Below, piece after piece: positions 1 to 64,000 of a DNA stretch of 64,000 nt. The stretch spans positions 23,226 through 87,225 of the forward strand of contig CADEDC010000002.1 in assembly GCA_902825985.1 (NCBI GenBank), written 5' to 3'. Under the pieces are notes generated by a model, which was given only the letters and a program-made list of their open reading frames with translations, ran no database searches and had not been told where the DNA came from. The stretch comes from an uncultured Acidobacteriota bacterium (lineage in GTDB: Bacteria > Acidobacteriota > Vicinamibacteria > Vicinamibacterales > CAVVIG01). Made by a program: the position numbers and the translations under genes. Positions within the stretch are counted from its first letter, which is position 1, and each line of letters starts with the position of its first letter.

Positions 1-285
1 GTGCCCGAGCGTGAACAGACTGACGTACAGCAGCACGTCGGTCACCCGGTACAGGAAGAAGATCACGCCGCACAGGAACAGCAGGTGATCGTAGCCGGTC
101 ACCATGTGCTTGGCGCCGAGATACATCAGCGGTCCGATGGCGGCGCCGTCGAGGCCCTGCAGGAACACGGCATCCTTGCCGGTCACGCCATGCGCGGCCA
201 GCGGCGCCGTCGCGACCAGGATGGCGACAACGATGAGGGCGGCGGACGTCCCGCGCGCGACAGCGACACGTAAGGAACCGGTCAT
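1..285 (-). CDS. HupE/UreJ-family metal (Ni/Co) transporter, N-terminal part; the gene runs off the left edge
   Basis: Not in the ORF track as a complete ORF. Reverse translation from the ATG at 285-283 gives MTGSLRVAVARGTSAALIVVAILVATAPLAAHGVTGKDAVFLQGL...AKHMVTGYDHLLFLCGVIFF. This is a signal-like N-terminus, then His, then the GxDHLLF motif typical of HupE/UreJ. The + ORF 1..273 is its antisense shadow. Confidence 0.55.
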   Translation of the reverse strand, partial: MTGSLRVAVARGTSAALIVVAILVATAPLAAHGVTGKDAVFLQGLDGAAIGPLMYLGAKHMVTGYDHLLFLCGVIFFLYRVTDVLLYVSLFTLGH

Positions 286-294
286 CGTTCGAGC

Positions 295-795
295 CTATCG
301 CATGTACTGCTGGTGACAGCCATCGCAGCTCGTATACAGCGCGCCACCAGCGTCGAACACCCCCGGCGCACTCCGCGCGGCAACGGCTGCCAGCGTCTGC
401 CGGGCCCCATCCACCATCCCCTGGGCCATCCGCGTCCAGTCCTGGCGGTCGACGGCTCGCCCGTCGGCCATGAGCAGCCGGCCGGCTTCCGCCAGCGCCG
501 CGGCGGCTGCTCCGACTGCCTCCCACTCGGCGGCGGTGGACGGCGCCTTCTCCTCGGTCCCCTCCTTGGTCACCGTCGTGCTGACCGATTCGAAGACGAC
601 GACCGCGGCCGGCTCGACGACACCGAGCATCAACTGGCGCACGGTCGCGATCGGCGGCGTCGCCGCCGCCGGACGGGCCGCTGCCGGCGCCTGGCGCGCC
701 GCCCGTGCACCGACGACGACAAAGCCGATACCGATCACGAAGAGCGCTGCGCCGACCGCGAACAGCCATTCGGCGGCACGCATGACTACCCCCAC
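295..795 (-). CDS. Class II (cytochrome c'/c556-like) c-type cytochrome with N-terminal membrane anchor or signal
   Basis: 166 aa. Hydrophobic N-terminus (WLFAVGAALFVIGIGFVVVGA) and an Ala-rich helical body. A single CxxCH heme motif (CDGCH) lies a few residues from the C-terminus, which is the class II cytochrome c layout. Confidence 0.6.
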   Translation of the reverse strand: MGVVMRAAEWLFAVGAALFVIGIGFVVVGARAARQAPAAARPAAATPPIATVRQLMLGVVEPAAVVVFESVSTTVTKEGTEEKAPSTAAEWEAVGAAAAALAEAGRLLMADGRAVDRQDWTRMAQGMVDGARQTLAAVAARSAPGVFDAGGALYTSCDGCHQQYMR

Positions 796-1033
796 ATCCT
801 GGTGCGGCCGGCGGCACGGTCACAGTCCTTCGCGCCAACCCGGCCGGCCACCGATTCACCTCCGCCAGATGTCGGATTTCCGACGCCCGGCGACATCACC
901 TTGCCGGAACCCCTGACCGGAACCGCGCGCCTTCCCTGGCGTCGAGCCGGGCGGCGCGCCGCCGACCGGGTCCCATCGCCGCGGTACGTAACATGCTACA
1001 TCCTACGGCGCACCGTGCTCTTCGAATCCCGTC

Positions 1034-2710
1034 GTGCGCCGCGTCATCCAGACGCCGGTTGCCGGTGACGAAAGAGGTCTTGTGAGCGGAAGCGGCGACG
1101 AACACGACCGCCCAGTGACCGCCGACACCGGCCGGCGCGAGGGTCCGTCGGAGGAATCCGGACACGTCGGTTCGACCCTGACGGCATCCTGCGACGCGCT
1201 GCTTCACGACATTGCATCGACGACCAATCAGGTCATCTGGATCTGGGACGCGCACTCCGGCGCCATGCGATACGTCAGCCGGTCGTACGCCTCGGTCTGG
1301 CAGCGGCCCGACGAACCGGCGCCGCAAACGATTGCGGCCCTGAGCGAAACCATCCATCCGGTCGACCGCGGTCGCGTGCGGCAATCGCACCAACGTTCGC
1401 TCGAGACCGGCGGATCTGTCGAGTGCTACCGTATCACCACCCGGGAAGGCTCGGTGCGCTGGATTCACGAGCGTGCGTCGGTCATGCGCGACGCCGACGG
1501 CCGGCCGCTGCTGGTCATCGGCATCGCCGAGGACATCACCGAGCGGCGGCAGCTCGAGGAGCAGCTGCGTCAGGCGCAGAAAATGGAGTCGATGGGCCAG
1601 CTGGCGAGCGGCGTCGCCCACGACTTCAACAACTGGCTGACCGTCATCATCGGCTACGTCGAACTGCTCGGCAATGCCCTGCCGGCGGAGAGCCCGTCGG
1701 CCAAGTACGTGGCCGAGATTCGCCGCGCCAGCGAACGTGCCAGCGGCCTCACCCGACAGCTGCTCGCGTTCAGCCGGAAGGAACGCATCGACCCGCAGGT
1801 CGTCAACTTCAACAGCCTGGTCGCCGACACGCAGCGGATGCTGCGCCGCCTCCTCGGCGACGACATCATCCTCGAATCGCGACTGGCACCCGGAGTCGGA
1901 CGGGTCAAGGTCGATCCGACGCAGTGGGTGCAGGTGCTGACGAACCTGGCCGTCAATGCGCGGGACGCGATGCCGACCGGCGGCCGGCTCACGATCACCA
2001 CCGACGCGGTCACGGCAGATGCGTCGCGGCTGGCACGCCACCCGGGGGCCGCACCCGGACGCTTCGTCTGCCTCTCGGTGGCCGATTCGGGCTGCGGCAT
2101 GACGCGCGACGTCGTCGATCGCGTGTTCGAGCCGTTCTTCACGACCAAGCCGGCCGGCAAGGGCACCGGCCTGGGGCTCACCCTGGTCTACGGAGTGGTC
2201 GACGGAGCCGGCGGATTCGTCGAGGTCGAGAGCGATGCGGGCCGTGGCACGACCTTCAGCCTCTACATCCCGGAGGTGCAGGACCCGGCCGAAGCGACAG
2301 TCACCCAGACCACCCCTCAGTCCGGTGGCGGCGAGAGCATCCTCGTCGTCGACGACGAGCCGAGCCTGCGCGACGTCGCCTGCTTCACGCTTCGCGGTTA
2401 CGGCTACCGGGTGTTCCAGGCCAGCGACGGCGTCGAGGCCCTTCGGGTGCTGGACGACCACGGTCCGGAGATTGACATCCTCTTCACCGACGTCGTGATG
2501 CCGGGCAAGGGCGGGCGTGAGATCGTCGAGGCGGTCACCTCGTCGTGGCCGCACATCCGCGTCATCTACACCAGCGGGTATACCGACGATGCGATGGTGC
2601 GATACGGCATCGCCCACAATGAGTTCGCGTTCCTGCCGAAGCCGTATACGCCGAAGGGCCTGCTCTCTACCATCCACCGCGTGCTGCAGTCCGCTGGTGG
2701 CGCGACCTGA
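1034..2710 (+). CDS. PAS-domain hybrid sensor histidine kinase (PAS-HisKA-HATPase-REC)
   Basis: 558 aa. PAS-like segment (IWIWDAHSGAMRYVS...ITERRQLEEQL), H-box SGVAHDFNNWLTVIIGY, ATPase motifs (NLAVNARDAM, DSGCGM, GKGTGLGL) and a C-terminal receiver (ILVVDDEPSLRD...DILFTDVVMPG...KP). Confidence 0.9.
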   Translation: MRRVIQTPVAGDERGLVSGSGDEHDRPVTADTGRREGPSEESGHVGSTLTASCDALLHDIASTTNQVIWIWDAHSGAMRYVSRSYASVWQRPDEPAPQTIAALSETIHPVDRGRVRQSHQRSLETGGSVECYRITTREGSVRWIHERASVMRDADGRPLLVIGIAEDITERRQLEEQLRQAQKMESMGQLASGVAHDFNNWLTVIIGYVELLGNALPAESPSAKYVAEIRRASERASGLTRQLLAFSRKERIDPQVVNFNSLVADTQRMLRRLLGDDIILESRLAPGVGRVKVDPTQWVQVLTNLAVNARDAMPTGGRLTITTDAVTADASRLARHPGAAPGRFVCLSVADSGCGMTRDVVDRVFEPFFTTKPAGKGTGLGLTLVYGVVDGAGGFVEVESDAGRGTTFSLYIPEVQDPAEATVTQTTPQSGGGESILVVDDEPSLRDVACFTLRGYGYRVFQASDGVEALRVLDDHGPEIDILFTDVVMPGKGGREIVEAVTSSWPHIRVIYTSGYTDDAMVRYGIAHNEFAFLPKPYTPKGLLSTIHRVLQSAGGAT

Positions 2711-2762
2711 CCCACCGAAGGCCAACCCGTCGCATCGATCGCCTCGGCAGAGGCCCGTGCGG

Positions 2763-3305
2763 TCAGTACTGGAGCACGGTGTGCAGCGGCTCGGCCCCGA
2801 GTCTGGCACGTCCGTTGAGGAACGTCAGTTCGATGAGACAGGCGACGGCGACGACCTCGCCGCCGAGCTGCCGAACGAGGTTACAGGTCGCTTGCGCGGT
2901 GCCGCCGGTCGCCAGCAGGTCGTCGACGATCAGCACGCGCTGGCCGCGGGCGACGCCGTCGTGGTGGATCTCGAGCGCATCGGAGCCGTACTCCAGATCG
3001 TAGGATGCGCGCATGGTCTTCGACGGCAGCTTCCCCGGTTTGCGGACTGGCGAGAAACCGGCGCCAATCCGGTCAGCCACCGCCGAACCGAGGATGAACC
3101 CGCGGCTCTCGATACCGACCACCACCTCGATGCCGCGGCCGGCGAACGGCAGCGCCAGGCTGTCGATCGCCATCCGGAAGCCGGCCGCGTCCTGGAGCAG
3201 GGTCGTGATGTCGTAGAAGAGGATGCCCGGCTTGGGGAAATCTGGGACGCTGCGGATGCGGCTCTTGAGCGCCTCCGGGTCGATCGTCATCGGCTGTCCT
3301 GTCAC
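2763..3305 (-). CDS. apt: Adenine phosphoribosyltransferase
   Basis: 180 aa. DFPKPGILFYDIT, GIESRGFILG and the PRPP-binding motif VLIVDDLLATGGT are all characteristic of Apt. Confidence 0.95.
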   Translation of the reverse strand: MTGQPMTIDPEALKSRIRSVPDFPKPGILFYDITTLLQDAAGFRMAIDSLALPFAGRGIEVVVGIESRGFILGSAVADRIGAGFSPVRKPGKLPSKTMRASYDLEYGSDALEIHHDGVARGQRVLIVDDLLATGGTAQATCNLVRQLGGEVVAVACLIELTFLNGRARLGAEPLHTVLQY

Positions 3306-3577
3306 TCTCGCACCTCGAAGCCGGCGCTGCGGCCGCCGGCCCCCATATCGGTTACATCAACCTGCTCCACACGGGCGGCAGGCGGTCCCTGCCAGAGACG
3401 CCGTTCGAAGCGCTCGAGCGCCTCTGCGTCCCCTTCCGCCGAGACGTCCACGCCGCCGTCCGGCCGGTTGCGGACCCAGCCGTGGATGCCCTCGCGCATC
3501 GCGGCAGCCTGGGTGAACGCCCGGTAGCCGACCCGCTGGACGCGGCCGCTGACGACATAGTGACGGCCCAGACGCAT
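3302..3577 (-). CDS. acyP: Acylphosphatase
   Basis: Only the last 91 aa of the 1572-aa ORF 3302..8020 look real: MRLGRHYVVSGRVQRVGYRAFT...GIHGWVRNRPDGGVDV. This contains the acylphosphatase signature V.G.VQGVGFR...GWV.N. ATG at 3577. The stop overlaps the apt start (ATGA at 3302-3305). Confidence 0.85.
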   Translation of the reverse strand: MRLGRHYVVSGRVQRVGYRAFTQAAAMREGIHGWVRNRPDGGVDVSAEGDAEALERFERRLWQGPPAARVEQVDVTDMGAGGRSAGFEVRE

Positions 3578-3725
3578 AGGCAGGAGTTCCGGGATTATAG
3601 CCCGCACGGCACGGACGCCGTGCGACCGGTCCCGCCGATGTCGGGCCGCGTCGCACGTGAGATACAGTTTTGCGCACGCCGACGCGTTTGCCGCGCCACT
3701 CGAGACGCATTCGACGGCGGCTGAG

Positions 3726-3754
3726 TTGGTGTTCGTGCCGCGACACCATACAAT
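3726..3754 (+). promoter_or_regulatory. Possible sigma-70-type promoter (TTGGTG-N17-TACAAT) upstream of the orphan receiver gene
   Basis: TACAAT at 3749-3754 is a rare AT hexamer in this GC-rich DNA. TTGGTG lies 17 nt upstream, inside the 258-bp gap between acyP and the receiver gene. Confidence 0.25.
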
Positions 3755-3835
3755 CGCGACACGGTGGGATGGCCAGCGGCCTGCTGCAGCGTGACGGACA
3801 CGGTGTACGTGCCGTGGTTGTAGCCCACCATCGAC

Positions 3836-4234
3836 ATGATGCCTGACCCGCACCGGACGCGCGCGACTGCACACTGCCCGATTCTCATCGTCGAGGACGA
3901 CGCCGATCTCCGAGAGATGATGGCGCAGTTGCTGACGCTCGAAGGCTACAAGGCTGAGACCGTCGCCAACGGCCGCGACGCCCTCGAGTATCTCCATCAG
4001 GGCGACCCGCCGGATCTGATCCTGTTGGATCTCATGATGCCGATCATGGACGGCTGGGAGTTCCGCCGCCGGCAGCGGGAAGATCCGGCCCTGGCGTCGG
4101 TTCCCGTCGTCGTTCTCTCGGCCCTCGATCAGACGCGGGCCGCCGACCTGGGCGGCACCGCGTTCCTGAAGAAGCCGCTCGATTTCGACCGTCTCCTCGA
4201 ACTCGTCCGCCAGCACTGCCGCGACCCGCGCTGA
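3836..4234 (+). CDS. Single-domain response regulator (receiver only)
   Basis: 132 aa. ILIVEDDADLRE...DLILLDLMMPIMDG...VVVLSA...KKP carries the receiver acidic pocket, phospho-Asp and conserved Lys. Confidence 0.9.
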   Translation: MMPDPHRTRATAHCPILIVEDDADLREMMAQLLTLEGYKAETVANGRDALEYLHQGDPPDLILLDLMMPIMDGWEFRRRQREDPALASVPVVVLSALDQTRAADLGGTAFLKKPLDFDRLLELVRQHCRDPR

Positions 4235-4294
4235 CCCGTCCGCCAGAACCGGGTCGCAGCGACACGGTCGCGTTGATAACATGCCCTCAGGCGG

Positions 4295-7200
4295 ATGCGA
4301 GTGACCCCACGACGAATCGTCCGGATGCTCGGCCGGGTCCTCGTGTCGACACTCGCCCTGCTGCTGGCGGCGATCGTCATCGGCGGCCTCGCACTCCAGT
4401 CGTCGTGGGGCAAGGAACGGATCCGTCGGCTCATTGTCTCGCAGGCCGCCCGGGTGCTCAACGGCACGCTCGACATCGGCCGGATCGACGGGTCGATCCT
4501 CGGCGGCATCACGCTCGTCGACGTTCGACTGCAACAGGACGACGTCGCGGTCATCCGTATCGCTCGCGCCGAGGTGGACTACGGCATTCGCGAGCTCTAT
4601 CAGGGCGGGACCTTCATTCGCCGCCTGCGCCTCGAACGCCTGCACGTCGTCGGCGCGAAGGACCGCGCCGGCCGCTGGAACCTCGGGCAGCTGATACGGC
4701 CGCGGCCACCGCGTCCACCAAGCGGCGCTCCGCCGCGTCTGATTGGCTTCGATCGCGTCGAACTGGTGGACGCGACCGTCGAGTTCGCGGACCCGCTGTT
4801 CTTCGGGGCGGCGCGGGTGTCCAGCCGCTTCGATGATCTCGACGCCGTCTTCGCCTTCGAACTGCGAGGCCCGGCCTGGAGCCTGTCGTTCGACCGCGCA
4901 TCGTGGACCGGCCGGGATCCGGATCTGACGATCGGACGATTGGCCGGTGGGATCGCGACCGACGCGACCGGGTGGACGTTCACCCAGTTGCGCGTGGAAT
5001 CGGCACGCAGCGCCTTCACGGTCGATGGCGCCGTGCGCCGGCAACCGGCGCCGACCGTTCTCGCTCTGGAGGTCGCCGCCGATCGCTTCGCGTTCCAGGA
5101 ATGGGGCGGCATGCTCGGCGGTCTGCGCAACATCGCGGTGGAAGCGGCATTCACCACCCACCTCGACGGCCCGCTCGGCCGGCTCGCGACGACGCTCGAT
5201 CTCCGGTCGACGGGCGGCGCCGTCCGTGGCGACTTCGTGCTCGACAGCACGGTGCCCGGCTGGCATGGCTCGGGCACCGCGGACGTCACGCGCCTCGACG
5301 TCGCGCACTGGTTCAATCGACCGGACCGCCGGTCGGATGTCACGGGTCGGATCGAATTCGACCTCGACCTCGACCTCGGCCGCCGCTTCCCGCGCGGCAC
5401 CTATCGGTTCAGCGGCCGCCATGCCGCCTACATCGGTTACGAGGCGGACAACGTCATCGCCGCCGGGACGTTGACGGCCACCGAGGCGGTGATTGCCGCG
5501 GCCACGGCGACCGCGTACGGCGCGGACGTCCGGGTGCGCTCGGGCGCCATCGCCATCGACGCCCCGTACCGGTATCGCTTCGCCGGGCGGGCGGCAGGGC
5601 TCGATCTGCGCCGCGTGCCCCGCGAGGTGCCGGTGCCGCACGTCGACAGCACGCTGGTGCTCGATTACGACGTGCACGGCCAGTTCGCGCCCGGCTACAT
5701 CATCGGCGAGGCGACGTTCGGATCGTCCGAGTTCCTCGGCGCCCAGATCGCGGCCGGCGCATTCGGCTCGATCGATACCTCGGCGACGCCGGTCCATTAC
5801 AGCGGCGAGGGGACGATGACCGGCATCAGCCTCCGCCGGTTCGGCGACGGGCTGGACGTCGCCTGGATGCGGGAGGCGCGCTACGACGGAATCATCGCCG
5901 GACGGTTTCATGTCGACGCGACCGGATCCGGTGCGGCCGGCCTGGTGCTGGACGGCGGCGGTCGCCTGTCGCAGGCGCACATCTTCCAGGGACGGCTGCA
6001 TGACGCCGACGTCACCGTCCACCTCGAGGACGGCTCGCTCCGCGGTTCGTACGACGGCGCGTTCGAGCGGATCAATCCCGCACGCGCGACCGGCGACGAC
6101 CGCCTGGTCGCCTCGCTGACCGGCGCCGGTCGGGCGACTTTCGCCGTGGCCGGTCTGCTGACCCGTGCGGTGGCGCTGGCCGACTACAGCGTGGCGGCGA
6201 CGGCGACGCTGCGCGATTCGGTGATCCGCATGGTCGACGTCGATCGCGCGGCGGTGGAGTTCGGACTCGCCGATGAGGTGCTGACGCTCACCACGCTCGA
6301 CCTCCGCGGCCCGCTGCTCGAGGCCACCGCCCGCGGCGTCGTGCCGCTCGACGACGTCCGCAGTTCGGACGTCGACTTCGATCTGTTGCGTGGCGACCTC
6401 GCGCTGGTGCGCCAGTCGGCCGGCGGCCGACTGGCCGGCGCCGTCACCAGCCAGGGGCACCTCAGCGGCCCCCTCAGCGAGCTGCGGGTCACCGGCGACG
6501 CCCGGATCTCGCGCCTGACCGCCGCTGGCCTCGAGATCTTGACCGGTGGCGCCGCCTACGATGCGACGCTGCGGCCGGCTCACCTGGAGCAGACCGTGGC
6601 GCGGGTGTCTGGAACCGTCGGGCCGCTCACGATCAGCGGCCAGGCGATCAATGAGATCTCCGGCAATGCGGCGCTCGACGGCCAGCGGCTCACCATCGAC
6701 CTGCGCGGCACCCGCGCCGGCGGGCTCAACGGCAGCGTCGGCATGGTGCTGCGCGTCAGCACGGCGGCCCGGCAGATCGATGTCTCGGCCCTCGACGTCG
6801 TGGTGCAGGATGTCGCCTGGCGCGCCGCCGTCGCGACGCCGCCGGGCCTGCGCTGGGATGACGACGGTGTCACCATTCGCGAATTGATCCTCACCGACGT
6901 GGCGACCGCGGCACAGCGCGTCACGATATCCGGCGAATGGCGGTCCGGCACGACATCCGGGCTGCGCGTGCGGGCGGCGGCGGTGGACATCGACAACGTC
7001 TCCGGCGCATTCGCGCAGCCGCCGCGCTACGGCGGGCGCCTGAACGCCGATGCCGTCATCCGGCCGGCGAGCGGCGCCGGCAACGCGATCGTCACCGGCA
7101 CGTTCACGGTCACCGATGGGCGCATCAGACGGCTTGCCTACGATCGCCTGGCCGCCACCATCGGCTACGACGACGGGCAGTTCGCCGTCGATGCCCGCCT

Positions 7201-8674
7201 GGATCAGCGGCCCGGCGTCTGGATCACCGCGCAGGGCCGCGTGCCGCTCGGCGTCCTGGTCGACGGCCAGCCGGATCTCCCGATGCAGCTGGCGATCGCG
7301 TCCAGCCAGATCGACGTCGGCATCCTCGAAGGTCTCACCGACACGGTGCGTGACGTGCGCGGCACGATGCAGCTGCAGGTCGACGTCGTCGGCACGGCGA
7401 ACGATCCGCATTTCGACGGGTTCGTCGACATCACGAACGCCGGCTTCGTCGTGAGCCGGACCGGGGCGGCCTACCAGAACACGCGGATGGCGGTGGCCCT
7501 GGCGCGCGATCAGGTCACCGTCAAGGCGTTGCATGTCGAGGACCGTCGCGGCCACGCCCTCGACGTCACCGGCAGTCTCGCGACGCACGAACTGCGCGTC
7601 GGCGACTTCGCGGTGACCGCCCGGGCCCGCCAGTTCGAGGTCATGCGCAACGAGTTCGGCACCACCGAAGTGGACGCCGACCTGGATCTGCAGGGACGCT
7701 TCGAGTCGCCGCGGCTCGCCGGGACGATTGCCATCACCGGCGGCGATCTGAACGTCGACGAGATCCTCGATCGCGCGCTGCTCCGCCCCTATGCGACCGA
7801 GGCGGCCGCGCCGGCCGCGGCAGACAGCGGCATCGAAGTCGATCCGCTGGTCGTGCTCAATCCGTGGGAGCGCCTCGGCATCGACCTGACCGTCAGCACG
7901 CGCGGCACGCTGCGCATGGTCGGCGACAACGTCCAGGTGTCCACCGGCACGCCGCTCGGCCTCGGCAACGTGAACGTCCGCGCCTACGGCGAGGTCTATC
8001 TCTACAAGGATCCGGCGCAACCGCTGTTCGTCACCGGCTCGCTCGACTCGTTGACCGGCACCTACGCGTTCCAGGGACGCCGCTTCGACCTCGATCCCGC
8101 CAGTTCGATCAACTTCCGCGGCGATCTCAACCCGGAGCTCTACGTCACCGTGCGCCGCACCATCTCGGCCGTCGAGACCCGCGTCTCGATTGTCGGTCCG
8201 CTCACCGAGCCGGAGCTGCGGCTGTCGAGCACGCCGGCGCTCGACGACTCGAACATACTGGCGCTGATCGTCTTCAACACGACGCTGAACGAGCTGAACG
8301 CAGTGCAGCAGCAGGAACTGGCGGTGCGCGCCGGCACGCTGGCCGCCGGCTTCCTCGCGACGCCACTGGTCACGGCGCTGGAACGGTCGCTCGGCCTCGA
8401 CATCCTCGAGATCGAACTCCAGCCGAGCGGCGCCGCCGGGACGACCGCATCCCCGCGCGTGACGGTCGGCGACGAGATCGCTCCCGGGCTGGTCGCGAGA
8501 TTCAGCCGGCAGTTTGGCGCGAACGACTACAGCGAAGCGACGATCGAGTACTACCTGTCGCGGCTGTTCCGCATCCGTGCGACCTTCTCGGACGCCGGCA
8601 TCGTCGCGCCGACCTCACGACTCCGCCGCGTCGAGCGGATTGGCATCGACCTGCTGGTCTTCTTCAGCTTCTGA
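4295..8674 (+). CDS. tamB: TamB / AsmA-family translocation and assembly module protein (C-terminal DUF490)
   Basis: 1459 aa. N-terminal signal anchor (LVSTLALLLAAIVIGGLAL). The long beta-rich body repeats the pattern 'L.G.L.I..G.I'. The C-terminus (GANDYSEATIEYYLSRLFRIRATFSD) resembles the TamB DUF490 tail. No tamA is adjacent. Confidence 0.8.
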   Translation: MRVTPRRIVRMLGRVLVSTLALLLAAIVIGGLALQSSWGKERIRRLIVSQAARVLNGTLDIGRIDGSILGGITLVDVRLQQDDVAVIRIARAEVDYGIRELYQGGTFIRRLRLERLHVVGAKDRAGRWNLGQLIRPRPPRPPSGAPPRLIGFDRVELVDATVEFADPLFFGAARVSSRFDDLDAVFAFELRGPAWSLSFDRASWTGRDPDLTIGRLAGGIATDATGWTFTQLRVESARSAFTVDGAVRRQPAPTVLALEVAADRFAFQEWGGMLGGLRNIAVEAAFTTHLDGPLGRLATTLDLRSTGGAVRGDFVLDSTVPGWHGSGTADVTRLDVAHWFNRPDRRSDVTGRIEFDLDLDLGRRFPRGTYRFSGRHAAYIGYEADNVIAAGTLTATEAVIAAATATAYGADVRVRSGAIAIDAPYRYRFAGRAAGLDLRRVPREVPVPHVDSTLVLDYDVHGQFAPGYIIGEATFGSSEFLGAQIAAGAFGSIDTSATPVHYSGEGTMTGISLRRFGDGLDVAWMREARYDGIIAGRFHVDATGSGAAGLVLDGGGRLSQAHIFQGRLHDADVTVHLEDGSLRGSYDGAFERINPARATGDDRLVASLTGAGRATFAVAGLLTRAVALADYSVAATATLRDSVIRMVDVDRAAVEFGLADEVLTLTTLDLRGPLLEATARGVVPLDDVRSSDVDFDLLRGDLALVRQSAGGRLAGAVTSQGHLSGPLSELRVTGDARISRLTAAGLEILTGGAAYDATLRPAHLEQTVARVSGTVGPLTISGQAINEISGNAALDGQRLTIDLRGTRAGGLNGSVGMVLRVSTAARQIDVSALDVVVQDVAWRAAVATPPGLRWDDDGVTIRELILTDVATAAQRVTISGEWRSGTTSGLRVRAAAVDIDNVSGAFAQPPRYGGRLNADAVIRPASGAGNAIVTGTFTVTDGRIRRLAYDRLAATIGYDDGQFAVDARLDQRPGVWITAQGRVPLGVLVDGQPDLPMQLAIASSQIDVGILEGLTDTVRDVRGTMQLQVDVVGTANDPHFDGFVDITNAGFVVSRTGAAYQNTRMAVALARDQVTVKALHVEDRRGHALDVTGSLATHELRVGDFAVTARARQFEVMRNEFGTTEVDADLDLQGRFESPRLAGTIAITGGDLNVDEILDRALLRPYATEAAAPAAADSGIEVDPLVVLNPWERLGIDLTVSTRGTLRMVGDNVQVSTGTPLGLGNVNVRAYGEVYLYKDPAQPLFVTGSLDSLTGTYAFQGRRFDLDPASSINFRGDLNPELYVTVRRTISAVETRVSIVGPLTEPELRLSSTPALDDSNILALIVFNTTLNELNAVQQQELAVRAGTLAAGFLATPLVTALERSLGLDILEIELQPSGAAGTTASPRVTVGDEIAPGLVARFSRQFGANDYSEATIEYYLSRLFRIRATFSDAGIVAPTSRLRRVERIGIDLLVFFSF

Positions 8675-8688
8675 GCCACGGCGCGGCG

Positions 8689-9459
8689 TCACGGCAGCGC
8701 CAGCGTCAGGTGCTGTCCCTCGCCGACGTCAATCGCCTGCTCGCTCCGATCGCGCGACGTGTAGACGATCGCCGTATAGCGGCCGGGGGCGACGCCGGAC
8801 ACTTCGAAGGCCCCGTCTGCCGCCGCCACCGCCCAGTACGGCGATGAGGTGGAGACCACCAATCCGTACATGTTCTGATGCACGTCACAGCGGACGTCCC
8901 AGGCGCTGTCCTTCCGGAAGACGTAGTCGTAGGTCACGCCCTGCTCGAGCGCGACGTTGAACGCGAGGTCGTCGGCGGCGTGCCCACGCTCGCGGACGCG
9001 GACGTTGTGCAGCGTCGGGTCGTCATTGCGGAAGTCAGCCGCCAGGCCGGTGCGGACGACTATCGCCGCTGGCGTGAAACGCCCCGCGATCTGATCCATC
9101 ATCGGACGTTCAGCCGGTGGTGGGTGCGCGTAGCGCTGGGTCGGCTCCAGCACGATGACCGCCGGCACGTCGTCGATGGGCAGCGGTGCCGTGCCGCTGA
9201 CCGTGGCGGGATGCCTGACCGCCGGCGGCGGCGGAAGACGATCGGGATCCGGCGTGGCCGCCGCCGGATCCGCCTCGATGCGGACCGCGGCCGTGGATGG
9301 CGGCGGCGCTCCCGATCGATCCGGCGATGGCGAACAACCGGCCGTGAGACCGATCGCGGCAACGAGAACCGCCGCCATGCCGGACCCGACGGTCGACCCG
9401 CACACAGGCATTCGATACACGCGCTCCACCCGCTCTCGACGCGGCCGCCTCGGCGTCAC
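8689..9459 (-). CDS. Cupredoxin-like (amicyanin-type ligand spacing) lipoprotein with C-terminal beta-sandwich (CarboxypepD_reg-like) domain
   Basis: 256 aa. Lipobox LTAGC. Putative type-1 Cu ligands: H in FRNDDPTLHNV, and C-x2-H-x2-M in CDVHQNM. C-terminal AADGAFEVSGVAPGRYTAIVY. Paralog of the next gene. Confidence 0.6.
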   Translation of the reverse strand: MTPRRPRRERVERVYRMPVCGSTVGSGMAAVLVAAIGLTAGCSPSPDRSGAPPPSTAAVRIEADPAAATPDPDRLPPPPAVRHPATVSGTAPLPIDDVPAVIVLEPTQRYAHPPPAERPMMDQIAGRFTPAAIVVRTGLAADFRNDDPTLHNVRVRERGHAADDLAFNVALEQGVTYDYVFRKDSAWDVRCDVHQNMYGLVVSTSSPYWAVAAADGAFEVSGVAPGRYTAIVYTSRDRSEQAIDVGEGQHLTLALP

Positions 9460-9478
9460 AGCACCGGGTCGATCGCCG

Positions 9479-10207
9479 TCAGTCGGTGACGGTGCCGACC
9501 GCCGTCCGGCCGGCCTTCACGGCGACGGGACGTTCGATTTTGCGGACGTCGGCATAGACGGTCAGGGTGTAGTCACCCGGCGTGACGCCGGCGATCTCGA
9601 ACGCGCCGTCGGCGGCGGCCTGGGCGGCATACGGCGACCGCGACGCGACCACCACGGCAGACATGGCCGGGTGGATGTCACAGCCGACGTCGTAGAAGCC
9701 GTCGTTCAGGAACGTGTATTCGAAGGTCTGGCCGGTCGGCAGCGCAATGTTGAACGCCGACTCCTTCGTCTCGTCGTGACGGGTGCGGATGTTGTGCAGC
9801 ACGTCGTCGCTGTTGCGGAACTCGGCGACCTGACCGGTACGGACGAACAGCACGGCAGGCGTGAAGGTCTGCGACACCTGGTCCATGACCGGGACGGCGG
9901 CTGGCGGCGGGAAGTCCCGCGGCGTCGTCGGTTCGAGGATGACGATGGCCGGCAGGCCGCCGGCGGCGGCCGGAGCGGTGCCGCTGACGATGCCCTCGCC
10001 GCGCGCGGCCGCCGCATCTGCGGCGCTGTCGGCGGCGGGAAGCGGGTCGGACGGCGCCTCGCCGGCACAGCCGGCGAGCCCGACCATCAGAGCAGCAGTC
10101 GTCGCGGCACGGCCCAGGCTGACGCGGCGCGCGTATCGCTGGAGGGACTGGAAAAAGAATGCAGGCACAATCCAGCAATTCTCCGCCAAAAGGCGGTCCG
10201 GGGACAA
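9479..10207 (-). CDS. Cupredoxin-like lipoprotein, tandem paralog of 8689..9459
   Basis: 242 aa. Lipobox LAGC. FRNSDDVLHNI and CDIHPAM (C-x2-H-x2-M). C-terminal AADGAFEIAGVTPGDYTLTVY. Collinear with its neighbour. Confidence 0.6.
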   Translation of the reverse strand: MSPDRLLAENCWIVPAFFFQSLQRYARRVSLGRAATTAALMVGLAGCAGEAPSDPLPAADSAADAAAARGEGIVSGTAPAAAGGLPAIVILEPTTPRDFPPPAAVPVMDQVSQTFTPAVLFVRTGQVAEFRNSDDVLHNIRTRHDETKESAFNIALPTGQTFEYTFLNDGFYDVGCDIHPAMSAVVVASRSPYAAQAAADGAFEIAGVTPGDYTLTVYADVRKIERPVAVKAGRTAVGTVTD

Positions 10208-10244
10208 CTGTCGACGCCGCAGCGGTCGTGGACCGGCGATCGCT

Positions 10245-10625
10245 TCAGGGCGCGAGCAGGGCGCGGACGGTCTCGAGAAAGCGCTTCGTCGTGAACGGCT
10301 TGCCGATGAACTGCGCGGCGGCGACCGCGTCGTGCGCCAGACGGTCCAGCGACGGATCGCCGGACATCAGCAGGATCGCGAGGCCGGGATGGCCGGCGGC
10401 GAGTCGGCGAGCGAGTTCCGGGCCGCTCACGCCGGGCAGACACACGTCGCAGACGAGCAGGGCGACCGCCGACGTCTGCGTCTCGACGATCGACTCTGCC
10501 TCCTCCGCCGACGCCGCGGTCACCACGTCGTAGCCGTTGGTCTGCAGCACCCGTGCCAGCAGGTCGCGCACCGTCTGGTCGTCGTCGATCAGCAGGATCG
10601 TCATGACGGGGTGCGTCCCGCGCAT
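10245..10625 (-). CDS. Single-domain response regulator (CheY-like receiver)
   Basis: 126 aa. ILLIDDDQTVRD...LLVCDVCLPGVSG...LLMSG...GKP. The true start may instead be the Met at 10604 (MTILLIDDD). Confidence 0.85.
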   Translation of the reverse strand: MRGTHPVMTILLIDDDQTVRDLLARVLQTNGYDVVTAASAEEAESIVETQTSAVALLVCDVCLPGVSGPELARRLAAGHPGLAILLMSGDPSLDRLAHDAVAAAQFIGKPFTTKRFLETVRALLAP

Positions 10626-10656
10626 CGCCCCTGGAGCAGCCTGGACAACGGCCGCC

Positions 10657-11106
10657 CTATTGCGGGCGCAGTAAGGTCACGATGACCGGCTCTTCGTCGG
10701 ATTCGAAGGCCTGTCGGGCGACGACCTGCGTTCCCGACATCCGCACATGGTAATCGCGCCCCTCGATCACGGTCGGCAGCGACAGGTAACAACCATCATC
10801 CGAGAACAGGGCCTTGAGGTTGCCTCCGATCATGTTCGCGAGCTCGCCGACGGCATCCTGGACGTCCTGCGGATTGTCGTCCTCCTCTTCGAGACCGAAC
10901 ATGACCTGGGCGGCGCGTCGTGCAGCCGTGCGCGAGCACTGGAAGACCAGGGTGCCGGTCCAGCGTCCCGTGATGTGCACGTGCCCCTCGATCGTGCCGC
11001 CGGTCGGCGCCGGCGGCACCGCCGGGCTCGGGTGTAACGGCAGTCCGAGCGTCTGCGACCACACCGCCTCGCTCAACTCCGTGACGTAGCGTTCCATCTC
11101 TTCCAT
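10657..11106 (-). CDS. cheX: CheX-type CheY-P phosphatase (CheC/CheX/FliY family)
   Basis: 149 aa. Carries the CXY active-site motif D-x3-E-x2-N (DAVGELAN) followed by ...LSLP. Sits inside the che operon. Confidence 0.8.
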   Translation of the reverse strand: MEEMERYVTELSEAVWSQTLGLPLHPSPAVPPAPTGGTIEGHVHITGRWTGTLVFQCSRTAARRAAQVMFGLEEEDDNPQDVQDAVGELANMIGGNLKALFSDDGCYLSLPTVIEGRDYHVRMSGTQVVARQAFESDEEPVIVTLLRPQ

Positions 11107-11120
11107 GTCGTCCTCTCAGC

Positions 11121-11948
11121 TTACGTCCTGGTCCCGGTCCCGGTTGGCAGATAGCAGCCGGCGCGATTCACCGGCATGCGCACGTACCGTTCGTCGAGAT
11201 TCATCGTCGATTCGGCAGCGCCCAGGAACAGATAGCCGTCGGGACGCAGCAGGTCGTAGATCTTGCCGAGGATGCGCTGCTTGGCCGCCACGTCGAAGTA
11301 GATCATCACGTTGCGGATGAACACGATGTCGCACTGCGGGATGCGCGACCAGGCGCCGTTCAGGTTCATCTCGTGGAAGGTCACCATCGATCGGATGTCG
11401 TCCTTCAGCTGCCACTCGAGTCCCTGCTTGTCGAAATAGCGGAGCAACAGCTTCGCCGGCATGCCGCGGTTGACCTCGAGCTGCGAGTAGCGGCCGGCGC
11501 GCGCCCGGTCCAGCGCCTTTCGGCAGATGTCGGTGGCGACCTGCTCGATCCGCCAGTCCTTGAGCTCGGGGAAGTGTTCGCGGAGGAGGATTGAGACCGA
11601 GTACGGCTCCTGCCCGGTCGAACTGGCGGCATACCAGATGGTCAGCCGCTTCGACAGCCGCCGGGCGTTGATCAACTTCGGCAGCAGGTCGGTGCGCAGC
11701 AGCTCGAACGGATCGATGTCGCGGAAGAACGTCGTCTCGTTCGTGGTCATCGCGTCGACGACCTTGCGGTGCAGCTCGGTCTGCCGGCTGCCCCGCAGCG
11801 TCTGCACGAGTGCGTCGATGGAGGCCAGGCCTTCACTGCGCACGATGGGTGCGAGCCGCGACTCGACGAGGTATTCCTTGCCGGCTTCGATGACGATGCC
11901 CGCTTCGTTCCGAACGAATTCGCGGACGAATTCGAATGAGGTGTCCAT
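11121..11948 (-). CDS. cheR: Chemotaxis protein methyltransferase CheR
   Basis: 275 aa. TNETTFFRD, IWYAASSTGQEPYS and IFIRNVMIYFD are canonical CheR motifs. Confidence 0.95.
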   Translation of the reverse strand: MDTSFEFVREFVRNEAGIVIEAGKEYLVESRLAPIVRSEGLASIDALVQTLRGSRQTELHRKVVDAMTTNETTFFRDIDPFELLRTDLLPKLINARRLSKRLTIWYAASSTGQEPYSVSILLREHFPELKDWRIEQVATDICRKALDRARAGRYSQLEVNRGMPAKLLLRYFDKQGLEWQLKDDIRSMVTFHEMNLNGAWSRIPQCDIVFIRNVMIYFDVAAKQRILGKIYDLLRPDGYLFLGAAESTMNLDERYVRMPVNRAGCYLPTGTGTRT

Positions 11949-11963
11949 GTAATCCGTTCCCGT

Positions 11964-13103
11964 TTATCGCGCAACGCCCGCAGGCGATCCTGCGGGGCGT
12001 GCGCACCTGCGCATCAACTCGGTGGCGATGTCGGAGAGTGGCAGCACGCGCTCCGCGAGTCCGGCGCGGGCAACGAAGCCCGGCATCCCCCAGACGACGC
12101 TCGAGGCTTCGTCCTGGACGATCACCCGCCCGCCCGCCGCCCGGATGTCTTCGGCACCGCGCAGGCCGTCCTGGCCCATCCCGGTGAGGACCACGGCGAG
12201 CGCCCGGGCGCCGTAGATCTGGCTGACCGATCGGAACAGCGGATCGACGGCCGGCCGGCACGAGTTCTCGGGCGGCTGCTGGTTCAGGGCCGTGACGATC
12301 TGCGTGCCGCGCCGCTGCAACACGAGATGGTGGTTGCCGGGCGCGACGTAGACGACGCCGGGCGCCAGCACTTCGCCGCCGGCCGCCTCGACGACGGTCA
12401 GGGCCGACTGCGCGTTCAGGCGTTCGGCCAGCAGCCGCGTGAACATCGGCGGCATGTGCTGTACGAGCACGATCGGAACCGCCAGCGTGGCGGCCAGTTG
12501 CGGCAGCACCACCGCGAGGGCGTTCGGCCCGCCGGTCGAAACGCCGATGGCGATGATCTCGACGGATTGGCTGCCGGCGGGCGGCGGACCGGCGGCGGCG
12601 TCTCGCCTGACGACGGCAGACGGCGGCGGCACCGGCCGCACCGTGGCGGACGGGCGCGCCGCATCGGTGGCAGGCGACGGGCTGGTGCCCAGAACGCCAC
12701 GACACAGCGCCTTCACCTTCGGGATCAGCTCCTCGCGGATCCGCTGCTGCGCGAGCGCGACGCTGCCGACGTTCGCCGGCTTGGTGACGTAGTCCGAGGC
12801 GCCGAGCGACAGCGCCTCGAGCGTCTCGGCGGCGCCGCGTTCGGTCAGCGTGCTGAACATGATGACCGGCAGGTTCGGATGGGTCTGCCGGAGCGCGCGC
12901 AGCGTCTCGAGGCCGTTCAACTCCGGCATCTCGACATCGAGCGTCACGACGTCGGGGTTGACCTGAGTGAGCTTCTGCAGGCCGATGCGGCCATTCGCGG
13001 CCGTGCCGACGACCTCGATGTCGGGGTCCTCCGACAGGACGTCGCTGACCATGCGACGGACGACCACGGCGTCGTCGACGACCAGAGCACGAATCTTCTT
13101 CAT
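11964..13103 (-). CDS. cheB: Chemotaxis response regulator protein-glutamate methylesterase CheB
   Basis: 379 aa. N-terminal receiver (ALVVDDAVVVRR...VTLDVEMPELNG), a Pro/Ala linker, and an esterase domain (IAIGVSTGGP, VQHMPP, TGMGQDG). Confidence 0.95.
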   Translation of the reverse strand: MKKIRALVVDDAVVVRRMVSDVLSEDPDIEVVGTAANGRIGLQKLTQVNPDVVTLDVEMPELNGLETLRALRQTHPNLPVIMFSTLTERGAAETLEALSLGASDYVTKPANVGSVALAQQRIREELIPKVKALCRGVLGTSPSPATDAARPSATVRPVPPPSAVVRRDAAAGPPPAGSQSVEIIAIGVSTGGPNALAVVLPQLAATLAVPIVLVQHMPPMFTRLLAERLNAQSALTVVEAAGGEVLAPGVVYVAPGNHHLVLQRRGTQIVTALNQQPPENSCRPAVDPLFRSVSQIYGARALAVVLTGMGQDGLRGAEDIRAAGGRVIVQDEASSVVWGMPGFVARAGLAERVLPLSDIATELMRRCARPAGSPAGVAR

Positions 13104-13134
13104 CGCATACCCATACGCACGGCCACCGCCACGG

Positions 13135-13500
13135 TCAGAATCCGAGGAGCCTGAGCTTGTCGGCGATCACGTCCTTCGTGAATGGCTTCATCACGTACTC
13201 GTTGGCGCCGGCGTCGAGAGCGCGCTGCATGTGTGCCATCTCGGTTTCCGTGGTCACCATCATCAGCCGGACGTCGGCGAGCGCCGCCTCGCGGCGGACC
13301 GCCTCGACCATCTCGATGCCGGTCATTTCCGGCATGTTCCAGTCCACGAGCGCCAGGCTGGTGTCAGGATGGCTCTGCAGGTAGGCGAGCCCCTCCTTGC
13401 CGTGCTGCGCCTGCGCGACTTCCGCGAACCCGTGCTCGCGCAGGGCCTGCGACAGGATCGACCGCATCGCGCGCGAATCATCGACAACCAGTGCCTTCAT
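13135..13500 (-). CDS. cheY: Chemotaxis response regulator CheY
   Basis: 121 aa. ALVVDDSRAMR...LVDWNMPEMTG...MVTTE...YVMKPF. Confidence 0.95.
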   Translation of the reverse strand: MKALVVDDSRAMRSILSQALREHGFAEVAQAQHGKEGLAYLQSHPDTSLALVDWNMPEMTGIEMVEAVRREAALADVRLMMVTTETEMAHMQRALDAGANEYVMKPFTKDVIADKLRLLGF

Positions 13501-13512
13501 CTTGTCCTCTCG

Positions 13513-14760
13513 TCAACCGTGAGTGCCGATCGGCGCTGTCGGCCCGCCCCGCCGCCCGCCGGCCCATTCCCGCAACTCGGCGGCGTGCCCCTTCAGCCAG
13601 CCGCCCGTCCACTTCCCGATCAGCCGCTCGACATCGTCCTCGGCGCCGGGATAGCCACGCGCGACCAGGTCGGCCGCCAGTCCGCGCCGGGCGGCGGCGC
13701 CGCCGGCGAACAGCGTCTGCAACAACCCTTCAATCGGCCGCTGCGCCATCCACTGGTGCCAGTCGGCCATCTCCTGGTCGACGAGCCGCAGCACGGCGGG
13801 CACCGCACGCTCACGGCGGGACAGGGCCTCGTCCTGTCGGGTGACCAGGTCGTCGACGGTCACGCAGGGCATGCCGGCCGGCGGCTCGATGTTGCGCGGC
13901 ACGCCGGCGTCGATCAGCAGCGGCTGCCGGCCCGCGAGGCCTTCACCCCGAACAATCGGCAGGCGGGCCGACGTCGCACAGACGACGACGTCCGCCCGCT
14001 GCAATGCCTCGTCCAACCGGTCCCACTCGCCGGTCGCCGCCCCGCACATCCGGGCCAGGGCCGCCGCCCGCTCGCCGGTCCGATTCACTACCGTCAGCGT
14101 GCCGATGCGCCGTTTCGTGATCTGCCGGGCAATGTCGCGCGCCGTGGCGCCGGCGCCGACGAGCAGCGTCGCCGGGCTGCCGCTGACCCGCTCGTGGATG
14201 ACGGTCGCAATCACGGCGCCGAGGCTCGCCTCGCCGCGGCCGATGTCGGTCGTCCGGCGCGCCCGGTGCCCGATCTTGAACGCCTGCTGGAACGACCGGC
14301 TGAGCACGGCGCCGAGCGTGCCGGCGGCGCTGGCCAGCTGCAGGGCCTCCTTCATCTGGCGGACGATGAATCCGTCGCCGAGGATGAGCGAGGCGGTGCC
14401 GGTGGCCACCCGGAACAGGTGGCGTACGGCGTCGTCGTCGATCGCCCGCCGCAGCCGGCACTGCGGCGAGTGCGGTCCGACACCCGGCCGATCCGCCCTG
14501 ACGACGTCCAGTACCGCATCGGCGGCGGCAAGGCTGCCGACGACGTAGAACTCGGTGCGATTGCAGGTGGAGACGATCGCCGCCTCCTGGAGGCCCGGGA
14601 TCCAGCGCGCCCGCTCGAGCAGTCCGCGCGCCTGGGACGCGTCGTAGCTGAGGCGCTCGCGCTCGGCGAGCGACGCCCACGAATAGTCGACGCCGAACAG
14701 GACGACATGCGCGTCCGGTCCGGCGAGCGGGCCGCGAACCGATGGGGAGAGGTGCACCAC
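13513..14760 (-). CDS. hemA: Glutamyl-tRNA reductase (heme/tetrapyrrole biosynthesis), embedded in the che operon
   Basis: 415 aa with a GTG start. Catalytic-Cys motif STCNRTEFY, NADPH-binding LLVGAGATARDIA, and the N-terminal pattern ERERLS typical of HemA. Lies 12 nt upstream of cheY and 50 nt downstream of the globin-MCP gene. Confidence 0.85.
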   Translation of the reverse strand: MVHLSPSVRGPLAGPDAHVVLFGVDYSWASLAERERLSYDASQARGLLERARWIPGLQEAAIVSTCNRTEFYVVGSLAAADAVLDVVRADRPGVGPHSPQCRLRRAIDDDAVRHLFRVATGTASLILGDGFIVRQMKEALQLASAAGTLGAVLSRSFQQAFKIGHRARRTTDIGRGEASLGAVIATVIHERVSGSPATLLVGAGATARDIARQITKRRIGTLTVVNRTGERAAALARMCGAATGEWDRLDEALQRADVVVCATSARLPIVRGEGLAGRQPLLIDAGVPRNIEPPAGMPCVTVDDLVTRQDEALSRRERAVPAVLRLVDQEMADWHQWMAQRPIEGLLQTLFAGGAAARRGLAADLVARGYPGAEDDVERLIGKWTGGWLKGHAAELREWAGGRRGGPTAPIGTHG

Positions 14761-14772
14761 GATGGTTGCATC

Positions 14773-14802
14773 CCGGGATGCCCGGCCCCCCGGACATCCC
14801 GG
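14773..14802 (-). promoter_or_regulatory. GC-rich intercistronic stem-loop between the globin-MCP gene and hemA
   Basis: CCGGGATG (14773-14780) pairs with CATCCCGG (14795-14802), giving 8 bp. An inner CCGG/CCGG 4-bp stem (14782-85/14790-93) adds to it. CATCCCGG also occurs as a direct copy at 14769-14776. No U-tract follows. Confidence 0.35.
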
Positions 14803-14810
14803 TGTGACGG

Positions 14811-17420
14811 TTAGTAGGTGAACCGGGCGATGAGCGACTGCAGCTCGTTCGCCATCTTGGACAGCTGGGCCGCGGCCTTCTGCGTGTCGTTCGCGCCGTC
14901 GGTGGTGCTGCGCGCCGCCTGCGCCACGCCGGTGATGTTCTGGGCGATCTCGGAACTGCCCTTTGCCGCTTCGGTGACGTTGCGGCCGATCTCGTTGGTG
15001 GTCGCGGTCTGTTCCTCCACCGCGCTCGCGATGGTGTTCGAGATGTCGTTGATCTGGTTGATGATGGCGCTGATCTGGCCAATCGCCTCGACGGCGCCCT
15101 TCGTGTCGGTCTGAATCGCCTCGATCTTCTGGCTGATGTCCTCGGTCGCCTTGGCCGTCTCCTTGGCCAGTTCCTTGACCTCGTTGGCGACGACCGCGAA
15201 CCCCTTGCCGGCTTCGCCGGCGCGGGCCGCCTCGATCGTGGCGTTCAGCGCCAGCAGGTTCGTCTGCTGCGCGATGGAGGTGATCACCTTGATGACCTTG
15301 CCAATCTCGGCCGAGCTCTCGCCCAGTTTGGCAACCGTGCTATTGGTGCTCTCGGCCACCTTGACCGCCGCGGTCGCGACCTTCGCCGCTTCGTTCGCGT
15401 TCTTGGCGATCTCCTTGATGGAGGCGCTCATCTCCTCGGTCCCGGTGGCGACCGTCTGGACGTTCTTGCTGACCTCCTCCGAAGCAGCCGACACGACGTT
15501 GGCCTGGGCCGACGTCTCTTCGGCATTGGCGCCCATCTGCGTGCTGACGGCCGACAGCTCTTCGGACGAGCTCGCGAGGGCGTTGGCGTTCTCGCCAATC
15601 GCCGAGATGCTGCGGCGCAGGTCCGTCAGGAAGGTCCCCAGGCCGGTCGCCATCTGGCCGACGGCATCGTCGCCGCTGATCGTCATCGTCTGCGTCAGGT
15701 CACCCTTGGTCGCGGCGTTGACGACGCCGAGGATGGCGTCGACCTTGCGCTTCAGCTCGGCCGTCGCCTGGCGTTCACGCTCGGCGGCGTCGGCGACCTG
15801 ATGCTCCTGCTCCATCTTGGCGCGCACCTTGTCCGTGATGTCGACGGCGTACTTGGCGACCTTGTAGGGACGTCCGTTCGCATCGAGCACCGGATTGTAC
15901 GAGGCCTGGATCCACACCTCGCGTCCGCCCTTGCCGAGGCGCTTGTAGTCGGCGGCCTGGAACTCGCCGCGGTTCAGCGCCGCCCAGAAGTCGCGGTACT
16001 CGCTGCTCGTCTTGTACGACGGCTCGACGAACATGCTGTGGTGCTGCCCCTTGATTTCGTCGAGCGTGTAGCCGAGGGTCTTGCAGAAGTTCTCGTTCGC
16101 GTAGTTGATGGTACCGTCCATCGTGAACTCGATGACCGCCTGCGTCCGGCTGATCGCCGCCAGCTGCGCGGTGAAGTCGGCGTTGGTCGCCTCCAGGCGC
16201 AGCGTCTCGGTGACGACGTCCCAGTTGACCATGCCGCCCATGTAGGTGCCCTGGTCGTCATAGGTGGCCGACACGAGCAGGCTCAGCACCTCAGGCCCGA
16301 CCTTGATGTTGGCCTGGTGCGGCAGGTCCTTCGGGTCGCCGAGCAGGCGGCGCTGGTGCGACGGGTTCTTGTGGAAGACATCGATGGTCTGGCCGATCAT
16401 GTCGTCGACCTTGACCGGCAGGTACTGCTCCAGCGTCTTCAGGGTCTTCTTCGACGCCGGATTCATGTACTGAATCTTGAGATCGAGGTCGGCGAACATG
16501 ATGTTGCTCGGCGAATTCTCGGTCATCGACGTCACGCGCGCCATCTCGGTGCGCTGCCGCCGTTCGGCGGTGATGTCCGTCCAGTTGACGATGTAGCCGA
16601 GCAGCTGGCGCTGGCCGTCCTGAATCGCGTTGATGTGGGTGCGCAGCGTCACCTTGCCGAACGAGAACTCGGCGTCCCGCGGCAGCGTGCCGGGCGTCCG
16701 CAGGATCTTCTCGATGCGCGCCGGGTCGCGATGGAAGCGGTGGATGGAGCCGCCCAGCAGGTCGGCGACCGACACCCCGAACGCCTTCTTGATCTCGTCG
16801 GCGAATCCCGACGCCGTCTGCGCCGCCATCGGGTTGAGGTAGACGAGGTTCAGGTCCGTATCCGCAATGAACACGTTGGCCCGCAGCGAGTCGAGCGAGG
16901 CGCGCATGCCCTCGAGACTCTCCGTGATGACCGGTTCCTCGACCGCGGGCTGCGTCTGCGCCACGGCCACCTTCAAGCGACCATTCGACATGCCAATCTC
17001 CTTCTTCGAGCGGTGTCCGCCGGCAGGTGCCGGCGACACGGTGACGATATCGCCGGCCAGCGGGGCGACGGCCGCAATGACTTCGTTGACAATCGATCTC
17101 GGCACGCGCAGCTCGGCGAGCGCCGCCGCCAGGTGCCCGGCGGTGCGATCGAACTGCGCCCGGGTGATGCGCATGCCGGCGTGGGCGGACTTCATGTCCT
17201 TCCCCTTGTAGACACCGGGGCCGCCGAGGGCGGTGATGAAGAAGGCGTTCTGTCGCGCCTTCAGGTGCGCCATGTTCGTCCTGGCGAAGAACGGCGCGAG
17301 CTCGCCGTCGGCGAGGACCTTCTGGTAGAAGAGATCGACGGCGGCCTTGATGGCCGGTACGCCGCCGACGCGTTCGAAAAGGGTTGCGGACTGAACCGCC
17401 GCCGCCGACTGTCTCGCCAT
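14811..17420 (-). CDS. Soluble chemoreceptor: truncated hemoglobin (group I-like) + 3 PAS + HAMP-like + MCP signalling domain
   Basis: 869 aa with no TM segment. The N-terminus [70 protein letters not shown] is a trHb fold signature (B10 Tyr, proximal His). Three PAS-like repeats follow ([45 protein letters not shown]). The C-terminal hairpin tip reads [37 protein letters not shown]. Confidence 0.9.
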
Positions 17421-17441
17421 GATGTTCTTCGATTCCTTCGC

Positions 17442-17915
17442 TTAGGCCGCGTCGACGTGACGGGCGTTGATATCCACCGTTCGCTCCACATCCAGGATGA
17501 GCAGGAGCCGGGCGGGCAGCTTGTACACGCCGGTCACGAGGCCATCCACTTTCGTTCGCACGGTCTCGGGCGCCTGCTCGAACTGCGCCGCGTTCACCTC
17601 GACCACATCGTCGATTTCGTCCACCAGCAGACTGACGGCACCGTCCGGCGTCCGGACGACGACGTTCATCGGCAACTCGCCGTCGGGCCGCGGCGTCAGG
17701 CCGAGCCGGGAGCGGAGGTCGAGCGCGGTCACGATCTGGCCGCGCAGGTTGATGAGCCCGCGGACGACGGCCGGCGCCAGCGGCACCGGCGTCATCTCCT
17801 GATGGCGGATGACCTCCTGCACGCTCAGGACCGCGATGCCGAAGTAGAGGCCGTCGAGAAAGAAGGTCGCGTACTGCGCGGTGCCGGAGTCTGCGGCTGT
17901 GGTTGTGGTTGTCAT
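17442..17915 (-). CDS. cheW: Chemotaxis coupling protein CheW
   Basis: 157 aa. YATFFLDGLYFGIAVLSVQEV...VRGLINLRGQIV is the typical CheW domain. Confidence 0.95.
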   Translation of the reverse strand: MTTTTTAADSGTAQYATFFLDGLYFGIAVLSVQEVIRHQEMTPVPLAPAVVRGLINLRGQIVTALDLRSRLGLTPRPDGELPMNVVVRTPDGAVSLLVDEIDDVVEVNAAQFEQAPETVRTKVDGLVTGVYKLPARLLLILDVERTVDINARHVDAA

Positions 17916-17931
17916 CTGGCTTCCTTGACGC

Positions 17932-20181
17932 TTACGCCGCTGCCGGGGCGACCGCGGCCGGATCGGCGGCGGCGACGACCGCCGCCACGTCCACCAGATC
18001 GGTGACCCGCTGCTGCAGCACCACCGAACCGACGACGCCGGGCCGCGACACCCGCCGCTGCACGTCGATCCGCTCGCTGACGATGTCGAGAATCTGGCTC
18101 ACCACGAGACCGACGCTGCGGCCACCGTCGGCGTAGACGACGACCTGTCGCATGTCGGCGTCGTTGGTCGGGCGGCCCGCGAAGACCATGCCGAGGTCGA
18201 CGAGCGGCATGATCTCGCCGCGATACTGCACCACGTCCTGGTCACCCGAGCGTTCGATCGCCGAGACCGCGAATTCCTCGAGACGCGCCACCAGGTTGAG
18301 CGGGATCGCCATGCGGTCCTTCTCCCCCACCCGGCACACCAGGAGCGTCTGCAGGTCGTGCGCCGCATCGTCACGTACCTCGCTCGCGTCGCCGTCGTTC
18401 AGCCGGCGATCGCGGACCTCGGCGACGACCCGGGCCCGCTGGGCGATCCCGAGCACGTCGAGAATCAGTGCGACGCGGCCGTCGCCCATGATGGTGGCGC
18501 CGGCGAACGACTCGATCCCCTTCAGTTGCTTGCCGAGCGGCTTGACGACGATCTCCTCGGTGTCGTGGATCGCGTCGACGACCAACCCGAACTGCCGGTC
18601 GTCGGCTTTCAGCACGACGATGTTCACGACGTCGGCGTTGGTGCCGGCACCCGGGCGGTGGAAGGCTTCGTCGAGATGGACGAGCGGCAGCAGGTTGCCG
18701 CGCAAGCGGTAGAACGGCGCGCCCTGGATCCGCTCGATGCCGGCGCGCGCCTGCGTCCCTTCCAGCCGCACGAGTTCCAGCAGGCTGACCTGCGGAATCG
18801 CGTAGCGCTCGCCGTCGCCGCCGGCCACCATCAGCGCCGGGATGATCGCGAGGGTGAGCGGGATCTTGATCTTGAGCGTCGTCCCTTCGCCCATCTTGCT
18901 CTGGATGTCGACCTGTCCGCCGATCTTCTCGATGTTGGTCTTGACGACATCCATGCCGACGCCGCGGCCCGAGATGTTGGAGATCTTCTCGGCGGTCGAG
19001 AAGCCCGGCAGGAACACCAGACGCAGCACCTCGTGGTCGGACATGCGGCTCGCCTGGTCGGCCGAGATGAGGCCGCGCTGGGTCGCCTTGGTGCGCAACC
19101 GCGCCGGGTCGATGCCGGCACCGTCGTCGGAGATCTCGATATTGATCTGACCGCCTTCGTGGAAGGCGCGCAGGCGGATCAGCCCTTCCGCCGGCTTGCC
19201 GCGGAGCATCCGTGCCTCGGGCGACTCGACGCCGTGATCGACCGAGTTGCGGACGACGTGGGTCAGCGGATCCTTGATCGCCTCGATGATCGTCTTGTCG
19301 AGCTCCGTCTCCTTCCCCTCCATCTCGATGCGCACCTGCTTCTGGCAGAGCACGGCGAGGTCACGGACGATGCGCGGGAACTTGCTCCAGACGTTGCCGA
19401 TCGGCTGCATGCGTGTCTTCATCACGCCTTCCTGCAGCTCGGAGGTCACCAGGTTCAGCCGCTGCGTCGCGCCGACGAAGCTGTTGTCGGTCTGTGTCGC
19501 GGTGAACTGGAGGATCTGGTTGCGCGCCAGCACCAGTTCGCCGACCAGGTTCATCAGCTTGTCGAGCAGCACGACGTCGATGCGCAGCGACGAGTCGGCG
19601 GCGGCCCCGCGCCGGTCGTCCCCGGTGCGGCGGTCCTCGCCGGTCCGACGTTCGTCGGACGCGTCGTGCGCCGGCGCCGCCGGCTCGGCGTCCGCCGTCG
19701 CCGCGACGGGCGCGGCGGCATCGGCGGACGACGCAACCGCCGCCGGTGCAGCGGTCGCGTCGGCGGGGGCCCGCGGCGCAGACGTCGGCGGCTTGGCGAG
19801 CCCGCCCTCGTTGAGGCGCTTCAGCTCGGCGACCAATGCCCCGTAGTCACCGTCGCCCTCGACGCCTGTCTGCTCGACCTGCGCCAGGATCTGGCGGATG
19901 GCGTCCACCATGGCGAGCAGTCCGGTCGTGATCTCGGCGTTGAGCAGCAACTCGCCGTCGCGCATCTTCGACAGCAGGCTCTCACCCACGTGACTGATCG
20001 CTTCGAGCTTGTTGAAGGCGAGGAAGCCACAGGTGCCTTTGATGGTGTGGATGGTCCGGAACACGCTCGCGAGCGTGTCCGCGTTCCGCGGATCTTTTTC
20101 GAGGTCGACGAGCTCTTTGTCGAGCCGATCGAGGTTCTCGTAGCTCTCGATCAGGAACTCTTTGACCAGGTCTTCACTCAT
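17932..20181 (-). CDS. cheA: Chemotaxis histidine kinase CheA
   Basis: 749 aa. P1 Hpt (FRTIHTIKGTCGFL), a P/A-rich linker, dimerisation and HATPase regions (HVVRNSVDHG, DDGAGID, GRGVGMDVV), and a C-terminal CheW-like P5 domain. Confidence 0.95.
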   Translation of the reverse strand: MSEDLVKEFLIESYENLDRLDKELVDLEKDPRNADTLASVFRTIHTIKGTCGFLAFNKLEAISHVGESLLSKMRDGELLLNAEITTGLLAMVDAIRQILAQVEQTGVEGDGDYGALVAELKRLNEGGLAKPPTSAPRAPADATAAPAAVASSADAAAPVAATADAEPAAPAHDASDERRTGEDRRTGDDRRGAAADSSLRIDVVLLDKLMNLVGELVLARNQILQFTATQTDNSFVGATQRLNLVTSELQEGVMKTRMQPIGNVWSKFPRIVRDLAVLCQKQVRIEMEGKETELDKTIIEAIKDPLTHVVRNSVDHGVESPEARMLRGKPAEGLIRLRAFHEGGQINIEISDDGAGIDPARLRTKATQRGLISADQASRMSDHEVLRLVFLPGFSTAEKISNISGRGVGMDVVKTNIEKIGGQVDIQSKMGEGTTLKIKIPLTLAIIPALMVAGGDGERYAIPQVSLLELVRLEGTQARAGIERIQGAPFYRLRGNLLPLVHLDEAFHRPGAGTNADVVNIVVLKADDRQFGLVVDAIHDTEEIVVKPLGKQLKGIESFAGATIMGDGRVALILDVLGIAQRARVVAEVRDRRLNDGDASEVRDDAAHDLQTLLVCRVGEKDRMAIPLNLVARLEEFAVSAIERSGDQDVVQYRGEIMPLVDLGMVFAGRPTNDADMRQVVVYADGGRSVGLVVSQILDIVSERIDVQRRVSRPGVVGSVVLQQRVTDLVDVAAVVAAADPAAVAPAAA

Positions 20182-20245
20182 GGCGCCTCACCAGTTGACG
20201 AAACCCGACGCGGACGGGCAGGACCGTCGGACCACGGCCTGCATT

Positions 20246-20262
20246 GAGCAACCGACGTGCCT
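20246..20262 (-). promoter_or_regulatory. Candidate sigma-54 (-24/-12) promoter for the cheA operon
   Basis: The minus strand reads AGGCACGTCGGTTGCTC (consensus TGGCAC-N5-TTGCW) with correct GG-N10-GC spacing. It lies ~65-80 nt upstream of the cheA ATG (20181). It is 14/17 identical to the motif at 47982-47998. Confidence 0.4.
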
Positions 20263-20431
20263 CCGTGCCAGCCGGCCCGATCGGCGGCCGATCCGGGCGG
20301 GTTGCCTGGGATTTCCGCCCGCCACGACGACACGCGGGCGGCGGCGCGACGGCCGATCGATGTCGGCCGGCCGTCGCCGGCGGTCAACAATCCGTCAGAC
20401 AGCCGGGCGCGCCCTGGAGTGGAATCGGCGG

Positions 20432-20455
20432 CCGGCCTGGTAGCTTGAAGGCCGG
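20432..20455 (-). terminator. Candidate terminator hairpin just after the REC-REC-CheX gene
   Basis: CCGGCCT (20432-38) pairs with AGGCCGG (20449-55): 7-bp stem, 10-nt loop, starting 8 nt past the stop at 20463. A second 7-bp hairpin lies at 20351-20370 (CGGCCGA/TCGGCCG). No U-tract. Confidence 0.35.
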
Positions 20456-20462
20456 GACCCCG

Positions 20463-21785
20463 TCAAGCGACGGCGTCCTGCGATCTGGCCGTTCCGGCCA
20501 CGTCGGCACTGTCCCCGAGGAGGTCGCTGACCTCGCACGACATGACGATGTCGGCGCTCAACGGCGATACCTTGAGCTTGACGACCATGCCGTCGTCGGC
20601 CAGCCGGTCGGCATCCCAGACCGCCGGCTCGCTCTCGAGCTGCGGCAGTGAGCAGTCACTGGTCACCGCCCGCTCGTCGAGATGGGCGTGCATGCGGCCG
20701 CTGACCAGATTGGCGAGCTCAGCGGCCGTCGACAGGTAGTCCTCGACGACGACGTCGGCCGCTTCCATGCCCAGCATGCGGGCGGCGATCGCGGTCATCG
20801 ACGGCACCGTCGCGCGGATCCCGAGCTTCACGACGTAGCGGTTCTGGATGGTGATGTCGGAGATCGCCGCGATCATCGGCGCCGCCTCGGCGGCCTGTTC
20901 GAGCGGCTCGATCTCGGCGTCGAGCATCATGCCGAACACCTGCCGCGCGGCGCTGGTCACGCCCTGCGCGAGGTCGCCGGTCAGGCTGGTCACGGCGGCC
21001 AGCGGGCCCGGCACCCGCGTGAAACGCCGCAGCTCGGTCTTGAACTTCGCCGGGATGTACGAGCGGAGCATCACGTCGTCGAACAGCGCACCGCGCGGCT
21101 CGCCGGCGTCGGACGGATCGACGATGCCGACGATGCGGACCGGCTGCGACCCGGCCATGGCGCGCAGCTTCGGGACCAGCAGGTCGGCGCCCAGGATGCC
21201 GAGCTCCGAGCCGAGGAAGACGAGGCGGACCGGCGACTGCCGGAAGTGGGCCAGCGCCGCGGCGCCGGACCCGACCTCCATGATCGGTCCCTGCGTCGAA
21301 CCCTGGCTGACGAAGAAGTGGCGGTAGTCCAGACTGCCGTCGACGAGCAGCGCCGGCATGTCGGGACCCAGGCGGATCGACTGCACGTTGCCGTTGCGGA
21401 CCGACTTGCTCCGCGTCGACAGGTTGCTGCGCAGGCGCTCGAGCGCCGCCAGCACCTTCTCGGTGCGCGGCGGCTTGAGGATGTAGCCCTCGATGCCGAG
21501 GCGGACCAGGCGCACGACGATGTCCTCGCGGCGCTCCTTGGAGAGCATGAGCACCGGCAGCGTCTTCAGACGCGACGAGGAACGGATCGCCTCGAGCACC
21601 TCGACGCCGTCGATGAGCGGCATCTCGACGTCGAGGACGATGAGGTCGGCCTCCTCCTCGTCGAGCCGGCGCAGGGCCTCGACGCCGTCGACGCACTCGG
21701 CCGTCGTGCAGCCGAGGTTCTGTGTCAGCAGCCGCTTGATGACGAAGCGTGTCGACGCATCGTCGTCGCAGATCAGCACGTGCAT
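20463..21785 (-). CDS. Response regulator fusion: REC + degenerate REC-like middle domain + C-terminal CheX-like phosphatase domain
   Basis: 440 aa. N-terminal receiver (VLICDDDASTRF...LIVLDVEMPLIDG...MLSK...LKP). The middle region resembles a receiver (PALLVDGSLDYRH...LVFLGSELG) but lacks an obvious acidic pocket. The C-terminus carries the CXY motif S-x3-E-x2-N (STAAELAN) followed by ...SLP. Confidence 0.8.
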   Translation of the reverse strand: MHVLICDDDASTRFVIKRLLTQNLGCTTAECVDGVEALRRLDEEEADLIVLDVEMPLIDGVEVLEAIRSSSRLKTLPVLMLSKERREDIVVRLVRLGIEGYILKPPRTEKVLAALERLRSNLSTRSKSVRNGNVQSIRLGPDMPALLVDGSLDYRHFFVSQGSTQGPIMEVGSGAAALAHFRQSPVRLVFLGSELGILGADLLVPKLRAMAGSQPVRIVGIVDPSDAGEPRGALFDDVMLRSYIPAKFKTELRRFTRVPGPLAAVTSLTGDLAQGVTSAARQVFGMMLDAEIEPLEQAAEAAPMIAAISDITIQNRYVVKLGIRATVPSMTAIAARMLGMEAADVVVEDYLSTAAELANLVSGRMHAHLDERAVTSDCSLPQLESEPAVWDADRLADDGMVVKLKVSPLSADIVMSCEVSDLLGDSADVAGTARSQDAVA

Positions 21786-21794
21786 GGCTGCCCC

Positions 21795-22469
21795 CTATCG
21801 ACTCTCAGTCCGTGGATCCAGCGTGCCGTCGAGCTGCGGCCGGACGTAGCGATCGAAGCACTGCGGGCAGAAGCCGTGCGAGAACTTCACGTCGGTGTGA
21901 TGGCTGACGTACTCCTCGAGCGTCTGCCAGCTGTCACGATCGTCCCGGATGCGGCGGCAGTAGCTGCAGGTCGGCAGCAGGCTGCGCAGCTGGCGCACCT
22001 CGGCCAGCGCGGTTTCGAGCTGGAGCGCGCGCTGCACCAGGCGGTCGCGCAGGTCGACGGTCCGCAGGCCGACGCTCACACGCGCCCGCAGTTCGGCGGC
22101 GTTGGTCGGCTTGACCAGGTAGTCGTCGGCACCGGCGTCGAGCCCGGCGACGATGTCGGCTGCCTCGTTCCGGACGGTCACGAGGATGATGTAGGGTGCC
22201 AGCTGCGCGTCGCGGCTGCGCACCTGTTGACAGAGCTCGAGACCGCTCAGGTCCGGCATCATCCAGTCCACGAGTGCGACCCGCGGCCCGTCGTCCGCCG
22301 CCAGCGCCGCCAGCGCCCGGGTGCCGCAATCGACGGTCACCGCCTCCCACCCGGAGCGCTTGAGCACCGCGGCCAGCGCCGATCTCGTCGTCGCATCGTC
22401 ATCGGCGATGAGCACGCTGGCGGGGCGCGCCGTCGCGGCCGCGGCCGCCCGCGGTGTCATGGCTGGCAT
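21795..22469 (-). CDS. Response regulator with C-terminal coiled-coil and 4-Cys module (LPxCxxC..IRDD..W..FSHGxCPxC)
   Basis: Trimmed from ORF 21795..22634; start at 22469 (MPAMTP), or at 22460 as an ATGA overlap with the Hpt stop. Receiver VLIADDDATTR...ALVDWMMPDLSG...KP. C-terminus LLPTCSYCRRIRDDRDSWQTLEEYVSHHTDVKFSHGFCPQCF. Confidence 0.8.
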   Translation of the reverse strand: MPAMTPRAAAAATARPASVLIADDDATTRSALAAVLKRSGWEAVTVDCGTRALAALAADDGPRVALVDWMMPDLSGLELCQQVRSRDAQLAPYIILVTVRNEAADIVAGLDAGADDYLVKPTNAAELRARVSVGLRTVDLRDRLVQRALQLETALAEVRQLRSLLPTCSYCRRIRDDRDSWQTLEEYVSHHTDVKFSHGFCPQCFDRYVRPQLDGTLDPRTESR

Positions 22470-22855
22470 CCCGGTCCGCCGGCGGATGACGGGTGCCGGC
22501 TGATCGTCCGCACCCACGCCGCGAGCTCGGTCAACAGCGCATCGGCGGTCACCCGGAAGTCGGGCCGCAGGGCGGCGACCCGCCGGGCGTCGCCGCCGCG
22601 CGCCCCGAGCTCGAGCGCCTCGGTGACGCCGCACAACCGGAGCGCGCAGACGTTGCCCACCGCCCCCTTGATCGTGTGGGCGACACGGGCCACCTGGGCG
22701 AGGTCGCCGGCCTCCGCCGCCTGCTCGAGGCTGTGGACGTAGCGTGGCAGATCGGCCTGGACGAGGCCGATGAGTTCCTGAATCGCCTCGAGGTCGTTGT
22801 CATACCAGCGACACACCTCCTCGGGGTCAAACGCCAGTTGGCTGTCTTCCGTCAT
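22457..22855 (-). CDS. Histidine phosphotransfer (Hpt) protein
   Basis: Trimmed from ORF 22457..22963; the start ATG at 22855 overlaps the upstream kinase stop (ATGA). 132 aa with the Hpt motif VAHTIKGAVGNVCA. Confidence 0.8.
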   Translation of the reverse strand: MTEDSQLAFDPEEVCRWYDNDLEAIQELIGLVQADLPRYVHSLEQAAEAGDLAQVARVAHTIKGAVGNVCALRLCGVTEALELGARGGDARRVAALRPDFRVTADALLTELAAWVRTISRHPSSAGGPGCQP

Positions 22856-25680
22856 GCTGCGCCCTCCTGCGCCGCCGTCGACCCGATGCGTGCCAAGGCG
22901 GTCGCCAGCGCCTCGGACTGCAACGGCTTGGACAGATAGTCCGACATGCCGGCGTCGAGGCATTTTTCACGGTCCCCGCGCATGGCATGGGCCGTCATCG
23001 CGATAATCGGCAGTTGGCGGCAATCCGGGAGCAGCCGAATCCGCCGGGTTGCCTCGTAGCCGTCCATCTTCGGCATCTGGCAGTCCATGAACACCGCGTC
23101 GTAGCGGTGTGTCCCGACCCGGGCGAGCGCCTCCTCGCCGTTCTCGACGATCTCGACGCTGCACCCGAGCTTCTCGAGAAAGCGGCGCGCGACCTTCTGG
23201 TTGATCGTGTTGTCCTCGGCGACGAGGACGTGCAGGCCGGCGACGAGCGGCGCGGCGGCGCCGGCAGACTCGACGGCGACCCTGGCGCGGGCCGCCTCGA
23301 CGAGGGGCAGCTCGAACCAGAACGTCGAGCCTTCGCCGACCGTGCTGAACACGCCGATCTCGCCGCCCATCAGCTCGACCAGCTGCCGGCAGATCGTCAG
23401 GCCGAGGCCGCTGCCGCCGTACTTGCGGGTTGTCGAGCTGTCGGCCTGCGTGAACTTCTCGAAGATGGCGTCGAGCTTCTCGGCGGCGATCCCGATTCCC
23501 TGATCGGCGACGGCAAACCGCAGGCGCGGCCGTTCGCCGGCGGGCGTCAGCGCGCTGACGGCAATCGACACCATGCCCTGATGGGTGAACTTGATGGCGT
23601 TGTCGGCCAGGTTGATGAGCACCTGGCGGATCCGCGTCGGGTCGCTGATGATGCTGGACGGCACGTCCGACGCGACGTTCATCACCAGCGCCAGCCCCTT
23701 CTTCTGCGCCTTGACGGTGACCGGCTCGAGCGCCGACGTCAGCTCCTTGCGCAGCTCGAACGACACCGGGTCGATGGTCAGCTTGCCGGCCTCGATCTTC
23801 GACAGGTCGAGCACGTCGTTGACGATGGTCAGCAACGCCTCGGCCGACGAGCGGATGCCCTCGCTGAGGTCACGCTGCTCGCCGCTGAGCGGTGTATCGA
23901 GGAGCAACGTCGTGAGGCCGATGACGCCGTTGATCGGCGTCCGCACCTCGTGGCTCATGTTGGCGACGAACTCGGATTTCAGCCGCGACGCCGCGAGCGC
24001 CTCCTGGCCGGCGCGGACCAGCGCATCCGACAGTTCACGCTGCTCCGTGATGTCGCGCAAGGTGCCCGACGTGCCGGTGCCGCGCCCGTCGTCGGTCATG
24101 CGGGCGTGCACCTCGATCCAGCGCACCGCACTCCCGCGGGTGCGGCAGCGGACTTCGTAGCGCGACAGCGCCTTGTCGCGCCGCAGCAGCGGCAGGAACC
24201 GCTTCTCGTGCAGGTCGCGGTCGTCCTCGTGCACGAAGTCGATGATGTTCCGGCCGAGGCTGTCGTCCGGATCGAAGCCGGTGATTTCGGTCCACGCCGG
24301 ATTGAGGTAGGTCCAGCGGCCGTCCTGATCGGTCTCGAACAGCACGTCCTGCAGGCTCTCGACGACGCGGCGGAAGCGCTGCTCGCTGGCCAGGATCGAC
24401 TGTTCGTCGCGCAGCCGTTCCGAGATGTCACGGGCGATCAGCGCGTAGAACTCGACGCTGCCCTGGTAGCCGACCTGCGCCAGCACCAGCCGCGACACCG
24501 GCGTCAGCGTGCCGTCGCGATGCTGGATGTGGGTTTCGCACTGGCTGGTGCCGCCGTTGTCGCGCGCCCGCTCCAGCGCCTCGCGGAACTCGCGCGCCTG
24601 GCCGTCGCTGCCGAGCAGCGCCTCGAGCGGCGTGCCGAGCACCGGCGTGTTCACCGCCAGCCCGCACATCGTGCGGGCCGCCCGATTCATGTAGGTCGGC
24701 AGGCCGTCCCGGTCGAAGAACGCGACGAAATCGGGCGAGCTGTCGAGCACGCGGGCCATCCGGCGGTTCACGCCCTCGATGCGGACGCGGTCGGAGATGT
24801 CGATCCCGTGCGCCATGACCAGCGGGCCATCGGGCGACTCGAAGACGAAGTTCTGATAGGCGAGCGCGATGCGGCGCCCGCCGGGGCCCTGGAGGGTGAG
24901 CAGCCCCTGGAAGTGGCCGTTCTGTTCGGCGAGCTGCAGGTAGCGCTCGTAGCCCTCCCAGTACTCGGGCGGCACGAACTCGCGGAGATTCGCGCCGAGC
25001 ATGTCGGCCCGCGCGCGACCGAGCGCCCGGCAGCCGGCGCCGTTGATCATGCGGATGGTGCCGTCGAGTTCGTGATAGAGAATGACGCCCTGCGCGTTCT
25101 CCACCAGCTCGCGGTAGTGCTGCTCGCTGCGCGCCAGCTCGCCGTGGGCCGCCGCGACGTCGTGCAGCTCCAGCCGCAGGCGAGCCGCCGCCTGTCGGAG
25201 ATCGATCTGCGACAGCACCTGCCGCGCCAGCCGCTGCAGCGCGTCCAGCTGGTCGGCCGTCAGCCGGCGCGGGACCCGATCGATCACGCAGAGGGTGCCG
25301 AGCGCATGCCCGTCCACCCCGACCAGCGGCACCCCGGCGTAGGCGCGGATGTGCGGCTCGCCGGTCACCAGCGGATTGTCGGCGAAGCGCGGGTCCAGCC
25401 GGGCATCCTCGACCAACATCGGGACATCCGGCGTGAGGATCGCGTGCGAACAGAAGGCGACGTCCGGCGGTGCCCCGGCCGCCGCCAGGCCGTGCGACGA
25501 CTGGCACCACTGGCGGTCCGCGCCGACCAGGCTGATCAGGGCGATCGGCGCGCCACAGATCTGGGCGGCCAGACGGGTGAGGTCGTCGAACGCCGGTTCG
25601 GGCGGCGTGTCGAGGATGCCGAGGCGGCGCAGTGCCGCCAGCCGTTCGGGCTCGCCGGTCGTCGTGGCGGGCGGGATCAT
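22852..25680 (-). CDS. GAF-PAS-PAS-PAS hybrid sensor histidine kinase with C-terminal receiver
   Basis: 942 aa. N-terminal GAF-like region (LGILDTPPEPAFDDLTRLAAQICGAPIALISL). PAS repeats. H-box FVANMSHEVRTPINGVIG. HATPase motifs (DNAIKFT, DQGIGI, GGSGLGL). Receiver (VLVAEDNTINQKV...VFMDCQMPKMDG...KP). Confidence 0.9.
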   Translation of the reverse strand: MIPPATTTGEPERLAALRRLGILDTPPEPAFDDLTRLAAQICGAPIALISLVGADRQWCQSSHGLAAAGAPPDVAFCSHAILTPDVPMLVEDARLDPRFADNPLVTGEPHIRAYAGVPLVGVDGHALGTLCVIDRVPRRLTADQLDALQRLARQVLSQIDLRQAAARLRLELHDVAAAHGELARSEQHYRELVENAQGVILYHELDGTIRMINGAGCRALGRARADMLGANLREFVPPEYWEGYERYLQLAEQNGHFQGLLTLQGPGGRRIALAYQNFVFESPDGPLVMAHGIDISDRVRIEGVNRRMARVLDSSPDFVAFFDRDGLPTYMNRAARTMCGLAVNTPVLGTPLEALLGSDGQAREFREALERARDNGGTSQCETHIQHRDGTLTPVSRLVLAQVGYQGSVEFYALIARDISERLRDEQSILASEQRFRRVVESLQDVLFETDQDGRWTYLNPAWTEITGFDPDDSLGRNIIDFVHEDDRDLHEKRFLPLLRRDKALSRYEVRCRTRGSAVRWIEVHARMTDDGRGTGTSGTLRDITEQRELSDALVRAGQEALAASRLKSEFVANMSHEVRTPINGVIGLTTLLLDTPLSGEQRDLSEGIRSSAEALLTIVNDVLDLSKIEAGKLTIDPVSFELRKELTSALEPVTVKAQKKGLALVMNVASDVPSSIISDPTRIRQVLINLADNAIKFTHQGMVSIAVSALTPAGERPRLRFAVADQGIGIAAEKLDAIFEKFTQADSSTTRKYGGSGLGLTICRQLVELMGGEIGVFSTVGEGSTFWFELPLVEAARARVAVESAGAAAPLVAGLHVLVAEDNTINQKVARRFLEKLGCSVEIVENGEEALARVGTHRYDAVFMDCQMPKMDGYEATRRIRLLPDCRQLPIIAMTAHAMRGDREKCLDAGMSDYLSKPLQSEALATALARIGSTAAQEGAA

Positions 25681-26873
25681 CAGTGCGCCACCTCACCGCC
25701 GCCGCTCGCGCCGACATCGTCCAGGCACTCGCGTATCGCCTGCAGCAGGACGCGCGGCCGGCACGGCTTCCGCAACAGCCGTGCCGACGGCTCGGCCAGC
25801 TGTGCCTCGACCGCCGCGTGCTCGGTGTGGGCGGTGAGGAAGATGGCGCGCAGTTCGGGGCGCTGGACCCGCAGCCGGTCGAGCAGCTCACGGCCGCTCA
25901 TCTGCGGCATCACGAGGTCCGACAGCAGCAGATCGATGGGCTCGCCGCCGGCGCCGGCCTGCCGGCAGGCTTCGGCGCCGTCGACCGCCGACAGCACGCG
26001 GTAGCCGGCATTCGCCAACGTGCGCTGCAGCAGTCCGCGGACGATGCCGTCGTCCTCGGCGATGAGGATCGTTTCGCTGCCGCCCGGCCCGGCCGCCGGA
26101 GCGACGACGGCGTCGCTCTCGGGCACGCCGGCATCCGCCAGCGGCAGGTAGACCTCGAACGTGGTGCCGCGACCGGGCGCCGACAGCACGTCGACGTAGC
26201 CTCCGCTCGACTTGACGATGCCGTACACGGTCGCCAGTCCGAGTCCAGTCCCCTTGCCGGCCGCCTTGGTGGTGAAGAACGGTTCGAAGATGCGGAGGCG
26301 GACAGCCTCCTCCATGCCGGCACCGGTATCCGACACCGCCAGCCGCACGTAGTCGCCATCGGGTGCCTGCTCACCCGACGCGTCGACGAAGCCGGCCCGC
26401 CGCACACCCTGCACGGTGACGGTGAGCCGGCCGCCGGCCGGCATGGCATCGCGGCCGTTGGCCACCAGGTTGAAGACCACCTGATCGAGCTGGCCGCGAT
26501 CGACGCGCGCCACCAGCCGGCTGTCGGTGCCGACGATGTCGAGCGTGACGTCCTCCGGCACCAGCCGCCGCAGCATCTTCTCGAGCGACTGCACGGCCGG
26601 TGCGATGGCGACGTCGGCCGGGTCGATCGCCTGGCGGCGGCTGAACAGCAGCAGCTGCCGGGTCAGCGTGCCGGCGCGTTCCGCCGCTTCCAGGATCGTC
26701 TGCACCGCCTCCTTCGAGTCGTCGTCGGCGACCGACTGCGCCAGCATCTCGGCGTAGCCGCTGATCACCATCAACACGTTGTTGAAGTCGTGCGCCACGC
26801 CACCCGCCAGACGCCCGAGCGCTTCCATACGCTGGGCCGCGGTGCTCGCGTCGCCGGTGTGTGGAGTGCGCAT
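25680..26873 (-). CDS. Input-less hybrid histidine kinase (HisKA-HATPase-REC, no sensor domain)
   Basis: 397 aa. The H-box GGVAHDFNNVLMVISGY starts about 20 residues from the N-terminus, so there is no room for a sensor domain. Also NLVANGRDAM, DTGAGM, GKGTGLGL, and the receiver ILIAEDDGIVRG...LLLSDLVMPQMSG...KP. Confidence 0.9.
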   Translation of the reverse strand: MRTPHTGDASTAAQRMEALGRLAGGVAHDFNNVLMVISGYAEMLAQSVADDDSKEAVQTILEAAERAGTLTRQLLLFSRRQAIDPADVAIAPAVQSLEKMLRRLVPEDVTLDIVGTDSRLVARVDRGQLDQVVFNLVANGRDAMPAGGRLTVTVQGVRRAGFVDASGEQAPDGDYVRLAVSDTGAGMEEAVRLRIFEPFFTTKAAGKGTGLGLATVYGIVKSSGGYVDVLSAPGRGTTFEVYLPLADAGVPESDAVVAPAAGPGGSETILIAEDDGIVRGLLQRTLANAGYRVLSAVDGAEACRQAGAGGEPIDLLLSDLVMPQMSGRELLDRLRVQRPELRAIFLTAHTEHAAVEAQLAEPSARLLRKPCRPRVLLQAIRECLDDVGASGGGEVAH

Positions 26874-26881
26874 GCCAGTCC

Positions 26882-27763
26882 TCAGTGCTCGGTGCCGGTC
26901 TTCGTCGCCGTGACCGCCGCCGGATCCGGCTCGCGCCGGTTGACACTCGAGTCGGACACCGGCGCGTTCAGCGCGCCCTCGATCTGCCGGCTCGCTTCGC
27001 TGCGGACGACGATGGAGACGCGGCGATTGCGCGGATCGAGCGGCACGTCGGGCATCTGCAGCTGGCGGTCGGCGAAGCCGCGGACCGCCCGCACCTGACC
27101 GTCGCGCAGTCCGGTCCGCTCCATCACCCGCCGGGCGGCGTTCGCCCGCTCCGCCGAGAGTTCCCAGTTGCCGTAGCGATCGCCGTCGGCATACTGCCGG
27201 CTGTCGGTGTGGCCTTCCACGACGACGTCATTGGTCAGCGCGCCCAGCTCGTGGGCGATCAGTCCGAGGATCTGCTCGCTCTCGCCGCGCAGCGCGGCGC
27301 TGCCGGAATCGAAGAAGCTGGACGCGGCCTTGTCGACCAGATCGATGCGCAGCCCTTCGGAGGTCACGGTGAACTGCACCTGGTCGCGCAGCGTGTCGAA
27401 ACCCTTGATGGCGGTCATTTCCTGGCGGATGAGCGCCGCCGTCGCCTCGAGCCGGGCCCGTTCGTCCTCGGCCGCGGTCCGGGCGGCCGAGACTTCGGGC
27501 GCCGCACCCGGTTCGACGCCCGGCTGGCCGCCTGGCAGCACCCCCTTGCCCTTCTCGAACTCGAAGATGCCGGGATCGCGGAAGTAGCCGCCGACCGCCG
27601 ACTTCACCTCCTTGCTTTGCGTGACCAGCCACATCACGAGGAAGAACGCCATCATGGCGGTCACGAAATCGGCATAGGCCACCTTCCAGGCGCCGCCGTG
27701 ATGGCCGCCATGGCCGCCCTTCTTGCGGACGATGACGATCGTTTCGCCTTCCTTGCCGCTCAT
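26882..27763 (-). CDS. motB: Flagellar stator protein MotB (set 1)
   Basis: Trimmed from ORF 26882..27922; the ATG at 27763 overlaps the motA stop (ATGA). 293 aa. WKVAYADFVTAMMAFFLVMWL holds the TM segment and the conserved Asp. OmpA-like C-terminus (VVEGHTD...NWELSAERANAARR...NRRV). Confidence 0.9.
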   Translation of the reverse strand: MSGKEGETIVIVRKKGGHGGHHGGAWKVAYADFVTAMMAFFLVMWLVTQSKEVKSAVGGYFRDPGIFEFEKGKGVLPGGQPGVEPGAAPEVSAARTAAEDERARLEATAALIRQEMTAIKGFDTLRDQVQFTVTSEGLRIDLVDKAASSFFDSGSAALRGESEQILGLIAHELGALTNDVVVEGHTDSRQYADGDRYGNWELSAERANAARRVMERTGLRDGQVRAVRGFADRQLQMPDVPLDPRNRRVSIVVRSEASRQIEGALNAPVSDSSVNRREPDPAAVTATKTGTEH

Positions 27764-28635
27764 GCCGCCGCCGCCTGGCCGCCGTCGCGGGTCGCCTTGC
27801 AGATCTGTTCGGTCTCCTCGAAGCTCGGCCGGACGTGTGACGGCAGCACGCGACGGGCGAACTCGATGGCGAGTGCCGGCGGCAGCCCCTTGTAGGTGGC
27901 CAGCAGCCCGGACTTGATGCACTGCTCGTAGCGGCCGTCGTCGTGGACGCGCGCCTCCATGCTGGCCGAGAGCGGCTGCAGGAAGCCGTACGAGAGCAGG
28001 ATGCCGAGGAAGGTGCCGACCAGGGCGGCGCCGACCTTGTGGCCGATCTCCGACGGCGGGCCGTCGATCGCGCCCATCGTGATGACGATGCCGAGCACCG
28101 CGGCGACGATGCCGAGGCCCGGCAGCGCGTCACCGACGCGCGTCAGCGTGCCGGCCGGGCTCTTGGCCTCCTCGTGATGGACCTCGAGGTCCTCGGCCAT
28201 CAGGTCGGCGAGGTCGTGTGGCGAGATGCCGCCGACGATGATGACCTTGATCGAGTCGGAGAGAAACGCCACCGAGTGATGGCGCGACAGGAACTTCGGG
28301 TGTCCCTTGAGGATGGTGCTCTCCTCCGGCTTGTCGAAGTGCGTCTCGAGCGCCATGATGCCGTTCTGCTGTGCGGTGCGGAACACCTTGAACAGCAGGC
28401 CGAGCAGGTCGGCGAAGTCCTCGCGGGTCAGGCCGGTGCCGAACAGCGCCGTCAGCTGGCCGACGAGCGCCTTCACCACGACCGGTGACGTGCTGATCAG
28501 CAGGCTGCCGACGGCGGCGCCGCCGATGATGACGAGCTCGGCGGGCTGGATCAGGACGCCGAGCGCGCCGCCTTCCATCAGATAGCCGCCGATGACCGAA
28601 CCGATGACGACCAGAATACCGACGATCACCAACAT
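27760..28635 (-). CDS. motA: Flagellar stator protein MotA (set 1)
   Basis: 291 aa. Four TM segments and the C-terminal MotA/TolQ/ExbB channel motifs (GLGIVAAVLGIVITM...ALVGTFLGILLSYGF). Confidence 0.95.
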   Translation of the reverse strand: MLVIVGILVVIGSVIGGYLMEGGALGVLIQPAELVIIGGAAVGSLLISTSPVVVKALVGQLTALFGTGLTREDFADLLGLLFKVFRTAQQNGIMALETHFDKPEESTILKGHPKFLSRHHSVAFLSDSIKVIIVGGISPHDLADLMAEDLEVHHEEAKSPAGTLTRVGDALPGLGIVAAVLGIVITMGAIDGPPSEIGHKVGAALVGTFLGILLSYGFLQPLSASMEARVHDDGRYEQCIKSGLLATYKGLPPALAIEFARRVLPSHVRPSFEETEQICKATRDGGQAAAA

Positions 28636-28647
28636 GGTTTCAACGCC

Positions 28648-29331
28648 TCATGACACGGAGGATCCGGCGCGGTCGCCCGGCCGGGGATGGGCCTGCATGG
28701 ATTGTTCTTCGATGAGCCGCAGCCAGGCCGCCACGACCGCGGCATCGAATCGGCTGCCGGAATGGCGGACGAGTTCCACGTTGGCCGAGTCCGACGGCAT
28801 CGAGAACATCGCGCACAGCTCCTGCAACGCATCGAACGTGTCGGCGACGTGCAGGATGCGGGCGCCCAGCGGAATCGCCTCGCCTTCGAGATGATGGGGA
28901 AAGCCGGTGCCGTCCATGCACTCGCGCGACGCCATGACCAGCGCGGCGGCCGGCCGGAGCGCCGGCGCGGCGTCGAGGATGTCGCGCGTCACGGCGAGCT
29001 GCTCGCTCCAGCGTTCGACGTCGGCGCGGCTCACGTTGTCGGTGTCGGCGTCGGATCGCTCGGGGATGATCAGCTTGCCGAGGTCGTGCACCCACGCCGC
29101 CCGTTCGATGTCGATCACCGCCCGATCGGTCAGCCCGAGTTCGACGGCGATGCGGACCGAGATGTTGGCGACGCGCTGTGCGTGCGCGAGATCGTCCGGC
29201 CGCTCCCGGTAGAGCGCGGCCAGCACCGAGAGCAGCGCCTCGGAGGAGGCGATGCCGGCGTCGGCGAAGATCGCCGTCAGACGCATCTCGCGATCGCTTC
29301 TCCGCCAGGGTATCGACTCGCTGGTACTCAT
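28648..29331 (-). CDS. HD-GYP-type HD-domain protein (likely c-di-GMP phosphodiesterase), stand-alone
   Basis: Trimmed from ORF 28648..29544; start at 29331 (MSTSES). 227 aa. HAQRVANISV, AWVHDLGKLIIP, MDGTGFPHHLEGEAIPLGARILHVADTFDAL. This is the HD-GYP layout with GFP in place of GYP. Confidence 0.75.
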   Translation of the reverse strand: MSTSESIPWRRSDREMRLTAIFADAGIASSEALLSVLAALYRERPDDLAHAQRVANISVRIAVELGLTDRAVIDIERAAWVHDLGKLIIPERSDADTDNVSRADVERWSEQLAVTRDILDAAPALRPAAALVMASRECMDGTGFPHHLEGEAIPLGARILHVADTFDALQELCAMFSMPSDSANVELVRHSGSRFDAAVVAAWLRLIEEQSMQAHPRPGDRAGSSVS

Positions 29332-29406
29332 CTCTGCTCCGGTGATCTCGTCCGCGGGCACCCGAACGGCGGCGCCGACCACGGATCGGGGCCGCGTCCT
29401 CCGGAT

Positions 29407-29433
29407 CAATCGGCGGGCGGTGCGACGGCTTGA
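29407..29433 (-). promoter_or_regulatory. Candidate sigma-28 (FliA) promoter for the HD-GYP/motAB operon
   Basis: The minus strand reads TCAA-N15-GCCGATTG (consensus TAAA-N15-GCCGATAA). It lies ~76 nt upstream of the HD-GYP start. Confidence 0.35.
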
Positions 29434-29499
29434 CTGGTGCGGCCGCCGACCGGCCGGCGGCGGCATGGAACTCGCTGGTTCGGCAGCGCTGGAGTACAC

Positions 29500-30102
29500 A
29501 TGACGCACCTGTTCATCGACCGGCAGCCCATCGACTTCAACCAATCGGTGCAGACGTGGGCCGATCTGCTCACTCAGCTCGATGCCGACCTCGACGCGTC
29601 CGGGCGGGTGCTGACGGAAGTGCAGTTCGATGGTGTCGGCGATCCGACATTCCGCGACCCTGGCGCGCTGACACGCCGGCTGATCGCCGTCGGGCGGATT
29701 GACGCCGCCACGGCGACGCCGGCCGACCTGCTGCGCGACTGCCTCCTGGAGGCCGCCGGCACGGTGTCCGGATTACACGACGAAGCGATGAAGGTCGCCG
29801 AGCAGTTCCGCACCGTCCGACCGGGCGGCGCGCATCTGCGCCTCGGCCACCTCGCCGAGGCACTGGGTCAGCTCGTCGTCCTCGTCCAGACGCTGCAAGG
29901 CCCGCTCGGGCTCGACCTCGCCCGGCTCGACGACCCGACGGCCGCCGGCGACGCCGACCTGGCGCGCCTCAGCGGCATCATCGATGCGCTCGTCGCGGCG
30001 CAGGGCGGCGCCGACACGCTGACCGTCGCCGACATCCTCGAGGACGACCTGCTGCCGTTCCTGCGCGCCTGGCAGACGCGGTTCGAGCGCCTCGCCGGCT
30101 GA
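29500..30102 (+). CDS. Hypothetical protein, left-hand member of a paralog pair bracketing the glycosylation island
   Basis: Trimmed from ORF 29437..30102; ATG at 29500 is preceded by GGAG. 200 aa. Homologous to 58203..58811: GRVLTEVQFDGVGDPTFRDPG aligns with GRIVTAVRFDGVVRPSFRGQG, and the C-terminal LLPFLRAWQTRFERLA aligns with LRPAIRRWHALFDRLE. I recognise no known domain. Confidence 0.65.
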   Translation: MTHLFIDRQPIDFNQSVQTWADLLTQLDADLDASGRVLTEVQFDGVGDPTFRDPGALTRRLIAVGRIDAATATPADLLRDCLLEAAGTVSGLHDEAMKVAEQFRTVRPGGAHLRLGHLAEALGQLVVLVQTLQGPLGLDLARLDDPTAAGDADLARLSGIIDALVAAQGGADTLTVADILEDDLLPFLRAWQTRFERLAG

Positions 30103-30103
30103 C

Positions 30104-31141
30104 GTGCCGAGCGACATGGCACCCGCGCTCTACATCCTGAGCGAGCCGACCGTCGCCAGCTACGGCACGATCGGCCGACTCTATCGCGACACGTTCCGGG
30201 CGATGGGCCGTCGCGCCGTCGCGGCGCCGGCGCCAGCCCGCGCCGGCGAGCTGCCGCGCGGGGCGATCGTGCTCCACAACACCCTCGGCGCGCGATGTGC
30301 GCCGCTTCCCGGGGTCCGCAACATCGCGGTGCCGTTTCACGAGTGGGACCGCTATCCGGCGGCGTGGGCCGCGCGGCTGAACGCGTTCGACGAGATCTGG
30401 GCGGCCACCGGCTACCTGGCGCGCGTCCTCCGGCGCAGCGGCGTGACCTCCCGGATCCTGGTGCTGCCCCCGGCCCTCGACCTGGCGCCGCCGCTGGCGC
30501 GGCTGTCCTGGTCACCGCGCGGAGCGTTCCGATTCCTGTTCGTCGGCGAACCCCACTTCCGCAAGGGGCACCACCTGCTGCTCGAGGGATTTCGGCGGCT
30601 TGCCGTCTCGCCGCGCCACGCCACGCTGACGATCAAGACGGCGAAGGACTGCGCCTGGCGCGTCGGCGACCCGGGTGTCAGGCTGATCCGCGAACGCTGG
30701 TCCACCGAGCGGATGCGCCGCCTCTACGCGAGCCACGACGCGTTCGTCTCCGCCAGCCTCGCCGAGGGTCTGGGTCTCGGGGTCGCCGAAGCCATGCTCG
30801 CCCGCGTGCCGGTGGCGGCCACGGCCTGGGGTGGCCACACGGCGCTGTTCGCACCGGGCGGCGCCGTGCGGATTCCGCATCGCGTCGTGCCGCAGCCGTT
30901 CTGCTCGCGCCCGGACTTCTACGCCCCCGGGCAACGCTGCGCCCTCGCCTCGCCCGATGCCGTCGCCGACGCCATGGCGACGCTGCTGGCGATGACGCCG
31001 CCGGCCCGGCGGCGGCAGGCGCTGGCCGCGTCAGCCTGGGTGCGCGCCCGCTTCGGTCTGGCGGCCTGTGCCCCGCGTCTCGCCGCGGCGCTCGCGAACG
31101 AAGAGATTGCCGAACTGCCGGTATCGCCCGCCGGCGAGTAG
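30104..31141 (+). CDS. Glycosyltransferase, GT-B fold (GT4-like)
   Basis: 345 aa. FLFVGEPHFRKGHHLLLEGF and the E-x7-E region SLAEGLGLGVAEAMLARVPV are typical of GT4. Confidence 0.8.
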   Translation: MPSDMAPALYILSEPTVASYGTIGRLYRDTFRAMGRRAVAAPAPARAGELPRGAIVLHNTLGARCAPLPGVRNIAVPFHEWDRYPAAWAARLNAFDEIWAATGYLARVLRRSGVTSRILVLPPALDLAPPLARLSWSPRGAFRFLFVGEPHFRKGHHLLLEGFRRLAVSPRHATLTIKTAKDCAWRVGDPGVRLIRERWSTERMRRLYASHDAFVSASLAEGLGLGVAEAMLARVPVAATAWGGHTALFAPGGAVRIPHRVVPQPFCSRPDFYAPGQRCALASPDAVADAMATLLAMTPPARRRQALAASAWVRARFGLAACAPRLAAALANEEIAELPVSPAGE

Positions 31142-32035
31142 CCGCCGCGCCCGCTGCTCCACCTGCGACAGCGCGGTGACCGCGATGACGTCCGCCGGTT
31201 CCGCCGCCGTGCCGATCCGGAAGCCCTCCGACGGCGCGATGCGGCGAAAGATCGCCGCCCCGCGATCGTCGTTCGGCAGCCAGAGCGTCGCCGGGTGCGG
31301 CAGGTCGTGCCGCTGGCGCCGGACGAATCGCAGCTTGGCGGCGATGACCCGCTCGACCTGGGCGTCGCGGCGGCGGGCGCTGGAACTCGCCGCGTGCACG
31401 CGGACCGTATACAGCCGGTCTGGCAGGCGGGCGAACTGGTGGTGCGGCAGGAGCCGCAGCCACAGATCGTAGTCCTCCGCCGGCACCATCGCCTGGTCGT
31501 AGCCGCCCTGCCGCAGCACGTCGCGCTTGGCGACGATGGTGGCATGGAACAGACAACAGGTCAGCGGCATCAACGCGGCAATCTGCGCGGCCGTCACCGC
31601 CCGGTCCCACTGCGACCGGACGGTCCTCGTCCACGCGTTCTCGACCGGCCGCCCGTCAGCGTCGACGAAATCGACGGCGGTCGCCAGCACGTCGATGTCG
31701 GCATGGACCGCGAGGAAGGCCAGCTGGGTCGCCAGGCGGGCCGGCGCCGACCAGTCGTCCGCGTCCTGGCGGGCGACGTAGCGACCGCGCGCTGCGTCGA
31801 GTCCGAGATTCAGGGCGGCCGCCAGGCCGCCGCCGCCACTCGACAGCGCACGCACCCGCGGGTCGGTGAGGCCACGGACGTAGTCTGCCGTGGCGTCGAC
31901 GCTGCCGTCGTCGATCACCAGGAGTTCGAAGTCGGACCACGTCTGCTGGAGGATGCTGTCGATGGCGCGAACGACATACGGCAGGCCATTGCGAACCGGC
32001 AGCAGCACGGAGACCGCGGGCGGCTGACGGCTCAT
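31031..32035 (-). CDS. Glycosyltransferase family 2
   Basis: Trimmed from ORF 31031..32122; the ATG at 32035 overlaps the upstream stop. 334 aa. VSVLLPVRNGLPYVVRAIDSILQQTWSDFELLVIDDGSVDAT and ...ARQDADDWS (the DxD region). Confidence 0.85.
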   Translation of the reverse strand: MSRQPPAVSVLLPVRNGLPYVVRAIDSILQQTWSDFELLVIDDGSVDATADYVRGLTDPRVRALSSGGGGLAAALNLGLDAARGRYVARQDADDWSAPARLATQLAFLAVHADIDVLATAVDFVDADGRPVENAWTRTVRSQWDRAVTAAQIAALMPLTCCLFHATIVAKRDVLRQGGYDQAMVPAEDYDLWLRLLPHHQFARLPDRLYTVRVHAASSSARRRDAQVERVIAAKLRFVRRQRHDLPHPATLWLPNDDRGAAIFRRIAPSEGFRIGTAAEPADVIAVTALSQVEQRARRLLAGGRYRQFGNLFVRERRGETRGTGRQTEAGAHPG

Positions 32036-33243
32036 GCCGACACCCCGTAGCGCCGCAGCTGCACCACCAGCGCGCGGTGCTGCGCGATCACCTCGTGCGC
32101 GCACAGCGCCAGCGGCCGCCACAACAGCGGTCCGAGCGCACGATCAGGCGGCGTGCGCCAGTAGCGCGGCAGATAGCCGCAACCGAGGCCGGTCTGAACG
32201 TCGTCGCGCGTCTCGGGATCGAAACCGCTTTCGAGCAGTGTCTCGAGCGCCGCCATCATCGCGAGGCAGCGGTCCGCCGACCGGTCGCCGTCGCGGACGC
32301 GGATGGCGGCGTCGAGCGCGGCGCCGGCCTGCGACACCAGCGGCGCCAGGCGGCGGCGCGCCGCGTCAGCGCGCGCCAGCCGCTCGCCGACGGCGGGCCA
32401 CGGCAGACGCGCGACGGCGAGCGGTCGCCGCCGACCCGATCCGACTATGTCGTCGAGGGGTGCGACCTGCCAGCCCGGTTTCGCGGCGCCGGCGTGCCCC
32501 ACGTCGACACACCGCGTCGGGGTACGAAGCGCCAGCAGGCCGAGCAGTTCCGAGAGCGGCTGTTGGCGCAGATCGGCGACGGCCGGGGTCCCGAGGTCGA
32601 CGCCAAGCAGCGCCACCGTGACGGCACCGGCCAGCAAGGCGGTCGCGACCGCGGTCCCCGGCCACAGCCCCCAGGTCGGCAGCGGATCGAGGACCAGGAG
32701 ACGATCGGCGGCAATGCCGTCGAGCAGCACGGCCGGCGTCCGCTCGTCAGTGACGATGAGCGCGTGATCACGCCAGGGGTGGGTCCGCTCGGCCAGCGCC
32801 TGCACCGAGAATTGCGCATCGAGCGGCGTCTGGTGCTCGACGACGACCACGTCGGGCTGCAGACCGGCATCGCTGAGCGCATCGGCGCCGCGCGGGGACG
32901 TGAACAGATGGACGTGCGGTCGCACCCGGCTGAGCACCGGCAGGGCGGCGGTGAGCGACGGCCCGGTTCCGACGACGACCACGGGCGTGTCATCGCCGAC
33001 GACCGGTACACCACTCCAGGCGGCGGGATGCGAGAGACGGGAGAACTGCGGGTCGAGTCGGGCGCCGCAGAAGCGCGCCCATTGGCGTTCATAGGCCGCC
33101 CAGCACGCCCGTAGCACCTCGACGTCGGTGCGGACCGCCGCGCTCAGGTCGCCGGGCGTCAACGCCCGATCGCAGCCGATTTCCTCGACGAGGCGGACGG
33201 CCGGTCCGGCGGCGCGCGCGACTTCGGTCCACGACGCGGTCAT
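32032..33243 (-). CDS. DUF115/Maf-like (motility accessory factor family) putative flagellin glycosyltransferase
   Basis: 403 aa. The core VVVVGTGPSLTAALPVLSRVR...LQPDVVVVEH resembles the DUF115 G.GPSL...PD.vv..D pattern, which is also present in 41290..44340. Confidence 0.55.
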   Translation of the reverse strand: MTASWTEVARAAGPAVRLVEEIGCDRALTPGDLSAAVRTDVEVLRACWAAYERQWARFCGARLDPQFSRLSHPAAWSGVPVVGDDTPVVVVGTGPSLTAALPVLSRVRPHVHLFTSPRGADALSDAGLQPDVVVVEHQTPLDAQFSVQALAERTHPWRDHALIVTDERTPAVLLDGIAADRLLVLDPLPTWGLWPGTAVATALLAGAVTVALLGVDLGTPAVADLRQQPLSELLGLLALRTPTRCVDVGHAGAAKPGWQVAPLDDIVGSGRRRPLAVARLPWPAVGERLARADAARRRLAPLVSQAGAALDAAIRVRDGDRSADRCLAMMAALETLLESGFDPETRDDVQTGLGCGYLPRYWRTPPDRALGPLLWRPLALCAHEVIAQHRALVVQLRRYGVSA

Positions 33244-34328
33244 GCCGACGCTCCCGCGACGGTCCGCCCGGCGGCGCGCGTCAACGCCGCCCGCAGACGC
33301 GCCGCGACGTGCTCGACGTCATGGCGGGCGGCCCGTCGACGACCGGCCCGGCCCATGGCCGCCGCCAGATCGCGGTCGCCAAGCAGACGGTGGAGGCGGT
33401 CGGTCAGTGCACCGACATCCCCGACCGGGACCACGAATCCGTCGATGCCCTCGCGGACGACGGTGCGCACGTGCCCGACGTCGGTCACCACCACGGGGCG
33501 CGCCGCCGCCATCGCCTCGAGCATCGCGGTCGGTACGCCCTCCCGGCCGGACGGCAGCGCGAAGATCAGCGACGCCTCGAGGTCCGGTCCGACGTCACCG
33601 TGCCGGCCGACGAGCTCGCAGGCCGCGCCGACGTCCAGCCGGGCGGCCAGCGCCCGGAGCCGATCGCCTTCACCACTCTCGTCGGCGCCGACCAACCGCA
33701 ACGTCACCGTCGGATGCGACGGCCGCAGTCGTGCCACGGCCCGGACGAGGTCACCCAGCCGCTTCAGCGCGTGCAGGTTGGCGACGGCGACGATCCGCGT
33801 GGGCGTCGTTGCCGACACCGGCGGGATCGTGAGGAAGTGGCGGACGTCGGCCGCCTTGCCGAGCACGGTCGCCCGCGGCTCGGGCGCGGCGTAGCCCTCT
33901 GCCAGTGCGGCGGTGGTGAAGGTCACCTGGTCGCATCCCCACATGATCGACTCATCCGGCTGCCAGCGCAGCTGGTCGTTGAGGCGGAAGGTGCCGGCCA
34001 TGTCATAGCCCTTGCCGTAGACGAGGGCGGCGGCGCAGTGGCCGGCGACGATCGGAATCCATCGACACGCCATCCGATCGACCAGGAAGTGGACGACGTC
34101 GTAACCGCGGCGGAACGTCGTCATCACGGCCTCCGGGGTTGCCGCGATCACGACTCGAGCGGCGGTCTGCCGCAGCGCCGGCTCCAATGCACCACCGGCG
34201 GTGGCCAGAATCTCGTGGTCCGCCCACGCGGCCTGCGAGTGCCACCGGCGGAGCACGTTCAGAAACGTCGTCTCCATCCCGCCGGCGCCACAGGTATCGA
34301 GGACGTGCAGTATCCGCATCGCCGTCAC
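33240..34328 (-). CDS. Glycosyltransferase, GT4-like
   Basis: 362 aa. MRILHVLDTCGAGGMETTFLN and the C-terminal LPSGREGVPTAMLEAMAAARPVVVTDVG (E-x7-E). Confidence 0.85.
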   Translation of the reverse strand: MTAMRILHVLDTCGAGGMETTFLNVLRRWHSQAAWADHEILATAGGALEPALRQTAARVVIAATPEAVMTTFRRGYDVVHFLVDRMACRWIPIVAGHCAAALVYGKGYDMAGTFRLNDQLRWQPDESIMWGCDQVTFTTAALAEGYAAPEPRATVLGKAADVRHFLTIPPVSATTPTRIVAVANLHALKRLGDLVRAVARLRPSHPTVTLRLVGADESGEGDRLRALAARLDVGAACELVGRHGDVGPDLEASLIFALPSGREGVPTAMLEAMAAARPVVVTDVGHVRTVVREGIDGFVVPVGDVGALTDRLHRLLGDRDLAAAMGRAGRRRAARHDVEHVAARLRAALTRAAGRTVAGASA

Positions 34329-34819
34329 ATCCGGAGGTCGCGCACGACGCGCGCCGGCACGAAGACGAGCAGGCCGAGTGCCGCCAGCAGTGCCGCGGAT
34401 CGCGCCGCCCGCCCGAGCTCACGACCGAGGATCGGCCACGTCCGACGGACGACCAGCTGCCCGTCGGCGGTGATGGCGGTGAAGCCGCCAGGCGACACCA
34501 GCATCGCGGTGCGGTCGACGTTGGACTGCCCGGTGCCGGCGGGATCGTTCCACAGCACGCACACCCGGTCGAAGCGGCCGGCAATCGCGCGTGCTGCCAC
34601 TGGGCTGCGCGCGAACGCCCACGGGTGGAAGAACGCCGCCCGGTCGTAGACGAGGCGACGGTCTCCGACGATCCCGGCTTCGTCGAGCGACGCGACGCCG
34701 CCCGCCGTTGTCACGACCGTGATGTCACAGCCGGGCGAATGCGTCTGGAGCGCGGCCATCGCCGTCCGCAGGTGGCGGCCGGAGCGAAACAGCAGAATCC
34801 GCTCAGGCGGCAGCGGCAT
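34325..34819 (-). CDS. Hypothetical protein with C-terminal hydrophobic helix; related to the N-terminal extension of GT 38063..39811
   Basis: 164 aa. ERILLFRSGRHLRTAMAALQTHSPG...FDRVCVLW...SPGGF. Start and stop overlap both neighbours. Coding status rests on this tight operon packing and on the paralogous segment. Confidence 0.55.
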   Translation of the reverse strand: MPLPPERILLFRSGRHLRTAMAALQTHSPGCDITVVTTAGGVASLDEAGIVGDRRLVYDRAAFFHPWAFARSPVAARAIAGRFDRVCVLWNDPAGTGQSNVDRTAMLVSPGGFTAITADGQLVVRRTWPILGRELGRAARSAALLAALGLLVFVPARVVRDLRM

Positions 34820-36722
34820 TCCAGAGCTCCTGTCCGGCGTCGAGCACCTGACTCGCCCACCCTTCGAAGACGAACAGCATCCACACCTGCCGCCACACGC
34901 CGTCGTCGCCGCCGTAGAAGCGCCGGACGAGTCGGTCGGCCGCGGTCGGGTCGAAGACGCCGCGCCGGGCCAGCCGGGTCGGACTCAGCAGGTCGCGGAC
35001 CATCGGCTCGAGCGAGCGCCGCATCCAGACGCCGGTCGGCAGGCCGAAGCCCATCTTCGAACGGTAGAGCACGTCCTCCGGCAGCAGCGGCCGCAGGGCG
35101 CGTTTCAGGATCCACTTGCCGACGCCATCGCGGTACTTCATCTGCCATGGTATCCGCGCCAGGGCGGCGCCATAGTCGGGGTCGAGGAACGGGACGCGCA
35201 CCTCCAGCGAGTGCGCCATCGACATCGCGTCGATGTCGCGCAGCAGCACGTACGAGAGGTAGGCGCGCTGTTCCAGGCGCAGCAGCCAGTCGCCCGGGCG
35301 GTCGGGATCCGGCGGGATGTCACCCAGCAGGAAGCGGGTGGCCTGGACGCTCTCGCCCGCTGCCCGGCGGAGCGCCGGCGCCATCATCGGCTCGCGCTGA
35401 TCGGCCCCGAACATCGCGATGCCGGAGGACGACAGATAGTGGCCGTCCAGCAGTGCGTGGACGCGAAGTGCCTCCACCAGACGTGCCGCCGCCGGCCACA
35501 GATCGCTGACGTCGCAGCCGGCCAGGCGGTCGGCGATCCAGCGGACGTAGCCGGCCGGCAGGGCGCGCAGGTCCCGTCCCTGGGCGTGCCGTTCGAGCAG
35601 CCGGCCGTCGCGGGCGTAGCCGAGCATCAGTTCGTCGGCGCCGGTGCCCGACAGGGCGACAGTGACGTGCTGTGCCGCCGCGTACGACACCCAGTACGAG
35701 TTGATGCCGTCCGCGGTCGGCTGGTCCATCGCCGACAGCGTGTGTGGCATCGCCTCGCGAAACATCGCTTCGCTCAGGACGAACTCCTGGTGCGTGGTGC
35801 CGTACCGTTCGGCAACGGTGCGCGCCCACGGCCACTCCGACAGCGTCGACTCGTCGGGCCCCTGGAAGCCGACGGAGAAGGTTTTCAGGGGATGGCTCGT
35901 GCATTCCGACGCCAGGGCGACGAGCGCACTCGAATCGACGCCGCCCGACAGAAACACTCCGAGCGGACGTTCCGACATCATCTGCCGCTTCACCGCCGTG
36001 CGCAGCCCCTCGAGCGTCACCGCCGCCGCCTCCGCTTCGGAGGTGATCGGCGAAGCGACTTCGCGCGGCGGCGTCCAGTAGGTGTGCAGGTTCAGCTCGC
36101 CGCGACGATGGACGGCCAGGCGGCCGGGCGGCAGCGCCCGGACGTCCCTCAGCATGGAGAGCGGTGGCGGGACGGCCTGATAGACGAGATACTGGCCGAC
36201 CGCCTCGGCGTCGACCTCGCGCGAAATCCGGCCGCTGGCGAGCAGCGCCTTCAGCTCGGAGGCAAAGAGCAGGTGTCGCCCCTGCACGGCGTAGTACAGC
36301 GGCTTCACGCCGTGGTGGTCGCGCGCCAGGATCAGTTCGCCGGCCCGCGCGTTCCAGAGGGCGAAGGCGAAGATGCCATTCAGCTGCTCGACGGCCGCCG
36401 AGCCGCGCTCCTCGTACAGATGGAGGATGACCTCGCCGTCGGTCTGCGTGCGGAAGCGGTGGCCGCGGCCTTCGAGATGGCGGCGCAGCTCGCGATGGTT
36501 GTAGATTTCGCCATTGAACACGAGGTGCAGCGTCTCGTCCTCGTTGCTCAGCGGCTGATGGCCGCCGGCCACGTCGATGATCGACAACCGCCGGAAGCCA
36601 AGGCCGACCCGCTCGTCGAGATGGAAGCCGTCATCGTCGGGACCGCGATGCACCATCGCCGCCGCCATGCGCCCGAGCACATCGCGGTCGGGCTGGCCGA
36701 CCATTCCACAGATGCCACACAC
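34803..36722 (-). CDS. Asparagine synthase (glutamine-hydrolysing)-family amidotransferase
   Basis: 639 aa. N-terminal MCGICG (Ntn Cys2), the glutaminase domain, and the PP-loop FLSGGVDSS. Confidence 0.9.
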   Translation of the reverse strand: MCGICGMVGQPDRDVLGRMAAAMVHRGPDDDGFHLDERVGLGFRRLSIIDVAGGHQPLSNEDETLHLVFNGEIYNHRELRRHLEGRGHRFRTQTDGEVILHLYEERGSAAVEQLNGIFAFALWNARAGELILARDHHGVKPLYYAVQGRHLLFASELKALLASGRISREVDAEAVGQYLVYQAVPPPLSMLRDVRALPPGRLAVHRRGELNLHTYWTPPREVASPITSEAEAAAVTLEGLRTAVKRQMMSERPLGVFLSGGVDSSALVALASECTSHPLKTFSVGFQGPDESTLSEWPWARTVAERYGTTHQEFVLSEAMFREAMPHTLSAMDQPTADGINSYWVSYAAAQHVTVALSGTGADELMLGYARDGRLLERHAQGRDLRALPAGYVRWIADRLAGCDVSDLWPAAARLVEALRVHALLDGHYLSSSGIAMFGADQREPMMAPALRRAAGESVQATRFLLGDIPPDPDRPGDWLLRLEQRAYLSYVLLRDIDAMSMAHSLEVRVPFLDPDYGAALARIPWQMKYRDGVGKWILKRALRPLLPEDVLYRSKMGFGLPTGVWMRRSLEPMVRDLLSPTRLARRGVFDPTAADRLVRRFYGGDDGVWRQVWMLFVFEGWASQVLDAGQELWNAAAA

Positions 36723-36743
36723 CGGGGTCGTCCTTCCTGCCGT

Positions 36744-38066
36744 CTACAGGCTCGCCAGGCGCAGCAACGGCGCGAATTCTTCCAGGATGCCGGACGCGAC
36801 GAAGTCCCTCGCCTTGACGAGACCGGCGGCGGACAGCTGCGTCGAGATCGCCGGCAGGCCGTGCAGCGACGCGATGATGACGTGGTCGTAGGAGTCGCGC
36901 CGGAGCTCGGCGAACGCGGTCACCAGGTGTCCGCCCAGCCGCTGCCCCTGCTTGGCCGGGTCGTTGTCGACCACCCCGACCACCCGGTGCGACACGCCAA
37001 TCGCCGCCAGGCGATCCAGCGCCTGCTGGCCGCCGGCCCCGGCGCCGAAGATCACCAGACGCTTGTCACGGAAGTCCGGTAGCGCCTTGAACAACGGCCG
37101 GGTGCCGCTCGAGTCCTTGATGGCGCGCACCGAGGTCGGGAAGTCGAGCAGTTCCGCCTCGCGCAGGCCGCCCTCGCGGCACCACTCGACGACCCGCGTC
37201 GGCGAGCAGTCCTTGTCCTGGTAGACCGGCGAGTACCAGTCGAAGGTGTCGAGCACCCGCCAGTGCCAGTCGGCGTGCATGTTGACCGGCAGCACCCGCG
37301 GCAGCAGGGAGAACGGCGCGTGTGCCATGGCGGGCAGCCGATAGAGCGGGTAGAACACCCGGCAGATGAACGACGACCAGGCGTAGATGGCCCGGTTCGG
37401 CAACGGCCGGAGCAACCGGCGCCAGAAGTCGGTGGCGCGGTTGTACAGCCGGTCGGTGTAGTAGTAGAGCCACACGGCGATGGCCCCGCCTTCCTTCAGG
37501 TGCCGTGGCAGCGACAGGAAGGCTTCGCGCGTGTCCCGGGTGTGATGCAGCACACCGAGCGAGAAGATCACGTCGAAGACCTCCCGGCGAAACGGCAGGT
37601 GGAAGACATCCGCCTGGATGACGTCGACGTTGTCACGGCCGCCGACGTTGTTCTGGGCCGCTTCGACGGCGAACGAGAAGTCGATCCCGACCGTGCGGGC
37701 TCCCCAACGCGAGGCGATGTCGAGGAAGCGGCCGGCGCCACACCCGACGTCGAGCACCCACTTGCCCTTGAGGTCGGCCGGCGCGAACCCGGTCTTGTGG
37801 GCGAAGGCCTCTTCGGACACCCGGCTCCCATTGGCCGAGTCGACCTGCACGCGGTTCCATTTGTTCCACTCGTAGGAGAAGCTGCCGACGTAGCCGTCGT
37901 GGCTGACGAACCGCGGCACGCCGCGGACGATCGGATAGCGCGCCTGGCACCCGGTGCAGCCGAGCGCTCCCTCGAGCACCACGGCGGTCGGGCGCGCGGT
38001 GTCGAGCAGCGTCAGATCGTGCTGGCACGTCGGACAGCACAGGATGTCGAGCAGGTCGGTCTTCAT
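36744..38066 (-). CDS. Class I SAM-dependent methyltransferase with N-terminal Trm112-like Zn-ribbon and C-terminal Rossmann-like domain
   Basis: Trimmed; the ATG at 38066 overlaps the upstream stop. 440 aa. CCPTCQ...CTGCQARYPIVRGVPRF, the SAM motif VLDVGCGAGRFL, and the C-terminal RLVIFGAGAGGQQALDRL. Confidence 0.8.
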   Translation of the reverse strand: MKTDLLDILCCPTCQHDLTLLDTARPTAVVLEGALGCTGCQARYPIVRGVPRFVSHDGYVGSFSYEWNKWNRVQVDSANGSRVSEEAFAHKTGFAPADLKGKWVLDVGCGAGRFLDIASRWGARTVGIDFSFAVEAAQNNVGGRDNVDVIQADVFHLPFRREVFDVIFSLGVLHHTRDTREAFLSLPRHLKEGGAIAVWLYYYTDRLYNRATDFWRRLLRPLPNRAIYAWSSFICRVFYPLYRLPAMAHAPFSLLPRVLPVNMHADWHWRVLDTFDWYSPVYQDKDCSPTRVVEWCREGGLREAELLDFPTSVRAIKDSSGTRPLFKALPDFRDKRLVIFGAGAGGQQALDRLAAIGVSHRVVGVVDNDPAKQGQRLGGHLVTAFAELRRDSYDHVIIASLHGLPAISTQLSAAGLVKARDFVASGILEEFAPLLRLASL

Positions 38067-39811
38067 CGGTTCTCTCCTTCGGCGACCGTGCACCAGGTCG
38101 CCGCATGGTTCGGCATGCACCGGCGGCGCGCCGGCGGGCGCTCCGTCGACTCGTAGAGGGCCAGCCAGTCCGCGACCATGCGTTCGGCCGTGAACTGCTC
38201 GAGGCAGCGGCGCCGCAGTGCCGCCGCACGCTCGCGTGCCAGGTCGGGCATGGTGAAGACGCGCCCGAGCGCGCCGGCACCGGCGGCGACGTCACCGACT
38301 GGAAACCGCGAGTCGCCGTCGGTGACGAGGTCGAGCACGCCGCCGACGGCACTGCAGACCACCGGGACACCCAGCATGCCGGCTTCGAGGACGACGTTCG
38401 GAAATCCCTCCCGCCGCGAGGCGAGCACGAGCGCGTCGAGACCGCCGATTACGGCCAACGCGTCCTGTCGCGCGCTGAGAAACGAGACCGCGCCGTCGAG
38501 CCGCAGCTCGGCGGCCAGCCTCCGCAGGCCGGCTTCGCACGGTCCGTCGCCGACGATCACCGCGTGACACGCCAGTCCCCGCGCAATCGTGGCATGGACG
38601 ATACGCAGGAACGTCGCGTGCCCCTTCTCCTCGGACAGGCGGCCGACGCTGCCAACGAGCGGCACATCCGCTGGCAGCTGCAGTTCGGCGCGCAGGCGGG
38701 CGCGGGCATCAGGACCGACCGCCGCCAGCCTGGCGGGGTCGAGGCCGTTGTGGACGACCGCCAGCCGACGCGCCGGGAACCACGCCCAGCGGGCGTGATC
38801 GGCGGCCAGTGACGTGGCATTGACCGTCACGCGCGTCGCGATGCGCGATGCCAGCATGTCGGCCGGGCGAAACCACCACTGGCACCATTGCGGGAAGTGT
38901 CCCGGGTTGAAGCTGCGGATCGACATGACGATCCGCGGCACGCCGGCCAGCCGGGCGGCCGCCGTCCCGCACATGTTCGGCAGCGTCAGCCAGGTGTGCA
39001 CGACGTCGTAGGCGCCGCGGCGGCAATGATCGGCGATGGCGTCGATCACCGTGTCGTCGTGCGCCAGCGAACGCCGGATGACATGCACGGGGACGTCCGG
39101 CCGCGAGAACCGGTTGCGTGAGAACTGTCCGTCGTCGGCGAGCACCAGCACCGACACGTCGTAGCGATCCGGCGGCGTGCGGTTGACGAGTTCGGCGCAC
39201 TGCGTCTGCGCGCCGCCGAGTCCGAGACTGTTGATGACGTGCAGCACCCGGAGCCGCCGGCCGCGTGGCTGGCGTGGCGGCGACCGCCGCGTCAGCAGCG
39301 CCCGCACCATCTGACTGAGGAGGATGAGCGGCTCCGGCGTCCGCAGCGTCCGCGCCACCGCCCGCGTGATCACCCGGCGGCGTCCGAGGATGGTGCCGTA
39401 GGTGCCGCCCGGCGCGATGACGGTGGCGGGTGCGCCGATTGCCGCGGCGAGCCGCAGCAGGTTCTCCGAGCCGACCAGCGTCTCCCCCATGATCGGGATG
39501 ACGACGGCATCGAACTGCAGGGCCCGCAGGCGCCACAGCCGGCGCATGCCGATCGACCAGGGGCCGAGCCGCCGGGCGTCGTGCGCGATCACGTGCTGTG
39601 CGCCGGCGGCACGGGCATCGCCGGCGAATTCCGGCTGCGTCAGCACCCAGCTCTCGGTGCCCGGGCTCATCTCCTGAACGAGCGCCAGCGCCGCCTGGAA
39701 CTGCGGCAGGCGGCAGCTGCGCGTCACGAGCACGCGGCGCCATGGCCGCGGGCCGACCGACGGCGGCATCGCCGCCCGCTGTTGCTGTGCCGTCGTGTTC
39801 TGTCTGTGCAT
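38063..39811 (-). CDS. GT4-like glycosyltransferase with ~180-aa N-terminal extension of unknown function
   Basis: Trimmed from ORF 38063..40051; start at 39811 (MHRQNTT). 582 aa. The GT4 part starts at LRVLHVINSLGLGGAQTQ and ends with ASRREGFPNVVLEAGMLGVPVV. The N-terminal part resembles 34325..34819. Confidence 0.8.
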   Translation of the reverse strand: MHRQNTTAQQQRAAMPPSVGPRPWRRVLVTRSCRLPQFQAALALVQEMSPGTESWVLTQPEFAGDARAAGAQHVIAHDARRLGPWSIGMRRLWRLRALQFDAVVIPIMGETLVGSENLLRLAAAIGAPATVIAPGGTYGTILGRRRVITRAVARTLRTPEPLILLSQMVRALLTRRSPPRQPRGRRLRVLHVINSLGLGGAQTQCAELVNRTPPDRYDVSVLVLADDGQFSRNRFSRPDVPVHVIRRSLAHDDTVIDAIADHCRRGAYDVVHTWLTLPNMCGTAAARLAGVPRIVMSIRSFNPGHFPQWCQWWFRPADMLASRIATRVTVNATSLAADHARWAWFPARRLAVVHNGLDPARLAAVGPDARARLRAELQLPADVPLVGSVGRLSEEKGHATFLRIVHATIARGLACHAVIVGDGPCEAGLRRLAAELRLDGAVSFLSARQDALAVIGGLDALVLASRREGFPNVVLEAGMLGVPVVCSAVGGVLDLVTDGDSRFPVGDVAAGAGALGRVFTMPDLARERAAALRRRCLEQFTAERMVADWLALYESTERPPARRRCMPNHAATWCTVAEGENR

Positions 39812-39992
39812 CTCGTCGTCCGTACGACAGTCACGTGTCGGCGGTCCGATACGCGAACCGGCCGCGACTTCACAGTGGTGCCCGCCGTGGCTCCCGACAC
39901 CCTCGCCCGGAGCCCGGAACCGCCGCGATATCCGGCGGGCCGCTCGGGCTGCCGCCTCCCTGAGGGCAAGAACGCCGCCAGCCGGCCCACCG

Positions 39993-40008
39993 TGGCGTTG
40001 TCCTTGCT
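39993..40008 (+). promoter_or_regulatory. Candidate sigma-54 promoter for the + strand GT gene
   Basis: TGGCGTTGTCCTTGCT matches TGGCAC-N5-TTGCW at TGGC and TTGCT with correct spacing. GGAGG at 40021-25 and the ATG at 40029 follow. Confidence 0.35.
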
Positions 40009-40028
40009 TTCGGAGGTCCCGGAGGCAC

Positions 40029-41306
40029 ATGCCAGAGACCGTCGTCGTCATCGGGAACCCGGCGTCCGTGTTCGTTCAGGCGCCGGTGCGCTACTGGCGA
40101 AACCTCGGTGTCGACGCCGTCATCGTCACCGGCCGCTGGCCGTCGGCATCGGTCGCCGACGGCCTGCCGGTGATCTCGGCCGAGGCGCTCGCGCCGGCAG
40201 CCGCCCGGCGCGCCGCCGATGCCACCGTTCCGCTGCTCACCGGTGTCGATGCCACGGTCGCCCGCCATGAAGCGGGCCGAGTGCGGGACGCCCTGCGCAC
40301 GTGGGGGCATGGCGCCGTCCAGCCGTCGCTGGCGCCACCCATGCGGGACGCGCTGCTCATCGCGGCGGCGGTCGAGACGCTGCAACCGGCGGCAGTCCTG
40401 GGTCATGAGGCGTTCGCCTACGGACTGGCGACGCAGCTGGCCCCCGCCCCCCGCCGGGCGCTGTTCGTCTGGGGCGCCGACGTCCTGCACTACGCCTGGA
40501 CGTCCGACGTCGCGTTCGCGATGGTGCGCGAGGCGCTATTGAACGCCGACTACGTCATGACCTGCGCGGAGCCGCTGCGGTCGTTCCTGCACGACCGTTT
40601 CGGACTGCCGCTCGAGCGCATCGCCCTCGTCCACTACGGCGTGGACCGGCGTCAGTTCAGGCGCCGCACCGGGGAGGAGGATGCGCGAATCAGGGCGAGC
40701 CACGGAATTCCGCCCGGGCGGCGGGTCGTGATGAACCTGCGTCGCTATCTGCCCCACTGGGGCGCCGTGCTCGCTGGCGACGTGCTGCTCGCGGTTCTGG
40801 CGGCCCGGCCGGACACGCATGCCGTCCTGCTCGAAGGAGCCGACCGGAGCCCCTGGCTGGAGGCGGCACTGGCGCGCGCCGCGGCGCGGGGCCTGACCGA
40901 CCGCCTGACCGCGATCCGCGGACACGCATCCATGGAGACGGTGGCCGACCTGATGGGCATCAGCGACGTGGCGGTGTCGCTGGTCGATTCGCTCGAGCCG
41001 CTGTCGTGGAGCGTGCTCCAGGCCGTGGCGTCCGGCAGCGCCGTGGTCGTCACCGATCAGTCGACATACAGGAACGAGTCGGCGCGCGGCCTGTCGCTGA
41101 CGCTGGTACCGCCGGGCGAGGCGGATGCGACGGTGGCGGCGGTGCTGACGCAACTGGATGCGGCCGGGCGCACCAGTGGCGCGCCGGGCGCCGGTTTCGT
41201 CGCACGCCACTACGACCAGGACGAGGCGTTGCGGCGACAGCTGCGGATCGTCGCCGGGGCAGCGGCGGCCGAACGGATGCTGCGCCCGCCTACAGCTGCT
41301 GCCTGA
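40029..41306 (+). CDS. GT-B fold glycosyltransferase (GT4-like)
   Basis: Trimmed from ORF 39795..41306. 425 aa. C-terminal DSLEPLSWSVLQAVASGSAVVVTDQ (E-x7-type motif) and the general GT-B layout. Less canonical than the other GTs. Confidence 0.65.
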   Translation: MPETVVVIGNPASVFVQAPVRYWRNLGVDAVIVTGRWPSASVADGLPVISAEALAPAAARRAADATVPLLTGVDATVARHEAGRVRDALRTWGHGAVQPSLAPPMRDALLIAAAVETLQPAAVLGHEAFAYGLATQLAPAPRRALFVWGADVLHYAWTSDVAFAMVREALLNADYVMTCAEPLRSFLHDRFGLPLERIALVHYGVDRRQFRRRTGEEDARIRASHGIPPGRRVVMNLRRYLPHWGAVLAGDVLLAVLAARPDTHAVLLEGADRSPWLEAALARAAARGLTDRLTAIRGHASMETVADLMGISDVAVSLVDSLEPLSWSVLQAVASGSAVVVTDQSTYRNESARGLSLTLVPPGEADATVAAVLTQLDAAGRTSGAPGAGFVARHYDQDEALRRQLRIVAGAAAAERMLRPPTAAA

Positions 41307-44300
41307 GACAGTCGGCCAGCGACTGTTCCTCCGCCCAGGCAACGAAGGCCGGCAGGCGAACACCGTATGGTTGTCCGTTGCTGCGCGGATCCGACCCATC
41401 GCCCGACTTGATGGTCAGCTCGTCCCGCGTCAGCGTCCAGCCGGCCGCCGGGAAGTGCGCCAGCGCCTCGAGCTGTGCCAGGCGCGGCAGCTCGCGGTCG
41501 CCGACGACCACCTGCACCTCGGCCCGTGGGTCTGTGAGATACCAGCGCGCGGCGTCGGTTCGAAAGACCACCGTGCGGAGTTCGCCCGGTTCGCCGGCCA
41601 TCCGCCAGGCCGGCACGTGCCAGATCCGCCGGGGCGTGTGGACGGGTCCGGCCGGCGCCGGCGCCCGTTCCTGCACCGCGTTCGCCCGCACCGCCCACCA
41701 GACGTTCTGCTGATACAGCTCGTGCAGCCGCACCGCGGTCCGGTGCATGGCACCGGCAAGCGGTCCGTCCACGGCGCCGCCGGCCAGGTGCGGCGCACGT
41801 CGGAAGACGACCAGGACGTCGAAGAGCGTCCACGGGAAGCCCCAATGGTCGTCGACGCGGGGCCGCAACGTGTCGTCCAGCACGTAGCCGTGCTGCCAGA
41901 AGCCCGCGGCCCAGTAGGCCAGCGGCCGCGCGAACGGGCTGCCATCCGACGCGCCGGGGATCCGCGACGAGAAGACCACCACGTCGCTGCGCCGCGTGCA
42001 CTCGGCGATGAAGCCGGCGTGCTGTGCCGGCGGCAGTTCCTGCGCGACCTCGAGCGCCAGGCAGAGATCGAAGCGTTCCTGGGGGCCGGCGTCACCAAGG
42101 GACACCCAATCCGCCGCCGGCGGCCACATCCCGGCGTCGCACCGTCTGACCCCCGGGTGCACGGCGGCCGTCGTATCGCGCGGCGTCAGGCCGAGCAGCC
42201 GCTGCGCGCCTCGTCGCTCGAACGCCTGCAACCAGAACCCGGCGCCGCAACCGAGGTCGATGACGCTGCGAGGCTGCAGCTGCTCGGCAATCAGCCCGAC
42301 GAGACGATCGGCGACCGCCGCGTGAGCCGGATCCCACTTCGCCCGATCGATGCCGGCGGGGTCGCTCCTGCGCCGGCCGGCGTCCGCCCGGATGATGCTG
42401 ACCACCGACGACTGATCGGTGAACCGGCGGTAGTCGAGCCACAGATCGGGCCGCTCGCAGAGCAGCGCGTCCACTGCGCGTCGCACCTGCCCGCCGACCG
42501 CCTGTGCGACGCGATCGACGATCACCACGGCGTCGTCGACACCGAGGTCCTGCGCGATCTGCCGCAGCTGCGCCGTCAGATCCTGCGCCGCGTCGCGCAG
42601 CTCGAGCCACCGCAGCGTGTGCGTCTGGCCGAGGGCGGCGACGCACCCGGCGTCGGCCGCGCTCAGGCCGATCAGTCTGGCGTCCGGCGGCGCCGTGGTC
42701 GGCGTCCTGGACGGCGGACGGTCAACGGCCGGCGGCGGCGGGAGCGCCGCCGCGGTCGCGGGAGCCGACCGACCGAGGGCGCGCTCGATGTCGGCATCCG
42801 TCACCCGCCCGAACTCCCGCCACGCGCGCATCACGTCCGCGGTGACGGCAGCCGCCGACGGTGACGGGCCGGCGCCGCCCGCGGCCTGCAGGCGCAGCGT
42901 CGTGCGGACCGTCTCTGGAAGCGGTGGCGCATCGCCGAGGACATCGCCGAGGGAGGCGAGGCCGACTGCCGGGCCAACGAGGATGCCGCGGCCGGTGGCG
43001 TTGACGATGCGGCGGCCGGTGGCCCGGCCCGCCTCGGTGACGAGCCAGTCGCGAAACGCGCGCAAGTGGGGCGCCGTGCGCACGGCAACTCCCGCGATTC
43101 CAGGCTCGAGCGTCTCCGGCCACTCGGCCACCCGAGCCGCCCAGCTCTCGTCGAGCGGTCGCCCCCACGCGGCTTCGCGCCGCCAATCTTCCTCGTAGGT
43201 CGTGCCGCGGGCGTACGGCTGCCCCTCGGTGAAGCCGAGGTCGGCGCCGGTGAAGACGATGGGATTGCACCCCAGCTTCAGGGCGAGGTCGAAGGCGGTC
43301 GTCAGCACCGATCCCCACGCCCGCAGGCGGCCGGCATCGACCTGTTGGGCGCGAAGCCACGGCCACGGATGGTGATCGCCGACGCGGAACACGAACAGCC
43401 GGCCGTGAAAGCCGCGCATCGCCTCGCGATCGAGGCTGCCCTCCGCGACCAGCCCGACATGCGGGCACGGCGGCAGATCGACGAGATGCCGCGCGTTGGC
43501 CTCGCCGGGGTCGACGGCGACCACCAGGTCCGGTTCGATCGCCGCCTGCAGCATCGGCCGCAGCGCGGTGTCGGCGGCGATGACAATGGCGCGGGAGCGC
43601 AGCGGTGCCAGCTCCGCGAGGTTGCGGTTCAATGAGGGGCCCGCCGCCACGAGCACGGCAGGCAGCCCGGCGAAGCGATTCGCCAGCCGGTCGACATTCG
43701 CCGCCTGGCAGATGGCGCTGGTGTTGCGCAACGTGTTCAGCAGGTAGCGCCCGCCATTGCGGGCGCGCGCCTCCTGGTTCGCACGCGCGCCGAACCAGGC
43801 CCGCGCCGTCCGCCGCAGCGCCTCTTCGATCAGGAGCGGGTCCAGCCGCGCCATGACCGGGTTGACGATGACGACCGGATCGGCACGATTGGGGGACAGC
43901 GTCGGTGCAACGCGGTCGAGCCCCTCGTAGTCCGGCGCCACGACGATCGACAGCCGTCCGGAGCCGAACCAGTCCCGGCAATCGCGGCGACGCAGGAGTG
44001 CCTCGACGCACGCCGGCTCCGGTTCGAGGGCGACGACCGTCCCGGTCCAGCCCTGTCGATCGAGGACGTCGAGGAGGTAGCCGAGGCCAAGGCCAATCAC
44101 GAACAGCGTCGACGAAGCGGCGGCGTCGACGGCCGCCAGGCTGCGTTCCGCCTCGCGAAGCGGGTCGCGTCGGCTGTGGACCGCGACCCATTGGTCGCCG
44201 TCTGCCATCAGCAGCGCCGGGTGCGGCGGGTTCGCGTCAACCCGGACGCGAGCCGCCGCCGCACCTGCCGGAACCGGCGGCACCGCGGCCGGCCACGCGG

Positions 44301-44340
44301 CCAGGTTGGCGCGGTAGATGGTCTCGGGCGATCCGCTCAT
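41290..44340 (-). CDS. Maf/DUF115 motility-accessory-factor domain fused to a SAM-dependent methyltransferase and a C-terminal unknown domain
   Basis: Trimmed from ORF 41290..44823; the ATG at 44340 overlaps the WbqC stop (ATGA). 1016 aa. DUF115 core LPAVLVAAGPSLNRNL...IVIAADTALRPMLQAAIEPDLVVAVDP. Later the SAM motif VIDLGCGAGFWLQAFERRG. The last ~230 aa are unassigned. Confidence 0.8.
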   Translation of the reverse strand: MSGSPETIYRANLAAWPAAVPPVPAGAAAARVRVDANPPHPALLMADGDQWVAVHSRRDPLREAERSLAAVDAAASSTLFVIGLGLGYLLDVLDRQGWTGTVVALEPEPACVEALLRRRDCRDWFGSGRLSIVVAPDYEGLDRVAPTLSPNRADPVVIVNPVMARLDPLLIEEALRRTARAWFGARANQEARARNGGRYLLNTLRNTSAICQAANVDRLANRFAGLPAVLVAAGPSLNRNLAELAPLRSRAIVIAADTALRPMLQAAIEPDLVVAVDPGEANARHLVDLPPCPHVGLVAEGSLDREAMRGFHGRLFVFRVGDHHPWPWLRAQQVDAGRLRAWGSVLTTAFDLALKLGCNPIVFTGADLGFTEGQPYARGTTYEEDWRREAAWGRPLDESWAARVAEWPETLEPGIAGVAVRTAPHLRAFRDWLVTEAGRATGRRIVNATGRGILVGPAVGLASLGDVLGDAPPLPETVRTTLRLQAAGGAGPSPSAAAVTADVMRAWREFGRVTDADIERALGRSAPATAAALPPPPAVDRPPSRTPTTAPPDARLIGLSAADAGCVAALGQTHTLRWLELRDAAQDLTAQLRQIAQDLGVDDAVVIVDRVAQAVGGQVRRAVDALLCERPDLWLDYRRFTDQSSVVSIIRADAGRRRSDPAGIDRAKWDPAHAAVADRLVGLIAEQLQPRSVIDLGCGAGFWLQAFERRGAQRLLGLTPRDTTAAVHPGVRRCDAGMWPPAADWVSLGDAGPQERFDLCLALEVAQELPPAQHAGFIAECTRRSDVVVFSSRIPGASDGSPFARPLAYWAAGFWQHGYVLDDTLRPRVDDHWGFPWTLFDVLVVFRRAPHLAGGAVDGPLAGAMHRTAVRLHELYQQNVWWAVRANAVQERAPAPAGPVHTPRRIWHVPAWRMAGEPGELRTVVFRTDAARWYLTDPRAEVQVVVGDRELPRLAQLEALAHFPAAGWTLTRDELTIKSGDGSDPRSNGQPYGVRLPAFVAWAEEQSLADCLRQQL

Positions 44341-45047
44341 ACCGCTCCGGGGCGTCGTCGGCCGCGCCAGCCCCAGATGTGGTCGGGCGCCGCCGGACCC
44401 AGGTGGAACAGGAGGTCGAGGATCGTGACCTGATGCGTGAATGGCGGATGGAGCTGCGGGTACTCGGGATAGCCGCCATAGTCCTTCCACTCGACCTGTA
44501 CCCCGATGCCGGCGAAGTCGGCCTCGCTGATGTACGAGCGGGCCGCCGGTCCTGACACGTAGACGTCGGCGCCGGCCTGCGACAGCAGCTCCAGCAGCCG
44601 CTCGCCTTTCGTCCTGGTCAGCCGGAACTCGGTCGACTGGCGGAACCGCGTGCCGATGCCGAGCAGGTCGCCGGCAATGCCGGTGACGAAGGCCTGGTTC
44701 AGCTCGGAGAGCGAGATCCACTGGCGGCCGAGGTACAGCTGCTCGAAGTAGGCGCCATACGTCTGAAAGTACGGCGCCTTCTCGTACGAAGCCTGCAGCA
44801 GGCTCCAGTGGCGCCGCGCCCATTCCGAGGACGGCAACCGAACGTCGCAGATCCGGCGCCGCTCGTCCTTGCCGACCGGGATGGTCAGCCAGCGGCCGCC
44901 GGCCGGTGTCTTGATCCAGTTGCGGTTGCGCCAGTCGTTCTTCGTGTACTGCACGTCGTCATAGAAGATGAACTCGTCGACATCGTGGATGATGTCGAAG
45001 TAGCCCTTCCAGGGGATGTAGTTCGACTGCAGGACGGCGATTCGCAT
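44337..45047 (-). CDS. WbqC-family protein
   Basis: Only the C-terminal 236 aa of ORF 44337..45833. MRIAVLQSNYIPWKGYFDIIHDVDEFIFYDDVQYTKNDWRNRN is the characteristic WbqC N-terminus. Confidence 0.85.
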   Translation of the reverse strand: MRIAVLQSNYIPWKGYFDIIHDVDEFIFYDDVQYTKNDWRNRNWIKTPAGGRWLTIPVGKDERRRICDVRLPSSEWARRHWSLLQASYEKAPYFQTYGAYFEQLYLGRQWISLSELNQAFVTGIAGDLLGIGTRFRQSTEFRLTRTKGERLLELLSQAGADVYVSGPAARSYISEADFAGIGVQVEWKDYGGYPEYPQLHPPFTHQVTILDLLFHLGPAAPDHIWGWRGRRRPGAV

Positions 45048-45784
45048 CAGCGCATGGCCGGCCGGGCCCGGCGCGCGACGAAGCACTTGCGCGTCATCTG
45101 CGCGGTGACGTCGAAGCCCGGATTGTTGAGGATGCGATCGGCGATCGCCCGGTCCACCCCGTCGTATCCCGATCCGGCGTCGTCGAAGCAGATCCAGCCG
45201 CCAGGCACGAGGTACGGCACGAGGCGATCGATGTCGTCCACGACCGCCCGATAACCGTGGTCGCCGTCGATGAACAACAGGCGGACCTGAAAGCCCGGCA
45301 GCGCGCTCGCGGCAAACGTGGCGGTGGTGCCGCGGTGCGCCGCGACGAACCGCTCGAGACCGCGGGCGTGGAGGTTGGCGTGGAATCCCTCCAGGATGTC
45401 GGGCGTCTCGTCGTAGCGCGGCGCCAGCTGTGCCTGGAACGGACCGGCCCACACGGTCTGCTCCTGATAGCCGCCGTAGCGCCGCCCGTCGATCTCGACC
45501 GAGCACGAGTAGCTGCCGTCGGTATTGCACCGCCAGTCGTCCCGCGCCGGAAACAGATCGATGCAGTGCACGCGGCCGCCGGTGTCGCGGGCCGCGGCCG
45601 CCAGGACGATCGCCGAGCGTCCGAGCCACGAGCCGACTTCCACCAGGTCGCCGGGCAGGCCGACCGTCGCCCGCGCCAGCAGCGACAGCGTGAAGAGTTC
45701 GTCGACCGGCGACCAGCCGGGCACACCGTCCACGAGCGCTTCGATCTCGGACATCAGCGAGGTCGCGCCGCCGGTCGTCGTCAC
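45047..45784 (-). CDS. Class I SAM-dependent methyltransferase (Methyltransf_24 / macrocin-O-MT-like)
   Basis: 245 aa. LVEVGSWLGRSAIVLAAAA...LLFIDGDHGYRAVVDDI...LVPGGWICFDD. Confidence 0.75.
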   Translation of the reverse strand: MTTTGGATSLMSEIEALVDGVPGWSPVDELFTLSLLARATVGLPGDLVEVGSWLGRSAIVLAAAARDTGGRVHCIDLFPARDDWRCNTDGSYSCSVEIDGRRYGGYQEQTVWAGPFQAQLAPRYDETPDILEGFHANLHARGLERFVAAHRGTTATFAASALPGFQVRLLFIDGDHGYRAVVDDIDRLVPYLVPGGWICFDDAGSGYDGVDRAIADRILNNPGFDVTAQMTRKCFVARRARPAMR

Positions 45785-46770
45785 GCCCGCCCCCGCATCT
45801 GTTCCACCAGCGTCGCGTAGCTGGCGCCTTCATGCGGCCAACGGGTCTCCTGCCAGTCGGGGCATTGGCCGCAGAAGCCGTGTCTCCGGTAGTCGCCGGT
45901 CAGATGGGCGCTGCGCAGGGCGCGATACAGCGGGCCCTGCCAGAGGTCGGCAATCGTCGTCGTCCGGTAGTCGGCGAGTGACGAGCCGTGCGTCCAGTCC
46001 GCCGGGCAGAAGGCGAGGGTTCCGCGCGGCGTCAGCACCACCCGCTCCCACGGATACACGCAGGGGCGCCGCTCGACGGCCGCGGTGCGCCGGCGCATCA
46101 CGGCGGCAACCGGGATGACGGCACCGGCCGCCGAGTGCAGGCGCCGCACGACGACGTCTGCAGCACCGGCGTCTCGCCAGAACCGCTCGAACGCGCCGGT
46201 CTCGTGCTGGTTCTCCGGCTGCTCGACATAACTGACGACGACGCGCGTCGCCGCCGCCGACTCGTGGCTGCGCCGAATCAGTCTGAGGACGTTGGCGCGG
46301 GTGATGGCCAGCGTGCCGCCCACCCGGATGCGCGCGTAGGTGTCCGGCTCGACGGCATCGATGCTGATGTCGACCATGTGCACGCCGGTGGCCAGCAGCC
46401 GCTCGACCCGCGGCTCGGTCAGCAGCACGCCATTGGTCGTCAGCGACACGAAGGTGCCCGCCCGCGCCACCGCGTCGGCCAGCATCGCGAATATCTGCCG
46501 ATGCGCCAGGGGCTCGCCCTCGCTGGTGAAGCGCACCTGCTGCACCACGCCGCGTCCGGCGGCCGCCACTTCGCCGACGGCCTTCGCGACGAGTTCCGGC
46601 TCCAGCATGCGGGCGGCGTAGCGATCGGACTGCTTGAACGCCGGATGTGGGCAGTGCGTGCACGCGAGGTTGCACACCTCGGTGGTGTCGATGATGAGCT
46701 GCGATGGGAACGCGGCGGTGAGCCGCCCGCCGAACGCGTAGTGCGGCGATCTGTCGGTGGTCACGGCCAT
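45781..46770 (-). CDS. Radical SAM enzyme with C-terminal Cys-rich (SPASM-like) region
   Basis: 329 aa. CNLACTHC is the Cx3Cx2C cluster motif. The C-terminal cysteines are spaced CVYPW...FCPADW...FCGQCPDW. Confidence 0.85.
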   Translation of the reverse strand: MAVTTDRSPHYAFGGRLTAAFPSQLIIDTTEVCNLACTHCPHPAFKQSDRYAARMLEPELVAKAVGEVAAAGRGVVQQVRFTSEGEPLAHRQIFAMLADAVARAGTFVSLTTNGVLLTEPRVERLLATGVHMVDISIDAVEPDTYARIRVGGTLAITRANVLRLIRRSHESAAATRVVVSYVEQPENQHETGAFERFWRDAGAADVVVRRLHSAAGAVIPVAAVMRRRTAAVERRPCVYPWERVVLTPRGTLAFCPADWTHGSSLADYRTTTIADLWQGPLYRALRSAHLTGDYRRHGFCGQCPDWQETRWPHEGASYATLVEQMRGRA

Positions 46771-46780
46771 GACTGGTCCT

Positions 46781-47962
46781 TCACTCGCCCGCCGCCTGCC
46801 GGCGGCCGCCGGACGCCAGCACGTCGGCCAGCGCGTCGCTCACGAAGCGGGCGTCGTCCGGCGTCATGGTGGCGCTGATCGGCAGGGTGAGGATCCGCTG
46901 CGCCAGGCGATCGGTGTTCGGCAGCGCGCCGGGCCGCGACCCGGCATAGAGCGGCATCAGGTGAATCGGCGGATAGTGCAGGCTGGCGCCGACGTTGCGG
47001 TCGCGCATCGCCTTCAGCACGTCGTGGCGGGACTGGCCCAGTCCGGCGACCGGCAGCTGGATGACGAACAGATGGCGCGCGTGACCGGGCGCCAGGATCC
47101 CGTCCTGCATCGCGATCGGCCAGCGCAGGGACGCCAGCGCCTCGACGTAGGTGCGCGCGATCGCCAACCGGCGGTCGGCGAACTCCGGCTGGCGCCGCAG
47201 CTGGACGCGCCCGAGCGACGCCTGCAGGTCGGTGTAGTTCATCTTGTAGCCGAGCTCCGTCACCGGCAGCGCCTCGAGCCGCCGTGGATCGGTGAACCGC
47301 TTCCAGGCGTCCTGCGGCAGGCCATGCTGCCGCAGCGAACGCAGGCGGTCCGCCTCGGGTCCGTCGGCGAGCGCAATGGCGCCGCCCTCCCCCGTCGACA
47401 GATTCTTGTTCGCGTAGAAGCTGAAGCAGGTCAGGTTGCCCGAGCCGCCCACCGGGCGGCCGGTCGCGTCGCGGGCACCCCACGCGTGGGCGGCGTCCTC
47501 GACCACGGCGATGTGGGCCGGAACCGCCCGTCGGATGGCCGCGACGTCCACGGCATAGCCGCCGTAGTGGACGACGATGACGGCGCGCGTACGCGGGCCC
47601 AGGACGGCGCGGACCGACGCGGGGGTCATGCACAGCGTCTCCGGCGACACATCGGCGAACACCACCGTTGCGCCGAGATGACGGGCGACGTTGGCCGTGC
47701 TGATCCAGGTCAGGCTCGGCACGACGACCTCGTCACCCGGCTTGATGCCGAGCACCAGCAGCGACAGAAACAGCGCCGACGTGCAGGAGTTGACCGCGAC
47801 CACCGCTCCCGCACCGCAGGCGGCGGCGAGTTCGCGCTCGAACGCCAGCGTCTCGGCGCCCATCCCGACCCAGCCGGTGCGCAGCACCTGCGAGACGGCC
47901 TGGATCTCCAGGTCGCCGAAATCGGGCTGGCCGAAGGGCAGATAGGTGTCGCGCCGAAGCAT
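46781..47962 (-). CDS. DegT/DnrJ/EryC1/StrS-family PLP-dependent sugar aminotransferase (copy 1)
   Basis: Trimmed from ORF 46781..48037; start at 47962 (MLRRDTYLPFGQPDFGDLEIQAV). 393 aa. NSCTSALFLSL and FSFYANKNLSTGEGG (the PLP Lys region). Confidence 0.9.
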   Translation of the reverse strand: MLRRDTYLPFGQPDFGDLEIQAVSQVLRTGWVGMGAETLAFERELAAACGAGAVVAVNSCTSALFLSLLVLGIKPGDEVVVPSLTWISTANVARHLGATVVFADVSPETLCMTPASVRAVLGPRTRAVIVVHYGGYAVDVAAIRRAVPAHIAVVEDAAHAWGARDATGRPVGGSGNLTCFSFYANKNLSTGEGGAIALADGPEADRLRSLRQHGLPQDAWKRFTDPRRLEALPVTELGYKMNYTDLQASLGRVQLRRQPEFADRRLAIARTYVEALASLRWPIAMQDGILAPGHARHLFVIQLPVAGLGQSRHDVLKAMRDRNVGASLHYPPIHLMPLYAGSRPGALPNTDRLAQRILTLPISATMTPDDARFVSDALADVLASGGRRQAAGE

Positions 47963-47981
47963 TGATGGCCACCCAGCGCCT

Positions 47982-47998
47982 GAGCAACCGATATGCCG
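47982..47998 (-). promoter_or_regulatory. Candidate internal sigma-54 promoter in the only large gap of the 17-gene operon
   Basis: The minus strand reads CGGCATATCGGTTGCTC, with GG-N10-GC spacing and TTGCT at -12. It is 14/17 identical to the cheA-upstream motif. It lies in the 201-nt gap between GT 48164..49255 and the aminotransferase start. Confidence 0.35.
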
Positions 47999-48163
47999 CG
48001 CGCCGCCCGGGCGCGCCCGGCGGCGTTTCCGCGCCATTCACCCGCCGGCGGCGACGCCCGACGGGCGACCGCCGGTCCGGTGCGCGACGTGGCGACGACA
48101 GCGATCGTCGGCCCGCCGTCACCGCCGGGACGCACGCGCCCCGAGGCCGGCGCGGCGGGCCGC

Positions 48164-49255
48164 CTACGACGCGCGGGCCCGCAGGCCGGCCGGGCGGCCG
48201 GCCACCGACCGGGCGGCGCCCTGCCGCACCGCCTCGTACTCCGCCATGTAGGCGCCGTACACCGCCCGCGGCGTGAAGTGCTGCCGGTACTGCGCCCGTG
48301 CCCGCTCGATCAGCAGTCGGCGCGCCGCCGGCGTCGTGCCCCGGACGGTGGCGATGGCACGCGCCAGGTCGAGCGCATCGGGCGCGTCGAAGAACACCGT
48401 GCCGTGCCCCTGTTCGTCCATCCCGGAGAAGTGGGCGTTGCGGCCGGCGATGACGGGAATGCCATCGCACCACGCCTCGACCAGTGCGAACGGCCGCCGC
48501 TCGTCGAACGCCGGCAACGTCAGGTAGTCGCAGCGCGCCGCAATCGCGCGCGGGTGATGACGCGGCCCGCACACGCGGATCCGGTCGTCGACCCCGAGCG
48601 CCATGGCGAGTTCGGCGCAGGTCCTCGCGTCCACCTGGCCGGCGAGGACGCAGAGGAGTCCGTCGCGCTGCGAGACGCAGGCCAGCGCCCTCAGCACGGT
48701 CTCGTGGTGCACGCTGGTGCTGCCGTGACCGACGGCGCACAGGACGTCGCCGCCCTGGGTCCGCCACGCCACCAGCTCACGGTCCAGGGCGCTCTCCTCG
48801 GCGGTGAGCCGCGGCGTCGCCTCGACGGCGTACGGGATGACCCGCACCTGCTGCGGCTGGACGCCGAGCGTCGTGACCAGCGACGCCGCCAGCGACGACG
48901 GCACGGTCACCAGGTCGGCGAGCGTCAGCGACGGGATGTCGGGCTGCGCCGCGCGAATCCCCTCGTCGTAGACCCAGTCGTGCAGCGTCGCAATCACCGG
49001 CGTCCGGGTGCCGGCCGGCTCGCGAAGCGCCAGGCTGACCGGGACGGCGGCGGTCCCATGGGCGTGGATCAGATCGAAGGTCGCGGCGCCACCGAGCGTG
49101 CGATCGACGAACTGCGCGATGCCGGCGTCGTCGCCGAATACCGCCATCGAGGCGACCGCGACGGTGTGGCGCTCTAGCCGCTGTTCGTCGATCAGACGCG
49201 ACACGGCCATCGCCCCGTGCGGGACGAGCGTCGACAACACATGGAGGATTCGCAT
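48164..49255 (-). CDS. Glycosyltransferase, GT4-like
   Basis: 363 aa. MRILHVLSTLVPHGAM and the C-terminal FDERRPFALVEAWCDGIPVIAG (E-x7-E-like). Confidence 0.8.
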   Translation of the reverse strand: MRILHVLSTLVPHGAMAVSRLIDEQRLERHTVAVASMAVFGDDAGIAQFVDRTLGGAATFDLIHAHGTAAVPVSLALREPAGTRTPVIATLHDWVYDEGIRAAQPDIPSLTLADLVTVPSSLAASLVTTLGVQPQQVRVIPYAVEATPRLTAEESALDRELVAWRTQGGDVLCAVGHGSTSVHHETVLRALACVSQRDGLLCVLAGQVDARTCAELAMALGVDDRIRVCGPRHHPRAIAARCDYLTLPAFDERRPFALVEAWCDGIPVIAGRNAHFSGMDEQGHGTVFFDAPDALDLARAIATVRGTTPAARRLLIERARAQYRQHFTPRAVYGAYMAEYEAVRQGAARSVAGRPAGLRARAS

Positions 49256-49257
49256 GA

Positions 49258-50409
49258 TCAGGCGGTCCGCTGCTTTCGAAGTGAGCCCACCGGCCGGGCA
49301 TGCACGGTGTGCGAGGCCGCCGCGGCGCGCGCCTGCGCACTGACGGCGAAGTCGTCGACGACGCGTTCGATGGCCGCGAGCACGGCGGTGGCGTCACCGC
49401 GGCTCACGTCGCGGCCGATGCTGTCGACCGCTCGCGCCAGCACCGCCGGATCGGCCGGCCGCTGGCGCGCCACCCAGATCCGCCGGTGCCGGGTCGGACA
49501 CATCCGGAGCCCCTGGCTGGAGAGCTCCTCGCGCAGCTTCTCGCCGGGCCGCAGGCCGATGTGCTCGACGGCGACGCGCACGAACCCGCCGCGGGCTTCG
49601 AGGTCGAGCAGCCGGTCGGCGAGCGTGCCGATGCGGACCGGCGCTCCCATGTCGAGCCAGTAGGTCTCGGCCCGCCGGGCCTGCAGCTCGGTCTTCATGA
49701 CCAGCGCGACCGCCTCACCGGCGGTCATGAAATAGCGCGTCGCCTCGGGATCGGTGATCGGGATCGGCCGGCCCTGACGCACCTGCTCGCGCATGATCGT
49801 CAGGACGCTGCCGCTGCTGCCGAGGACGTTGCCGAAACGGACGACGATCGGCTGGAAGGTCTTCGACGTCCGCGACAGCACCACGAACTCGGCGAATCGC
49901 TTGGTCGCGCCCATCACGCTTTGCGGCGTCGCCGCCTTGTCCGACGAGATGAGGACGAAACGGGCGCCGACCGCGCGTGCCGCGTCGACGGCGCAGCGCG
50001 TGCCGAGGATGTTCGCGTCGGCGGCGGCACAGACCGCCCGCTCCGCCATCGTGACGTGCTTGTAGGCCGCCGCGTGGTAGACGACGTGCGGACGGTGGGC
50101 GCGACACGCGTGGTCCATCGCACCGGCCCGTGCGACGTCGGTGAGGACGACCTCGAGCGGCAGGTCCGGAAACTGCCCGGACAGCTCACGTTCGACCTGG
50201 AACAGCGCCAGTTCCGACTGATCGAGCAGCACCAGCCGCTGCGGCGCCAGCGGCGCGATCCGGCGTGCCAGCTCCGAGCCGATCGAACCACCGGCGCCGG
50301 TGATCAGGACGCGCCGCCCGGCAAAGGCGCGGCGGTCGGCGTCGGTCAGCAGCCGGCGGACCGGCCGCTGCAGCAGGAACTCGAGATCGGCCTCCGAGAA
50401 CGCGGTCAT
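49258..50409 (-). CDS. CapD/PglF/WbpM-type NDP-sugar 4,6-dehydratase (soluble catalytic domain; candidate first step of nonulosonate synthesis)
   Basis: 383 aa. VLITGAGGSIGSELARRI, HAAAYKHV, ISSDKAATPQSVMGATKR (the polysaccharide biosynthesis CapD family). Confidence 0.85.
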   Translation of the reverse strand: MTAFSEADLEFLLQRPVRRLLTDADRRAFAGRRVLITGAGGSIGSELARRIAPLAPQRLVLLDQSELALFQVERELSGQFPDLPLEVVLTDVARAGAMDHACRAHRPHVVYHAAAYKHVTMAERAVCAAADANILGTRCAVDAARAVGARFVLISSDKAATPQSVMGATKRFAEFVVLSRTSKTFQPIVVRFGNVLGSSGSVLTIMREQVRQGRPIPITDPEATRYFMTAGEAVALVMKTELQARRAETYWLDMGAPVRIGTLADRLLDLEARGGFVRVAVEHIGLRPGEKLREELSSQGLRMCPTRHRRIWVARQRPADPAVLARAVDSIGRDVSRGDATAVLAAIERVVDDFAVSAQARAAAASHTVHARPVGSLRKQRTA

Positions 50410-51236
50410 CGCCCGCCTCCGGCCGGCGTGCCTGGCGCGGCGCCGCCGCCGAGCGCCTCGGGACGCCCGATCCCCGGCCGGCCGACGCCGCTCGCCGACG
50501 GTTCCTCCGCCGCGTCGGTGCCGCCGTTCAGGATGACGATGTCGACGCGGCGGTTGCGGCTGCGGCCGCCGTCGGTGGTGTTCGAGACCCGCGGCCGGTA
50601 CTCGCCATAGCCGGCGACCGACAGCCGGGCCGGCGACACGGCGTCACGGGCCATCAGAATCTCGACCACGCGGATCGCGCGCGCCGCCGACAGGTCCCAG
50701 TTCGAGGCGAACCGCGCCGTGTGGATCGGGACATCGTCGGTGTGCCCCTCGATGCGGATGGCGTTGGGCAACCGCTCGAGCGCCTGGGCGAGCCGCGCCA
50801 TCACCTGCTCCAGCGCCGGTGACAGGTCGTCGCTCCCGACCGGGAACGCCCCGGTCTCGGGGATCGAGATGATCAAGCCGCGCCGGTCGCGGTTGATCTC
50901 GACCTGGCCGGCCCGGATCGCCTCGTCGAGTTCGGTCTCGACCTGCGATCGTACGTAGGCGATCTGCGCGTCGAGCACCTCGCCGCCGTGCTGCAGCACT
51001 TCCCGACCGCTGCCGCCGGCGACGCCGTCGAGCGATGTCGCCGGCACCGCCGGCGTGTCGAAGGCGGTCTGCATGCCCTCGGCGACGCCCGACAGCTTGG
51101 CGACATCGACGGTCGAGGCCGCGTACAGAGTCGTGAAGAACGCGAAGAGGAGCGTCACGAAGTCGGCATAGGAGATGATCCAGCGGTCGCGGACCCCTTC
51201 CGACATCCGCCGGCGGCGTTCGAACGCGCGCCTCAT
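50406..51236 (-). CDS. motB: Flagellar stator protein MotB-like (set 2), inside the sugar operon
   Basis: 276 aa. DRWIISYADFVTLLFAFFTTLY holds the TM segment and the conserved Asp. OmpA-like C-terminus (IEGHTDDVP...NWDLSAARAIRV...NRRVDI). ATGA overlaps at both ends (50406-09, 51233-36). Confidence 0.85.
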   Translation of the reverse strand: MRRAFERRRRMSEGVRDRWIISYADFVTLLFAFFTTLYAASTVDVAKLSGVAEGMQTAFDTPAVPATSLDGVAGGSGREVLQHGGEVLDAQIAYVRSQVETELDEAIRAGQVEINRDRRGLIISIPETGAFPVGSDDLSPALEQVMARLAQALERLPNAIRIEGHTDDVPIHTARFASNWDLSAARAIRVVEILMARDAVSPARLSVAGYGEYRPRVSNTTDGGRSRNRRVDIVILNGGTDAAEEPSASGVGRPGIGRPEALGGGAAPGTPAGGGR

Positions 51237-52036
51237 GCCGCCCGCCTCACGGTCTGCCGCTCGCGCAGCCGGACGTAGGCGTCGAGCTGCTCCTCGAGCT
51301 GCCGCGGATGCATGCCCTGTTGAATCGAGACCACCGCCTCGACGATCAACTCGCGCCGCAAGGCTGCCATGCGCGTCTGGTTCCGCACGCGCGCCGCCAG
51401 CGGCATGAAGACGAGGTTCGCGGAGCCGACGCCGTAGACCGTGGCGACGAACGCCACGGCGATACCGGCACCGAGCTTCGACGGCGCCGCCAGGTTCTCC
51501 ATGACGTGGATCAGACCGAGCACGGCGCCGAGAATCCCGAGTGTCGGGGCGTAGCCCGACGCCGACTCGAGGACGTGCGCCACCTCATCGTCGAACTCCT
51601 CCTGGGCGTGGCTTTCGGTCTCCATCGTCCGGCGTACCGCGTCCGGTGGCAGGCCGTCGATCGCCAGACCCAGCGCCCGCCCGAGAAACCGATCGCCGGT
51701 TTCCATCGCCGTATTCTCGAGCGACATCAGACCCTTCTTCTTCGAGCGCAGCGCCATGCTGGACAGCTCGGCCACCAGCGCCCGCATCGCCGGCGGCGGC
51801 GTGACGAAGGCATCCCGGACGGCGGACACCGTGCGGGCCAGGGTGGCGAGCGGGAAGCTCACCAGCAGCGCCGCTGCGGTTCCGCCGAAGACGACCAGCG
51901 CCGCGGTCGGCTGCACCAGCGACTGCAGGCTGCCGCCTTCGATCCGCTGCGCCACGATCACCGCCGCGAACGCCAGGCCGAGGCCGGCCAGCCCACTGAA
52001 GTCGAACTGTCGACGAGACGGAGGCTTCACGGTCAT
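51233..52036 (-). CDS. motA: Flagellar stator protein MotA-like (set 2; MotA/TolQ/ExbB channel family)
   Basis: 267 aa. TM segments and PTLGILGAVLGLIHVM...AFVATVYGVGSANLVFMPLA. The start overlaps the cytidylyltransferase stop (ATGA at 52033-36). Confidence 0.85.
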   Translation of the reverse strand: MTVKPPSRRQFDFSGLAGLGLAFAAVIVAQRIEGGSLQSLVQPTAALVVFGGTAAALLVSFPLATLARTVSAVRDAFVTPPPAMRALVAELSSMALRSKKKGLMSLENTAMETGDRFLGRALGLAIDGLPPDAVRRTMETESHAQEEFDDEVAHVLESASGYAPTLGILGAVLGLIHVMENLAAPSKLGAGIAVAFVATVYGVGSANLVFMPLAARVRNQTRMAALRRELIVEAVVSIQQGMHPRQLEEQLDAYVRLRERQTVRRAA

Positions 52037-52755
52037 CCGACATCTGACGCGGTCGTATGGTCGCCGGACACCGGCATGGTCAGCGCTCGCGCCGCCGCTC
52101 TGAGGATCTCGACAAGCGGCGCCGGCTCGCCCGGCATGGCGCCGGCCAGCGCGAAGACGCGGCGCATGAAGGCGAGGTCGGCGCCCGTGTCGACTGTCAG
52201 GCGGACGGCCGGGCGGCGGACGACGCCGGGTGCCAGCGCCGGCAGCGCGAAGAACCGGCGGTCGCGCCGGATGAGCGGCGTCACGTGTTCCCGATCGAAC
52301 GGATCGACCGCCAGACCGGCCGCCCGCGCCAGCGCTTCCACGGTGACCGCTTCCACCGCCGCGCCATGCGGCAGGCCGTGCTCGACCACATGATCGGCGC
52401 CGCTCCGGTGCAGCAGCGACAACGTCCGCGCCGCGGCGTCCATGTCGACCGCCGGGTTGTCGGCCGTCGCGCGGATGACCTCGGTGAGCCCGTGGCGGAC
52501 CGCCGCGGCGTAGTAGCGGCCGAGCACGTCTTCGGTCGCGCCCCGGAACACCGATGCACCGAGCCGCGCCGCCTCCGCGGCGACACGGTCGTCGTCGGCG
52601 AGTTCAGTCGTGGCGACGATCACCGTCAGTCCCGACGTCTTCAGGCGCTCGATGCAGTGGGCGAGCATCGAGCGGCCGGCGATGGGCGCCAGCACCTTCC
52701 CCGGAAGACGCGACGAGCCCATGCGGGCCTGCAGAATGATGGCAGCGTTCGGCAT
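52033..52755 (-). CDS. Cytidylyltransferase (SpsF/PseF-like CMP-nonulosonate synthetase family)
   Basis: C-terminal 240 aa of ORF 52033..53403. MPNAAIILQARMGSSRLPGKVLAPIAGRSML...TADNP is the typical SpsF/acylneuraminate cytidylyltransferase N-terminus. Confidence 0.8.
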   Translation of the reverse strand: MPNAAIILQARMGSSRLPGKVLAPIAGRSMLAHCIERLKTSGLTVIVATTELADDDRVAAEAARLGASVFRGATEDVLGRYYAAAVRHGLTEVIRATADNPAVDMDAAARTLSLLHRSGADHVVEHGLPHGAAVEAVTVEALARAAGLAVDPFDREHVTPLIRRDRRFFALPALAPGVVRRPAVRLTVDTGADLAFMRRVFALAGAMPGEPAPLVEILRAAARALTMPVSGDHTTASDVG

Positions 52756-53762
52756 CAGGCAACCTCGGCGATCGGCGTCGGCTGCAGCGGCTCGAGCGAC
52801 ACGTGCCGCTCGTCGACGAACACCGACGCCTCGTAATTCGTCATCCACAGGTTTTCCTTGAACTGCCCGATGATCGGCGTGACCCGGAAACCGCGGACCA
52901 GTTCGAGCAGCAGGCGCGGCACGTCGACCCCGGCGGCAATCGTCAGGCCGATGCCGCCGGAGAATCGCGGATTGATCTCGAACACCACCGGCCGTCCCTG
53001 CACGACCCGGCACTGGATGTTCACCGGCCCGACGAACGGCAGCACGCCGGCACACTGACGGGCCAGGGCGAGCAGCGACTCGTCGCGGACCGTGCGACCG
53101 CGGTCGATCACTCCGGCGCGAATCACCACCCGCTCGCGCGGGACGATCGCCAGCGGCTCGCCGCCGAAACTGCACAGCATGTCCAGCGTGAACTCCGGAC
53201 CGTCGAGATACTCCTGCACGATCGCGTCGTCGACGTAGTCGACGAAGAAGTCGAGCTCGCGCGCCGAGCGGATCGGGTAGGCGCCGACGCCGCCACGGCC
53301 GACGCGCGGCTTGACGAACAGCGGGAAACCGTGGCCGGCCGGCAGCTCGGCGGGTAGCCACGTGGGGGCCGCCGCCACCCCCCGTGCCACCAGGCTGCGG
53401 CACAACGCGTACTTGTCGTTGCAGAGCGCCGTCGTCGCCGACGGCGACACGGCGACGCGGATGCCCGCCGCCTCGAAACGCGGCTGGGCGTCGGCGAACG
53501 CGGTCAGCTCATCGTCGATCGTCGGGACGACCAGGCGGACGCGTTCGTGGCGGGCGATCCGGAGGATCTCGTCGATGTAGTCCGGCGCCGACGACAGCGG
53601 CACGCGGTACGCCGCATCCGCATAGTGGACGGCCGGCGACAGCGGGTTCACGTCGGTGGCGACCACCCGGCCGCCGCCGAGCTGCGCCAGCGCCGAGCGG
53701 AAGCCGTTGACCAGCGCGACGCGGCGCGACGCCGCGGTCACCAGGACGTTAGGCGACGACAC
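52755..53762 (-). CDS. ATP-grasp domain enzyme
   Basis: Trimmed from ORF 52755..53882. GTG start at 53762, preceded by AGGAGG. 335 aa. LVTAASRRVALV, FVKPRVGRGGVG, IVQEYLDGPEFTLD, FEINPRFSGG. Confidence 0.8.
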   Translation of the reverse strand: MSSPNVLVTAASRRVALVNGFRSALAQLGGGRVVATDVNPLSPAVHYADAAYRVPLSSAPDYIDEILRIARHERVRLVVPTIDDELTAFADAQPRFEAAGIRVAVSPSATTALCNDKYALCRSLVARGVAAAPTWLPAELPAGHGFPLFVKPRVGRGGVGAYPIRSARELDFFVDYVDDAIVQEYLDGPEFTLDMLCSFGGEPLAIVPRERVVIRAGVIDRGRTVRDESLLALARQCAGVLPFVGPVNIQCRVVQGRPVVFEINPRFSGGIGLTIAAGVDVPRLLLELVRGFRVTPIIGQFKENLWMTNYEASVFVDERHVSLEPLQPTPIAEVA

Positions 53763-54840
53763 GTGGCCTCCTCTCCTCGAGCGGCACGATGAGGTCGCGT
53801 TCCCGGAGCGGCGCCCCTGCCGCCACTGGCCGGGCGGTGCGCCGGCCGATGAACTCGGCCAGGCGTCCGGCAACCACCGCATGTGCCGGCCGCAACGCCG
53901 TCAGGTCGGCCGCTTCGATGACGTGATCGGCGGGCAGCGCTCTGGCGACGTACAGTCCGCGCCGGCTGGGGATGACGTTGGCCGACTCGGCTGGCAGGCA
54001 GACCTTCTCGCCGCTGCCGAGGGCGGCGACGGCGCGCGCCGCGTCGCGAACCGCGGCCGCCAGTTCCGTCGGGTCGCTCGACACGGCATCGTCGATCGAG
54101 CCGTCGCCGTGGGCGAGGACCAGGTGGCGCTCGTACAGACAGGCGCCGAGGGCCACGGCCATCGGCACCGCACACGTGTCGTCGGCATGGTCGGACAGGC
54201 CGACCGGGACGCCCAGGGCGTCGGCGAGCGTCTGGATGGCGCGCAGGTTCTCGCTGCCGCGCGGGACGGGATAGGCGGACACACAATGGAGCATCGCGAC
54301 GTGCCGGGCCCCGGCCTGCCGGGCGATGCCGAGCGCGTGCGACGCATCGGTCCGGCTGCCCATCCCGGTGGAGATCACCAGCGGCAGCCCGGTCTGCCCG
54401 GCGCGGGCGATCAGCCCGTCCCACGTCAAGTCGCCGCTGGCGATCTTGATGGCGTCGACGCCGACGCGCTCGAGCAACGCGACGGCGTCGAGCGAGAACG
54501 GCGTCGCCATGACGGCCAGGCCGCGCTGGCGCGCACGCTGCACGATGGCGCGGTGCGCCGCTTCGTCCAGTTCGAACGCGGCGAAGAATCCACGCAGCGA
54601 GTCGCTGCGAACGTGCGCCGGAGCCGGGCAGGCGGCGGCGACCAGGTCGTCGGCGAACAGCGTCTGCAGCTTGATAGCCGAGGCGCCGGCGTCCGCCGCC
54701 GCATCGACGAGGGCCAGCGCCTTGTCGGCGACGCCGCCATGATTCAGGCCAATCTCGGCGATGACGAACAGCGGATGGCCGGCGCCGACCGGGCGTCCGC
54801 CTATCTCGAACTCGGGGCTACGACGATCACGCGACATCAC
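53749..54840 (-). CDS. neuB: NeuB-family nonulosonic acid synthase (PseI/LegI/NeuB-type) with C-terminal SAF domain
   Basis: 363 aa. FVIAEIGLNHGG, IKLQT, KIASGDLT, VISTGM, LHCVSAYP, GLSDH, and the C-terminal RRGLYVARALPADHVIEAADL. Confidence 0.9.
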   Translation of the reverse strand: MMSRDRRSPEFEIGGRPVGAGHPLFVIAEIGLNHGGVADKALALVDAAADAGASAIKLQTLFADDLVAAACPAPAHVRSDSLRGFFAAFELDEAAHRAIVQRARQRGLAVMATPFSLDAVALLERVGVDAIKIASGDLTWDGLIARAGQTGLPLVISTGMGSRTDASHALGIARQAGARHVAMLHCVSAYPVPRGSENLRAIQTLADALGVPVGLSDHADDTCAVPMAVALGACLYERHLVLAHGDGSIDDAVSSDPTELAAAVRDAARAVAALGSGEKVCLPAESANVIPSRRGLYVARALPADHVIEAADLTALRPAHAVVAGRLAEFIGRRTARPVAAGAPLRERDLIVPLEERRPRVVA

Positions 54841-55525
54841 GACTCCCTTCCCGTCGGCTCACCAGGCCGGCCACGGCGTCCGGCACCTCACGCATCGAGC
54901 GGACGACGGCGTCGGCGGCGCTGTGCCCGGCGACCCCCGGCTGACGGCTGACGCGCACGGTTCGCATCCCCAGCGCCGCGGCGCCGCGGATGTCGCACTC
55001 CTCGTTGTCGCCGACGAACACGGCGCGGTGGGGTCCGACACCCAACTGCGTCAACGCCGCGTCGAAAGGCTCACGATCGGGCTTGCCGCGCCCGGAGCCG
55101 CACTCACCGGCGAAGACGACGGCATCGACGAGCGGCCGCAGGCCGAGCGCCGCGATCTTGGCCGCCTGGACGCGGGGGGTGCCGTTCGTGACGACGGCGA
55201 GGCGCCAGTCGGGCCGCAACGCGGCGAGCGCCGCGCGCGACGCCGGCGGCAGGCGCAACGACGGCCGATGCGAACGGCTGACGTCGACCAGCGCCGTCGT
55301 CAGCGACTCGGGCCAGCCGTACAGCGCCAGGCACAGCTGGATCTCGCGGCCGCGCTGCGGCCCGCGGTAGGCACGCGACAGCCTGCGGAAGACGTCGCGC
55401 GCCGGCACGTCGAAGCGGGCACTCAAGTGTTGCGCCATCGCCGCGAACGCGCTGAGCACGAAGCGGCGCTGCGGATAGAGCGTGTCGTCGAGGTCGAAGA
55501 GCACCGCGCACCGGTTACGCAGCAT
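54827..55525 (-). CDS. HAD-superfamily hydrolase/phosphatase
   Basis: Trimmed from ORF 54827..55642; start at 55525. 232 aa. VLFDLDDTLY (motif I), VVTNG (II), GKPD...FVGDNEECDIRGA (III/IV). Confidence 0.85.
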   Translation of the reverse strand: MLRNRCAVLFDLDDTLYPQRRFVLSAFAAMAQHLSARFDVPARDVFRRLSRAYRGPQRGREIQLCLALYGWPESLTTALVDVSRSHRPSLRLPPASRAALAALRPDWRLAVVTNGTPRVQAAKIAALGLRPLVDAVVFAGECGSGRGKPDREPFDAALTQLGVGPHRAVFVGDNEECDIRGAAALGMRTVRVSRQPGVAGHSAADAVVRSMREVPDAVAGLVSRREGSRDVA

Positions 55526-56519
55526 GTCGACCACCCTTCGAATGGCGGGCCAGTTCGCGCACCCGGTCGGCGACGCGGAAGATGCCGCGGCCATCGACGA
55601 GCGCCTGCCCGGCTGCCGCCAGCCGCCGCATGCCGCGCGCATCGTGCAGCAGGTGCGCCAGTTGCGGCGCCAGCCGCGTCAGGTGACGGGGGTTGCTGGC
55701 GCTGCCGCCGTCGCGGAGCGCGCCGGCATCAGCCAGGGCACGGATGGTCAAGGCCTGGGCCGGCGTCAGGGCGATCCCGATCGCGGGCGTGCCGATGGCG
55801 CACGCCTCGTAGGCGGTGACACCGCCCGCCAGGACGGCGACGCTGGCGCGCGCCAGCTCCTCACCGAGGCCATGGCGCGCCATCACCCACTCGCCGTGGC
55901 GCAGCGGCGGCAACCGCTGGGCGTCGGTGAAGCCGGCGGCAATCCGCACGCGCAGTCCCGGGTGAGCGGCCGCCAGTGATGCCGAGAGCCGGGCCGCGAG
56001 CGCGAAGACGTAGCTGCCGCCGCCGAGCGCCAGCAGGACGCGCCGGGGCTCGACGATCGCCGGCCGCCGTTCGCGCCAGCGGACCACGTCCGGGTCGAGC
56101 ATGGCGTAGGCCGGTCCCCGCAGGTCGCCCAGCCGATCGCGCATCGCCCGGTGCGGGCGGACGCTGCCGTCGATCCCGAGGTCCGACGTGACATAGCCGA
56201 GCCCGAGGTCGTGCACGGTCGCGACCGGCACGCCGAGCCGGCGGGCACGGATCACCCAGGCGTCCGCGTGCTCCGCCGACGGGTCGTCGATGACGAGGAC
56301 GCACGGCCGGCCGCCGTCGCGCAGCGCCTGCGTCCCGTCGTCGGCCAGCGAGAATCCGAGACGCACCGCAGCCTGCCGCGTGCGCGCCGTACCACGCAGC
56401 GACACCAGCGGCGGCACGCCGAGGGCCCGCGCCAGTGACCGGCAGCGAATCAGGTGGCCAAACCCGAGGCGCGGACCGGCCGCCGCACGGAACAGGACGC
56501 GCAATTCGTGCGCCGCCAT
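55515..56519 (-). CDS. pseG: PseG-like UDP-sugar hydrolase (GT28 C-terminal-like fold)
   Basis: C-terminal 334 aa of ORF 55515..57506. RAAAGPRLGFGHLIRCRSLARAL matches the PseG G.GH..RC..LA motif. The C-terminal half (LLALGGG...VLAGGVTAYEACAIGTPAI) is GT-B like. Confidence 0.7.
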   Translation of the reverse strand: MAAHELRVLFRAAAGPRLGFGHLIRCRSLARALGVPPLVSLRGTARTRQAAVRLGFSLADDGTQALRDGGRPCVLVIDDPSAEHADAWVIRARRLGVPVATVHDLGLGYVTSDLGIDGSVRPHRAMRDRLGDLRGPAYAMLDPDVVRWRERRPAIVEPRRVLLALGGGSYVFALAARLSASLAAAHPGLRVRIAAGFTDAQRLPPLRHGEWVMARHGLGEELARASVAVLAGGVTAYEACAIGTPAIGIALTPAQALTIRALADAGALRDGGSASNPRHLTRLAPQLAHLLHDARGMRRLAAAGQALVDGRGIFRVADRVRELARHSKGGRHAA

Positions 56520-56521
56520 GA

Positions 56522-57685
56522 CTAGCGCAGCCTCCGCACGTGGCGGCGCACCGCCGCGATCACGGCGTCGACGTCGGCCTCGCGCATGCCGGCCGACAGC
56601 GGCAGCGACAGCGTACAGTCCGAGACGCGTTCCGCCACTGGCCACATGCCGCGGCGGAATCCGAAGGTTTCGGCGTAGTAGGTGAAGAGGTGCACGGCGC
56701 GGAAGTGCACGCTGGTCATGATGCCGCTCTCGCGCAGTGCCGCCGCGAGCGCATCGCGGCTCCAGCCCGACTCGGGTTCGACCAGCACCGTGTACAGGTG
56801 CCGCGCGTGCCGGTCGCCGGCGGCGACCGGTGCCGGACGGGTCAACGGCAGATCGGAGAACGCCTCGTCGTAGCGCTGCCAGATGGCGTCGCGGCGGCGC
56901 CATCGCTCGTCCAGACGCGCGAGCTGCACGAGGCCGATCGCGGCCATGACATCCGGCATGTTGTACTTGAAGCCGGGCGTCACGACGTCGTACAGCGCGG
57001 TCCCGGTGCGCGCGTAGCGTGTCCAGCCGTCGCGGCTCATGCCGTGCAGCGACATCCGCCGGGCGGTGTCGGCCCAGGCGGCCGAATGCGTCGTCAGCAT
57101 GCCCCCTTCGCCGGTCGTCAGGTTCTTCGTCGCGTAGAAGCTGAAGCAGGTGAAGTCGGCGGTTCCGCCAATCTTCGCCCCCGCCGACCGGCCTTCGACG
57201 CAGTGGGCGGCATCCTCGATGATCCGGGCGTCGTGGCGGAGGCCGAGCGCGGCGAACGCCGTGGTGTCCACCGGCCGCCCGGCGTAGTGCACCGGAATGA
57301 TCGCCCGCGTCCGCCCGGTGATCGCGGCGTCGACGGCGGCGGGATCGAGGTTCCAGGTCGTCGAATCGATGTCGGCGAAGCGCGGTGTCGCGCCGACGTG
57401 CACCACGGTGTTGGCCGTCGCACAGAAGGTGAGCGGCGTCGTGATCACGTCGTCGCCAGGGCCGACGCCGGCGGCGAGCAGCGACAGGTGCAGCGCCGCC
57501 GTGCACGAGTTGACGGCCACGGCGTGATCGACGCCGACGTAGGTGGCGAATGCCCGCTCGAATTCCTTGACGCGTGGACCGCTCGACAGCCAGCCGGACT
57601 CGAGCGCGGCGACGGCGGCCGCAATCTCCTCCGCGCCGATGACCGGCGGGGCGAAGTCCACGGCGGCGCCTGGCGGCGGCGACAT
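56522..57685 (-). CDS. DegT/PseC-family PLP-dependent sugar aminotransferase (copy 2)
   Basis: Trimmed from ORF 56522..57859; start at 57685. 387 aa. GWLSSGPRVKEFE, NSCTAALHLSL, FSFYATKNLTTGEGG. Confidence 0.9.
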   Translation of the reverse strand: MSPPPGAAVDFAPPVIGAEEIAAAVAALESGWLSSGPRVKEFERAFATYVGVDHAVAVNSCTAALHLSLLAAGVGPGDDVITTPLTFCATANTVVHVGATPRFADIDSTTWNLDPAAVDAAITGRTRAIIPVHYAGRPVDTTAFAALGLRHDARIIEDAAHCVEGRSAGAKIGGTADFTCFSFYATKNLTTGEGGMLTTHSAAWADTARRMSLHGMSRDGWTRYARTGTALYDVVTPGFKYNMPDVMAAIGLVQLARLDERWRRRDAIWQRYDEAFSDLPLTRPAPVAAGDRHARHLYTVLVEPESGWSRDALAAALRESGIMTSVHFRAVHLFTYYAETFGFRRGMWPVAERVSDCTLSLPLSAGMREADVDAVIAAVRRHVRRLR

Positions 57686-58206
57686 CAGTGCCGCCCCTCG
57701 ATTCCCAGGTCGATGGTTGCCAGCTCGCGGGCCGGGCTCGGCGGCTTGCCGGCCCGGGCGCTGGCGTGGGCCAGCATGGCGGCGGCGAGATGCACGCGGC
57801 AGCCGGCCCGTTCGACGCCGTCGACCTGCAGGAACGGCGCCCGCCAGGTCAGGCGACACGGCCGCCAGCCGTAGTCGAGGTCGGCGCCGTTCAGCACGTC
57901 GACGAGCGTCCCGTCGAGATCGAAGATCTGCACGCGCGCGTTGCCGTAGTCGGCGACCGCCAGCCAGTAGCCGTCGGCCGGCTCGATCCCGGTGTCTTCG
58001 TCGAACGTCGGTGCGACGAGTGCGAGATCCAGCGGGACGTCGAAGGTCCCGAGGGCGGTACCGCGACGGCCGATGGTGAACAGCTCGTCGCCGGTCGCGG
58101 CGGCGGTGACGACGATGCGATGACCGCTCAGGTCGACGCGATAGGTCCGCACCTCCCCGGTGCGCAGCGTGACGCGCACCGAGCCGTGATCGAAGGGCGC
58201 GCTCAT
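57685..58206 (-). CDS. Small hypothetical protein with NHL-repeat-like segments
   Basis: 173 aa. GRRGTALGTFDVPLDLAL and YWLAVADYGNARVQIFDLDGTLV resemble NHL blades (VAD..N.R.Q.F...G). Overlaps both neighbours, by 1 nt with pseC (57685) and by an ATGA (58203-58206) with 58203..58811. Confidence 0.5.
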   Translation of the reverse strand: MSAPFDHGSVRVTLRTGEVRTYRVDLSGHRIVVTAAATGDELFTIGRRGTALGTFDVPLDLALVAPTFDEDTGIEPADGYWLAVADYGNARVQIFDLDGTLVDVLNGADLDYGWRPCRLTWRAPFLQVDGVERAGCRVHLAAAMLAHASARAGKPPSPARELATIDLGIEGRH

Positions 58207-58811
58207 GCGGCCTCCCGCAGTTCCTCGAGACGATCGAAGAGCGCGTGCCAGCGGCGAATCGCCGGCCGCAGCTCCTCCTCGAGACAGATGGCGGTGCGGG
58301 CCCAGTCGCCGACGGACTGCCAGGTGCGCAGGGCGCGCAGGGCGGTGCCGACCGGATTCGTGATGTCGGCCGCCGGCACCATCGACGGCCGGCCGGTTTC
58401 GAGCGTGATCACGTCCGCCATCGCGCCGGTGAGCACGGTCAGCGCCCGCACGGCTTCGACCAGGTCGCCCAGCTCCCGGCTGGCCGTGTCGGGATCGTCA
58501 CGGAACTTGATCGCGACGCGGGTGATTGTCGTTTCGAGCAACCCGATGCTGTTCCGGGCGGTCGTCATCGTGTCCGCCAGCAGCCGAGAGGCGCTGCTGC
58601 TCTCGATCTCAATCTTTCCCATCGTTGCCAACCCTCGGTCCAGGTCACCTTGTCCGCGAAATGACGGCCGGACGACACCGTCGAATCGGACTGCCGTCAC
58701 GATGCGACCGCGGATACGGAGGCGCCTCTCGACCGCTTTGAGCAAATTGCCCCAGTTTTGGCGTGAATGCGGCGCCCATTGCTGTTGGTGGTCGAGCACG
58801 TATCCGGTCAT
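58203..58811 (-). CDS. Hypothetical protein, right-hand member of the paralog pair; first gene of the 17-gene operon
   Basis: Trimmed from ORF 58203..58988; start at 58811 (MTGYVLDHQ). 202 aa, homologous over its length to 29500..30102. Confidence 0.65.
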   Translation of the reverse strand: MTGYVLDHQQQWAPHSRQNWGNLLKAVERRLRIRGRIVTAVRFDGVVRPSFRGQGDLDRGLATMGKIEIESSSASRLLADTMTTARNSIGLLETTITRVAIKFRDDPDTASRELGDLVEAVRALTVLTGAMADVITLETGRPSMVPAADITNPVGTALRALRTWQSVGDWARTAICLEEELRPAIRRWHALFDRLEELREAA

Positions 58812-58833
58812 CGCGGGGTCCCGTCGGAGACAG

Positions 58834-58850
58834 GAGCGAGAAGGCTGCCA
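58834..58850 (-). promoter_or_regulatory. Candidate sigma-54-like -24/-12 promoter for the glycosylation operon
   Basis: The minus strand reads TGGCAGCCTTCTCGCTC, with GG-N10-GC spacing. It is 14/17 identical to the + strand motif at 59914-59930. It lies 23-39 nt upstream of the ATG at 58811. Confidence 0.4.
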
Positions 58851-58933
58851 CATGCCGCGGCAGGTGGCGGGCGCCCGCCGGCACGCCGACCGCCGGAACT
58901 GCACGCCGACCGTCGGCCGGCGCGGCTGTCCGC

Positions 58934-58960
58934 TAAAGCTCCGGCCGGCTCCTCCGATTA
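58934..58960 (+). promoter_or_regulatory. Sigma-28 (FliA) promoter of fliC
   Basis: TAAA(58934-37)-N15-TCCGATTA(58953-60) against the consensus TAAA-N15-GCCGATAA. About 75 nt upstream of the fliC ATG. Confidence 0.6.
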
Positions 58961-58994
58961 CTGGCCCAGCAAGGTGACACGTCGTCACAGGCAG

Positions 58995-59028
58995 CCGGCA
59001 AGGACGCCGGTTCCACAGTCACGGAGGA
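58995..59028 (+). promoter_or_regulatory. Putative CsrA binding sites in the fliC leader (GGA in a hairpin loop plus GGA overlapping the SD)
   Basis: Hairpin CCGGC-AAGGAC-GCCGG (58995-59010) presents AAGGA in its loop. The second site ACGGAGGA (59021-28) is the Shine-Dalgarno sequence, 8 nt before the ATG. Confidence 0.45.
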
Positions 59029-59035
59029 TTCACAC

Positions 59036-59833
59036 ATGGCTTCTTTTTCAGTCGTCAGCAACGTTTCGGCCTCGAATGCCCAGGCCAACCTCGTCAACAC
59101 GAACCTGCAGCTGCAGCGCACCATCACGCGTCTGTCGAGCGGCTTCCGCATCAACCAGTCCGGCGACGATGCGGCCGGCCTGGCGGTGGCCAACAGCTAT
59201 CGTTCGACGCAGGCCGTGCTCAACCAGGGCATCCGGAACGCCAATGACGGCCTGTCGACCCTGCAGATCAAGGACTCGGCCCTCAACAACGTCGGCAACC
59301 TGCTCGATCGTCTTGCGACCCTGGCGACCCAGTCGGCGTCGGCCGGCTTCACGGGTTCGCGCACGGTGCTGAACACGGAATTCCAGGACGTCCTCACGGA
59401 AATCACGCGCGAAGTCAACGCCGCGGGCATCAACGCCTCGCAGGGCTTCTCGGTGTTCATCGCGTCGGGCGCCAACGGCACGGTCGGCGGCACCATCGGC
59501 GCGGCAGACACCACGACACTCGGCATCAACGCGTCCACCATCGATACGGCCGCCAACGCCGCCACCGCTGTCACCGCGGTGACCACCGCGGTGGCGACGC
59601 TCGGTGGGGTCGTCGGCAGCATCGGTACGATTCAGAACCGGCTGTCCTACGCCATCTCGCTGGCGCAGCAGCAGGTGGTGTCGAACCAGGCGGCGGAAAG
59701 CCGGATCCGTGACGCGAACGTGGCGGCGGAGTCCGCGAACCTGACCCGCTACACCATCCTGACGCAGAGCGGTATTGCGTCCCTGGCGCAGGCCAACCAG
59801 CAGAGCTCGTCGGTCCTCTCGCTGTTGCGGTAA
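59036..59833 (+). CDS. fliC: Flagellin (short, D0/D1-only type)
   Basis: 265 aa. N-terminal LSSGFRINQSGDDAAGLAVAN and C-terminal IQNRLSYAISLAQQQVVSNQAAESRIRDANVAAESANLTRYTILTQSG...SLLR. Confidence 0.95.
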   Translation: MASFSVVSNVSASNAQANLVNTNLQLQRTITRLSSGFRINQSGDDAAGLAVANSYRSTQAVLNQGIRNANDGLSTLQIKDSALNNVGNLLDRLATLATQSASAGFTGSRTVLNTEFQDVLTEITREVNAAGINASQGFSVFIASGANGTVGGTIGAADTTTLGINASTIDTAANAATAVTAVTTAVATLGGVVGSIGTIQNRLSYAISLAQQQVVSNQAAESRIRDANVAAESANLTRYTILTQSGIASLAQANQQSSSVLSLLR

Positions 59834-59846
59834 GTGTCGGTTCGTC

Positions 59847-59881
59847 GACGGGTGGTGGCCGGTATACGGTCATCGCCCGTC
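59847..59881 (+). terminator. Candidate fliC terminator/attenuator hairpin
   Basis: GACGGGTGGTGGCCG-GTATA-CGGTCATCGCCCGTC forms a 15-bp stem (12 Watson-Crick, 3 G-U) with a 5-nt loop. It starts 14 nt after the stop. A pyrimidine-rich tract follows, but no clean U-run. Confidence 0.5.
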
Positions 59882-59913
59882 CCTCTTCCTCAGGCGGCGG
59901 AGCCCCAGGAACG

Positions 59914-59930
59914 TGGCAACGTTCTCGCTT
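59914..59930 (+). promoter_or_regulatory. Candidate sigma-54-like -24/-12 promoter for fliD-fliS
   Basis: TGGCAACGTTCTCGCTT, with GG-N10-GC spacing. It lies ~57-73 nt upstream of the fliD ATG and is the twin of the motif at 58834-58850. Confidence 0.4.
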
Positions 59931-59986
59931 AACCGATCGGGCCGACATACTTCGCACCCGATCCTTCGGCGCAGGAGCGTGACAAC

Positions 59987-61360
59987 ATGGGTTCCCCGAT
60001 CACCTTTAGCGGCTTCAACAACATCGACTTCAGCACGGTGCTCAACGCGCTGATGACGCAGGCGGCGATCCCGCTCAACCAGCTCCAGGCCCGGCAGTCG
60101 GCGCTTCAGAAGCAACAGACCAATTTCGAGACACTGTCGTCGAAACTGGCGGCGATCAGCAGTGCGTCGACCGCCCTGGCGGATCCGGCCACGCTGCGCA
60201 GCGCCACGGCGACGACGACCGACGCCGCCGCGCTCGCCATCTCCGCCTCGGGATCGACGCTGCCCGGCCACTACGACGTGGTGGTGCGCGAACTGGCACG
60301 CAGCCAGGTCACCGCGAGCGCCACGACGACGCCGGACGCCGATACCACCGCCGTCGCCACCGCCGGGGCGCTCGAGATCGCCGGCATCCAGATCACCGTG
60401 TCGCAGCCGGTCACGCTGCGGCAGCTCGCCGAGGCGATCAATGCGTCGGAGGCTCCGGTCACGGCGACCGTCGTCGCCTCCGGGACGTCGCAGTACCGGC
60501 TCGTCCTCACCGCCTCCGCGTCGGGCGTCGACAACGCCTTCACCGTCGGCAACACGCTGTCGGGCGGGTCCGGCGTCACGTTCACCGACACCGACGGGGA
60601 CGGGGTCAGCGGCGACACCGCCGCCGACAACGCCGTTCAGGCGCTCGACGCCGACGTGACGGTGAACAACATCCAGATCACGAGCTCCAGCAACACGCTG
60701 ACCGAGGCGATTCCCGGGGCGACGCTGACGCTCCTGCGACGGGATCCGGCGGCGACCATCGGCATCGATGTCGCCTCGGATTCCACGGCGACGCGGACGA
60801 CGCTCCAGAGCTTCGTGACGGCGTACAACGCGTTTGCCAGCTTCTATACGACGCAGGCAACCGCGGCGCGCGGCGGCGACGAGTCGAGCATCGGCCGCAA
60901 TCCGATGGTGCGCGGGCTGCAAACCGACATCCGGAACAGCCTGCTCCAGGCCCAGACGACCGGCGGGCGGTACACGAACCTGTCGCAAATCGGCCTCGAA
61001 TTCAGCCGGACCGGTCAGTTGCAGCTCAACGAGGCGACGTTCAACGCCGCCATGTCCGCCGATCCGGACGCGGTCCGCTCGCTGCTGTCGGGCGCCGGCG
61101 GCACGAGCGCCTTCGAGCGGGTCGCGACGACGCTGGAGACCTACACCAGCGGCTCCGGGCTGATCTCGGGCGTCAAGCAGCAGCTGACGGCCAGCATCTC
61201 GCGTCTCGGCACCCAGATCGACGCGATGACCCGGCGCCTGCTCACGCAGCGGGCGACGATGCAGCGCGAATTCGTCGAAGCGGAAGCCGCCATGACCCGA
61301 TTGAAGAATCAGAGCGGCAATCTCGGATCGCTCAGCACCAATCTGACCTCGGCCATCTAG
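59987..61360 (+). CDS. fliD: Flagellar filament cap protein FliD
   Basis: 457 aa. N-terminal ITFSGFNNIDFSTVLNALM...LQ.RQ...Q, and the C-terminal coiled coil (QREFVEAEAAMTRLKNQ) typical of FliD. AGGAG precedes the ATG. Confidence 0.9.
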   Translation: MGSPITFSGFNNIDFSTVLNALMTQAAIPLNQLQARQSALQKQQTNFETLSSKLAAISSASTALADPATLRSATATTTDAAALAISASGSTLPGHYDVVVRELARSQVTASATTTPDADTTAVATAGALEIAGIQITVSQPVTLRQLAEAINASEAPVTATVVASGTSQYRLVLTASASGVDNAFTVGNTLSGGSGVTFTDTDGDGVSGDTAADNAVQALDADVTVNNIQITSSSNTLTEAIPGATLTLLRRDPAATIGIDVASDSTATRTTLQSFVTAYNAFASFYTTQATAARGGDESSIGRNPMVRGLQTDIRNSLLQAQTTGGRYTNLSQIGLEFSRTGQLQLNEATFNAAMSADPDAVRSLLSGAGGTSAFERVATTLETYTSGSGLISGVKQQLTASISRLGTQIDAMTRRLLTQRATMQREFVEAEAAMTRLKNQSGNLGSLSTNLTSAI

Positions 61361-61390
61361 GCCGCGCCGCCGCAGGGAGAACAGGTTCGA

Positions 61391-61783
61391 ATGTACGCTG
61401 CGCTCAAAGCAACCGACGCCTACCGCCAGACCGAAGTGCGGTCGCGAACCCCGCTCGAACTGGTGGTGATGCTGTACGACGGCGCGCTCAAGTTCATGAC
61501 CGCCGCTCAAGAGGCGATCCGGCGCGGCGACATCGGCGCCCGCAAGACCGCCATCTCGAAGACGCTCGCCATCGTCTCCGAGCTGCAGAGCACGCTGAAC
61601 ATGGACCAGGGCGGCGAGATTGCCGCGTCGCTCGATGAGCTGTATCGTTGGTCGAGCGTGCGGCTGCTCGACGCGACGGTGCACAACGACCCGGCGCCGA
61701 TCGAGGAAGTGGCGGAGGTCTTTCGGACCCTGCGCGACGGCTGGAGCGGCATCGCCTCGGGGAGTGGAAGCGGGAGCAAGTGA
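61391..61783 (+). CDS. fliS: Flagellin-specific chaperone FliS
   Basis: 130 aa. AYRQTEVRSRTPLELVVMLYDGALKFM...IVSELQSTLNMDQGGEIAASLDELY are FliS family motifs. Confidence 0.95.
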   Translation: MYAALKATDAYRQTEVRSRTPLELVVMLYDGALKFMTAAQEAIRRGDIGARKTAISKTLAIVSELQSTLNMDQGGEIAASLDELYRWSSVRLLDATVHNDPAPIEEVAEVFRTLRDGWSGIASGSGSGSK

Positions 61784-62253
61784 CGCGCAACGACGTTGAG
61801 CAGCTGCTGGCCCAGTACCGCGCCGGCCTCGAAGCCGAGATGCTGCTGCTGCGCCAACTGTCGACGCTGGCGCAGCGGCAGAAAGCCAGCACCGAATCGC
61901 GCAACTTCGAACAGCTCGCCGCCGAGAGCGACGAGCGCGACCGCGTCACCCGCAGCCTGGTGACCCTCGAGGACGGCCTCGCCGACGTGCGTCACCGGCT
62001 GGCCGCCGTCAAGGCGCAGGCCATCGCCCTTCCCGCCTACGACCTCGTCGTCGCGATGCGGCAGGAGGCGGCGGAACTGGTGTCGAGTGTGCTGTCGGTC
62101 GACCAGGAATCGCTGAAGTCGCTGGCCGACGCCGAAATGGCGCGGCGAGCGGCGATGGCCAGTCTCGAGAAGGGCGAGACGACGTTGGCCGCCTATCGGA
62201 AGGTGCTCACGCCGCCGGTCGAACACGCCGCACTGGTCGATCGCCGCGGCTGA
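61780..62253 (+). CDS. Hypothetical helical/coiled-coil protein downstream of fliS (possible FliT/FlgN-like chaperone)
   Basis: Trimmed from ORF 61648..62253. The GTG at 61780 overlaps the fliS stop (GTGA). 157 aa, Leu/Ala/Glu/Arg-rich and helical. Function is inferred only from position and composition. Confidence 0.45.
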   Translation: MTRNDVEQLLAQYRAGLEAEMLLLRQLSTLAQRQKASTESRNFEQLAAESDERDRVTRSLVTLEDGLADVRHRLAAVKAQAIALPAYDLVVAMRQEAAELVSSVLSVDQESLKSLADAEMARRAAMASLEKGETTLAAYRKVLTPPVEHAALVDRRG

Positions 62254-62260
62254 CCGCGGC
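62243..62260. terminator. Perfect 7-bp GC hairpin between convergent genes (possible bidirectional terminator)
   Basis: GCCGCGG-CTGA-CCGCGGC. The loop contains the TGA stop (62251-53) of the + gene. The GNAT stop is 12 nt further on. Confidence 0.4.
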
Positions 62261-62271
62261 CTCCCCCACCG

Positions 62272-63198
62272 CTAGACGCCGGCTCCCGCCATCGACCGCC
62301 ACGCCGACAGAAATGCGCCGCGGCGCGCGAAGCCGTGGCGGCCGTAGAGCGCCATGGCCGCCCGATTGTCGTCGGCGACCAGCAGACTCACTCTGGTGTA
62401 GCCACGGCCGGCCAGCCGGGTGAGCGCGCCACGCAGCAGCCGACCTCCCCGGCCCTCGCCCTGGCAGTCGCGGTCGACGGCGATCTGCGCGATATGACCG
62501 GTGAGCGGCGCGATGCGCGTCGTCAGCACGGCGCCGATCAGGCGACCCGGCCGATCGGTCGGCTCGTCCACGAGGCTGGCCCAGGGGAGCAGTTCGCCGC
62601 AGCCGGTGTGTGCGACGAGCTGGCCGGCATAGTCCAGCCACTCGTCGGCGGTGCCGCGTGGCGCGAACGGCCGCGCCGGGTCGAAGCCGGGATAGGCACG
62701 GGCCAGCAGATCGGCCGTTGCCGCCAGCCGTCCGGCATGGAACGAGCGGCACTCGACGCGGACCTCCTCGGGAGGCAGGGCGTCGAGTCGGCGGTCGAGG
62801 TAGGCGAACGTGCGCACGGCGAATCCGCGTGCCTGGAGGATGTCGCGGACGCCGGCGCCGGTCTCGGGGATGAACGCCATCGCATCACCGGCCCGCGCCG
62901 CCTCCGGCGAGGCGAGCATGCCGTCCAGCACGGAGGCGACGGCGGCGGTGGAGCGCCCGGCGAGGGCTCCGAGCTGCAACGTCCCACGATGCAGCAGGTG
63001 GAATCCCCAGCCGGCCGGTCGCGGACCGTCATCGTAGGCGACGAGGCCCGGCAGTGTGCCGACCGCCCGGGCGGCCTCCACCTGGCGCCAGTTGTCCGTC
63101 GTGTCCCAGGCGAAGCGGTCGGTCCAGACTGCGCGTTCGTCGTCGTAGCAGCGGCTGAGTTCAGGTGCCGGCAGCGTCTGCCAGTCGACGACGATCAT
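62272..63198 (-). CDS. GNAT-family N-acetyltransferase (two-lobed, 308 aa), translationally coupled to csrA
   Basis: C-terminal GNAT core HIAQIAVDRDCQGEGRGGRLLRGAL...VSLLVADDNRAAMALYGRHGF. The ATG at 63198 overlaps the csrA stop (ATGA). Confidence 0.8.
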   Translation of the reverse strand: MIVVDWQTLPAPELSRCYDDERAVWTDRFAWDTTDNWRQVEAARAVGTLPGLVAYDDGPRPAGWGFHLLHRGTLQLGALAGRSTAAVASVLDGMLASPEAARAGDAMAFIPETGAGVRDILQARGFAVRTFAYLDRRLDALPPEEVRVECRSFHAGRLAATADLLARAYPGFDPARPFAPRGTADEWLDYAGQLVAHTGCGELLPWASLVDEPTDRPGRLIGAVLTTRIAPLTGHIAQIAVDRDCQGEGRGGRLLRGALTRLAGRGYTRVSLLVADDNRAAMALYGRHGFARRGAFLSAWRSMAGAGV

Positions 63199-63461
63199 GG
63201 CGTTGCGGCGGGCTCGGACTCGCTCGTCTCGCGCAGCCGCGCCGCCAGCGAGGTGACGACGCTGGCGTCGGTGGTGGCACGCTTCGCCGCCGAGGCGTTG
63301 CTCGACTCGACCAGCCGATAGATCTCGCTGCGGTGTACCGGCACGTCGGGCGGCGCCGTGATCCCGATGCGCACGCCGTCCTTGCCGATCCGCACCACCC
63401 GGATCTCGATGCCGTTCCCGATGATGATCGCCTCATCGCGCTTACGGGTGAAGACCAGCAT
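63195..63461 (-). CDS. csrA: Carbon storage regulator CsrA (flagellar FliW-partner type, extended C-terminus)
   Basis: C-terminal 88 aa of ORF 63195..63635. MLVFTRKRDEAIIIGNGIEIRVVRIGKDGVRIGITAPPDVPVHRSEIY is the CsrA signature. A ~40-aa tail follows the core. Confidence 0.95.
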   Translation of the reverse strand: MLVFTRKRDEAIIIGNGIEIRVVRIGKDGVRIGITAPPDVPVHRSEIYRLVESSNASAAKRATTDASVVTSLAARLRETSESEPAATP

Positions 63462-63906
63462 CGGCGGCCTCCAGCCGGAGCGGATGATCATGACGGTAGG
63501 CGCTGTCGTGCGGCAGCGCCTGGATGGCGAGCATCCGGCGGGGGTTGACGACGATCGGCGCCCGCAGGTTGACGGTAATGTCCTCACCGGCGCCGATATG
63601 CACCACGGCGAGCCAGAGCAGCGGGTCGCCGGCACCGGCGTCGAGCCGGCGATAGTCCATCGGGCTCAGCGCCTGGCCGAATGCCGCCTCGACGAGGCGC
63701 GGGTCGATGACCAGGAACGAGGGGTGCGGGGCATCGAGCCCCTGCAGGCAGTTGAACGGCTGGATGTCGGGGCCGCTGACCAGCACGTAGCGCGTGCAGG
63801 CCTCGAACGCCGGTACGCCGCCGGGCATCTGGATGACATCGTGGTCGGCGGCCTGAAAGGTCCCGAACCGTGTCTCGACCGACATCATCGTGGCAGTGCC
63901 CTTCAT
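63442..63906 (-). CDS. fliW: Flagellar assembly factor FliW
   Basis: 154 aa. FQAADHDVIQMPGGVPAFE...YVLV...PFNCLQGLD.P..SFLVIDP...ITVNLRAPIVVN fits the FliW family pattern. Directly upstream of csrA (20-nt overlap). Confidence 0.9.
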   Translation of the reverse strand: MKGTATMMSVETRFGTFQAADHDVIQMPGGVPAFEACTRYVLVSGPDIQPFNCLQGLDAPHPSFLVIDPRLVEAAFGQALSPMDYRRLDAGAGDPLLWLAVVHIGAGEDITVNLRAPIVVNPRRMLAIQALPHDSAYRHDHPLRLEAADAGLHP

Positions 63907-64000
63907 GTCAGGTAGTTCAGCAGGCTGTTCCGGCCGGCGGTGCCGACGGCGCCGAGTGCCGCGTTGTAGGCGGTCTGGGCGCGCGACATCCGGGTGATTG
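63903..64000 (-). CDS. flgL: C-terminal end of a flagellin-superfamily hook-associated protein (probably FlgL); the gene starts beyond the right edge
   Basis: Reverse translation gives ...ITRMSRAQTAYNAALGAVGTAGRNSLLNYLT*. This is the conserved C-terminal heptad (A.YQAAL...SLL.YL) of FlgL/flagellin. The stop overlaps the fliW ATG (ATGA). The flgL-fliW-csrA synteny is conserved in many phyla. Confidence 0.6.
   Translation of the reverse strand, partial: ITRMSRAQTAYNAALGAVGTAGRNSLLNYLT

Follow-up and report, generated by a model that had tools for sequence, protein, structure and literature searches.

Glutamyl-tRNA reductase (GluTR) catalyses the reaction that opens the C5 pathway and controls its rate, and the canonical enzyme (HemA/GtrR) is what we take TIGR01035, the Pfam domains PF05201, PF01488 and PF00745 and the structures 1GPJ and 4N7R to represent. 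Isoenzymes of the first tetrapyrrole step, such as HEMA1 and HEMA2 of plants and the ALA synthases hemA and hemT of Rhodobacter sphaeroides, are kept for special demands; to our knowledge all of these are regulated metabolic duplicates, none of them embedded in a signal-transduction operon. The chemotaxis accessory proteins CheC, CheD, CheV, CheX and CheZ make up a short, well-studied list, and we know of no heme-synthesis enzyme among them. Among heme-based gas sensors, Aer2 still has a debated physiological role. A full-text search of the literature found no paper describing an association of glutamyl-tRNA reductase or hemA with chemotaxis, MCPs, Aer2 or globin-coupled sensors; a paper on photoglobin was a match through the name HemAT only.

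The window, that is the whole 64-kb stretch of DNA that was analysed, carries such an association on its minus strand, where the gene order is cheA, cheW, MCP, hemA-like, cheY, cheB, cheR and cheX. The features, in minus-strand order, are as follows.

20463-21785, minus strand: response regulator with a CheX-like C-terminus (Response_reg 2.6e-25, CheX 1.2e-4), possibly the first gene of the cluster
17932-20181, minus strand: cheA (Pfam Hpt, H-kinase_dim, HATPase_c, CheW)
17442-17915, minus strand: cheW (Pfam CheW)
14811-17420, minus strand: soluble chemoreceptor of 869 aa (trHbN, Aer2-type heme PAS, second PAS, MCP signalling domain)
14761-14810, minus strand: spacer of 50 nt between mcp and the hemA-like gene, read directly from the sequence
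14773-14802, minus strand: GC-rich stem-loop of 13 bp with a GGGG loop and one G.U pair (fold), 8 nt past the MCP stop
13513-14760, minus strand: GluTR-like gene, the che-linked HemA paralogue (GTG start, 415 aa; Pfam GlutR_N and Shikimate_DH, TIGR01035)
13135-13500, minus strand: cheY, a single-domain response regulator (Pfam Response_reg 4e-27)
11964-13103, minus strand: cheB (Pfam CheB_methylest and Response_reg)
11121-11948, minus strand: cheR (Pfam CheR and CheR_N)
10657-11106, minus strand: cheX (Pfam CheX 8e-20)
10245-10625, minus strand: extra single-domain response regulator after cheX (Pfam Response_reg 3e-19)

With the last base of the MCP stop codon at 14811, 50 nt remain before the hemA-like gene, and the stop of the latter is separated by 12 nt from the cheY ATG at 13500; both distances, and the cheA-W-mcp-Y-B-R-X arrangement, agree with an earlier sequence-only reading of this DNA. 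The open reading frame which that reading had called hemA was likewise recovered at the same positions, together with its nucleophilic Cys motif (VSTCNRTEFY, residues 63-72) and NADPH-binding Rossmann motifs (GAGATA, residues 202-207, then VVNRT, residues 224-228). GC3 of the gene is 0.90, similar to that of the neighbouring genes.

The receptor begins with a group-I truncated haemoglobin that retains Tyr-B10, Gln-E11 and the proximal His, and an Aer2-type heme PAS, which contains the DVFHKNP His and the distal Trp, occupies residues 291-422 (approximately); the heme His segment and the conserved W of this PAS align to Aer2 (3VOL/4HI4). Matches in the PDB are to HbN (1e-26), the Aer2 PAS (1e-15) and the Aer/MmoS PAS, the best NCBIfam match is Vibrio Aer2, and Pfam finds neither a TM nor a ligand-binding domain in this protein. 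The retained globin heme residues and the PAS His and Trp justify the name of heme receptor that the gene had been given.

In the GluTR-like protein Pfam detects GlutR_N (3.5e-33) and Shikimate_DH (5.1e-21), and no match to GlutR_dimer (PF00745) at E<=0.001. Its TIGR01035 score of 224.7 bits lies narrowly over the NCBI hemA equivalog cut-off of 209.55; relatives described below score 192-282 bits, two of them under the cut-off, and a canonical Vicinamibacteria HemA (P0046) scores 393. An hhalign comparison of the profile of these relatives with a canonical GluTR profile aligned 396 columns at a probability of 100%, and the C-terminus could be aligned with the canonical domain as far as the LLHxPxTxLR helix. 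The AF2 model of the window protein (pLDDT 90.6) has a 66-residue helix and one further helix, and its best PDB match by Foldseek is the GluTR structure 1GPJ (416 columns, TM 0.66-0.68). The description "no dimerisation domain" was dropped because the profile-profile and structural comparisons reveal a divergent, shortened homologue; the C-terminal domain is absent altogether in some relatives (P0054, 338 aa).

In a neighbour-joining tree the window protein belongs to a monophyletic clade of 33 sequences (bootstrap 99/100), outside of which fall the canonical HemAs of Acidobacteriota, Verrucomicrobiota and Vicinamibacteria. The extent of the clade was surveyed in a pool of 8832 GluTR-like matches at E<=1e-30, of which the 150 top-ranking representatives (clusters at 50% identity) were scored for five clade signature residues; about 87 of these carried at least four, giving a clade of about 90 clusters at 50% identity. 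The tree and signature residues show that the gene belongs to a paralogue family of glutamyl-tRNA reductase that is distinct and monophyletic, and is not the ordinary hemA wedged into a che operon that it had first been taken for. This che-linked branch is apparently undescribed. The locus L159, a candidate for a clade member without che genes, was rejected, being a canonical hemA-hemD-hemB-hemL-hemN operon outside the clade.

The flanks could be read at 15 distinct clade loci (the window, L001, L002, L004, L005/L010, L006, L008, L011, L090, L092, L094, L097, L098, L099 and L177), and every one of these loci lies inside a che operon. They span Acidobacteriota and Verrucomicrobiota, with the synteny kept across the two phyla at 36-58% identity. 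Of about 150 canonical hemA loci not one is che-linked in the sense of having at least two che genes in its vicinity; the comparison set consisted of 147 LGE-type hemA loci and a few "GD" loci from outside the clade (Bacteroidota/Ignavibacteria and L159). This rules out a chance insertion, and the conservation of mcp-hemA-cheY in relatives, which the sequence-only reading had named as a check, is strongly positive: 14 of 14 distinct clade loci beyond the window are inside che operons. A housekeeping hemA placed in the operon by chance, or a decaying duplicate of one, is accordingly a highly improbable and largely refuted explanation. It could appeal to the passed TIGR01035 cut-off and to the absence of a second hemA from the 64-kb window, but it is contradicted by the two-phylum synteny, by the separate clade and by the existence of a canonical hem-operon hemA in the same class. 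The latter (P0046, placed in Vicinamibacteria through an 89%-identical relative of that name) lies within a ccsA-hemA-hemC-hemD-hemB-hemL-hemE-hemN operon. The intact reading frame, native codon usage and conserved active site argue against decay.

The clade shows no variation at T65, C66, R68, E70, S124, G128, Q135, G202, G204, R227, D284, P288 or R289 and conserves N67 and H114 to 96% or more, and the Cys nucleophile is kept by all but one of the roughly 90 full-length representatives, so that the "apparently catalytic" of the first description is upheld as far as sequence can tell. Residues T49, R52, E54, H99, S109, E114 and Q116 of the E. coli enzyme reportedly form the glutamate pocket, and the window protein retains T65, R68 (the Arg for recognition of the substrate carboxylate), E70, H114 and S124. 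The equivalent of E114 is D129, which is Asp in all clade members, and that of Q116 is F131, the position being occupied by F, H or M in the window's subclade and by Q in basal members. Two residues nearly universal in canonical HemA are affected as well: His26 of the "NH" motif (99% in canonical HemA) is Tyr in the window protein and F/Y in 80% of the clade, and Lys165 (100% in canonical HemA) is His in the window protein and kept in 47% of the clade. Compared with canonical enzymes the clade has gained G181, K216, W246, W334 and H392. Overall, the fold of GluTR is preserved in the window protein, and so are the nucleophilic Cys, most residues of the glutamate pocket and the NADPH site.

One possible consequence of the substitutions is that the thioester and NADPH chemistry was kept for a substrate other than Glu-tRNA(Glu), the resulting aldehyde serving as a signal or feeding another cofactor pathway on which this chemosensory system draws. 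We consider this improbable. It would account for the Asp in all members and for the F/H/M at the Q116 position of the window's subclade, as well as for the loss of His26 and of the basic Lys165/Arg166 pair, which could be tRNA contacts. One subclade may also point to a small dedicated pathway, the neighbours of the hemA-like gene there being an ABC1/UbiB-type kinase and a conserved protein of 247-250 aa whose function is unknown. However, R68, E70, H114 and S124 are all retained, basal members have Q at the 116 position, and the Glu-to-Asp change is also present in a bona fide hem-operon HemA (L159) and in HemAs of Bacteroidota and Ignavibacteria, and is therefore compatible with GluTR activity. 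Because the same genuine enzymes share the LGD motif, LGD versus LGE is not diagnostic, and it was dropped as a marker for either the clade or a new substrate.

The reading that we favour, tentatively and with somewhat less than even confidence, is that the paralogue may be an active GluTR isoenzyme, co-expressed with the heme receptor array, and that the hairpin behind mcp may act as a partial terminator or stabiliser. The locus suggests a chemosensory system carrying its own heme-pathway enzyme, and coupled cofactor supply, which the sequence-only reading had put forward, would be the most economical interpretation. The paralogue would still be an NADPH-dependent glutamyl-tRNA reductase and, since it would be transcribed with the receptor, would add flux at the first C5 step whenever the heme-receptor array is built; its product would be turned into heme for the receptor by the housekeeping HemL-HemB-... 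enzymes. Such an isoenzyme would also escape the heme feedback and partner contacts of the housekeeping enzyme, which would fit the lost invariants away from the Cys motif, the divergent C-terminal domain and the fast evolution of the gene.

The receptors at the clade loci bear on this proposed supply function. The neighbour of the paralogue is nearly always a heme-based oxygen receptor, and in most cases the paralogue gene follows immediately behind that of a soluble receptor with both an Aer2-type heme PAS and a truncated globin. An Aer2-type heme PAS (DVFHK.P) occurs in 13 of the 14 loci with a complete MCP gene, and globins are fused or stand alone at most clade loci, usually as a truncated globin alongside the heme PAS. 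The adjacent MCP in L177 is a transmembrane 4HB receptor without a heme domain or a Cys/His heme motif. The statement that the paralogue always stands next to a heme receptor is not strictly true because of this locus, and coupled cofactor supply is weakened by it. Several further observations speak against an isoenzyme. His26 and Lys165 are lost, and the Q116 equivalent is Phe in the window; the C-terminal domain is missing from P0054, and no hem gene travels along, hemL and other hem genes being no companions of the clade members in che operons. The GluTR-like gene is the fastest-evolving gene of the che operon, CheX excepted, and its 49% identity where CheA, CheW, MCP, CheY, CheB and CheR have 75-82% is unusual for a flux-controlling enzyme.

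Much of the same evidence could be explained by a moonlighting accessory subunit, the paralogue being a physical partner of the chemosensory array and catalysis being secondary or only a sensing step. The subunit could load heme into the receptor, or could inform the receptor or CheA about the state of heme, NADPH or Glu-tRNA in the cell. This is rather unlikely in our estimate, and the more specific proposal that the paralogue might be a new accessory component of Aer2-type arrays, binding the receptor or kinase complex for heme loading or exchange, or for passing the cellular heme, NADPH or Glu-tRNA status on to CheA control, is doubtful. A subunit of this kind would be in keeping with the strict linkage to the che core and not to hem genes, with the persistence of that linkage beside the non-heme 4HB MCP, and with translational coupling to cheY at several loci (the stop and start codons overlap in L002, L004 and L092). 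It would also agree with a surface that evolves fast, yet conserves the clade-specific K216, W246, W334 and H392, with the loss of the canonical invariants His26 and Lys165, and with the remodelled or truncated C-terminal domain. Heme binding and heme-triggered proteolysis of canonical HemA are documented (PMC6399207) and count in favour of the subunit too. Against it, the Cys nucleophile, TCNRTE and the GxGxxA/NRT site are kept near-perfectly, as catalysis needs and more than a scaffold would, and no extra Cys or CP-type heme motif was found clade-wide.

The spacer between mcp and the hemA-like gene had been read as containing an 8+4 bp GC hairpin and a 12-nt palindrome. The hairpin is present at 14773-14802, as one continuous 13-bp stem; the palindrome CATCCCGGGATG (14780-14769) also exists, and is the 3' arm of the hairpin plus 4 nt instead of a separate element. 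A weak GGGA Shine-Dalgarno-like element lies within this 3' arm. The stem is the longest uninterrupted one on either strand of the 64-kb window, and the 91-nt fold around it has z = -1.96; stems of at least 11 bp are about as common in the window as in resampled sequence, which makes the hairpin on its own only mildly unusual. No U-tract follows it (the tail is GAUGCAACC), no Rho-independent terminator was called at this site, and an Rfam scan of the spacer region gave no meaningful match; bxd_2, a Drosophila lncRNA model, reached 21.8 bits against a gathering score of 80 and is a chance match. GC-rich stem-loops unrelated in sequence stand at the same position in L001, L002, L004, L098 and L099, with a weaker one in L097. 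They are absent or weak in L008, L011 and L094, and L092 has no spacer.

A heme- or tetrapyrrole-responsive attenuator of the hemA-like and downstream che genes, or another specific regulatory RNA, is very unlikely. The position of the strong stem exactly between mcp and the hemA-like gene, the GGGA in its 3' arm and the recurrence of stem-loops in relatives would speak for it. The spacer, however, is not conserved in sequence (mean column identity 35%; only two columns show no variation, and one of these belongs to the stop codon), and the structure is a simple perfect hairpin without ligand-pocket-like architecture. Rfam offers no model, several relatives have a weak stem-loop or none, and the counterpart in L099 has a TTTT tail like an ordinary intrinsic terminator. 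Nor is occlusion of the Shine-Dalgarno element conserved, as it is free in L001 and L004 (AGGGAG/GGAGGAGG). Heme-dependent regulation through the hairpin, the other suggestion of the first reading, is thus not borne out, given the missing Rfam match, the unconserved sequence and the unrelated stem-loops of relatives. Most likely the hairpin is a partial terminator or 3'-end stabiliser and not a heme-responsive switch; it would hold mcp mRNA above the downstream genes.

The known accessory proteins of chemotaxis do not include a heme-synthesis enzyme that accompanies che operons in more than one phylum. Should the paralogue prove to be an active GluTR, it would be an example of a sensory array with a control point of its own for the supply of its cofactor; as a binding partner it would instead provide Aer2 and other heme-based gas sensors with a new input or maturation factor. 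The accessory component, if true, would mean a direct connection between tetrapyrrole metabolism and taxis signalling. Since their scores lie around the TIGR01035 cut-off, most che-linked proteins are annotated "glutamyl-tRNA reductase", and metabolic reconstructions from MAGs of Acidobacteriota and Verrucomicrobiota may as a result include a non-housekeeping hemA.

Among described systems, HemAT resembles the window receptor in its fusion of a globin with an MCP signalling domain, whereas the window globin is a 2-on-2 truncated haemoglobin (PF01152, HbN-like) and not a protoglobin-related sensor globin. The Aer2/Che2 cluster of Pseudomonas aeruginosa and Vibrio cholerae shares with the window a soluble receptor whose PAS is of the Aer2 type, complete with heme His and distal Trp, and dedicated cheA, cheW, cheY, cheB and cheR genes in one operon. 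It differs in that the window receptor adds an N-terminal truncated haemoglobin and a further PAS, and in that the window cluster has CheX, where the Che2 cluster of Pseudomonas carries CheD; we are aware of no counterpart of the embedded GluTR paralogue in described Che2 clusters. HEMA1/HEMA2 and hemA/hemT offer a more general likeness, that of a second copy of a flux-controlling enzyme with its own expression context. Canonical GluTR is matched by what is probably the same three-domain fold along the full length, by the TCNRTE nucleophile motif and GxGxxA/NRT NADPH site, and by the H, S and Q of the HLFRV...GLDS...GQ block. In contrast to it, the che-linked copies form their own clade (99/100), score 192-282 bits against 393 on TIGR01035, have a shortened C-terminal domain without a significant PF00745 match, have lost the invariants His26 and Lys165 and gained G181, K216, W246, W334 and H392, and stand in che operons, never in hem operons.

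The glutamyl-tRNA reductase (GluTR, HemA)-like gene of the window, here called the paralogue together with its clade relatives, lies among the following chemotaxis genes:

20463-21785 (-), response regulator of 440 aa with a weak CheX-like C-terminal region, upstream of cheA
17932-20181 (-), cheA
17442-17915 (-), cheW
14811-17420 (-), MCP gene, 869 aa
13513-14760 (-), HemA-like gene, GTG start, 415 aa
13135-13500 (-), cheY
after cheY (-), cheB, cheR and cheX

The sequence-only reading was correct in placing the gene 50 nt after mcp and 12 nt before cheY, and the GC3 of the ORF (0.90) is on a par with that of its neighbours. The 440-aa response regulator may be a CheY-CheX fusion phosphatase, and a second response regulator is found downstream of the che genes. 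Since motA and flagellin-glycosylation-type genes are close by, the operon is a motility-linked system. Directly upstream of the cluster are two adjoining hybrid histidine kinases (22852-26873, -; GAF-PAS-HisKA-HATPase-REC and HisKA-HATPase-REC), and an MptE-like gene is located amid glycosyltransferases at 32032-33243.

Judged by its sequence, the window gene is not a typical hemA. The product has the Pfam domains GlutR_N and Shikimate_DH and the motifs VSTCNRTEFY and GAGATA...VVNRT, the Pfam scan gave no match to GlutR_dimer (PF00745), and the top matches among solved structures are the GluTRs of Methanopyrus kandleri (1GPJ, 4.5e-35) and Arabidopsis. The cut-off of the NCBI hemA equivalog model (TIGR01035) is barely cleared (224.7 bits vs. 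209.55); clade relatives score 192-282 bits and a canonical Vicinamibacteria HemA 393 bits. In the homologue search, some 50 proteins at 36-58% identity came first as a block, one of them from a Vicinamibacterales MAG and most without a PF00745 match, followed by ordinary HemAs at 33-37%. Confidence in the AF2 model is high (pLDDT 90.6), with 416 columns matched to 1GPJ, and hhalign aligned 396 columns, the C-terminal helices among them.

The best canonical match is the homologous protein P0046 (relative named Vicinamibacteria at 89% identity), whose locus on a 4.7-Mb contig reads ccsA-hemA-hemC-hemD-hemB-hemL-hemE-hemN; L159, the locus of another relative, also has a hemA within a hem operon. 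A normal hemA is therefore very likely present in carriers of the che-linked gene as well. The che-linked sequences group in NJ trees as a single clade (bootstrap 99/100) on a long stem, and the canonical HemAs of Acidobacteriota, Verrucomicrobiota and Vicinamibacteria fall outside it. When 1.84 billion cluster representatives were searched with a profile, 8832 GluTR-like proteins matched at E<=1e-30, and about 87 of the best 150 of these carry at least four of the five clade signature residues. The che-linked family is real but small.

Synteny was compared for each clade member with a usable contig, and the paralogue was located in a che operon in all 15 distinct loci, the window counted. The lineages concerned include Acidobacteriota (Vicinamibacterales, Sulfotelmatobacter) and Verrucomicrobiota (Opitutaceae). 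The arrangements in the relatives, by locus, are:

L001, L002, L004, L094, L097: cheA-cheW-globin/PAS-MCP, paralogue, cheY-cheB-cheR(-cheX)
L098: che cluster of that same kind, globin/heme-PAS MCP directly 5' of the paralogue (gene content from tblastn and motif scans alone)
L092: PAS-MCP, paralogue, cheY and further genes
L005/L010 (Opitutaceae), L008, L090: variants having next to the paralogue a stand-alone globin, a conserved unknown protein of 247-250 aa and an ABC1 kinase
L006: cheR-cheD-cheB, paralogue, flagellar genes; the locus also has a ParA-like gene and a sensor-globin MCP
L011 (Ca. Sulfotelmatobacter), L099, L177: che-linked

As a control, none of the approximately 150 other hemA loci listed in the collection scans had at least two che genes within reach. 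Reading the gene as a housekeeping hemA or a chance insertion is essentially excluded.

The 247-250-aa protein (L005 7255-8004, L008 10870-11622, L090 7261-8004) has no Pfam match, is missing from the window and always adjoins the paralogue and the ABC1/UbiB-type kinase; it is 57-66% identical across loci, the GluTR paralogue there being more divergent. The ATPase within the che cluster of L006 (1987-2742) is ParA/MinD-like and calls to mind the ATPases that partition cytoplasmic chemoreceptor arrays. A BNR_2-repeat gene lies just 3' of the che clusters in L001 (12174-13722), L090 (11188-12757) and L098 (13826-14518), followed by an MptE-like gene in the first two; the MptE-like query had no match in L098.

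The MCP of the window is a predicted heme sensor. Its N-terminus aligns to M. tuberculosis HbN with Tyr-B10, Gln-E11 and the proximal His retained, residues ~291-422 align to the Aer2 heme PAS domain with the FHKNP histidine and distal Trp present, and residues 434-542 form a further PAS akin to FAD-binding PAS domains (MmoS 3EWK, 1e-12; Aer 8DIK, 1.5e-9), so that the receptor may hold three redox or gas cofactors. Because an Aer2-type heme PAS occurs in 13 of the 14 complete MCPs among the che-linked loci, the constant heme-receptor neighbours point to a heme link. The sole exception is L177 (6336-7964), where the MCP beside the paralogue is a transmembrane 4HB/HAMP receptor without a heme domain or Cys.

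Of the 68 columns in which canonical HemAs are conserved to at least 90%, the clade retains the catalytic and cofactor core (G23, R34, E59, T65, C66, N67, R68, T69, E70, Y72, H114, G121, S124, G128, Q135, R168, T171, G202, G204, N226, R227, D284, P288, R289, R316), which points to catalysis by the paralogue. The catalytic Cys is kept by every full-length clade representative except one. P0319, from the profile search, is the single clade-like representative in which Ser replaces it, and is either a natural C-to-S variant or a degenerate copy. With this conservation, the company of heme receptors and the role of GluTR as the step that controls the C5 pathway (PMC6399207), the simplest account, to which we give somewhat less than an even chance, would be a GluTR isoenzyme that is co-transcribed with the receptor and raises precursor flux whenever the receptor array is made.

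Other models keep a share of the probability because canonical invariants are lost, divergence is rapid, no hem gene travels with the che-linked paralogues and the L177 MCP is non-heme. His26 (99% in canonical HemAs) is F/Y in the clade, Lys165 (100%) is variable, position 129 is E to D (also found outside the clade) and position 131 is Q to F in the window's subclade; G181, K216, W246, W334 and H392 are clade-specific. In comparison with L002, the paralogue is the fastest-evolving operon gene apart from CheX (49% identity vs. 75-82% for Che proteins). A role of the paralogue as a protein partner or sensor is considered unlikely, and one on an altered substrate quite improbable.

The sequence-only reading also described an 8+4 bp GC hairpin and a 12-nt palindrome in the spacer between mcp and the HemA-like gene. 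A stem-loop is indeed present at 14773-14802, folding as an unbroken 13-bp stem with one G.U and a GGGG loop, and the palindrome is merely its 3' arm plus 4 nt. On neither strand of the window is there a longer uninterrupted stem; stems of at least 11 bp are as frequent there as in resampled sequence, the context z-score is only -1.96, no U-tail follows, and the sole Rfam match in the scanned region is sub-threshold and due to chance. Where the hairpin lies is more telling than how strong it is. After the MCP stop codon, L001, L002 and L004 have unrelated GC-rich stem-loops, L098 (~7950-7995) a 17-bp stem, L097 a weaker one and L099 (~1000-1030) a 12-bp stem then TTTT, the classical terminator form; none was found in L008, L011 or L094, L092 lacks a spacer between the MCP gene and paralogue altogether, and primary sequence is not conserved. 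The hairpin is probably an ordinary partial terminator or a 3'-end stabiliser favouring mcp mRNA.

A full-text literature search found a GluTR gene in chemotaxis operons nowhere described. GluTR itself is known; what is new here is a GluTR subfamily in a new, conserved signalling context.

Follow-up and report, generated by a model that had tools for sequence, protein, structure and literature searches.

Here we document the domain identities, conserved residues, disordered tether, internal Shine-Dalgarno (SD)/ATG conservation and operon structure of a chemoreceptor encoded in the window, a stretch of 64,000 nucleotides from an uncultured Acidobacteriota bacterium. With slightly more confidence than doubt, we read this protein as an Aer2-like transducer of O2 or another gas in which a group I truncated hemoglobin (trHbN) is attached by a loose tether and serves as an accessory heme module. 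The ORF begins with ATG, runs uninterrupted to a stop codon at 14811-14813 and encodes 869 aa (93.1 kDa). An identical sequence is present in the public protein collection (P0001), and the homolog nearest in sequence, from a Vicinamibacterales MAG, is 84% identical. A group I trHb (aa 11-128) and a tether (aa 129-168) are followed by three PAS domains, a weak HAMP-like segment and a methyl-accepting (MCP) hairpin:

14811..17420, minus strand, complete trHbN-PAS1-PAS2-PAS3-HAMP-like-MCP receptor gene (ORF listing, Pfam)
17037..17390, minus strand, group I trHb domain, aa 11-128 (Pfam, HbN alignment, AlphaFold, Foldseek)
16917..17036, minus strand, low-complexity tether between trHb and PAS1, aa 129-168, predicted to be disordered (pLDDT, homolog comparison)
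16545..16916, minus strand, PAS1, aa 169-292, Aer2-type (hallmark residues, pLDDT 78-90)
16191..16544, minus strand, PAS2, aa 293-410, Aer2-type heme PAS (PDB sequence matches, Foldseek, hallmarks)
15813..16166, minus strand, PAS3, aa 419-536, PAS_3/PAS_9 type, nearest to FAD-binding PAS domains (Pfam PAS_4, PAS_9 and PAS_3; PDB)
15606..15755, minus strand, tentative HAMP-like segment, about aa 556-605 (Pfam HAMP)
14814..15605, minus strand, MCP kinase-control hairpin, aa 606-869 (MCPsignal PF00015, E=4.8e-34)

An earlier note on this DNA had proposed that the N-terminal domain is a group I-like trHb and not a sensor globin, and both profile searches and structure agree. Bac_globin (PF01152) matched aa 13-125 over profile positions 1-119 of 121 with 78.5 bits (E=6.2e-22; cutoff, 21 bits), while Protoglobin (PF11563), the sensor-globin model, reached only 17.0 bits against a cutoff of 25 and spanned only 42 residues. 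The top PDB sequence matches were all group I proteins, the 20 best having E values from 3e-28 to 1.6e-13 and the first being Mycobacterium tuberculosis HbN (1idr, E=3.2e-28); group II-type trHbs from Geobacillus and Thermobifida, together with M. tuberculosis HbO, gave E values between 7e-7 and 7e-3 (about 6e-3 for HbO). The AlphaFold model of the domain (pLDDT 83-93) adopts the 2-on-2 helical fold and superposes on HbN (1s56/1idr) with a Foldseek TM score of 0.90 and an rmsd of 0.7 A, and the scores against the Tetrahymena and Paramecium trHbs were 0.96 to 0.97. A HemAT-type sensor-globin identity was thus ruled out by the Protoglobin score below its cutoff and by the 2-on-2 fold.

The trHb motifs quoted in the earlier note, including KSAHAGM, are present in the receptor, and the alignment contains both the proximal histidine (His80, F8) and the B10 tyrosine (Tyr32), along with GG19-20, Phe45 (CD1), Leu53 (E7), Gln57 (E11), Phe60/61 (E14/E15), GG66-67 and Thr93 (G8). 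The domain shares 44% identity with HbN across 116 aa, including Tyr B10, Phe CD1, Leu E7, Gln E11, Phe E14/E15 and His F8, and differs from it at G8, which is Val in HbN. None of 56 fused trHb domains departs from either Gly-Gly motif or from Tyr B10, Phe CD1, Gln E11 or His F8, whereas Leu E7 was conserved in 55 and G8 was Val in 49; in trHbs of groups II and III, G8 is typically Trp. M. tuberculosis HbN is a very high-affinity O2 binder and an NO dioxygenase, and from the matching pocket the receptor domain is predicted, almost certainly correctly, to bind heme. In contrast to single-domain group I trHbs, it is covalently joined to a chemoreceptor; a 2020 review of globins listed bacterial chimeric T globins only for groups II and III, bacterial group I proteins being single-domain (PMC7475203).

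The three PAS-like repeats mentioned in the earlier note are indeed three PAS domains (Pfam, about aa 176-289, 295-405 and 427-532), but they are not generic, since the first two are heme PAS domains of the Aer2 type and PAS3 resembles FAD-binding PAS domains. PAS1 harbors His230 (E-eta), Trp280 (I-beta) and D282-x-T284, with Thr instead of Leu at H-beta, and its F229, H230 and W280 were invariant in 29 sequences. PAS2 displays the complete set, His350 (E-eta), Leu381 (H-beta), Trp400 (I-beta) and Thr404, and matched the PDB sequences of Pseudomonas aeruginosa Aer2 (3vol, E=1.3e-15), Vibrio cholerae Aer2 (6ceq, E=1.8e-15) and 4hi4 (E=6.1e-15), with Foldseek TM scores of 0.78 to 0.83. Both domains thus combine the E-eta His and I-beta Trp that mark the Aer2 type, and the roles of these two residues and of the H-beta Leu are established in Aer2 receptors (PMC10107281). 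Of 204 PAS domains of the Aer2 type, 202 have the E-eta His, 202 the I-beta Trp and 180 the H-beta Leu. Such domains occurred in 53 of 55 proteins with a trHb versus 25 of 65 without one, counts that are biased by similarity-to-query ranking and by shared ancestry. PAS3 matched MmoS (3ewk, E=1.4e-13), the Aer PAS domain (8dik, E=5.5e-10) and then LOV domains, and is probably a flavin- or redox-sensing domain with FAD as its putative cofactor.

A HAMP-like stretch is present downstream of PAS3, as the earlier note had described, but it does not reach the Pfam threshold (aa 560-602, 15.4 bits versus a cutoff of 25). The full MCP hairpin was confirmed by an MCPsignal match over aa 673-837, a tip motif EAARAGE at aa 730, and methylation-like sites at aa 658 and 798; the arms of about 126 to 135 aa place it roughly in the 36H class, as judged by length only. 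The gene lies beside those encoding CheA, CheW, CheR and CheB, and the C terminus of the protein reads ...SLIARFTY, with no xWxxF pentapeptide. In a Kyte-Doolittle scan, the top 19-residue window (1.70) fell on aa 110-128, which is the H helix of the globin, and as this is the sole hydrophobic peak, a hidden membrane anchor was ruled out and the claim of a soluble receptor was upheld.

Judged by its homology to Aer2, the protein would hold a b-type heme in each of PAS1 and PAS2 through the E-eta His, and O2 or another diatomic gas would bind there as a ligand stabilized by the I-beta Trp. The conformational change would then pass through the PAS-PAS connecting helix to PAS3, the HAMP-like segment and the MCP hairpin (about 36 heptads), which would control the CheA and CheW proteins encoded just upstream, with CheR and CheB providing adaptation. 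Heme and FAD binding, the ligand sensed and the direction of signaling are what we infer for the whole trHb-PAS-MCP family.

The receptors called Aer2 (P. aeruginosa Aer2/McpB, V. cholerae Aer2 and the tri-PAS Aer2 of V. vulnificus) are likewise soluble MCPs, in which a series of one to three PAS domains, bearing the E-eta His, I-beta Trp, H-beta Leu and C-terminal Thr motif, precedes HAMP and a ~36H kinase-control hairpin. The window receptor differs in its additional N-terminal trHbN and third, flavin-type PAS, in having a single weak HAMP-like segment where they have poly- or di-HAMP units, and in ending with IARFTY where they carry the xWxxF pentapeptide (EWEEF in VvAer2). Unlike Aer2 che operons, the window operon includes CheX and a glutamyl-tRNA reductase (GluTR), and CheD was not seen in it. 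The NCBIfam Aer2 equivalog NF041847 scored 287.6 bits against a cutoff of 1200, its best stretch being aa 169-405. With HemAT and other globin-coupled sensors the receptor shares an N-terminal heme globin fused to a soluble MCP and a presumed role in gas taxis. However, their globin has the 3-on-3 sensor fold, and in HemAT it continues as one helix into the coiled coil, whereas here a 2-on-2 group I trHb is followed by a disordered tether of about 40 aa and three PAS domains; neither a 3-on-3 globin nor a direct helical linker was thus found. The receptor is better described as a member of the Aer2 lineage plus trHbN than as a HemAT analogue.

AlphaFold assigns aa 129-166 of the tether a pLDDT of 26 to 47 and no secondary structure. 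In 55 homologs the tether is 15 to 100 aa long (median, 44), rich in A/S/G/T/E/K/P, devoid of a conserved heptad register, and unalignable except for one motif. Two elements of the window gene lie within it:

16998..17003, minus strand, SD hexamer AAGGAG (direct sequence reading)
16989..16991, minus strand, in-frame ATG, Met144, candidate internal start (sequence, homolog N termini)

The hexamer encodes in-frame Lys-Lys-Glu and is placed 6 nt upstream of the ATG (AAGGAG-N6-ATG); the synonymous change AAGAAGGAG to AAAAAAGAA keeps KKE while disrupting the SD. A product starting at Met144 has 726 aa (78.2 kDa), lacks the trHb and begins with MSNGRLK, and trHb-less homologs begin with MANGRLK (P0094 and P0103), MSNGRVK (P0023) or MANGRFN (P0014). 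AAGGAG-N6-9-ATG was found in the tether of 18 of 29 fused genes, among them close relatives such as four Nitrospirales, so that independent lineages number nearer 10, while none of the 526 other in-frame Met codons of these genes was preceded by AAGGAG at such a spacing. The spacer measures 6, 8 or 9 nt, so that the hexamer falls into different codon phases (KKE, KGE, KGV, KGD) and the SD is conserved at the nucleotide level. The annotated start is preceded by GAAGGA at 13 nt, and the internal site is closer to the SD consensus and spacing. An SD and an ATG in the tether where trHb-less relatives start suggest two isoforms, and since this perfect ribosome-binding site (RBS) and ATG have been kept at that place, the gene probably yields two products. 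These would be a long form of 93 kDa with the trHb and a short form of 78 kDa without it, and receptor arrays could be assembled from both. No such motif occurs in 11 of the 29 fused genes, including those of all three cultured Alcanivorax strains, indicating that two isoforms are not essential to the design. In Escherichia coli, the chemotaxis gene for CheA-L/CheA-S likewise has an in-frame internal RBS and ATG giving a product without the N-terminal module; that of CheA-S is experimentally established, while the internal start in the window is predicted from sequence conservation. A literature search found no report of an internal start in a chemoreceptor gene, the papers that contained both terms being an unrelated one on a mycovirus and a 2026 review of bacterial N-terminal proteoforms.

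It is possible, although we rather doubt it, that only the full-length protein is made and that the internal AAGGAG-ATG is either left over from the joining of a trHb gene to the PAS-MCP gene downstream of it or an SD-like pause site, which would help the globin to fold and load heme. The motif is located exactly where the ancestral intergenic region and start codon are expected, the 11 genes that lost it retained the fusion, and a rough NJ tree (118 columns without support values, hence a hint only) points to fusion having happened more than once, in which case some of the fused genes could be recent. However, hexamer, spacing and ATG persist across lineages whose trHb domains are only 43 to 50% identical and whose tethers are otherwise unalignable, and the retention of the hexamer in different codon phases points to selection on an RNA signal. 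A pause site has no need of an in-frame ATG 6 to 9 nt away, and the better match of the internal site, compared with the one before the annotated start, also counts against this reading. Locus L033 was considered as a case of unfused trHb and PAS-MCP genes parted by a single stop codon and was rejected, as this codon interrupts the H helix of the globin; the locus is either a pseudogene or misassembled.

Because the tether is disordered and varies in length, a rigid HemAT-like relay from the globin is argued against. The trHb itself is absent from many close homologs, occurs as two domains in tandem in P0025, and stands at the C terminus of Planctomycete MCPs. Since trHbN hangs on a disordered, length-variable tether, we propose that it serves as an accessory module and not, like the HemAT globin, as a rigidly coupled input. 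The module would condition the way in which the PAS hemes respond to gas, or extend that response, possibly by local NO dioxygenation, by O2 buffering or by reversible ligand-dependent docking.

We regard it as unlikely, at about one chance in a few, that trHbN is instead the primary gas sensor, a 2-on-2 functional analogue of the HemAT globin to which the PAS hemes would be secondary modulators. Binding of O2 or NO, or a change of heme redox state, would then alter the contact of the trHb with PAS1 or HAMP and thereby control the kinase. The pocket, invariant in all 56 fused domains, fits a ligand-binding role under strong selection, and the trHb occupies the usual N-terminal input position in nearly all members. 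The Aer PAS domain signals laterally to HAMP, and docking-based signaling is compatible with a disordered tether, which does not exclude it. A primary role is harder to reconcile with a tether of 15 to 100 aa that is predicted to be disordered and lacks a heptad register, with close homologs that have no trHb and a gene that itself appears able to make a trHb-less form, and with the C-terminal trHb of Planctomycetes. Moreover, the HbN-type pocket (Tyr B10/Gln E11) has nanomolar affinity for O2 and releases it slowly, kinetics that would be poor for gradient sensing except under near-anoxic conditions. Also in favor of a primary role, the N-terminal heme domains of characterized multi-PAS Aer2 receptors are modulators, which makes layered inputs plausible (PMC10107281).

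The receptor gene is part of an apparent che operon, the other genes of which are as follows:

20463..21785, minus strand, Receiver-CheX fusion, first gene of the apparent operon (domain search)
17932..20181, minus strand, cheA, with Hpt, dimerisation and HATPase domains and two CheW-like stretches (domain search)
17442..17915, minus strand, cheW (Pfam CheW, E=1.6e-31)
13513..14760, minus strand, GluTR (HemA) gene, 415 aa (Pfam GlutR_N and NADP-binding domain, TIGR01035)
13135-13500, minus strand, cheY (domain search)
11964-13103, minus strand, cheB (domain search)
11121-11948, minus strand, cheR (domain search)
10657-11106, minus strand, cheX, closing the cheY-cheX block 10657..13500 (domain search)

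The cheW stop codon is located 21 nt before the receptor ATG, and the GluTR gene starts 50 bp past the receptor stop and ends 12 bp before cheY. The order CheA-CheW-receptor-GluTR-CheY-CheB-CheR-CheX belongs to an operon conserved in about 30 loci, the Receiver-CheX gene precedes cheA in several related loci as well, and related loci also share the arrangement of cheY, cheB, cheR and cheX. Genes for MotA, flagellin and FliD lie within the same window, and we read the receptor as a cytoplasmic multi-cofactor transducer for aerotaxis or energy taxis in a host that would be a flagellated, Vicinamibacterales-like acidobacterium. In the manner of the F7-type Aer2/Che2 systems found in Pseudomonas and Vibrio, the operon might instead respond to O2 or NO by controlling an output other than motility, which seems improbable to us. 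Aer2-containing systems elsewhere do not directly modulate flagellar motility (PMC10107281, on VvAer2), the operon includes extra response regulators and the REC-CheX protein, and hybrid kinases, an Hpt protein and an HD-GYP-like protein adjoin it. Nevertheless, it is embedded in a motility region (motA, flagellin, fliD), it encodes a single-domain CheY and CheX phosphatases typical of flagellar control, and neither CheD nor RsbU/RsbV-type or diguanylate cyclase outputs were seen in it.

GluTR scored 224.7 bits against NCBIfam TIGR01035 (hemA), just above the cutoff of 209.55, and matched PDB 1gpj (E=4.5e-35) with its STCNR motif aligned to the active site; the Pfam GlutR_dimer domain was not detected in the protein. 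The gene shows no compositional oddity (GC3 0.90, like its neighbors). A GluTR gene occupies the same operon position in eight other loci, of Vicinamibacterales/Luteitalea-type, Bryobacteraceae and Opitutus, and all eight keep the catalytic TCNR motif; a literature search on GluTR in chemotaxis operons found nothing. The enzyme may raise the supply of heme precursor for a receptor in which each subunit requires up to three hemes, although this copy could simply be the only hemA of the cell. That the globin is a degenerate remnant having lost heme binding is barely conceivable and disfavored, given its full-length Bac_globin match far above the cutoff, a pocket invariant over 56 domains and a confident model within 0.7 A of HbN; we found no point in favor of it.

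The roles of bacterial group I trHbs are debated, NO detoxification being the best supported, and these proteins are usually treated as single-domain. Going further, we tentatively entertain a more speculative picture, in which one gene would give receptors with and without trHb, their ratio in the cytoplasmic array being set by the conserved internal RBS. The tethered HbN-like domain would act as a built-in NO dioxygenase or an ultra-high-affinity O2 site that protects or extends the O2 response of the neighboring PAS hemes, with heme coming from the dedicated GluTR of the operon. If true, a truncated hemoglobin would for the first time have a role in signaling, N-terminal isoforms would for the first time be programmed in a chemoreceptor gene, and no earlier che operon would have brought along an enzyme for making its cofactor. 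The conserved internal start and the che-embedded GluTR would thus stand for two new ideas, control of receptor composition through isoforms and cofactor supply encoded inside a chemotaxis operon. A widespread family placing trHbN beside Aer2-type heme PAS domains offers a handle on the role of trHbN in signaling, and is relevant to how Acidobacteriota, Nitrospirota and Verrucomicrobiota of soil and freshwater find their way in gradients of O2 and NO.

Among uncultured bacteria from soil and freshwater, the trHb-PAS-MCP architecture is common. Bac_globin, PAS and MCPsignal occurred together in 55 of the 120 best homologs and in about 30 of 44 genome loci, corresponding to about 30 species-level genomes from several phyla; distant fused families are under-sampled by this genome scan, whose profile was built from nine trHb sequences closer to the query. 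When the trHb domain by itself served as the query, the matches were just 26 trHbs, short or standalone, which are uninformative about other output domains. The cultured carriers in the scan were three Alcanivorax strains. A 2017 census of multidomain trHbs by Hade et al. may list the trHb-MCP architecture too. The earlier note had known of no characterized trHb-MCP, and in the literature we found no experimental characterization of one, but the architecture is not new, having been described in silico in 2018. According to a July 2026 review of aerotaxis, the validated globin MCPs are only HemAT-Bs, HemAT-Hs, GCS-Bh and Atu1027.

Sharma, Parales and Singer (2018) reported Bac_globin, PAS and MCPsignal in Cc_4972 of Corallococcus coralloides and in six other complete genomes and called the architecture rare (7 of 8,075 genomes), naming C. 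coralloides, Nitrospira defluvii, Phenylobacterium zucineum and Glaciecola nitratireducens among the carriers (PMC6194562). They gave the globin no trHb group, the word "truncated" appearing nowhere in the text, and in the sections consulted they interpret the PAS domain after the FAD-binding Aer model, not as a heme domain of the Aer2 type (PMC6194562). Set beside the window receptor by description and not by sequence, Cc_4972 is a soluble protein with the same Pfam architecture, located between cheA-cheW and cheB-cheR and with ABC1 kinase genes nearby, as in several loci related to the window. Its cluster has ABC1 and ABM genes where the window has GluTR.

The receptor gene pointed out in the earlier note is one uninterrupted 869-aa open reading frame with an ATG start, and its third-position GC (0.92) is the same as that of the flanking che genes. 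An identical protein (P0001) is present in the public protein collection. The gene belongs to an operon of closely spaced genes, all of them encoded on the minus strand.

Genes of the che operon, in order of transcription
20463-21785, minus strand, REC-CheX, first operon gene, receiver domain plus weak CheX-like domain
17932-20181, minus strand, CheA, with two CheW-like stretches
17442-17915, minus strand, CheW
14811-17420, minus strand, the receptor, between CheW and GluTR
13513-14760, minus strand, glutamyl-tRNA reductase (GluTR), between the receptor and CheY
13135-13500, minus strand, CheY
11964-13103, minus strand, CheB
11121-11948, minus strand, CheR
10657-11106, minus strand, CheX

Pfam searches placed a Bac_globin domain at aa 13-125 (E=6.2e-22) and MCPsignal at aa 673-837 (E=4.8e-34), with three PAS domains between the globin and the MCP hairpin and a HAMP-like stretch scoring 15.4 bits, under the threshold of 25. 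The hairpin arms measure about 126 to 135 aa, which suggests, judged from length only, the 36H class. Kyte-Doolittle analysis in 19-residue windows detected no membrane helix in the receptor, in agreement with the note, the sole window above 1.6 being the globin H helix. On sequence criteria, the receptor is thus composed of a group I truncated hemoglobin (trHbN), two Aer2-type heme PAS domains, one flavin-type PAS domain, a HAMP-like segment and an MCP hairpin.

The note had taken the globin for a truncated hemoglobin (trHb) rather than a sensor globin, and this was borne out: Bac_globin scored 78.5 bits (cutoff, 21), whereas the sensor-globin model Protoglobin reached 17 bits across 42 residues (cutoff, 25). 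All of the best 20 PDB sequences were of group I; HbN of Mycobacterium tuberculosis (1idr) aligned without gaps over 116 residues (E=3.2e-28), versus about E=6e-3 for the group II protein HbO. In this alignment, Tyr32 (B10), Phe45 (CD1), Leu53 (E7), Gln57 (E11), Phe60/Phe61 (E14/E15), His80 (F8) and both Gly-Gly motifs are identical to HbN, and the sole pocket difference is at G8, where the receptor has Thr and HbN Val. Structure modeling, a check proposed in the note, gave an AlphaFold model (29 homologs as input) in which the globin domain had a pLDDT of 83 to 93 and fitted HbN with a TM score of 0.90 and an rmsd of 0.7 A at 44% identity. We conclude that the domain belongs to group I of the truncated hemoglobins. 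Across 56 trHb domains from 55 fused homologs, there was no variation in either Gly-Gly motif or at Tyr B10, Phe CD1, Gln E11 and His F8, and Leu E7 was kept in 55/56; this pattern is that of selection acting on a functional heme pocket.

The three "PAS-like repeats" of the note are indeed PAS domains but are not generic, PAS1 and PAS2 being of the Aer2 type and PAS3, by similarity, of the flavin type. PAS2 (aa 293-410) matched the heme PAS domains of Pseudomonas aeruginosa Aer2 (3vol, E=1.3e-15; also 4hi4) and Vibrio cholerae Aer2 (6ceq, E=1.8e-15), and it has one motif in common with Aer2 heme PAS domains. The four hallmarks of Aer2 PAS domains include a heme-ligating His on E-eta, an O2-bonding Trp on I-beta and a C-terminal DxT (PMC10107281). 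The hallmark residues of PAS2 are His350, Leu381, Trp400 and Thr404; PAS1 has His230 and Trp280 together with D282-x-T284, and its H-beta residue is Thr. Of the 204 Aer2-type PAS domains in the homologs, 202 have the His and 202 the Trp. PAS3 (aa 419-536) was nearest to the FAD-binding PAS domains of MmoS (3ewk, E=1.4e-13) and Aer (8dik, E=5.5e-10), with LOV domains ranking next, and a flavin cofactor may be regarded as a lead rather than a result. We class the receptor with the Aer2-lineage soluble chemoreceptors that use heme. It scored 287.6 bits against the curated Aer2 equivalog model, short of the threshold of 1200, and lacks the xWxxF tail.

All of the 120 best homologs are soluble poly-PAS MCPs that mix Aer2-type and PAS_3-type domains, 3 to 9 per protein, and 55 carry an N-terminal trHb; the nearest relative, from a Vicinamibacterales MAG, is 84% identical. 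By sequence comparison, PAS-type composition is extensively reshuffled within this set. Several close homologs devoid of trHb (P0002, P0007, P0008, P0011, P0016, P0017, P0027 and others) are very long soluble MCPs of up to 1,500 aa with 8 or 9 tandem PAS_3-type domains. A genome scan restricted to one genome per species, with gene labels from local phmmer searches, returned 44 loci; in about 30 of these, the receptor of the operon CheA-CheW-receptor-...-CheY-CheB-CheR-CheX is a trHb-PASn-MCP. The source MAGs are labeled Vicinamibacterales, Acidobacteriales/Acidobacteriaceae, Bryobacteraceae, Nitrospirales, Deltaproteobacteria and Opitutus; the Nitrospirales carriers include complete chromosomes, and the operon also occurs in three cultured Alcanivorax strains. 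The trHb-MCP combination, for which the note had proposed a survey of architectures, is neither rare nor new to the literature: the Bac_globin-PAS-MCPsignal architecture has been described in silico for Corallococcus coralloides Cc_4972 and for six further complete genomes (Sharma et al. 2018; PMC6194562). The receptor class is well defined and widespread, not categorically new.

The trHb is joined to PAS1 by a tether that is disordered in the AlphaFold model (aa 129-166, pLDDT 26 to 47, zero secondary structure). Across the 55 homologs, tethers range from 15 to 100 aa (median, 44), are rich in A/S/G/T/E/K/P and cannot be aligned except for one motif, [KR][KG]E-x-x-M-[SA]-N-G-R-[FL]-K. At this motif the window DNA reads AAGGAG ATTGGC ATG (hexamer at 17003-16998, ATG at 16991-16989, minus strand), i.e., a perfect Shine-Dalgarno (SD) sequence with a 6-nt spacer, while the annotated receptor start is preceded only by GAAGGA, 13 nt 5' of its ATG. 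The tether stretch coding for KKE is AAGAAGGAG; the silent variant AAAAAAGAA leaves KKE unchanged. The trHb-less homologs start with MANGRLK, MSNGRVK or MANGRFN, i.e., at the tether motif. AAGGAG followed after 6 to 9 nt by an in-frame ATG was present in the tether of 18/29 fused genes, several of which are closely related, so that their independence is limited (the window and L001, L002, L005-L007, L009, L011, L013, L014, L016, L017, L020-L023, L028 and L030; spacer of 6 nt in 14, 8 nt in 3 and 9 nt in 1), and at none of the 526 other in-frame Met codons of the same 29 genes. The codon phase of the hexamer varies, giving KKE, KGE, KGV or KGD, yet the hexamer persists across lineages whose trHb domains are less than 50% identical, which indicates, as far as sequences can tell, that conservation of the motif acts at the nucleotide level. 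The simplest interpretation is that the tether SD-ATG represents a functional internal translation start. It is missing from the tether in 11/29 fused genes, and it is possible that it represents a fossil of the fusion or a pause site instead. If functional, the internal start would yield a 78-kDa trHb-less form beside the 93-kDa full-length form, and such an isoform is probably made.

Other arrangements of the same domains were also found. In two planctomycete MAGs, a Singulisphaera and a Planctomycetia (L025, 2-1252, plus strand; L026, 1-777, plus strand), the MCP hairpin is followed by a linker of about 12 aa and a C-terminal trHbN, a second and apparently independent topology; each contig is truncated on its 5' side, so that it covers only the C-terminal part of the receptor. 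P0025, a 1171-aa protein from a JGI metagenome, carries tandem trHb domains at aa 11-124 and aa 129-243, which are followed by five PAS domains and an MCP hairpin. In a rough neighbor-joining tree, the fused domains of Alcanivorax and the planctomycetes did not join the main fused cluster but lay among free trHbNs, for example from Nocardia and Amycolatopsis. Together, this scattered placement and the additional topologies hint at more than one fusion event and show that the exact trHb-MCP geometry is not conserved. In an Eremiobacteraceae MAG (L033, 9776-12841, plus strand), the fused gene is broken by one in-frame stop codon (…LTAALKSL*VDEATC…); an unfused ancestral state was considered and rejected because this stop falls within the globin H helix, and the break reflects either a pseudogene or an assembly error.

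Alongside the domain identities, residue conservation, disordered tether, SD-ATG motif and operon conservation reported here, we propose that, by analogy with Aer2, the signal of ligand binding to the PAS hemes would pass along the PAS-PAS helix (modeled at aa 284-301) and via PAS3, the HAMP-like segment and the hairpin to CheA, with adaptation by CheR and CheB as in the Aer2 paradigm. HbN combines nanomolar O2 affinity with fast NO dioxygenation. The trHb may serve as a proximity module for local NO dioxygenation or O2 buffering, or alternatively may extend the response range to very low O2. That it works by proximity is suggested by a tether that is disordered and variable, by homologs and a probable isoform that lack the trHb, by the variants with a C-terminal trHb and by the tandem copy. 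Signaling by reversible docking of the trHb is possible, and a rigid HemAT-like relay from the globin is less likely. Aer2-type PAS domains accompany the trHb in 53/55 proteins and occur in 25/65 proteins lacking it, a statistic biased by hit ranking and phylogeny but one that fits a trHb role in serving the PAS hemes.

The GluTR gene within the che operon scored just above the hemA equivalog cutoff (224.7 versus 209.55 bits) and retains the catalytic STCNR motif when aligned to 1gpj; no GlutR_dimer domain was detected in the window copy. GluTR also lies directly 3' of the receptor in 8 further loci of the genome scan, namely, L002, L004, L006, L010 and L011 (Vicinamibacterales/Luteitalea type), L018 (Opitutus) and L021 and L024 (Bryobacteraceae). 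The TCNR motif is present in 8/8 of these copies, which are only 35 to 44% identical to that of the window. Plausibly, the che-embedded GluTR raises the heme supply for a receptor that would need up to three hemes per subunit.

A 2026 aerotaxis review cites only the work of Sharma et al. (2018) for MCPs with PAS and globin domains and gives HemAT-Bs, HemAT-Hs, GCS-Bh and Atu1027 as validated globin receptors, and a 2020 globin review confines bacterial chimeric T globins to groups II and III. We found no experimental work on this receptor class, so that experimentally the note was right to call it uncharacterized. Such trHb fusions may be listed by Hade et al. 2017. The literature searched yielded no mention of the group I assignment, the Aer2-type PAS identity, the occurrence in several phyla, an internal start signal, a GluTR embedded in the che operon or the C-terminal topology. 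Two of these features were unexpected, the internal start signal and the che-embedded GluTR, and both are cheaply testable.

MotA, flagellin and FliD are encoded in the window, so that the operon forms part of a motility region and its host is flagellated; MotA lies nearer the che operon, and flagellin and FliD lie beyond a glycosylation-like island (31034-55678 and 27763-28647, minus strand; 58937-59830 and 59933-61357, plus strand; coordinates including flagellar neighbors). The island, which probably serves flagellin glycosylation, encodes NeuB, a DegT aminotransferase, a PseB-like dehydratase, two MptE/Maf-like proteins, ATP-grasp and radical SAM proteins, methyltransferases and several glycosyltransferases. 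Flanking signaling genes (22460-27227, 28651-29772 and 10248-10676, minus strand) encode an Hpt protein, a GAF-PAS-PAS-PAS-HK-REC hybrid kinase, a second HK-REC hybrid kinase and an HD-GYP-like (HD_5) protein, and an extra single-domain response regulator lies downstream of cheX. REC-CheX matches were also seen 5' of cheA in L001, L004, L007 and L009 and upstream in L011 and L012. Finally, ABC1/UbiB-type kinase genes recur near the trHb-MCP operon in L001 (11630-13027, minus strand), L003, L008, L013, where the kinase is possibly fused with an operon gene, L015, L016 and L018, paralleling the ABC1 gene of the C. coralloides cluster (Sharma et al. 2018).

Follow-up and report, generated by a model that had tools for sequence, protein, structure and literature searches.

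The window, that is, the whole 64-kb stretch of DNA that was analysed, contains a pair of stator genes, motC and motD, within a long run of genes for a sugar pathway of the nonulosonate type, which diverges from the flagellin gene fliC. The genes of this putative operon are, in reading order:

58203-58811, reverse strand: u1, first operon gene (start-codon map)
57685-58206, reverse strand: u2 (start-codon map)
56522-57685, reverse strand: PseC-like aminotransferase (Pfam/NCBIfam; PseC 348 bits, cut-off 423.5)
55515-56519, reverse strand: PseG-like protein (Pfam/NCBIfam; PseG 52.6 bits, cut-off 153.55)
54827-55525, reverse strand: HAD protein (Pfam/NCBIfam)
53749-54837, reverse strand: NeuB/PseI-like synthase (PseI 228.5 bits, cut-off 340.25; NeuB 239.5 bits, cut-off 399.65)
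52755-53762, reverse strand: ATP-grasp protein (Pfam/NCBIfam)
52033-52755, reverse strand: cytidylyltransferase (cyt), 240 aa (CTP_transf_3, PF02348; PseF 28 bits, cut-off 205.7)
51233-52036, reverse strand: motC (motA2), stator A subunit, 267 aa, MotC/PomA/MotP type
50406-51236, reverse strand: motD (motB2), stator B subunit, 276 aa, with transmembrane Asp D25, plug and OmpA-like peptidoglycan-binding domain
49258-50409, reverse strand: PseB/CapD-like 4,6-dehydratase, 383 aa (Polysacc_synt_2, PF02719, 275 bits)
48164-49255, reverse strand: GT4 glycosyltransferase, start of the downstream variable block (41290-49255)
46781-47962, reverse strand: second DegT aminotransferase (degT2), variable block
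45781-46770, reverse strand: radical SAM/SPASM protein, variable block
45047-45784, reverse strand: TylF-like methyltransferase (homology to annotated genes of a relative, locus L006)
44337-45047, reverse strand: WbqC-like protein (homology to annotated genes of L006)
41290-44340, reverse strand: Maf/MptE-like flagellin glycosyltransferase candidate, variable block

The 12 genes that begin with u1 (58811) and end with the glycosyltransferase (48164) are packed with a largest gap of 2 nt, as all 11 junctions are either overlaps of 1, 4, 11 or 14 nt or 2-nt gaps. Further downstream, the gap of 126-200 nt upstream of degT2 may hold another promoter. The enzymes suggest a pseudaminic- or legionaminic-acid-like pathway of the nonulosonate type. 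None of the operon's enzymes reaches a Pse equivalog cut-off (PseB, C, G, I, F), and the dehydratase scores 116 bits against TIGR03589 (PseB), far under the cut-off of 407.75. No PseH-type acetyltransferase is present among the operon genes scanned with Pfam and NCBIfam. The first gene, u1, has no Pfam or NCBIfam match. An exhaustive profile search for u1-like proteins returned 534 cluster representatives, and the 10 that were scanned with Pfam gave no informative match over the u1-like region. The AF2 model of u1 is confident for a C-terminal four-helix bundle only, and a Foldseek search of the PDB with this model gave nothing under an E value of 0.5.

The initial annotation had described a second stator pair of 267 and 276 aa between the cytidylyltransferase and the dehydratase of a nonulosonate operon, joined to its neighbors by three 4-nt ATGA overlaps. 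Both reading frames are present, the flanking genes are confirmed by their Pfam matches (PF02348 upstream, PF02719 downstream), and a base-by-base reading gives an ATGA at each of the three junctions: ATG 52036-52034 and TGA 52035-52033 at cyt/motC, ATG 51236-51234 and TGA 51235-51233 at motC/motD, and ATG 50409-50407 and TGA 50408-50406 at motD/dehydratase. The pair is thus embedded in a nonulosonate-type operon adjoining fliC, and its co-translation with the sugar genes is probable from the start/stop overlaps. Only codons 1 and 3 of motC are start candidates ahead of the conserved fold, which begins at D12, and the dehydratase, whose Rossmann motif comprises residues 38-44, has no alternative start from codon 1 to codon 60. 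The cyt/motC and motD/dehydratase junctions are therefore fixed. In motD, an alternative ATG is possible at codon 11. The 240-aa form of the cytidylyltransferase agrees with the gene calls in relatives. The overlaps cannot be taken as a feature specific to the stator because nearly every junction in the operon has one, as does the junction between the two genes of the first stator pair. A recent horizontal insertion of motCD was likewise rejected: GC and GC3 (0.89 and 0.92 for motC and motD) equal those of the neighboring genes, and the gene order is kept down to 43% MotC identity.

In an NCBIfam scan the best matches of the pair are PRK09109 and PRK09038. MotC scores 257.3 bits against NF006583 (PRK09109), above the equivalog cut-off of 237, and exceeds the Pfam cut-offs of both MotA_ExbB (91.3 bits) and MotA_N (30.4 bits). 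It matches MotA and PomA chains in the PDB over its full length with E values of 1e-50 to 1e-25. All 128 homologs compared share two prolines in TM3 and TM4, P164 and P212; E107 is conserved, and position 99, a lysine in the window, is R, K or H in nearly all of the same homologs. Judging from the 8-residue spacing and the MotA/PomA alignments, the prolines and the charged pair would correspond to P173, P222, R90 and E98 of E. coli. The AF2 model of MotC (pLDDT 83) has helices at residues 63-78, 84-101, 103-112 and 116-126, ahead of the long TM3 helix. The TGI4 class of flagellar ion transporters (PMC12505986) is defined by a cytoplasmic torque-generating interface in which TM2 and TM3 are separated by four short helices. 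The modeled pattern fits this class by a direct count of the helices, rather than with the pipeline of that study.

MotD matches Pfam MotB_plug with 58.5 bits (cut-off 24) and OmpA with 70.1 bits (cut-off 27.2), and it aligns over its full length with the MotB of C. sporogenes in the PDB (E 1e-41). Its best NCBIfam match is MotD (NF006541), at 203.1 bits and under the cut-off of 283. D25, the conserved aspartate noted earlier in SYADFVTLLF, is the same in all 45 relatives compared, as are GHTD164-167, SNW178-180 and NRR228-230. Both the plug and the peptidoglycan-binding motifs, for which a check had been proposed, are kept. MotD is, by these matches, a MotB-family, MotD-like protein without certification as a MotD equivalog. 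A comparison with TolQR and ExbBD had also been called for. MotC falls with the flagellar stators, its score against TolQ (TIGR02796) being a negligible 20.8 bits with a cut-off of 221, and the NCBIfam scan gave no match of the pair to ExbB or Zorya-type families. The pair is a predicted intact flagellar stator of the MotC/MotD type (PomAB/MotPS-like, TGI4).

The window contains another stator pair:

27760-28635, reverse strand: motA1, E. coli type (TIGR03818, MotA1, 346 bits, cut-off 303.8)
26882-27763, reverse strand: motB1 (PRK09041, MotB, 224 bits, under the cut-off of 277)

These genes are also joined by an ATGA overlap. The two pairs share 25% and 28% identity and are of different family types, which bears out the earlier statement that they are clearly distinct. 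MotCD would be the second of two stators that serve one flagellum, with the E. coli-type MotAB encoded 22 kb away. The same two stator lineages, an E. coli-type MotAB and a shorter MotC/MotD, are found in Pseudomonas aeruginosa and P. putida.

The order cyt-motC-motD is found in 6 metagenomic loci (L005-L010) and also in 14 loci from species representatives, and MotC identity falls as low as 43%. When loci were retrieved via the cytidylyltransferase alone, motC followed cyt in 56 of the 63 informative ones. All loci with the full order and a taxon name belong to the Acidobacteriota (Vicinamibacterales), and the order is absent in about 60 loci of other phyla. The arrangement is kept in dozens of relatives, in a whole group of Acidobacteria from soil, and is not unique to one genome, the outcome that would have refuted the original proposal. 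A start/stop overlap joins cyt to motC in 38 of 68 loci and motD to the dehydratase in 24 of 28. The stator marks a seam: the sugar block on one side, running from the aminotransferase to the cytidylyltransferase, is constant, and the block on the other, with the dehydratase, the glycosyltransferases and Maf, is variable. The order from u1 to the ATP-grasp gene is the same in relatives, whereas the content of the downstream block differs between them. In one subclade, flbD (Pfam PF06289, E about 1e-21) lies between cyt and motC. What had looked like an intergenic spacer of 210-270 nt in this subclade is this gene; the window itself has no flbD.

The following motifs and genes are relevant to the expression of the two stators:

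58835-58850, reverse strand: sigma54-type -24/-12 motif TGGCAGCCTTCTCGCT, about 24 nt ahead of the start codon of u1, putative operon promoter
59914-59929, forward strand: another sigma54-type motif, TGGCAACGTTCTCGCT, ahead of fliD and fliS
59987-61360, forward strand: fliD, downstream of TGGCAACGTTCTCGCT
61361-61783, forward strand: fliS (FliS Pfam match)
58934-58960, forward strand: sigma28-type motif of fliC, TAAAG-N15-CCGATTA, one exact match in the window with 0.03 expected
59036-59833, forward strand: fliC
29407-29433, reverse strand: sigma28-like motif TCAAG-N15-CCGATTG, one mismatch, upstream of an HD-domain gene and motA1B1

The sigma54 consensus, TGGCAC-N5-TTGCW, has GG at -24 and GC at -12. 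TGGCAGCCTTCTCGCT has both dinucleotides at the canonical spacing and is the sole exact match to the sigma54-type pattern in the window. The exact pattern recurs at the syntenic position in 7 relatives, with 2 off-target matches in 90 loci, and TGGCA..T.GCT accounts for 9 of 10 invariant columns in an alignment of 9 operon-upstream regions. As the motif is only about 24 nt from the annotated start of u1, the leader would be very short. The window genes that were searched with Pfam include none with an RpoN or sigma54-activator domain. The sigma54-type motif upstream of fliD is kept in most relatives, mostly 72-90 nt before the fliD match and 48-116 nt in a few. The fliC motif recurs 105-125 nt ahead of the gene in about 20 relatives. 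The sigma28-like motif upstream of motA1 scores 11/12 in L011, L021, L022 and L041, and cheA is also preceded by a sigma28-type motif. A sigma70 scan of 41-60 kb found one match with 0.6 expected, and a terminator scan found 4 with 4.8 expected.

By combining these observations, it is possible to propose how the stator comes to lie among sugar genes. We consider it quite probable that the product of motCD is an ordinary flagellar stator, that it is expressed from one operon together with the enzymes of flagellin glycosylation, and that the two stators are timed in two tiers. In this Vicinamibacterales lineage, motCD would belong to a long, gap-free operon that also carries the nonulosonate pathway and Maf-type glycosyltransferases for flagellin. 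A sigma54-type promoter like that of fliD probably drives this operon, and fliC, motAB and the che operon would be served by sigma28-type promoters. MotCD and the glycosylation enzymes would then be co-transcribed in dependence on sigma54 and made together, one regulatory tier ahead of flagellin and MotAB, with start/stop overlaps coupling their translation, as they would almost throughout the operon. It appears that the sugar genes became interleaved with a late flagellar supercluster, fliS-fliD-fliC / u1-u2 / (flbD)-motCD / motAB / che. The likeliest reason for the conserved order is that late flagellar functions are regulated together, rather than a new role of the stator. L022 and the flbD subclade may be regulated differently from the operon in the window.

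A somewhat different possibility, to which we give a low but appreciable probability, is that the stator type is matched to the filament glycan and that selection keeps both in one operon, to be inherited and dosed together. MotCD might, for example, serve under high load or on surfaces, in combination with a filament that carries glycans, and it would still be flagellar. The persistence of the linkage in most loci down to about 43% MotC identity, the retained overlaps on either side of the pair and the different promoter types at the two stators are consistent with such co-adaptation. The stator and the sugar genes do, however, come apart. In L105, L112 and L143, the sugar operon is present and the stator is absent. 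These three loci are nested among stator-bearing operons in a tree of the ATP-grasp and cytidylyltransferase proteins (trees are simple neighbor-joining without support values), where L112 pairs with L106, a locus with a degenerate motC and without motD. In L010, motD is truncated. A few lineages have lost or degraded the stator and retained the sugar genes. Conversely, u1-motCD of L022 adjoins fliC and the sugar genes are absent; in L061, too, the stator stands beside fliC and sugar genes are missing. Furthermore, 66 embedded and 62 non-embedded MotC homologs are indistinguishable at the key residues checked, E107 and the basic residue at 99/100 being equally conserved in both, and a vertically inherited operon keeps its order without any need of functional matching.

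It is improbable that the position of motCD is a historical accident without regulatory meaning, the pair being expressed from a promoter of its own inside the upstream gene. The neighborhood fliC-motCD does seem to be ancestral, as fliC adjoins motCD-cheR in the Terriglobia locus L061 and motCD in L022; L022 also has a sigma28-like site just before motC, and the sugar genes downstream of the stator vary. Against this, the window and its nearer relatives have no intergenic space at the pair, and the 400 nt upstream of motC hold no conserved sigma28 or sigma54 motif, the two types scanned for, in 19 of 20 relatives. The overlaps flanking the stator in relatives are ATGA or GTGA, and their conservation on both sides argues for coupled translation from a single mRNA.

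There is only a very slight chance that MotCD (with FlbD, where present) has a second, non-motor role, in which ion flux or the protein itself is needed for glycosylation of flagellin or for export or assembly of glycosylated flagellin, a role that would account for the retention of the pair, in coupled translation with a sugar-nucleotide enzyme on either side, throughout a deep clade of Acidobacteriota. Least credible of all is a recruited channel. The initial annotation had suggested a MotAB-like proton channel that energizes a glycosylation or export step; such a channel, its flagellar role lost or shared, would energize glycosylation, sugar export or flagellin export. Only the genomic position, with coupled translation amid sugar-nucleotide enzymes, speaks for it, but the flanking enzymes are all from soluble families that need no membrane energization, the rotor-interface charges, prolines, plug, aspartate and peptidoglycan-binding motifs are all kept, and equally so in embedded and non-embedded homologs, the TolQ, ExbB and Zorya-type scores are negligible, flbD accompanies motCD in a subclade, and the sugar operon persists in loci without motCD.

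The co-expressed, ordinary stator can be compared with several known systems. In Pseudomonas, motCD is at the end of the che operon (cheA-cheB-motC-motD) and is not known to lie among sugar genes. Here, in a different phylum, it lies between a cytidylyltransferase and a dehydratase behind a sigma54-type motif, and MotD is under its NCBIfam cut-off. The sugar locus resembles the pseudaminic and legionaminic acid loci with Maf of Campylobacter, Helicobacter, Aeromonas and Clostridium, where PseC-, PseG-, PseI (NeuB)-, PseB- and cytidylyltransferase-like genes and an MptE-like (Maf) gene are also found beside fliC. It differs from them in the missing PseH-type acetyltransferase, the extra ATP-grasp and HAD genes, the stator pair inside and the scores below Pse cut-offs. 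Campylobacter Cj1293 may be under sigma54 control.

The dual-stator literature is represented by, e.g., PMC11633141 and PMC9765564. The flbD-motA-motB module is known from the F3 region of C. difficile (PMC10889297); such modules, in Firmicutes, spirochaetes and others, have the same short stator type, in the same order as in the flbD subclade, but in the known cases are located inside hook/basal-body operons and not among sugar genes. The earlier claim that no stator pair was known inside a flagellin glycosylation pathway is too strong, given that the accessible part of a report on Clostridium beijerinckii NCIMB 8052 describes a flagellar glycosylation island encoding MotA and MotB along with a CMP-Pse pathway and Maf genes (PMC13317340). 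As described there, this is a single-strain case in a hypervariable region of a Firmicute, and that part of the account reports no conserved order, start/stop coupling to sugar genes or promoter analysis. In the loci studied here, unlike the C. beijerinckii island as far as it is described there, the order is kept throughout a deep clade of Acidobacteriota, with the pair between two pathway genes. Searches of the literature on stators and glycosylation and on Vicinamibacter flagella turned up no account of this arrangement in Acidobacteria.

There is nothing unusual about the stator proteins as such; the finding chiefly concerns gene organization and regulation. If the model holds, the two stators would be wired to two tiers of the flagellar hierarchy, MotCD to a sigma54-type and MotAB to a sigma28-type tier, providing a clean natural system for stator choice in dual-stator motors. 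It would also show how flagellin glycosylation is timed ahead of flagellin synthesis in the Acidobacteriota, a phylum whose flagellar biology is almost unstudied.

Two stator pairs lie on the minus strand of the window, the second of them inside an operon for sugar biosynthesis:

51233-52036, minus strand: motC (motA2), second pair, 267 aa
50406-51236, minus strand: motD (motB2), second pair, 276 aa
27760-28635, minus strand: motA1, first pair
26882-27763, minus strand: motB1, first pair

A base-by-base reading of the minus strand bears out the coordinates and lengths that the initial annotation gave to motC and motD, together with its three ATGA overlaps, at 52036-52033 (cytidylyltransferase to motC), 51236-51233 (motC to motD) and 50409-50406 (motD to the 4,6-dehydratase). 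A start-codon map upholds the annotated starts of motC, motD and the dehydratase. Ahead of the conserved MotC fold, which begins at D12, the only starts available are codon 1 (ATG) and codon 3 (GTG). The dehydratase has no start codon between codons 1 and 60, and its Rossmann motif occupies residues 38-44. In motD an alternative start is possible at the second ATG, codon 11.

The following comparisons identify the second pair as a flagellar stator and dispose of a TolQR/ExbBD assignment. MotC matches the Pfam families MotA_ExbB and MotA_N and exceeds the curated threshold of NCBIfam PRK09109, a MotC-type "flagellar motor protein", with 257 bits against 237; against the TolQ family it scores 21 bits, and the cut-off of 221 is not reached. 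MotD matches MotB_plug and OmpA, and its highest-scoring NCBIfam family is MotD, with 203 bits, under the cut-off of 283. Solved flagellar stators match both proteins across their full length: for MotC these are MotA1 of Paenibacillus TCA20 (1e-50), MotA of C. sporogenes, B. subtilis and C. jejuni, and PomA of Vibrio, and for MotD it is MotB of C. sporogenes (1e-41). In the AlphaFold model of MotC (pLDDT 83) four short helices lie between TM2 and TM3, a predicted layout that agrees with TGI4, a flagellar ion transporter class defined in PMC12505986; the same paper reports TGI4 as well as TGI5 stators in Acidobacteria. The first pair is of the E. coli type (TIGR03818, 346 bits against 303.8) and shares just 25% and 28% identity with the second, so that the two are clearly distinct, as had been proposed. 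An E. coli-type pair together with a MotC-type pair gives the organism a predicted dual set of MotAB and MotCD-like stators.

The source organism has 70% GC, and its closest named relatives are Vicinamibacterales (Acidobacteriota). Its predicted sugar operon holds 17 genes and is divergent from fliC, fliD and fliS, which are on the plus strand:

58811-41290, minus strand: operon, in order u1 (58203-58811), u2 (57685-58206, 173 aa, no family match), PseC-like aminotransferase, PseG-like protein, HAD hydrolase, NeuB/PseI-like synthase, ATP-grasp enzyme, cytidylyltransferase, motC, motD, PseB/CapD-like dehydratase, GT4 glycosyltransferase, second aminotransferase, radical SAM/SPASM protein, TylF-like methyltransferase, WbqC-like protein, 1016-aa Maf (MptE-like, 41290-44340)
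32032-33243: the other Maf (MptE-like) gene of the island
34803-36722: AsnB-like amidotransferase

The WbqC-like and TylF-like assignments were made by homology to annotated genes of a related locus, L006. None of the operon enzymes reaches a Pse equivalog cut-off, and PseH was not found in the operon; the predicted pathway is therefore called nonulosonate-type only, and its product is left general. All the way from u1 to the GT4 gene, neighbouring genes either overlap (by 1, 4, 11 or 14 nt) or stand 2 nt apart. The ATGA overlaps of the stator genes therefore follow the rule of the operon and are no exception to it. The base composition of motC and motD is the same as that of their neighbours.

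Between 30 and 41 kb there are more glycosyltransferases, the second Maf, the AsnB-like enzyme and methyltransferases, and beyond this block lie motA1B1, signalling kinases and the che cluster. With its roughly 28 kb, between 30.1 and 58.8 kb, the island of flagellin glycosylation genes is very large. Several GT2/GT4 glycosyltransferases and methyltransferases also occupy 30104-44340, and the gene content suggests a complex, further-modified glycan. U2 is conserved as the second operon gene in most relatives. U1 has a paralogue, 33% identical, at 29500-30102 on the plus strand, which heads a glycosyltransferase unit at the opposite end of the island. The u1 family, of about 200 aa, has 534 representatives in a library of 1.84 billion proteins; no informative Pfam match was found among the 10 representatives scanned, nor any informative structural match, and the u1 model is confident for a C-terminal four-helix bundle. 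Elsewhere in the window, an 869-aa chemoreceptor (14811-17420, minus strand) combines a Bac_globin domain (truncated-haemoglobin type, PF01152) and PAS domains with an MCP signalling domain; Bac_globin is an unusual sensor module in a chemoreceptor.

The arrangement is not unique to this genome, since the gene order recurs in relatives. The contexts of MotC homologues at 76, 74, 67, 57, 56 and 56% identity share the layout fliS-fliD-fliC and, divergent from it, u1-u2-DegT-PseG-like-HAD-NeuB-ATP-grasp-cytidylyltransferase-MotC-MotD, usually followed by dehydratase-GT-Maf. A tblastn survey with the window's proteins, taking one genome per species, found cytidylyltransferase-motC-motD 14 times, in each case at a locus with the label Acidobacteriota, Vicinamibacterales or Vicinamibacteraceae, with MotC identity as low as 43%. 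About 60 loci from Desulfobacterota, Nitrospirota, Myxococcota, Beta- and Gammaproteobacteria and Elusimicrobia lacked this order, as did Terriglobia and Bryobacteraceae. A second scan, anchored on the cytidylyltransferase and blind to the stator, gathered 80 metagenomic loci, 63 of them with enough downstream sequence; motC directly follows the cytidylyltransferase in 56 of these 63. At the cytidylyltransferase/motC junction, 38 of 68 loci offer a start codon that overlaps the preceding stop by 4 or 1 nt; at the motD/dehydratase junction 24 of 28 do.

Several features mark the stator pair as a flagellar module that can part from the sugar genes. In one subclade of related loci (L015, L019, L020, L028, L041, L054, L076, L127, L128, L138, L149, L156-L158, L162, L165 and L169), the cytidylyltransferase and motC are separated by 210-270 nt that hold a small gene overlapping the cytidylyltransferase stop (GTGA/ATGA), for example at about 9680-9990 in L054. 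It encodes FlbD (PF06289, E ~1e-21), and the embedded module there is flbD-motC-motD; flbD is not present in the window. The order flbD-motA-motB is a known flagellar one, as in the F3 region of C. difficile (PMC10889297). In L107, L112 and L143 the dehydratase directly follows the cytidylyltransferase (gap 84-112 nt), and in L105 a glycosyltransferase does so (gap 3 nt), with the stator missing in between. In a neighbour-joining tree of the ATP-grasp enzyme and cytidylyltransferase, L105, L112 and L143 are nested among stator-bearing operons, and the sister of L112 is L106, whose motC is degenerate or divergent and whose motD is gone. In L010 motD is a 106-aa OmpA-only frame (10713-11033). 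These operons look like secondary losses which the sugar genes outlived, and in some lineages the stator seems to be in decay. Conversely, u1-motC-motD adjoin fliC without sugar genes in L022 (Vicinamibacteraceae), and motC-motD-cheR adjoin fliC-fliD-fliS in L061 (Terriglobia). In L041, with the order motD-dehydratase-motA1-motB1 (11652-14479), the dehydratase gene alone parts the two stators, and in L164 (8195-12253) they are likewise almost adjacent. Embedded and non-embedded copies conserve equally well the charges of the rotor interface, both prolines, the Asp, the plug and the motifs for peptidoglycan binding. As a whole, flbD, the separability, the order in L041, this equal conservation and the matching base composition give the appearance of sugar genes interleaved with a late flagellar supercluster, rather than of a stator captured by the sugar pathway.

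Promoter-like motifs set the two stators apart:

fliC upstream region: sigma28-type motif TAAAG-N15-CCGATTA, 1 exact match in the window against 0.03 expected
59914-59929, plus strand: sigma54-like motif ahead of fliD, the u1 motif with one change
29433-29407, minus strand: sigma28-like motif with one mismatch, upstream of the HD-domain gene and motA1B1
20448-20422, minus strand: sigma28-like motif with one mismatch, upstream of the cheA operon

The fliC motif is kept 105-125 nt ahead of fliC in about 20 relatives. On the opposite strand, about 24 nt ahead of the u1 ATG, lies TGGCAGCCTTCTCGCT, whose GG and GC are spaced like the -24 and -12 elements of a canonical sigma54 promoter. The window contains this motif once as an exact match, and 7 relatives have it exactly in the syntenic position; across 90 loci there were 2 off-target matches, and close variants occur in the other relatives. 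In an alignment of nine upstream regions, 9 of the 10 invariant columns form TGGCA..T.GCT, and a second conserved block consists of the fliC sigma28 motif in reverse complement. The fliD motif occurs in most relatives, mostly 72-90 nt (in a few 48-116) ahead of the fliD match. The motA1 motif is kept in four relatives; a sigma28-like site precedes motA1 by 50 nt in L041. No conserved sigma28 or sigma54 motif was found within 400 nt upstream of motC in the loci scanned, except L022. The immediate upstream neighbour of motA1B1, which stands behind the sigma28-like motif, encodes an HD/HD_5-domain protein (28648-29544, minus strand). It is possibly an HD-GYP-type phosphodiesterase and may connect the first stator with cyclic-di-GMP turnover.

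From these motifs we infer a two-tier model for the two stators. A putative sigma54 tier would comprise MotCD and the glycosylation enzymes together with fliD, and a putative sigma28 tier MotAB, flagellin and the chemotaxis genes; together the motifs would sketch a flagellar hierarchy with two sigma factors in this acidobacterium. Building the glycosylation machinery ahead of flagellin would be physiologically sensible. Against the sigma54 reading of the u1 motif, the resulting leader would be short, and the window has neither rpoN nor an activator.

Pseudomonas offers well-studied dual MotAB/MotCD stators; motCD there come after cheA-cheB and are not known to lie among sugar genes. The initial annotation knew of no stator embedded in a flagellin glycosylation pathway. 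A report on Clostridium beijerinckii NCIMB 8052 places MotA and MotB within a flagellar glycosylation island (PMC13317340), and to that extent the arrangement has a precedent. In the literature searched, no description was found of a deeply conserved, gap-free stator between two pathway genes in Acidobacteriota, with a promoter class unlike that of the other stator. The component parts are ordinary; the wiring is unusual.

Of the earlier interpretation, a genuine second stator inside the operon stands, and its recruitment to energise glycosylation finds no support. The arrangement is neither a surprising mechanism nor the key to a long-standing question. The placement of MotCD in the glycosylation, putatively sigma54, tier is the new and testable point of the model, and the locus is a regulatory and evolutionary curiosity that offers a possible handle on stator choice.
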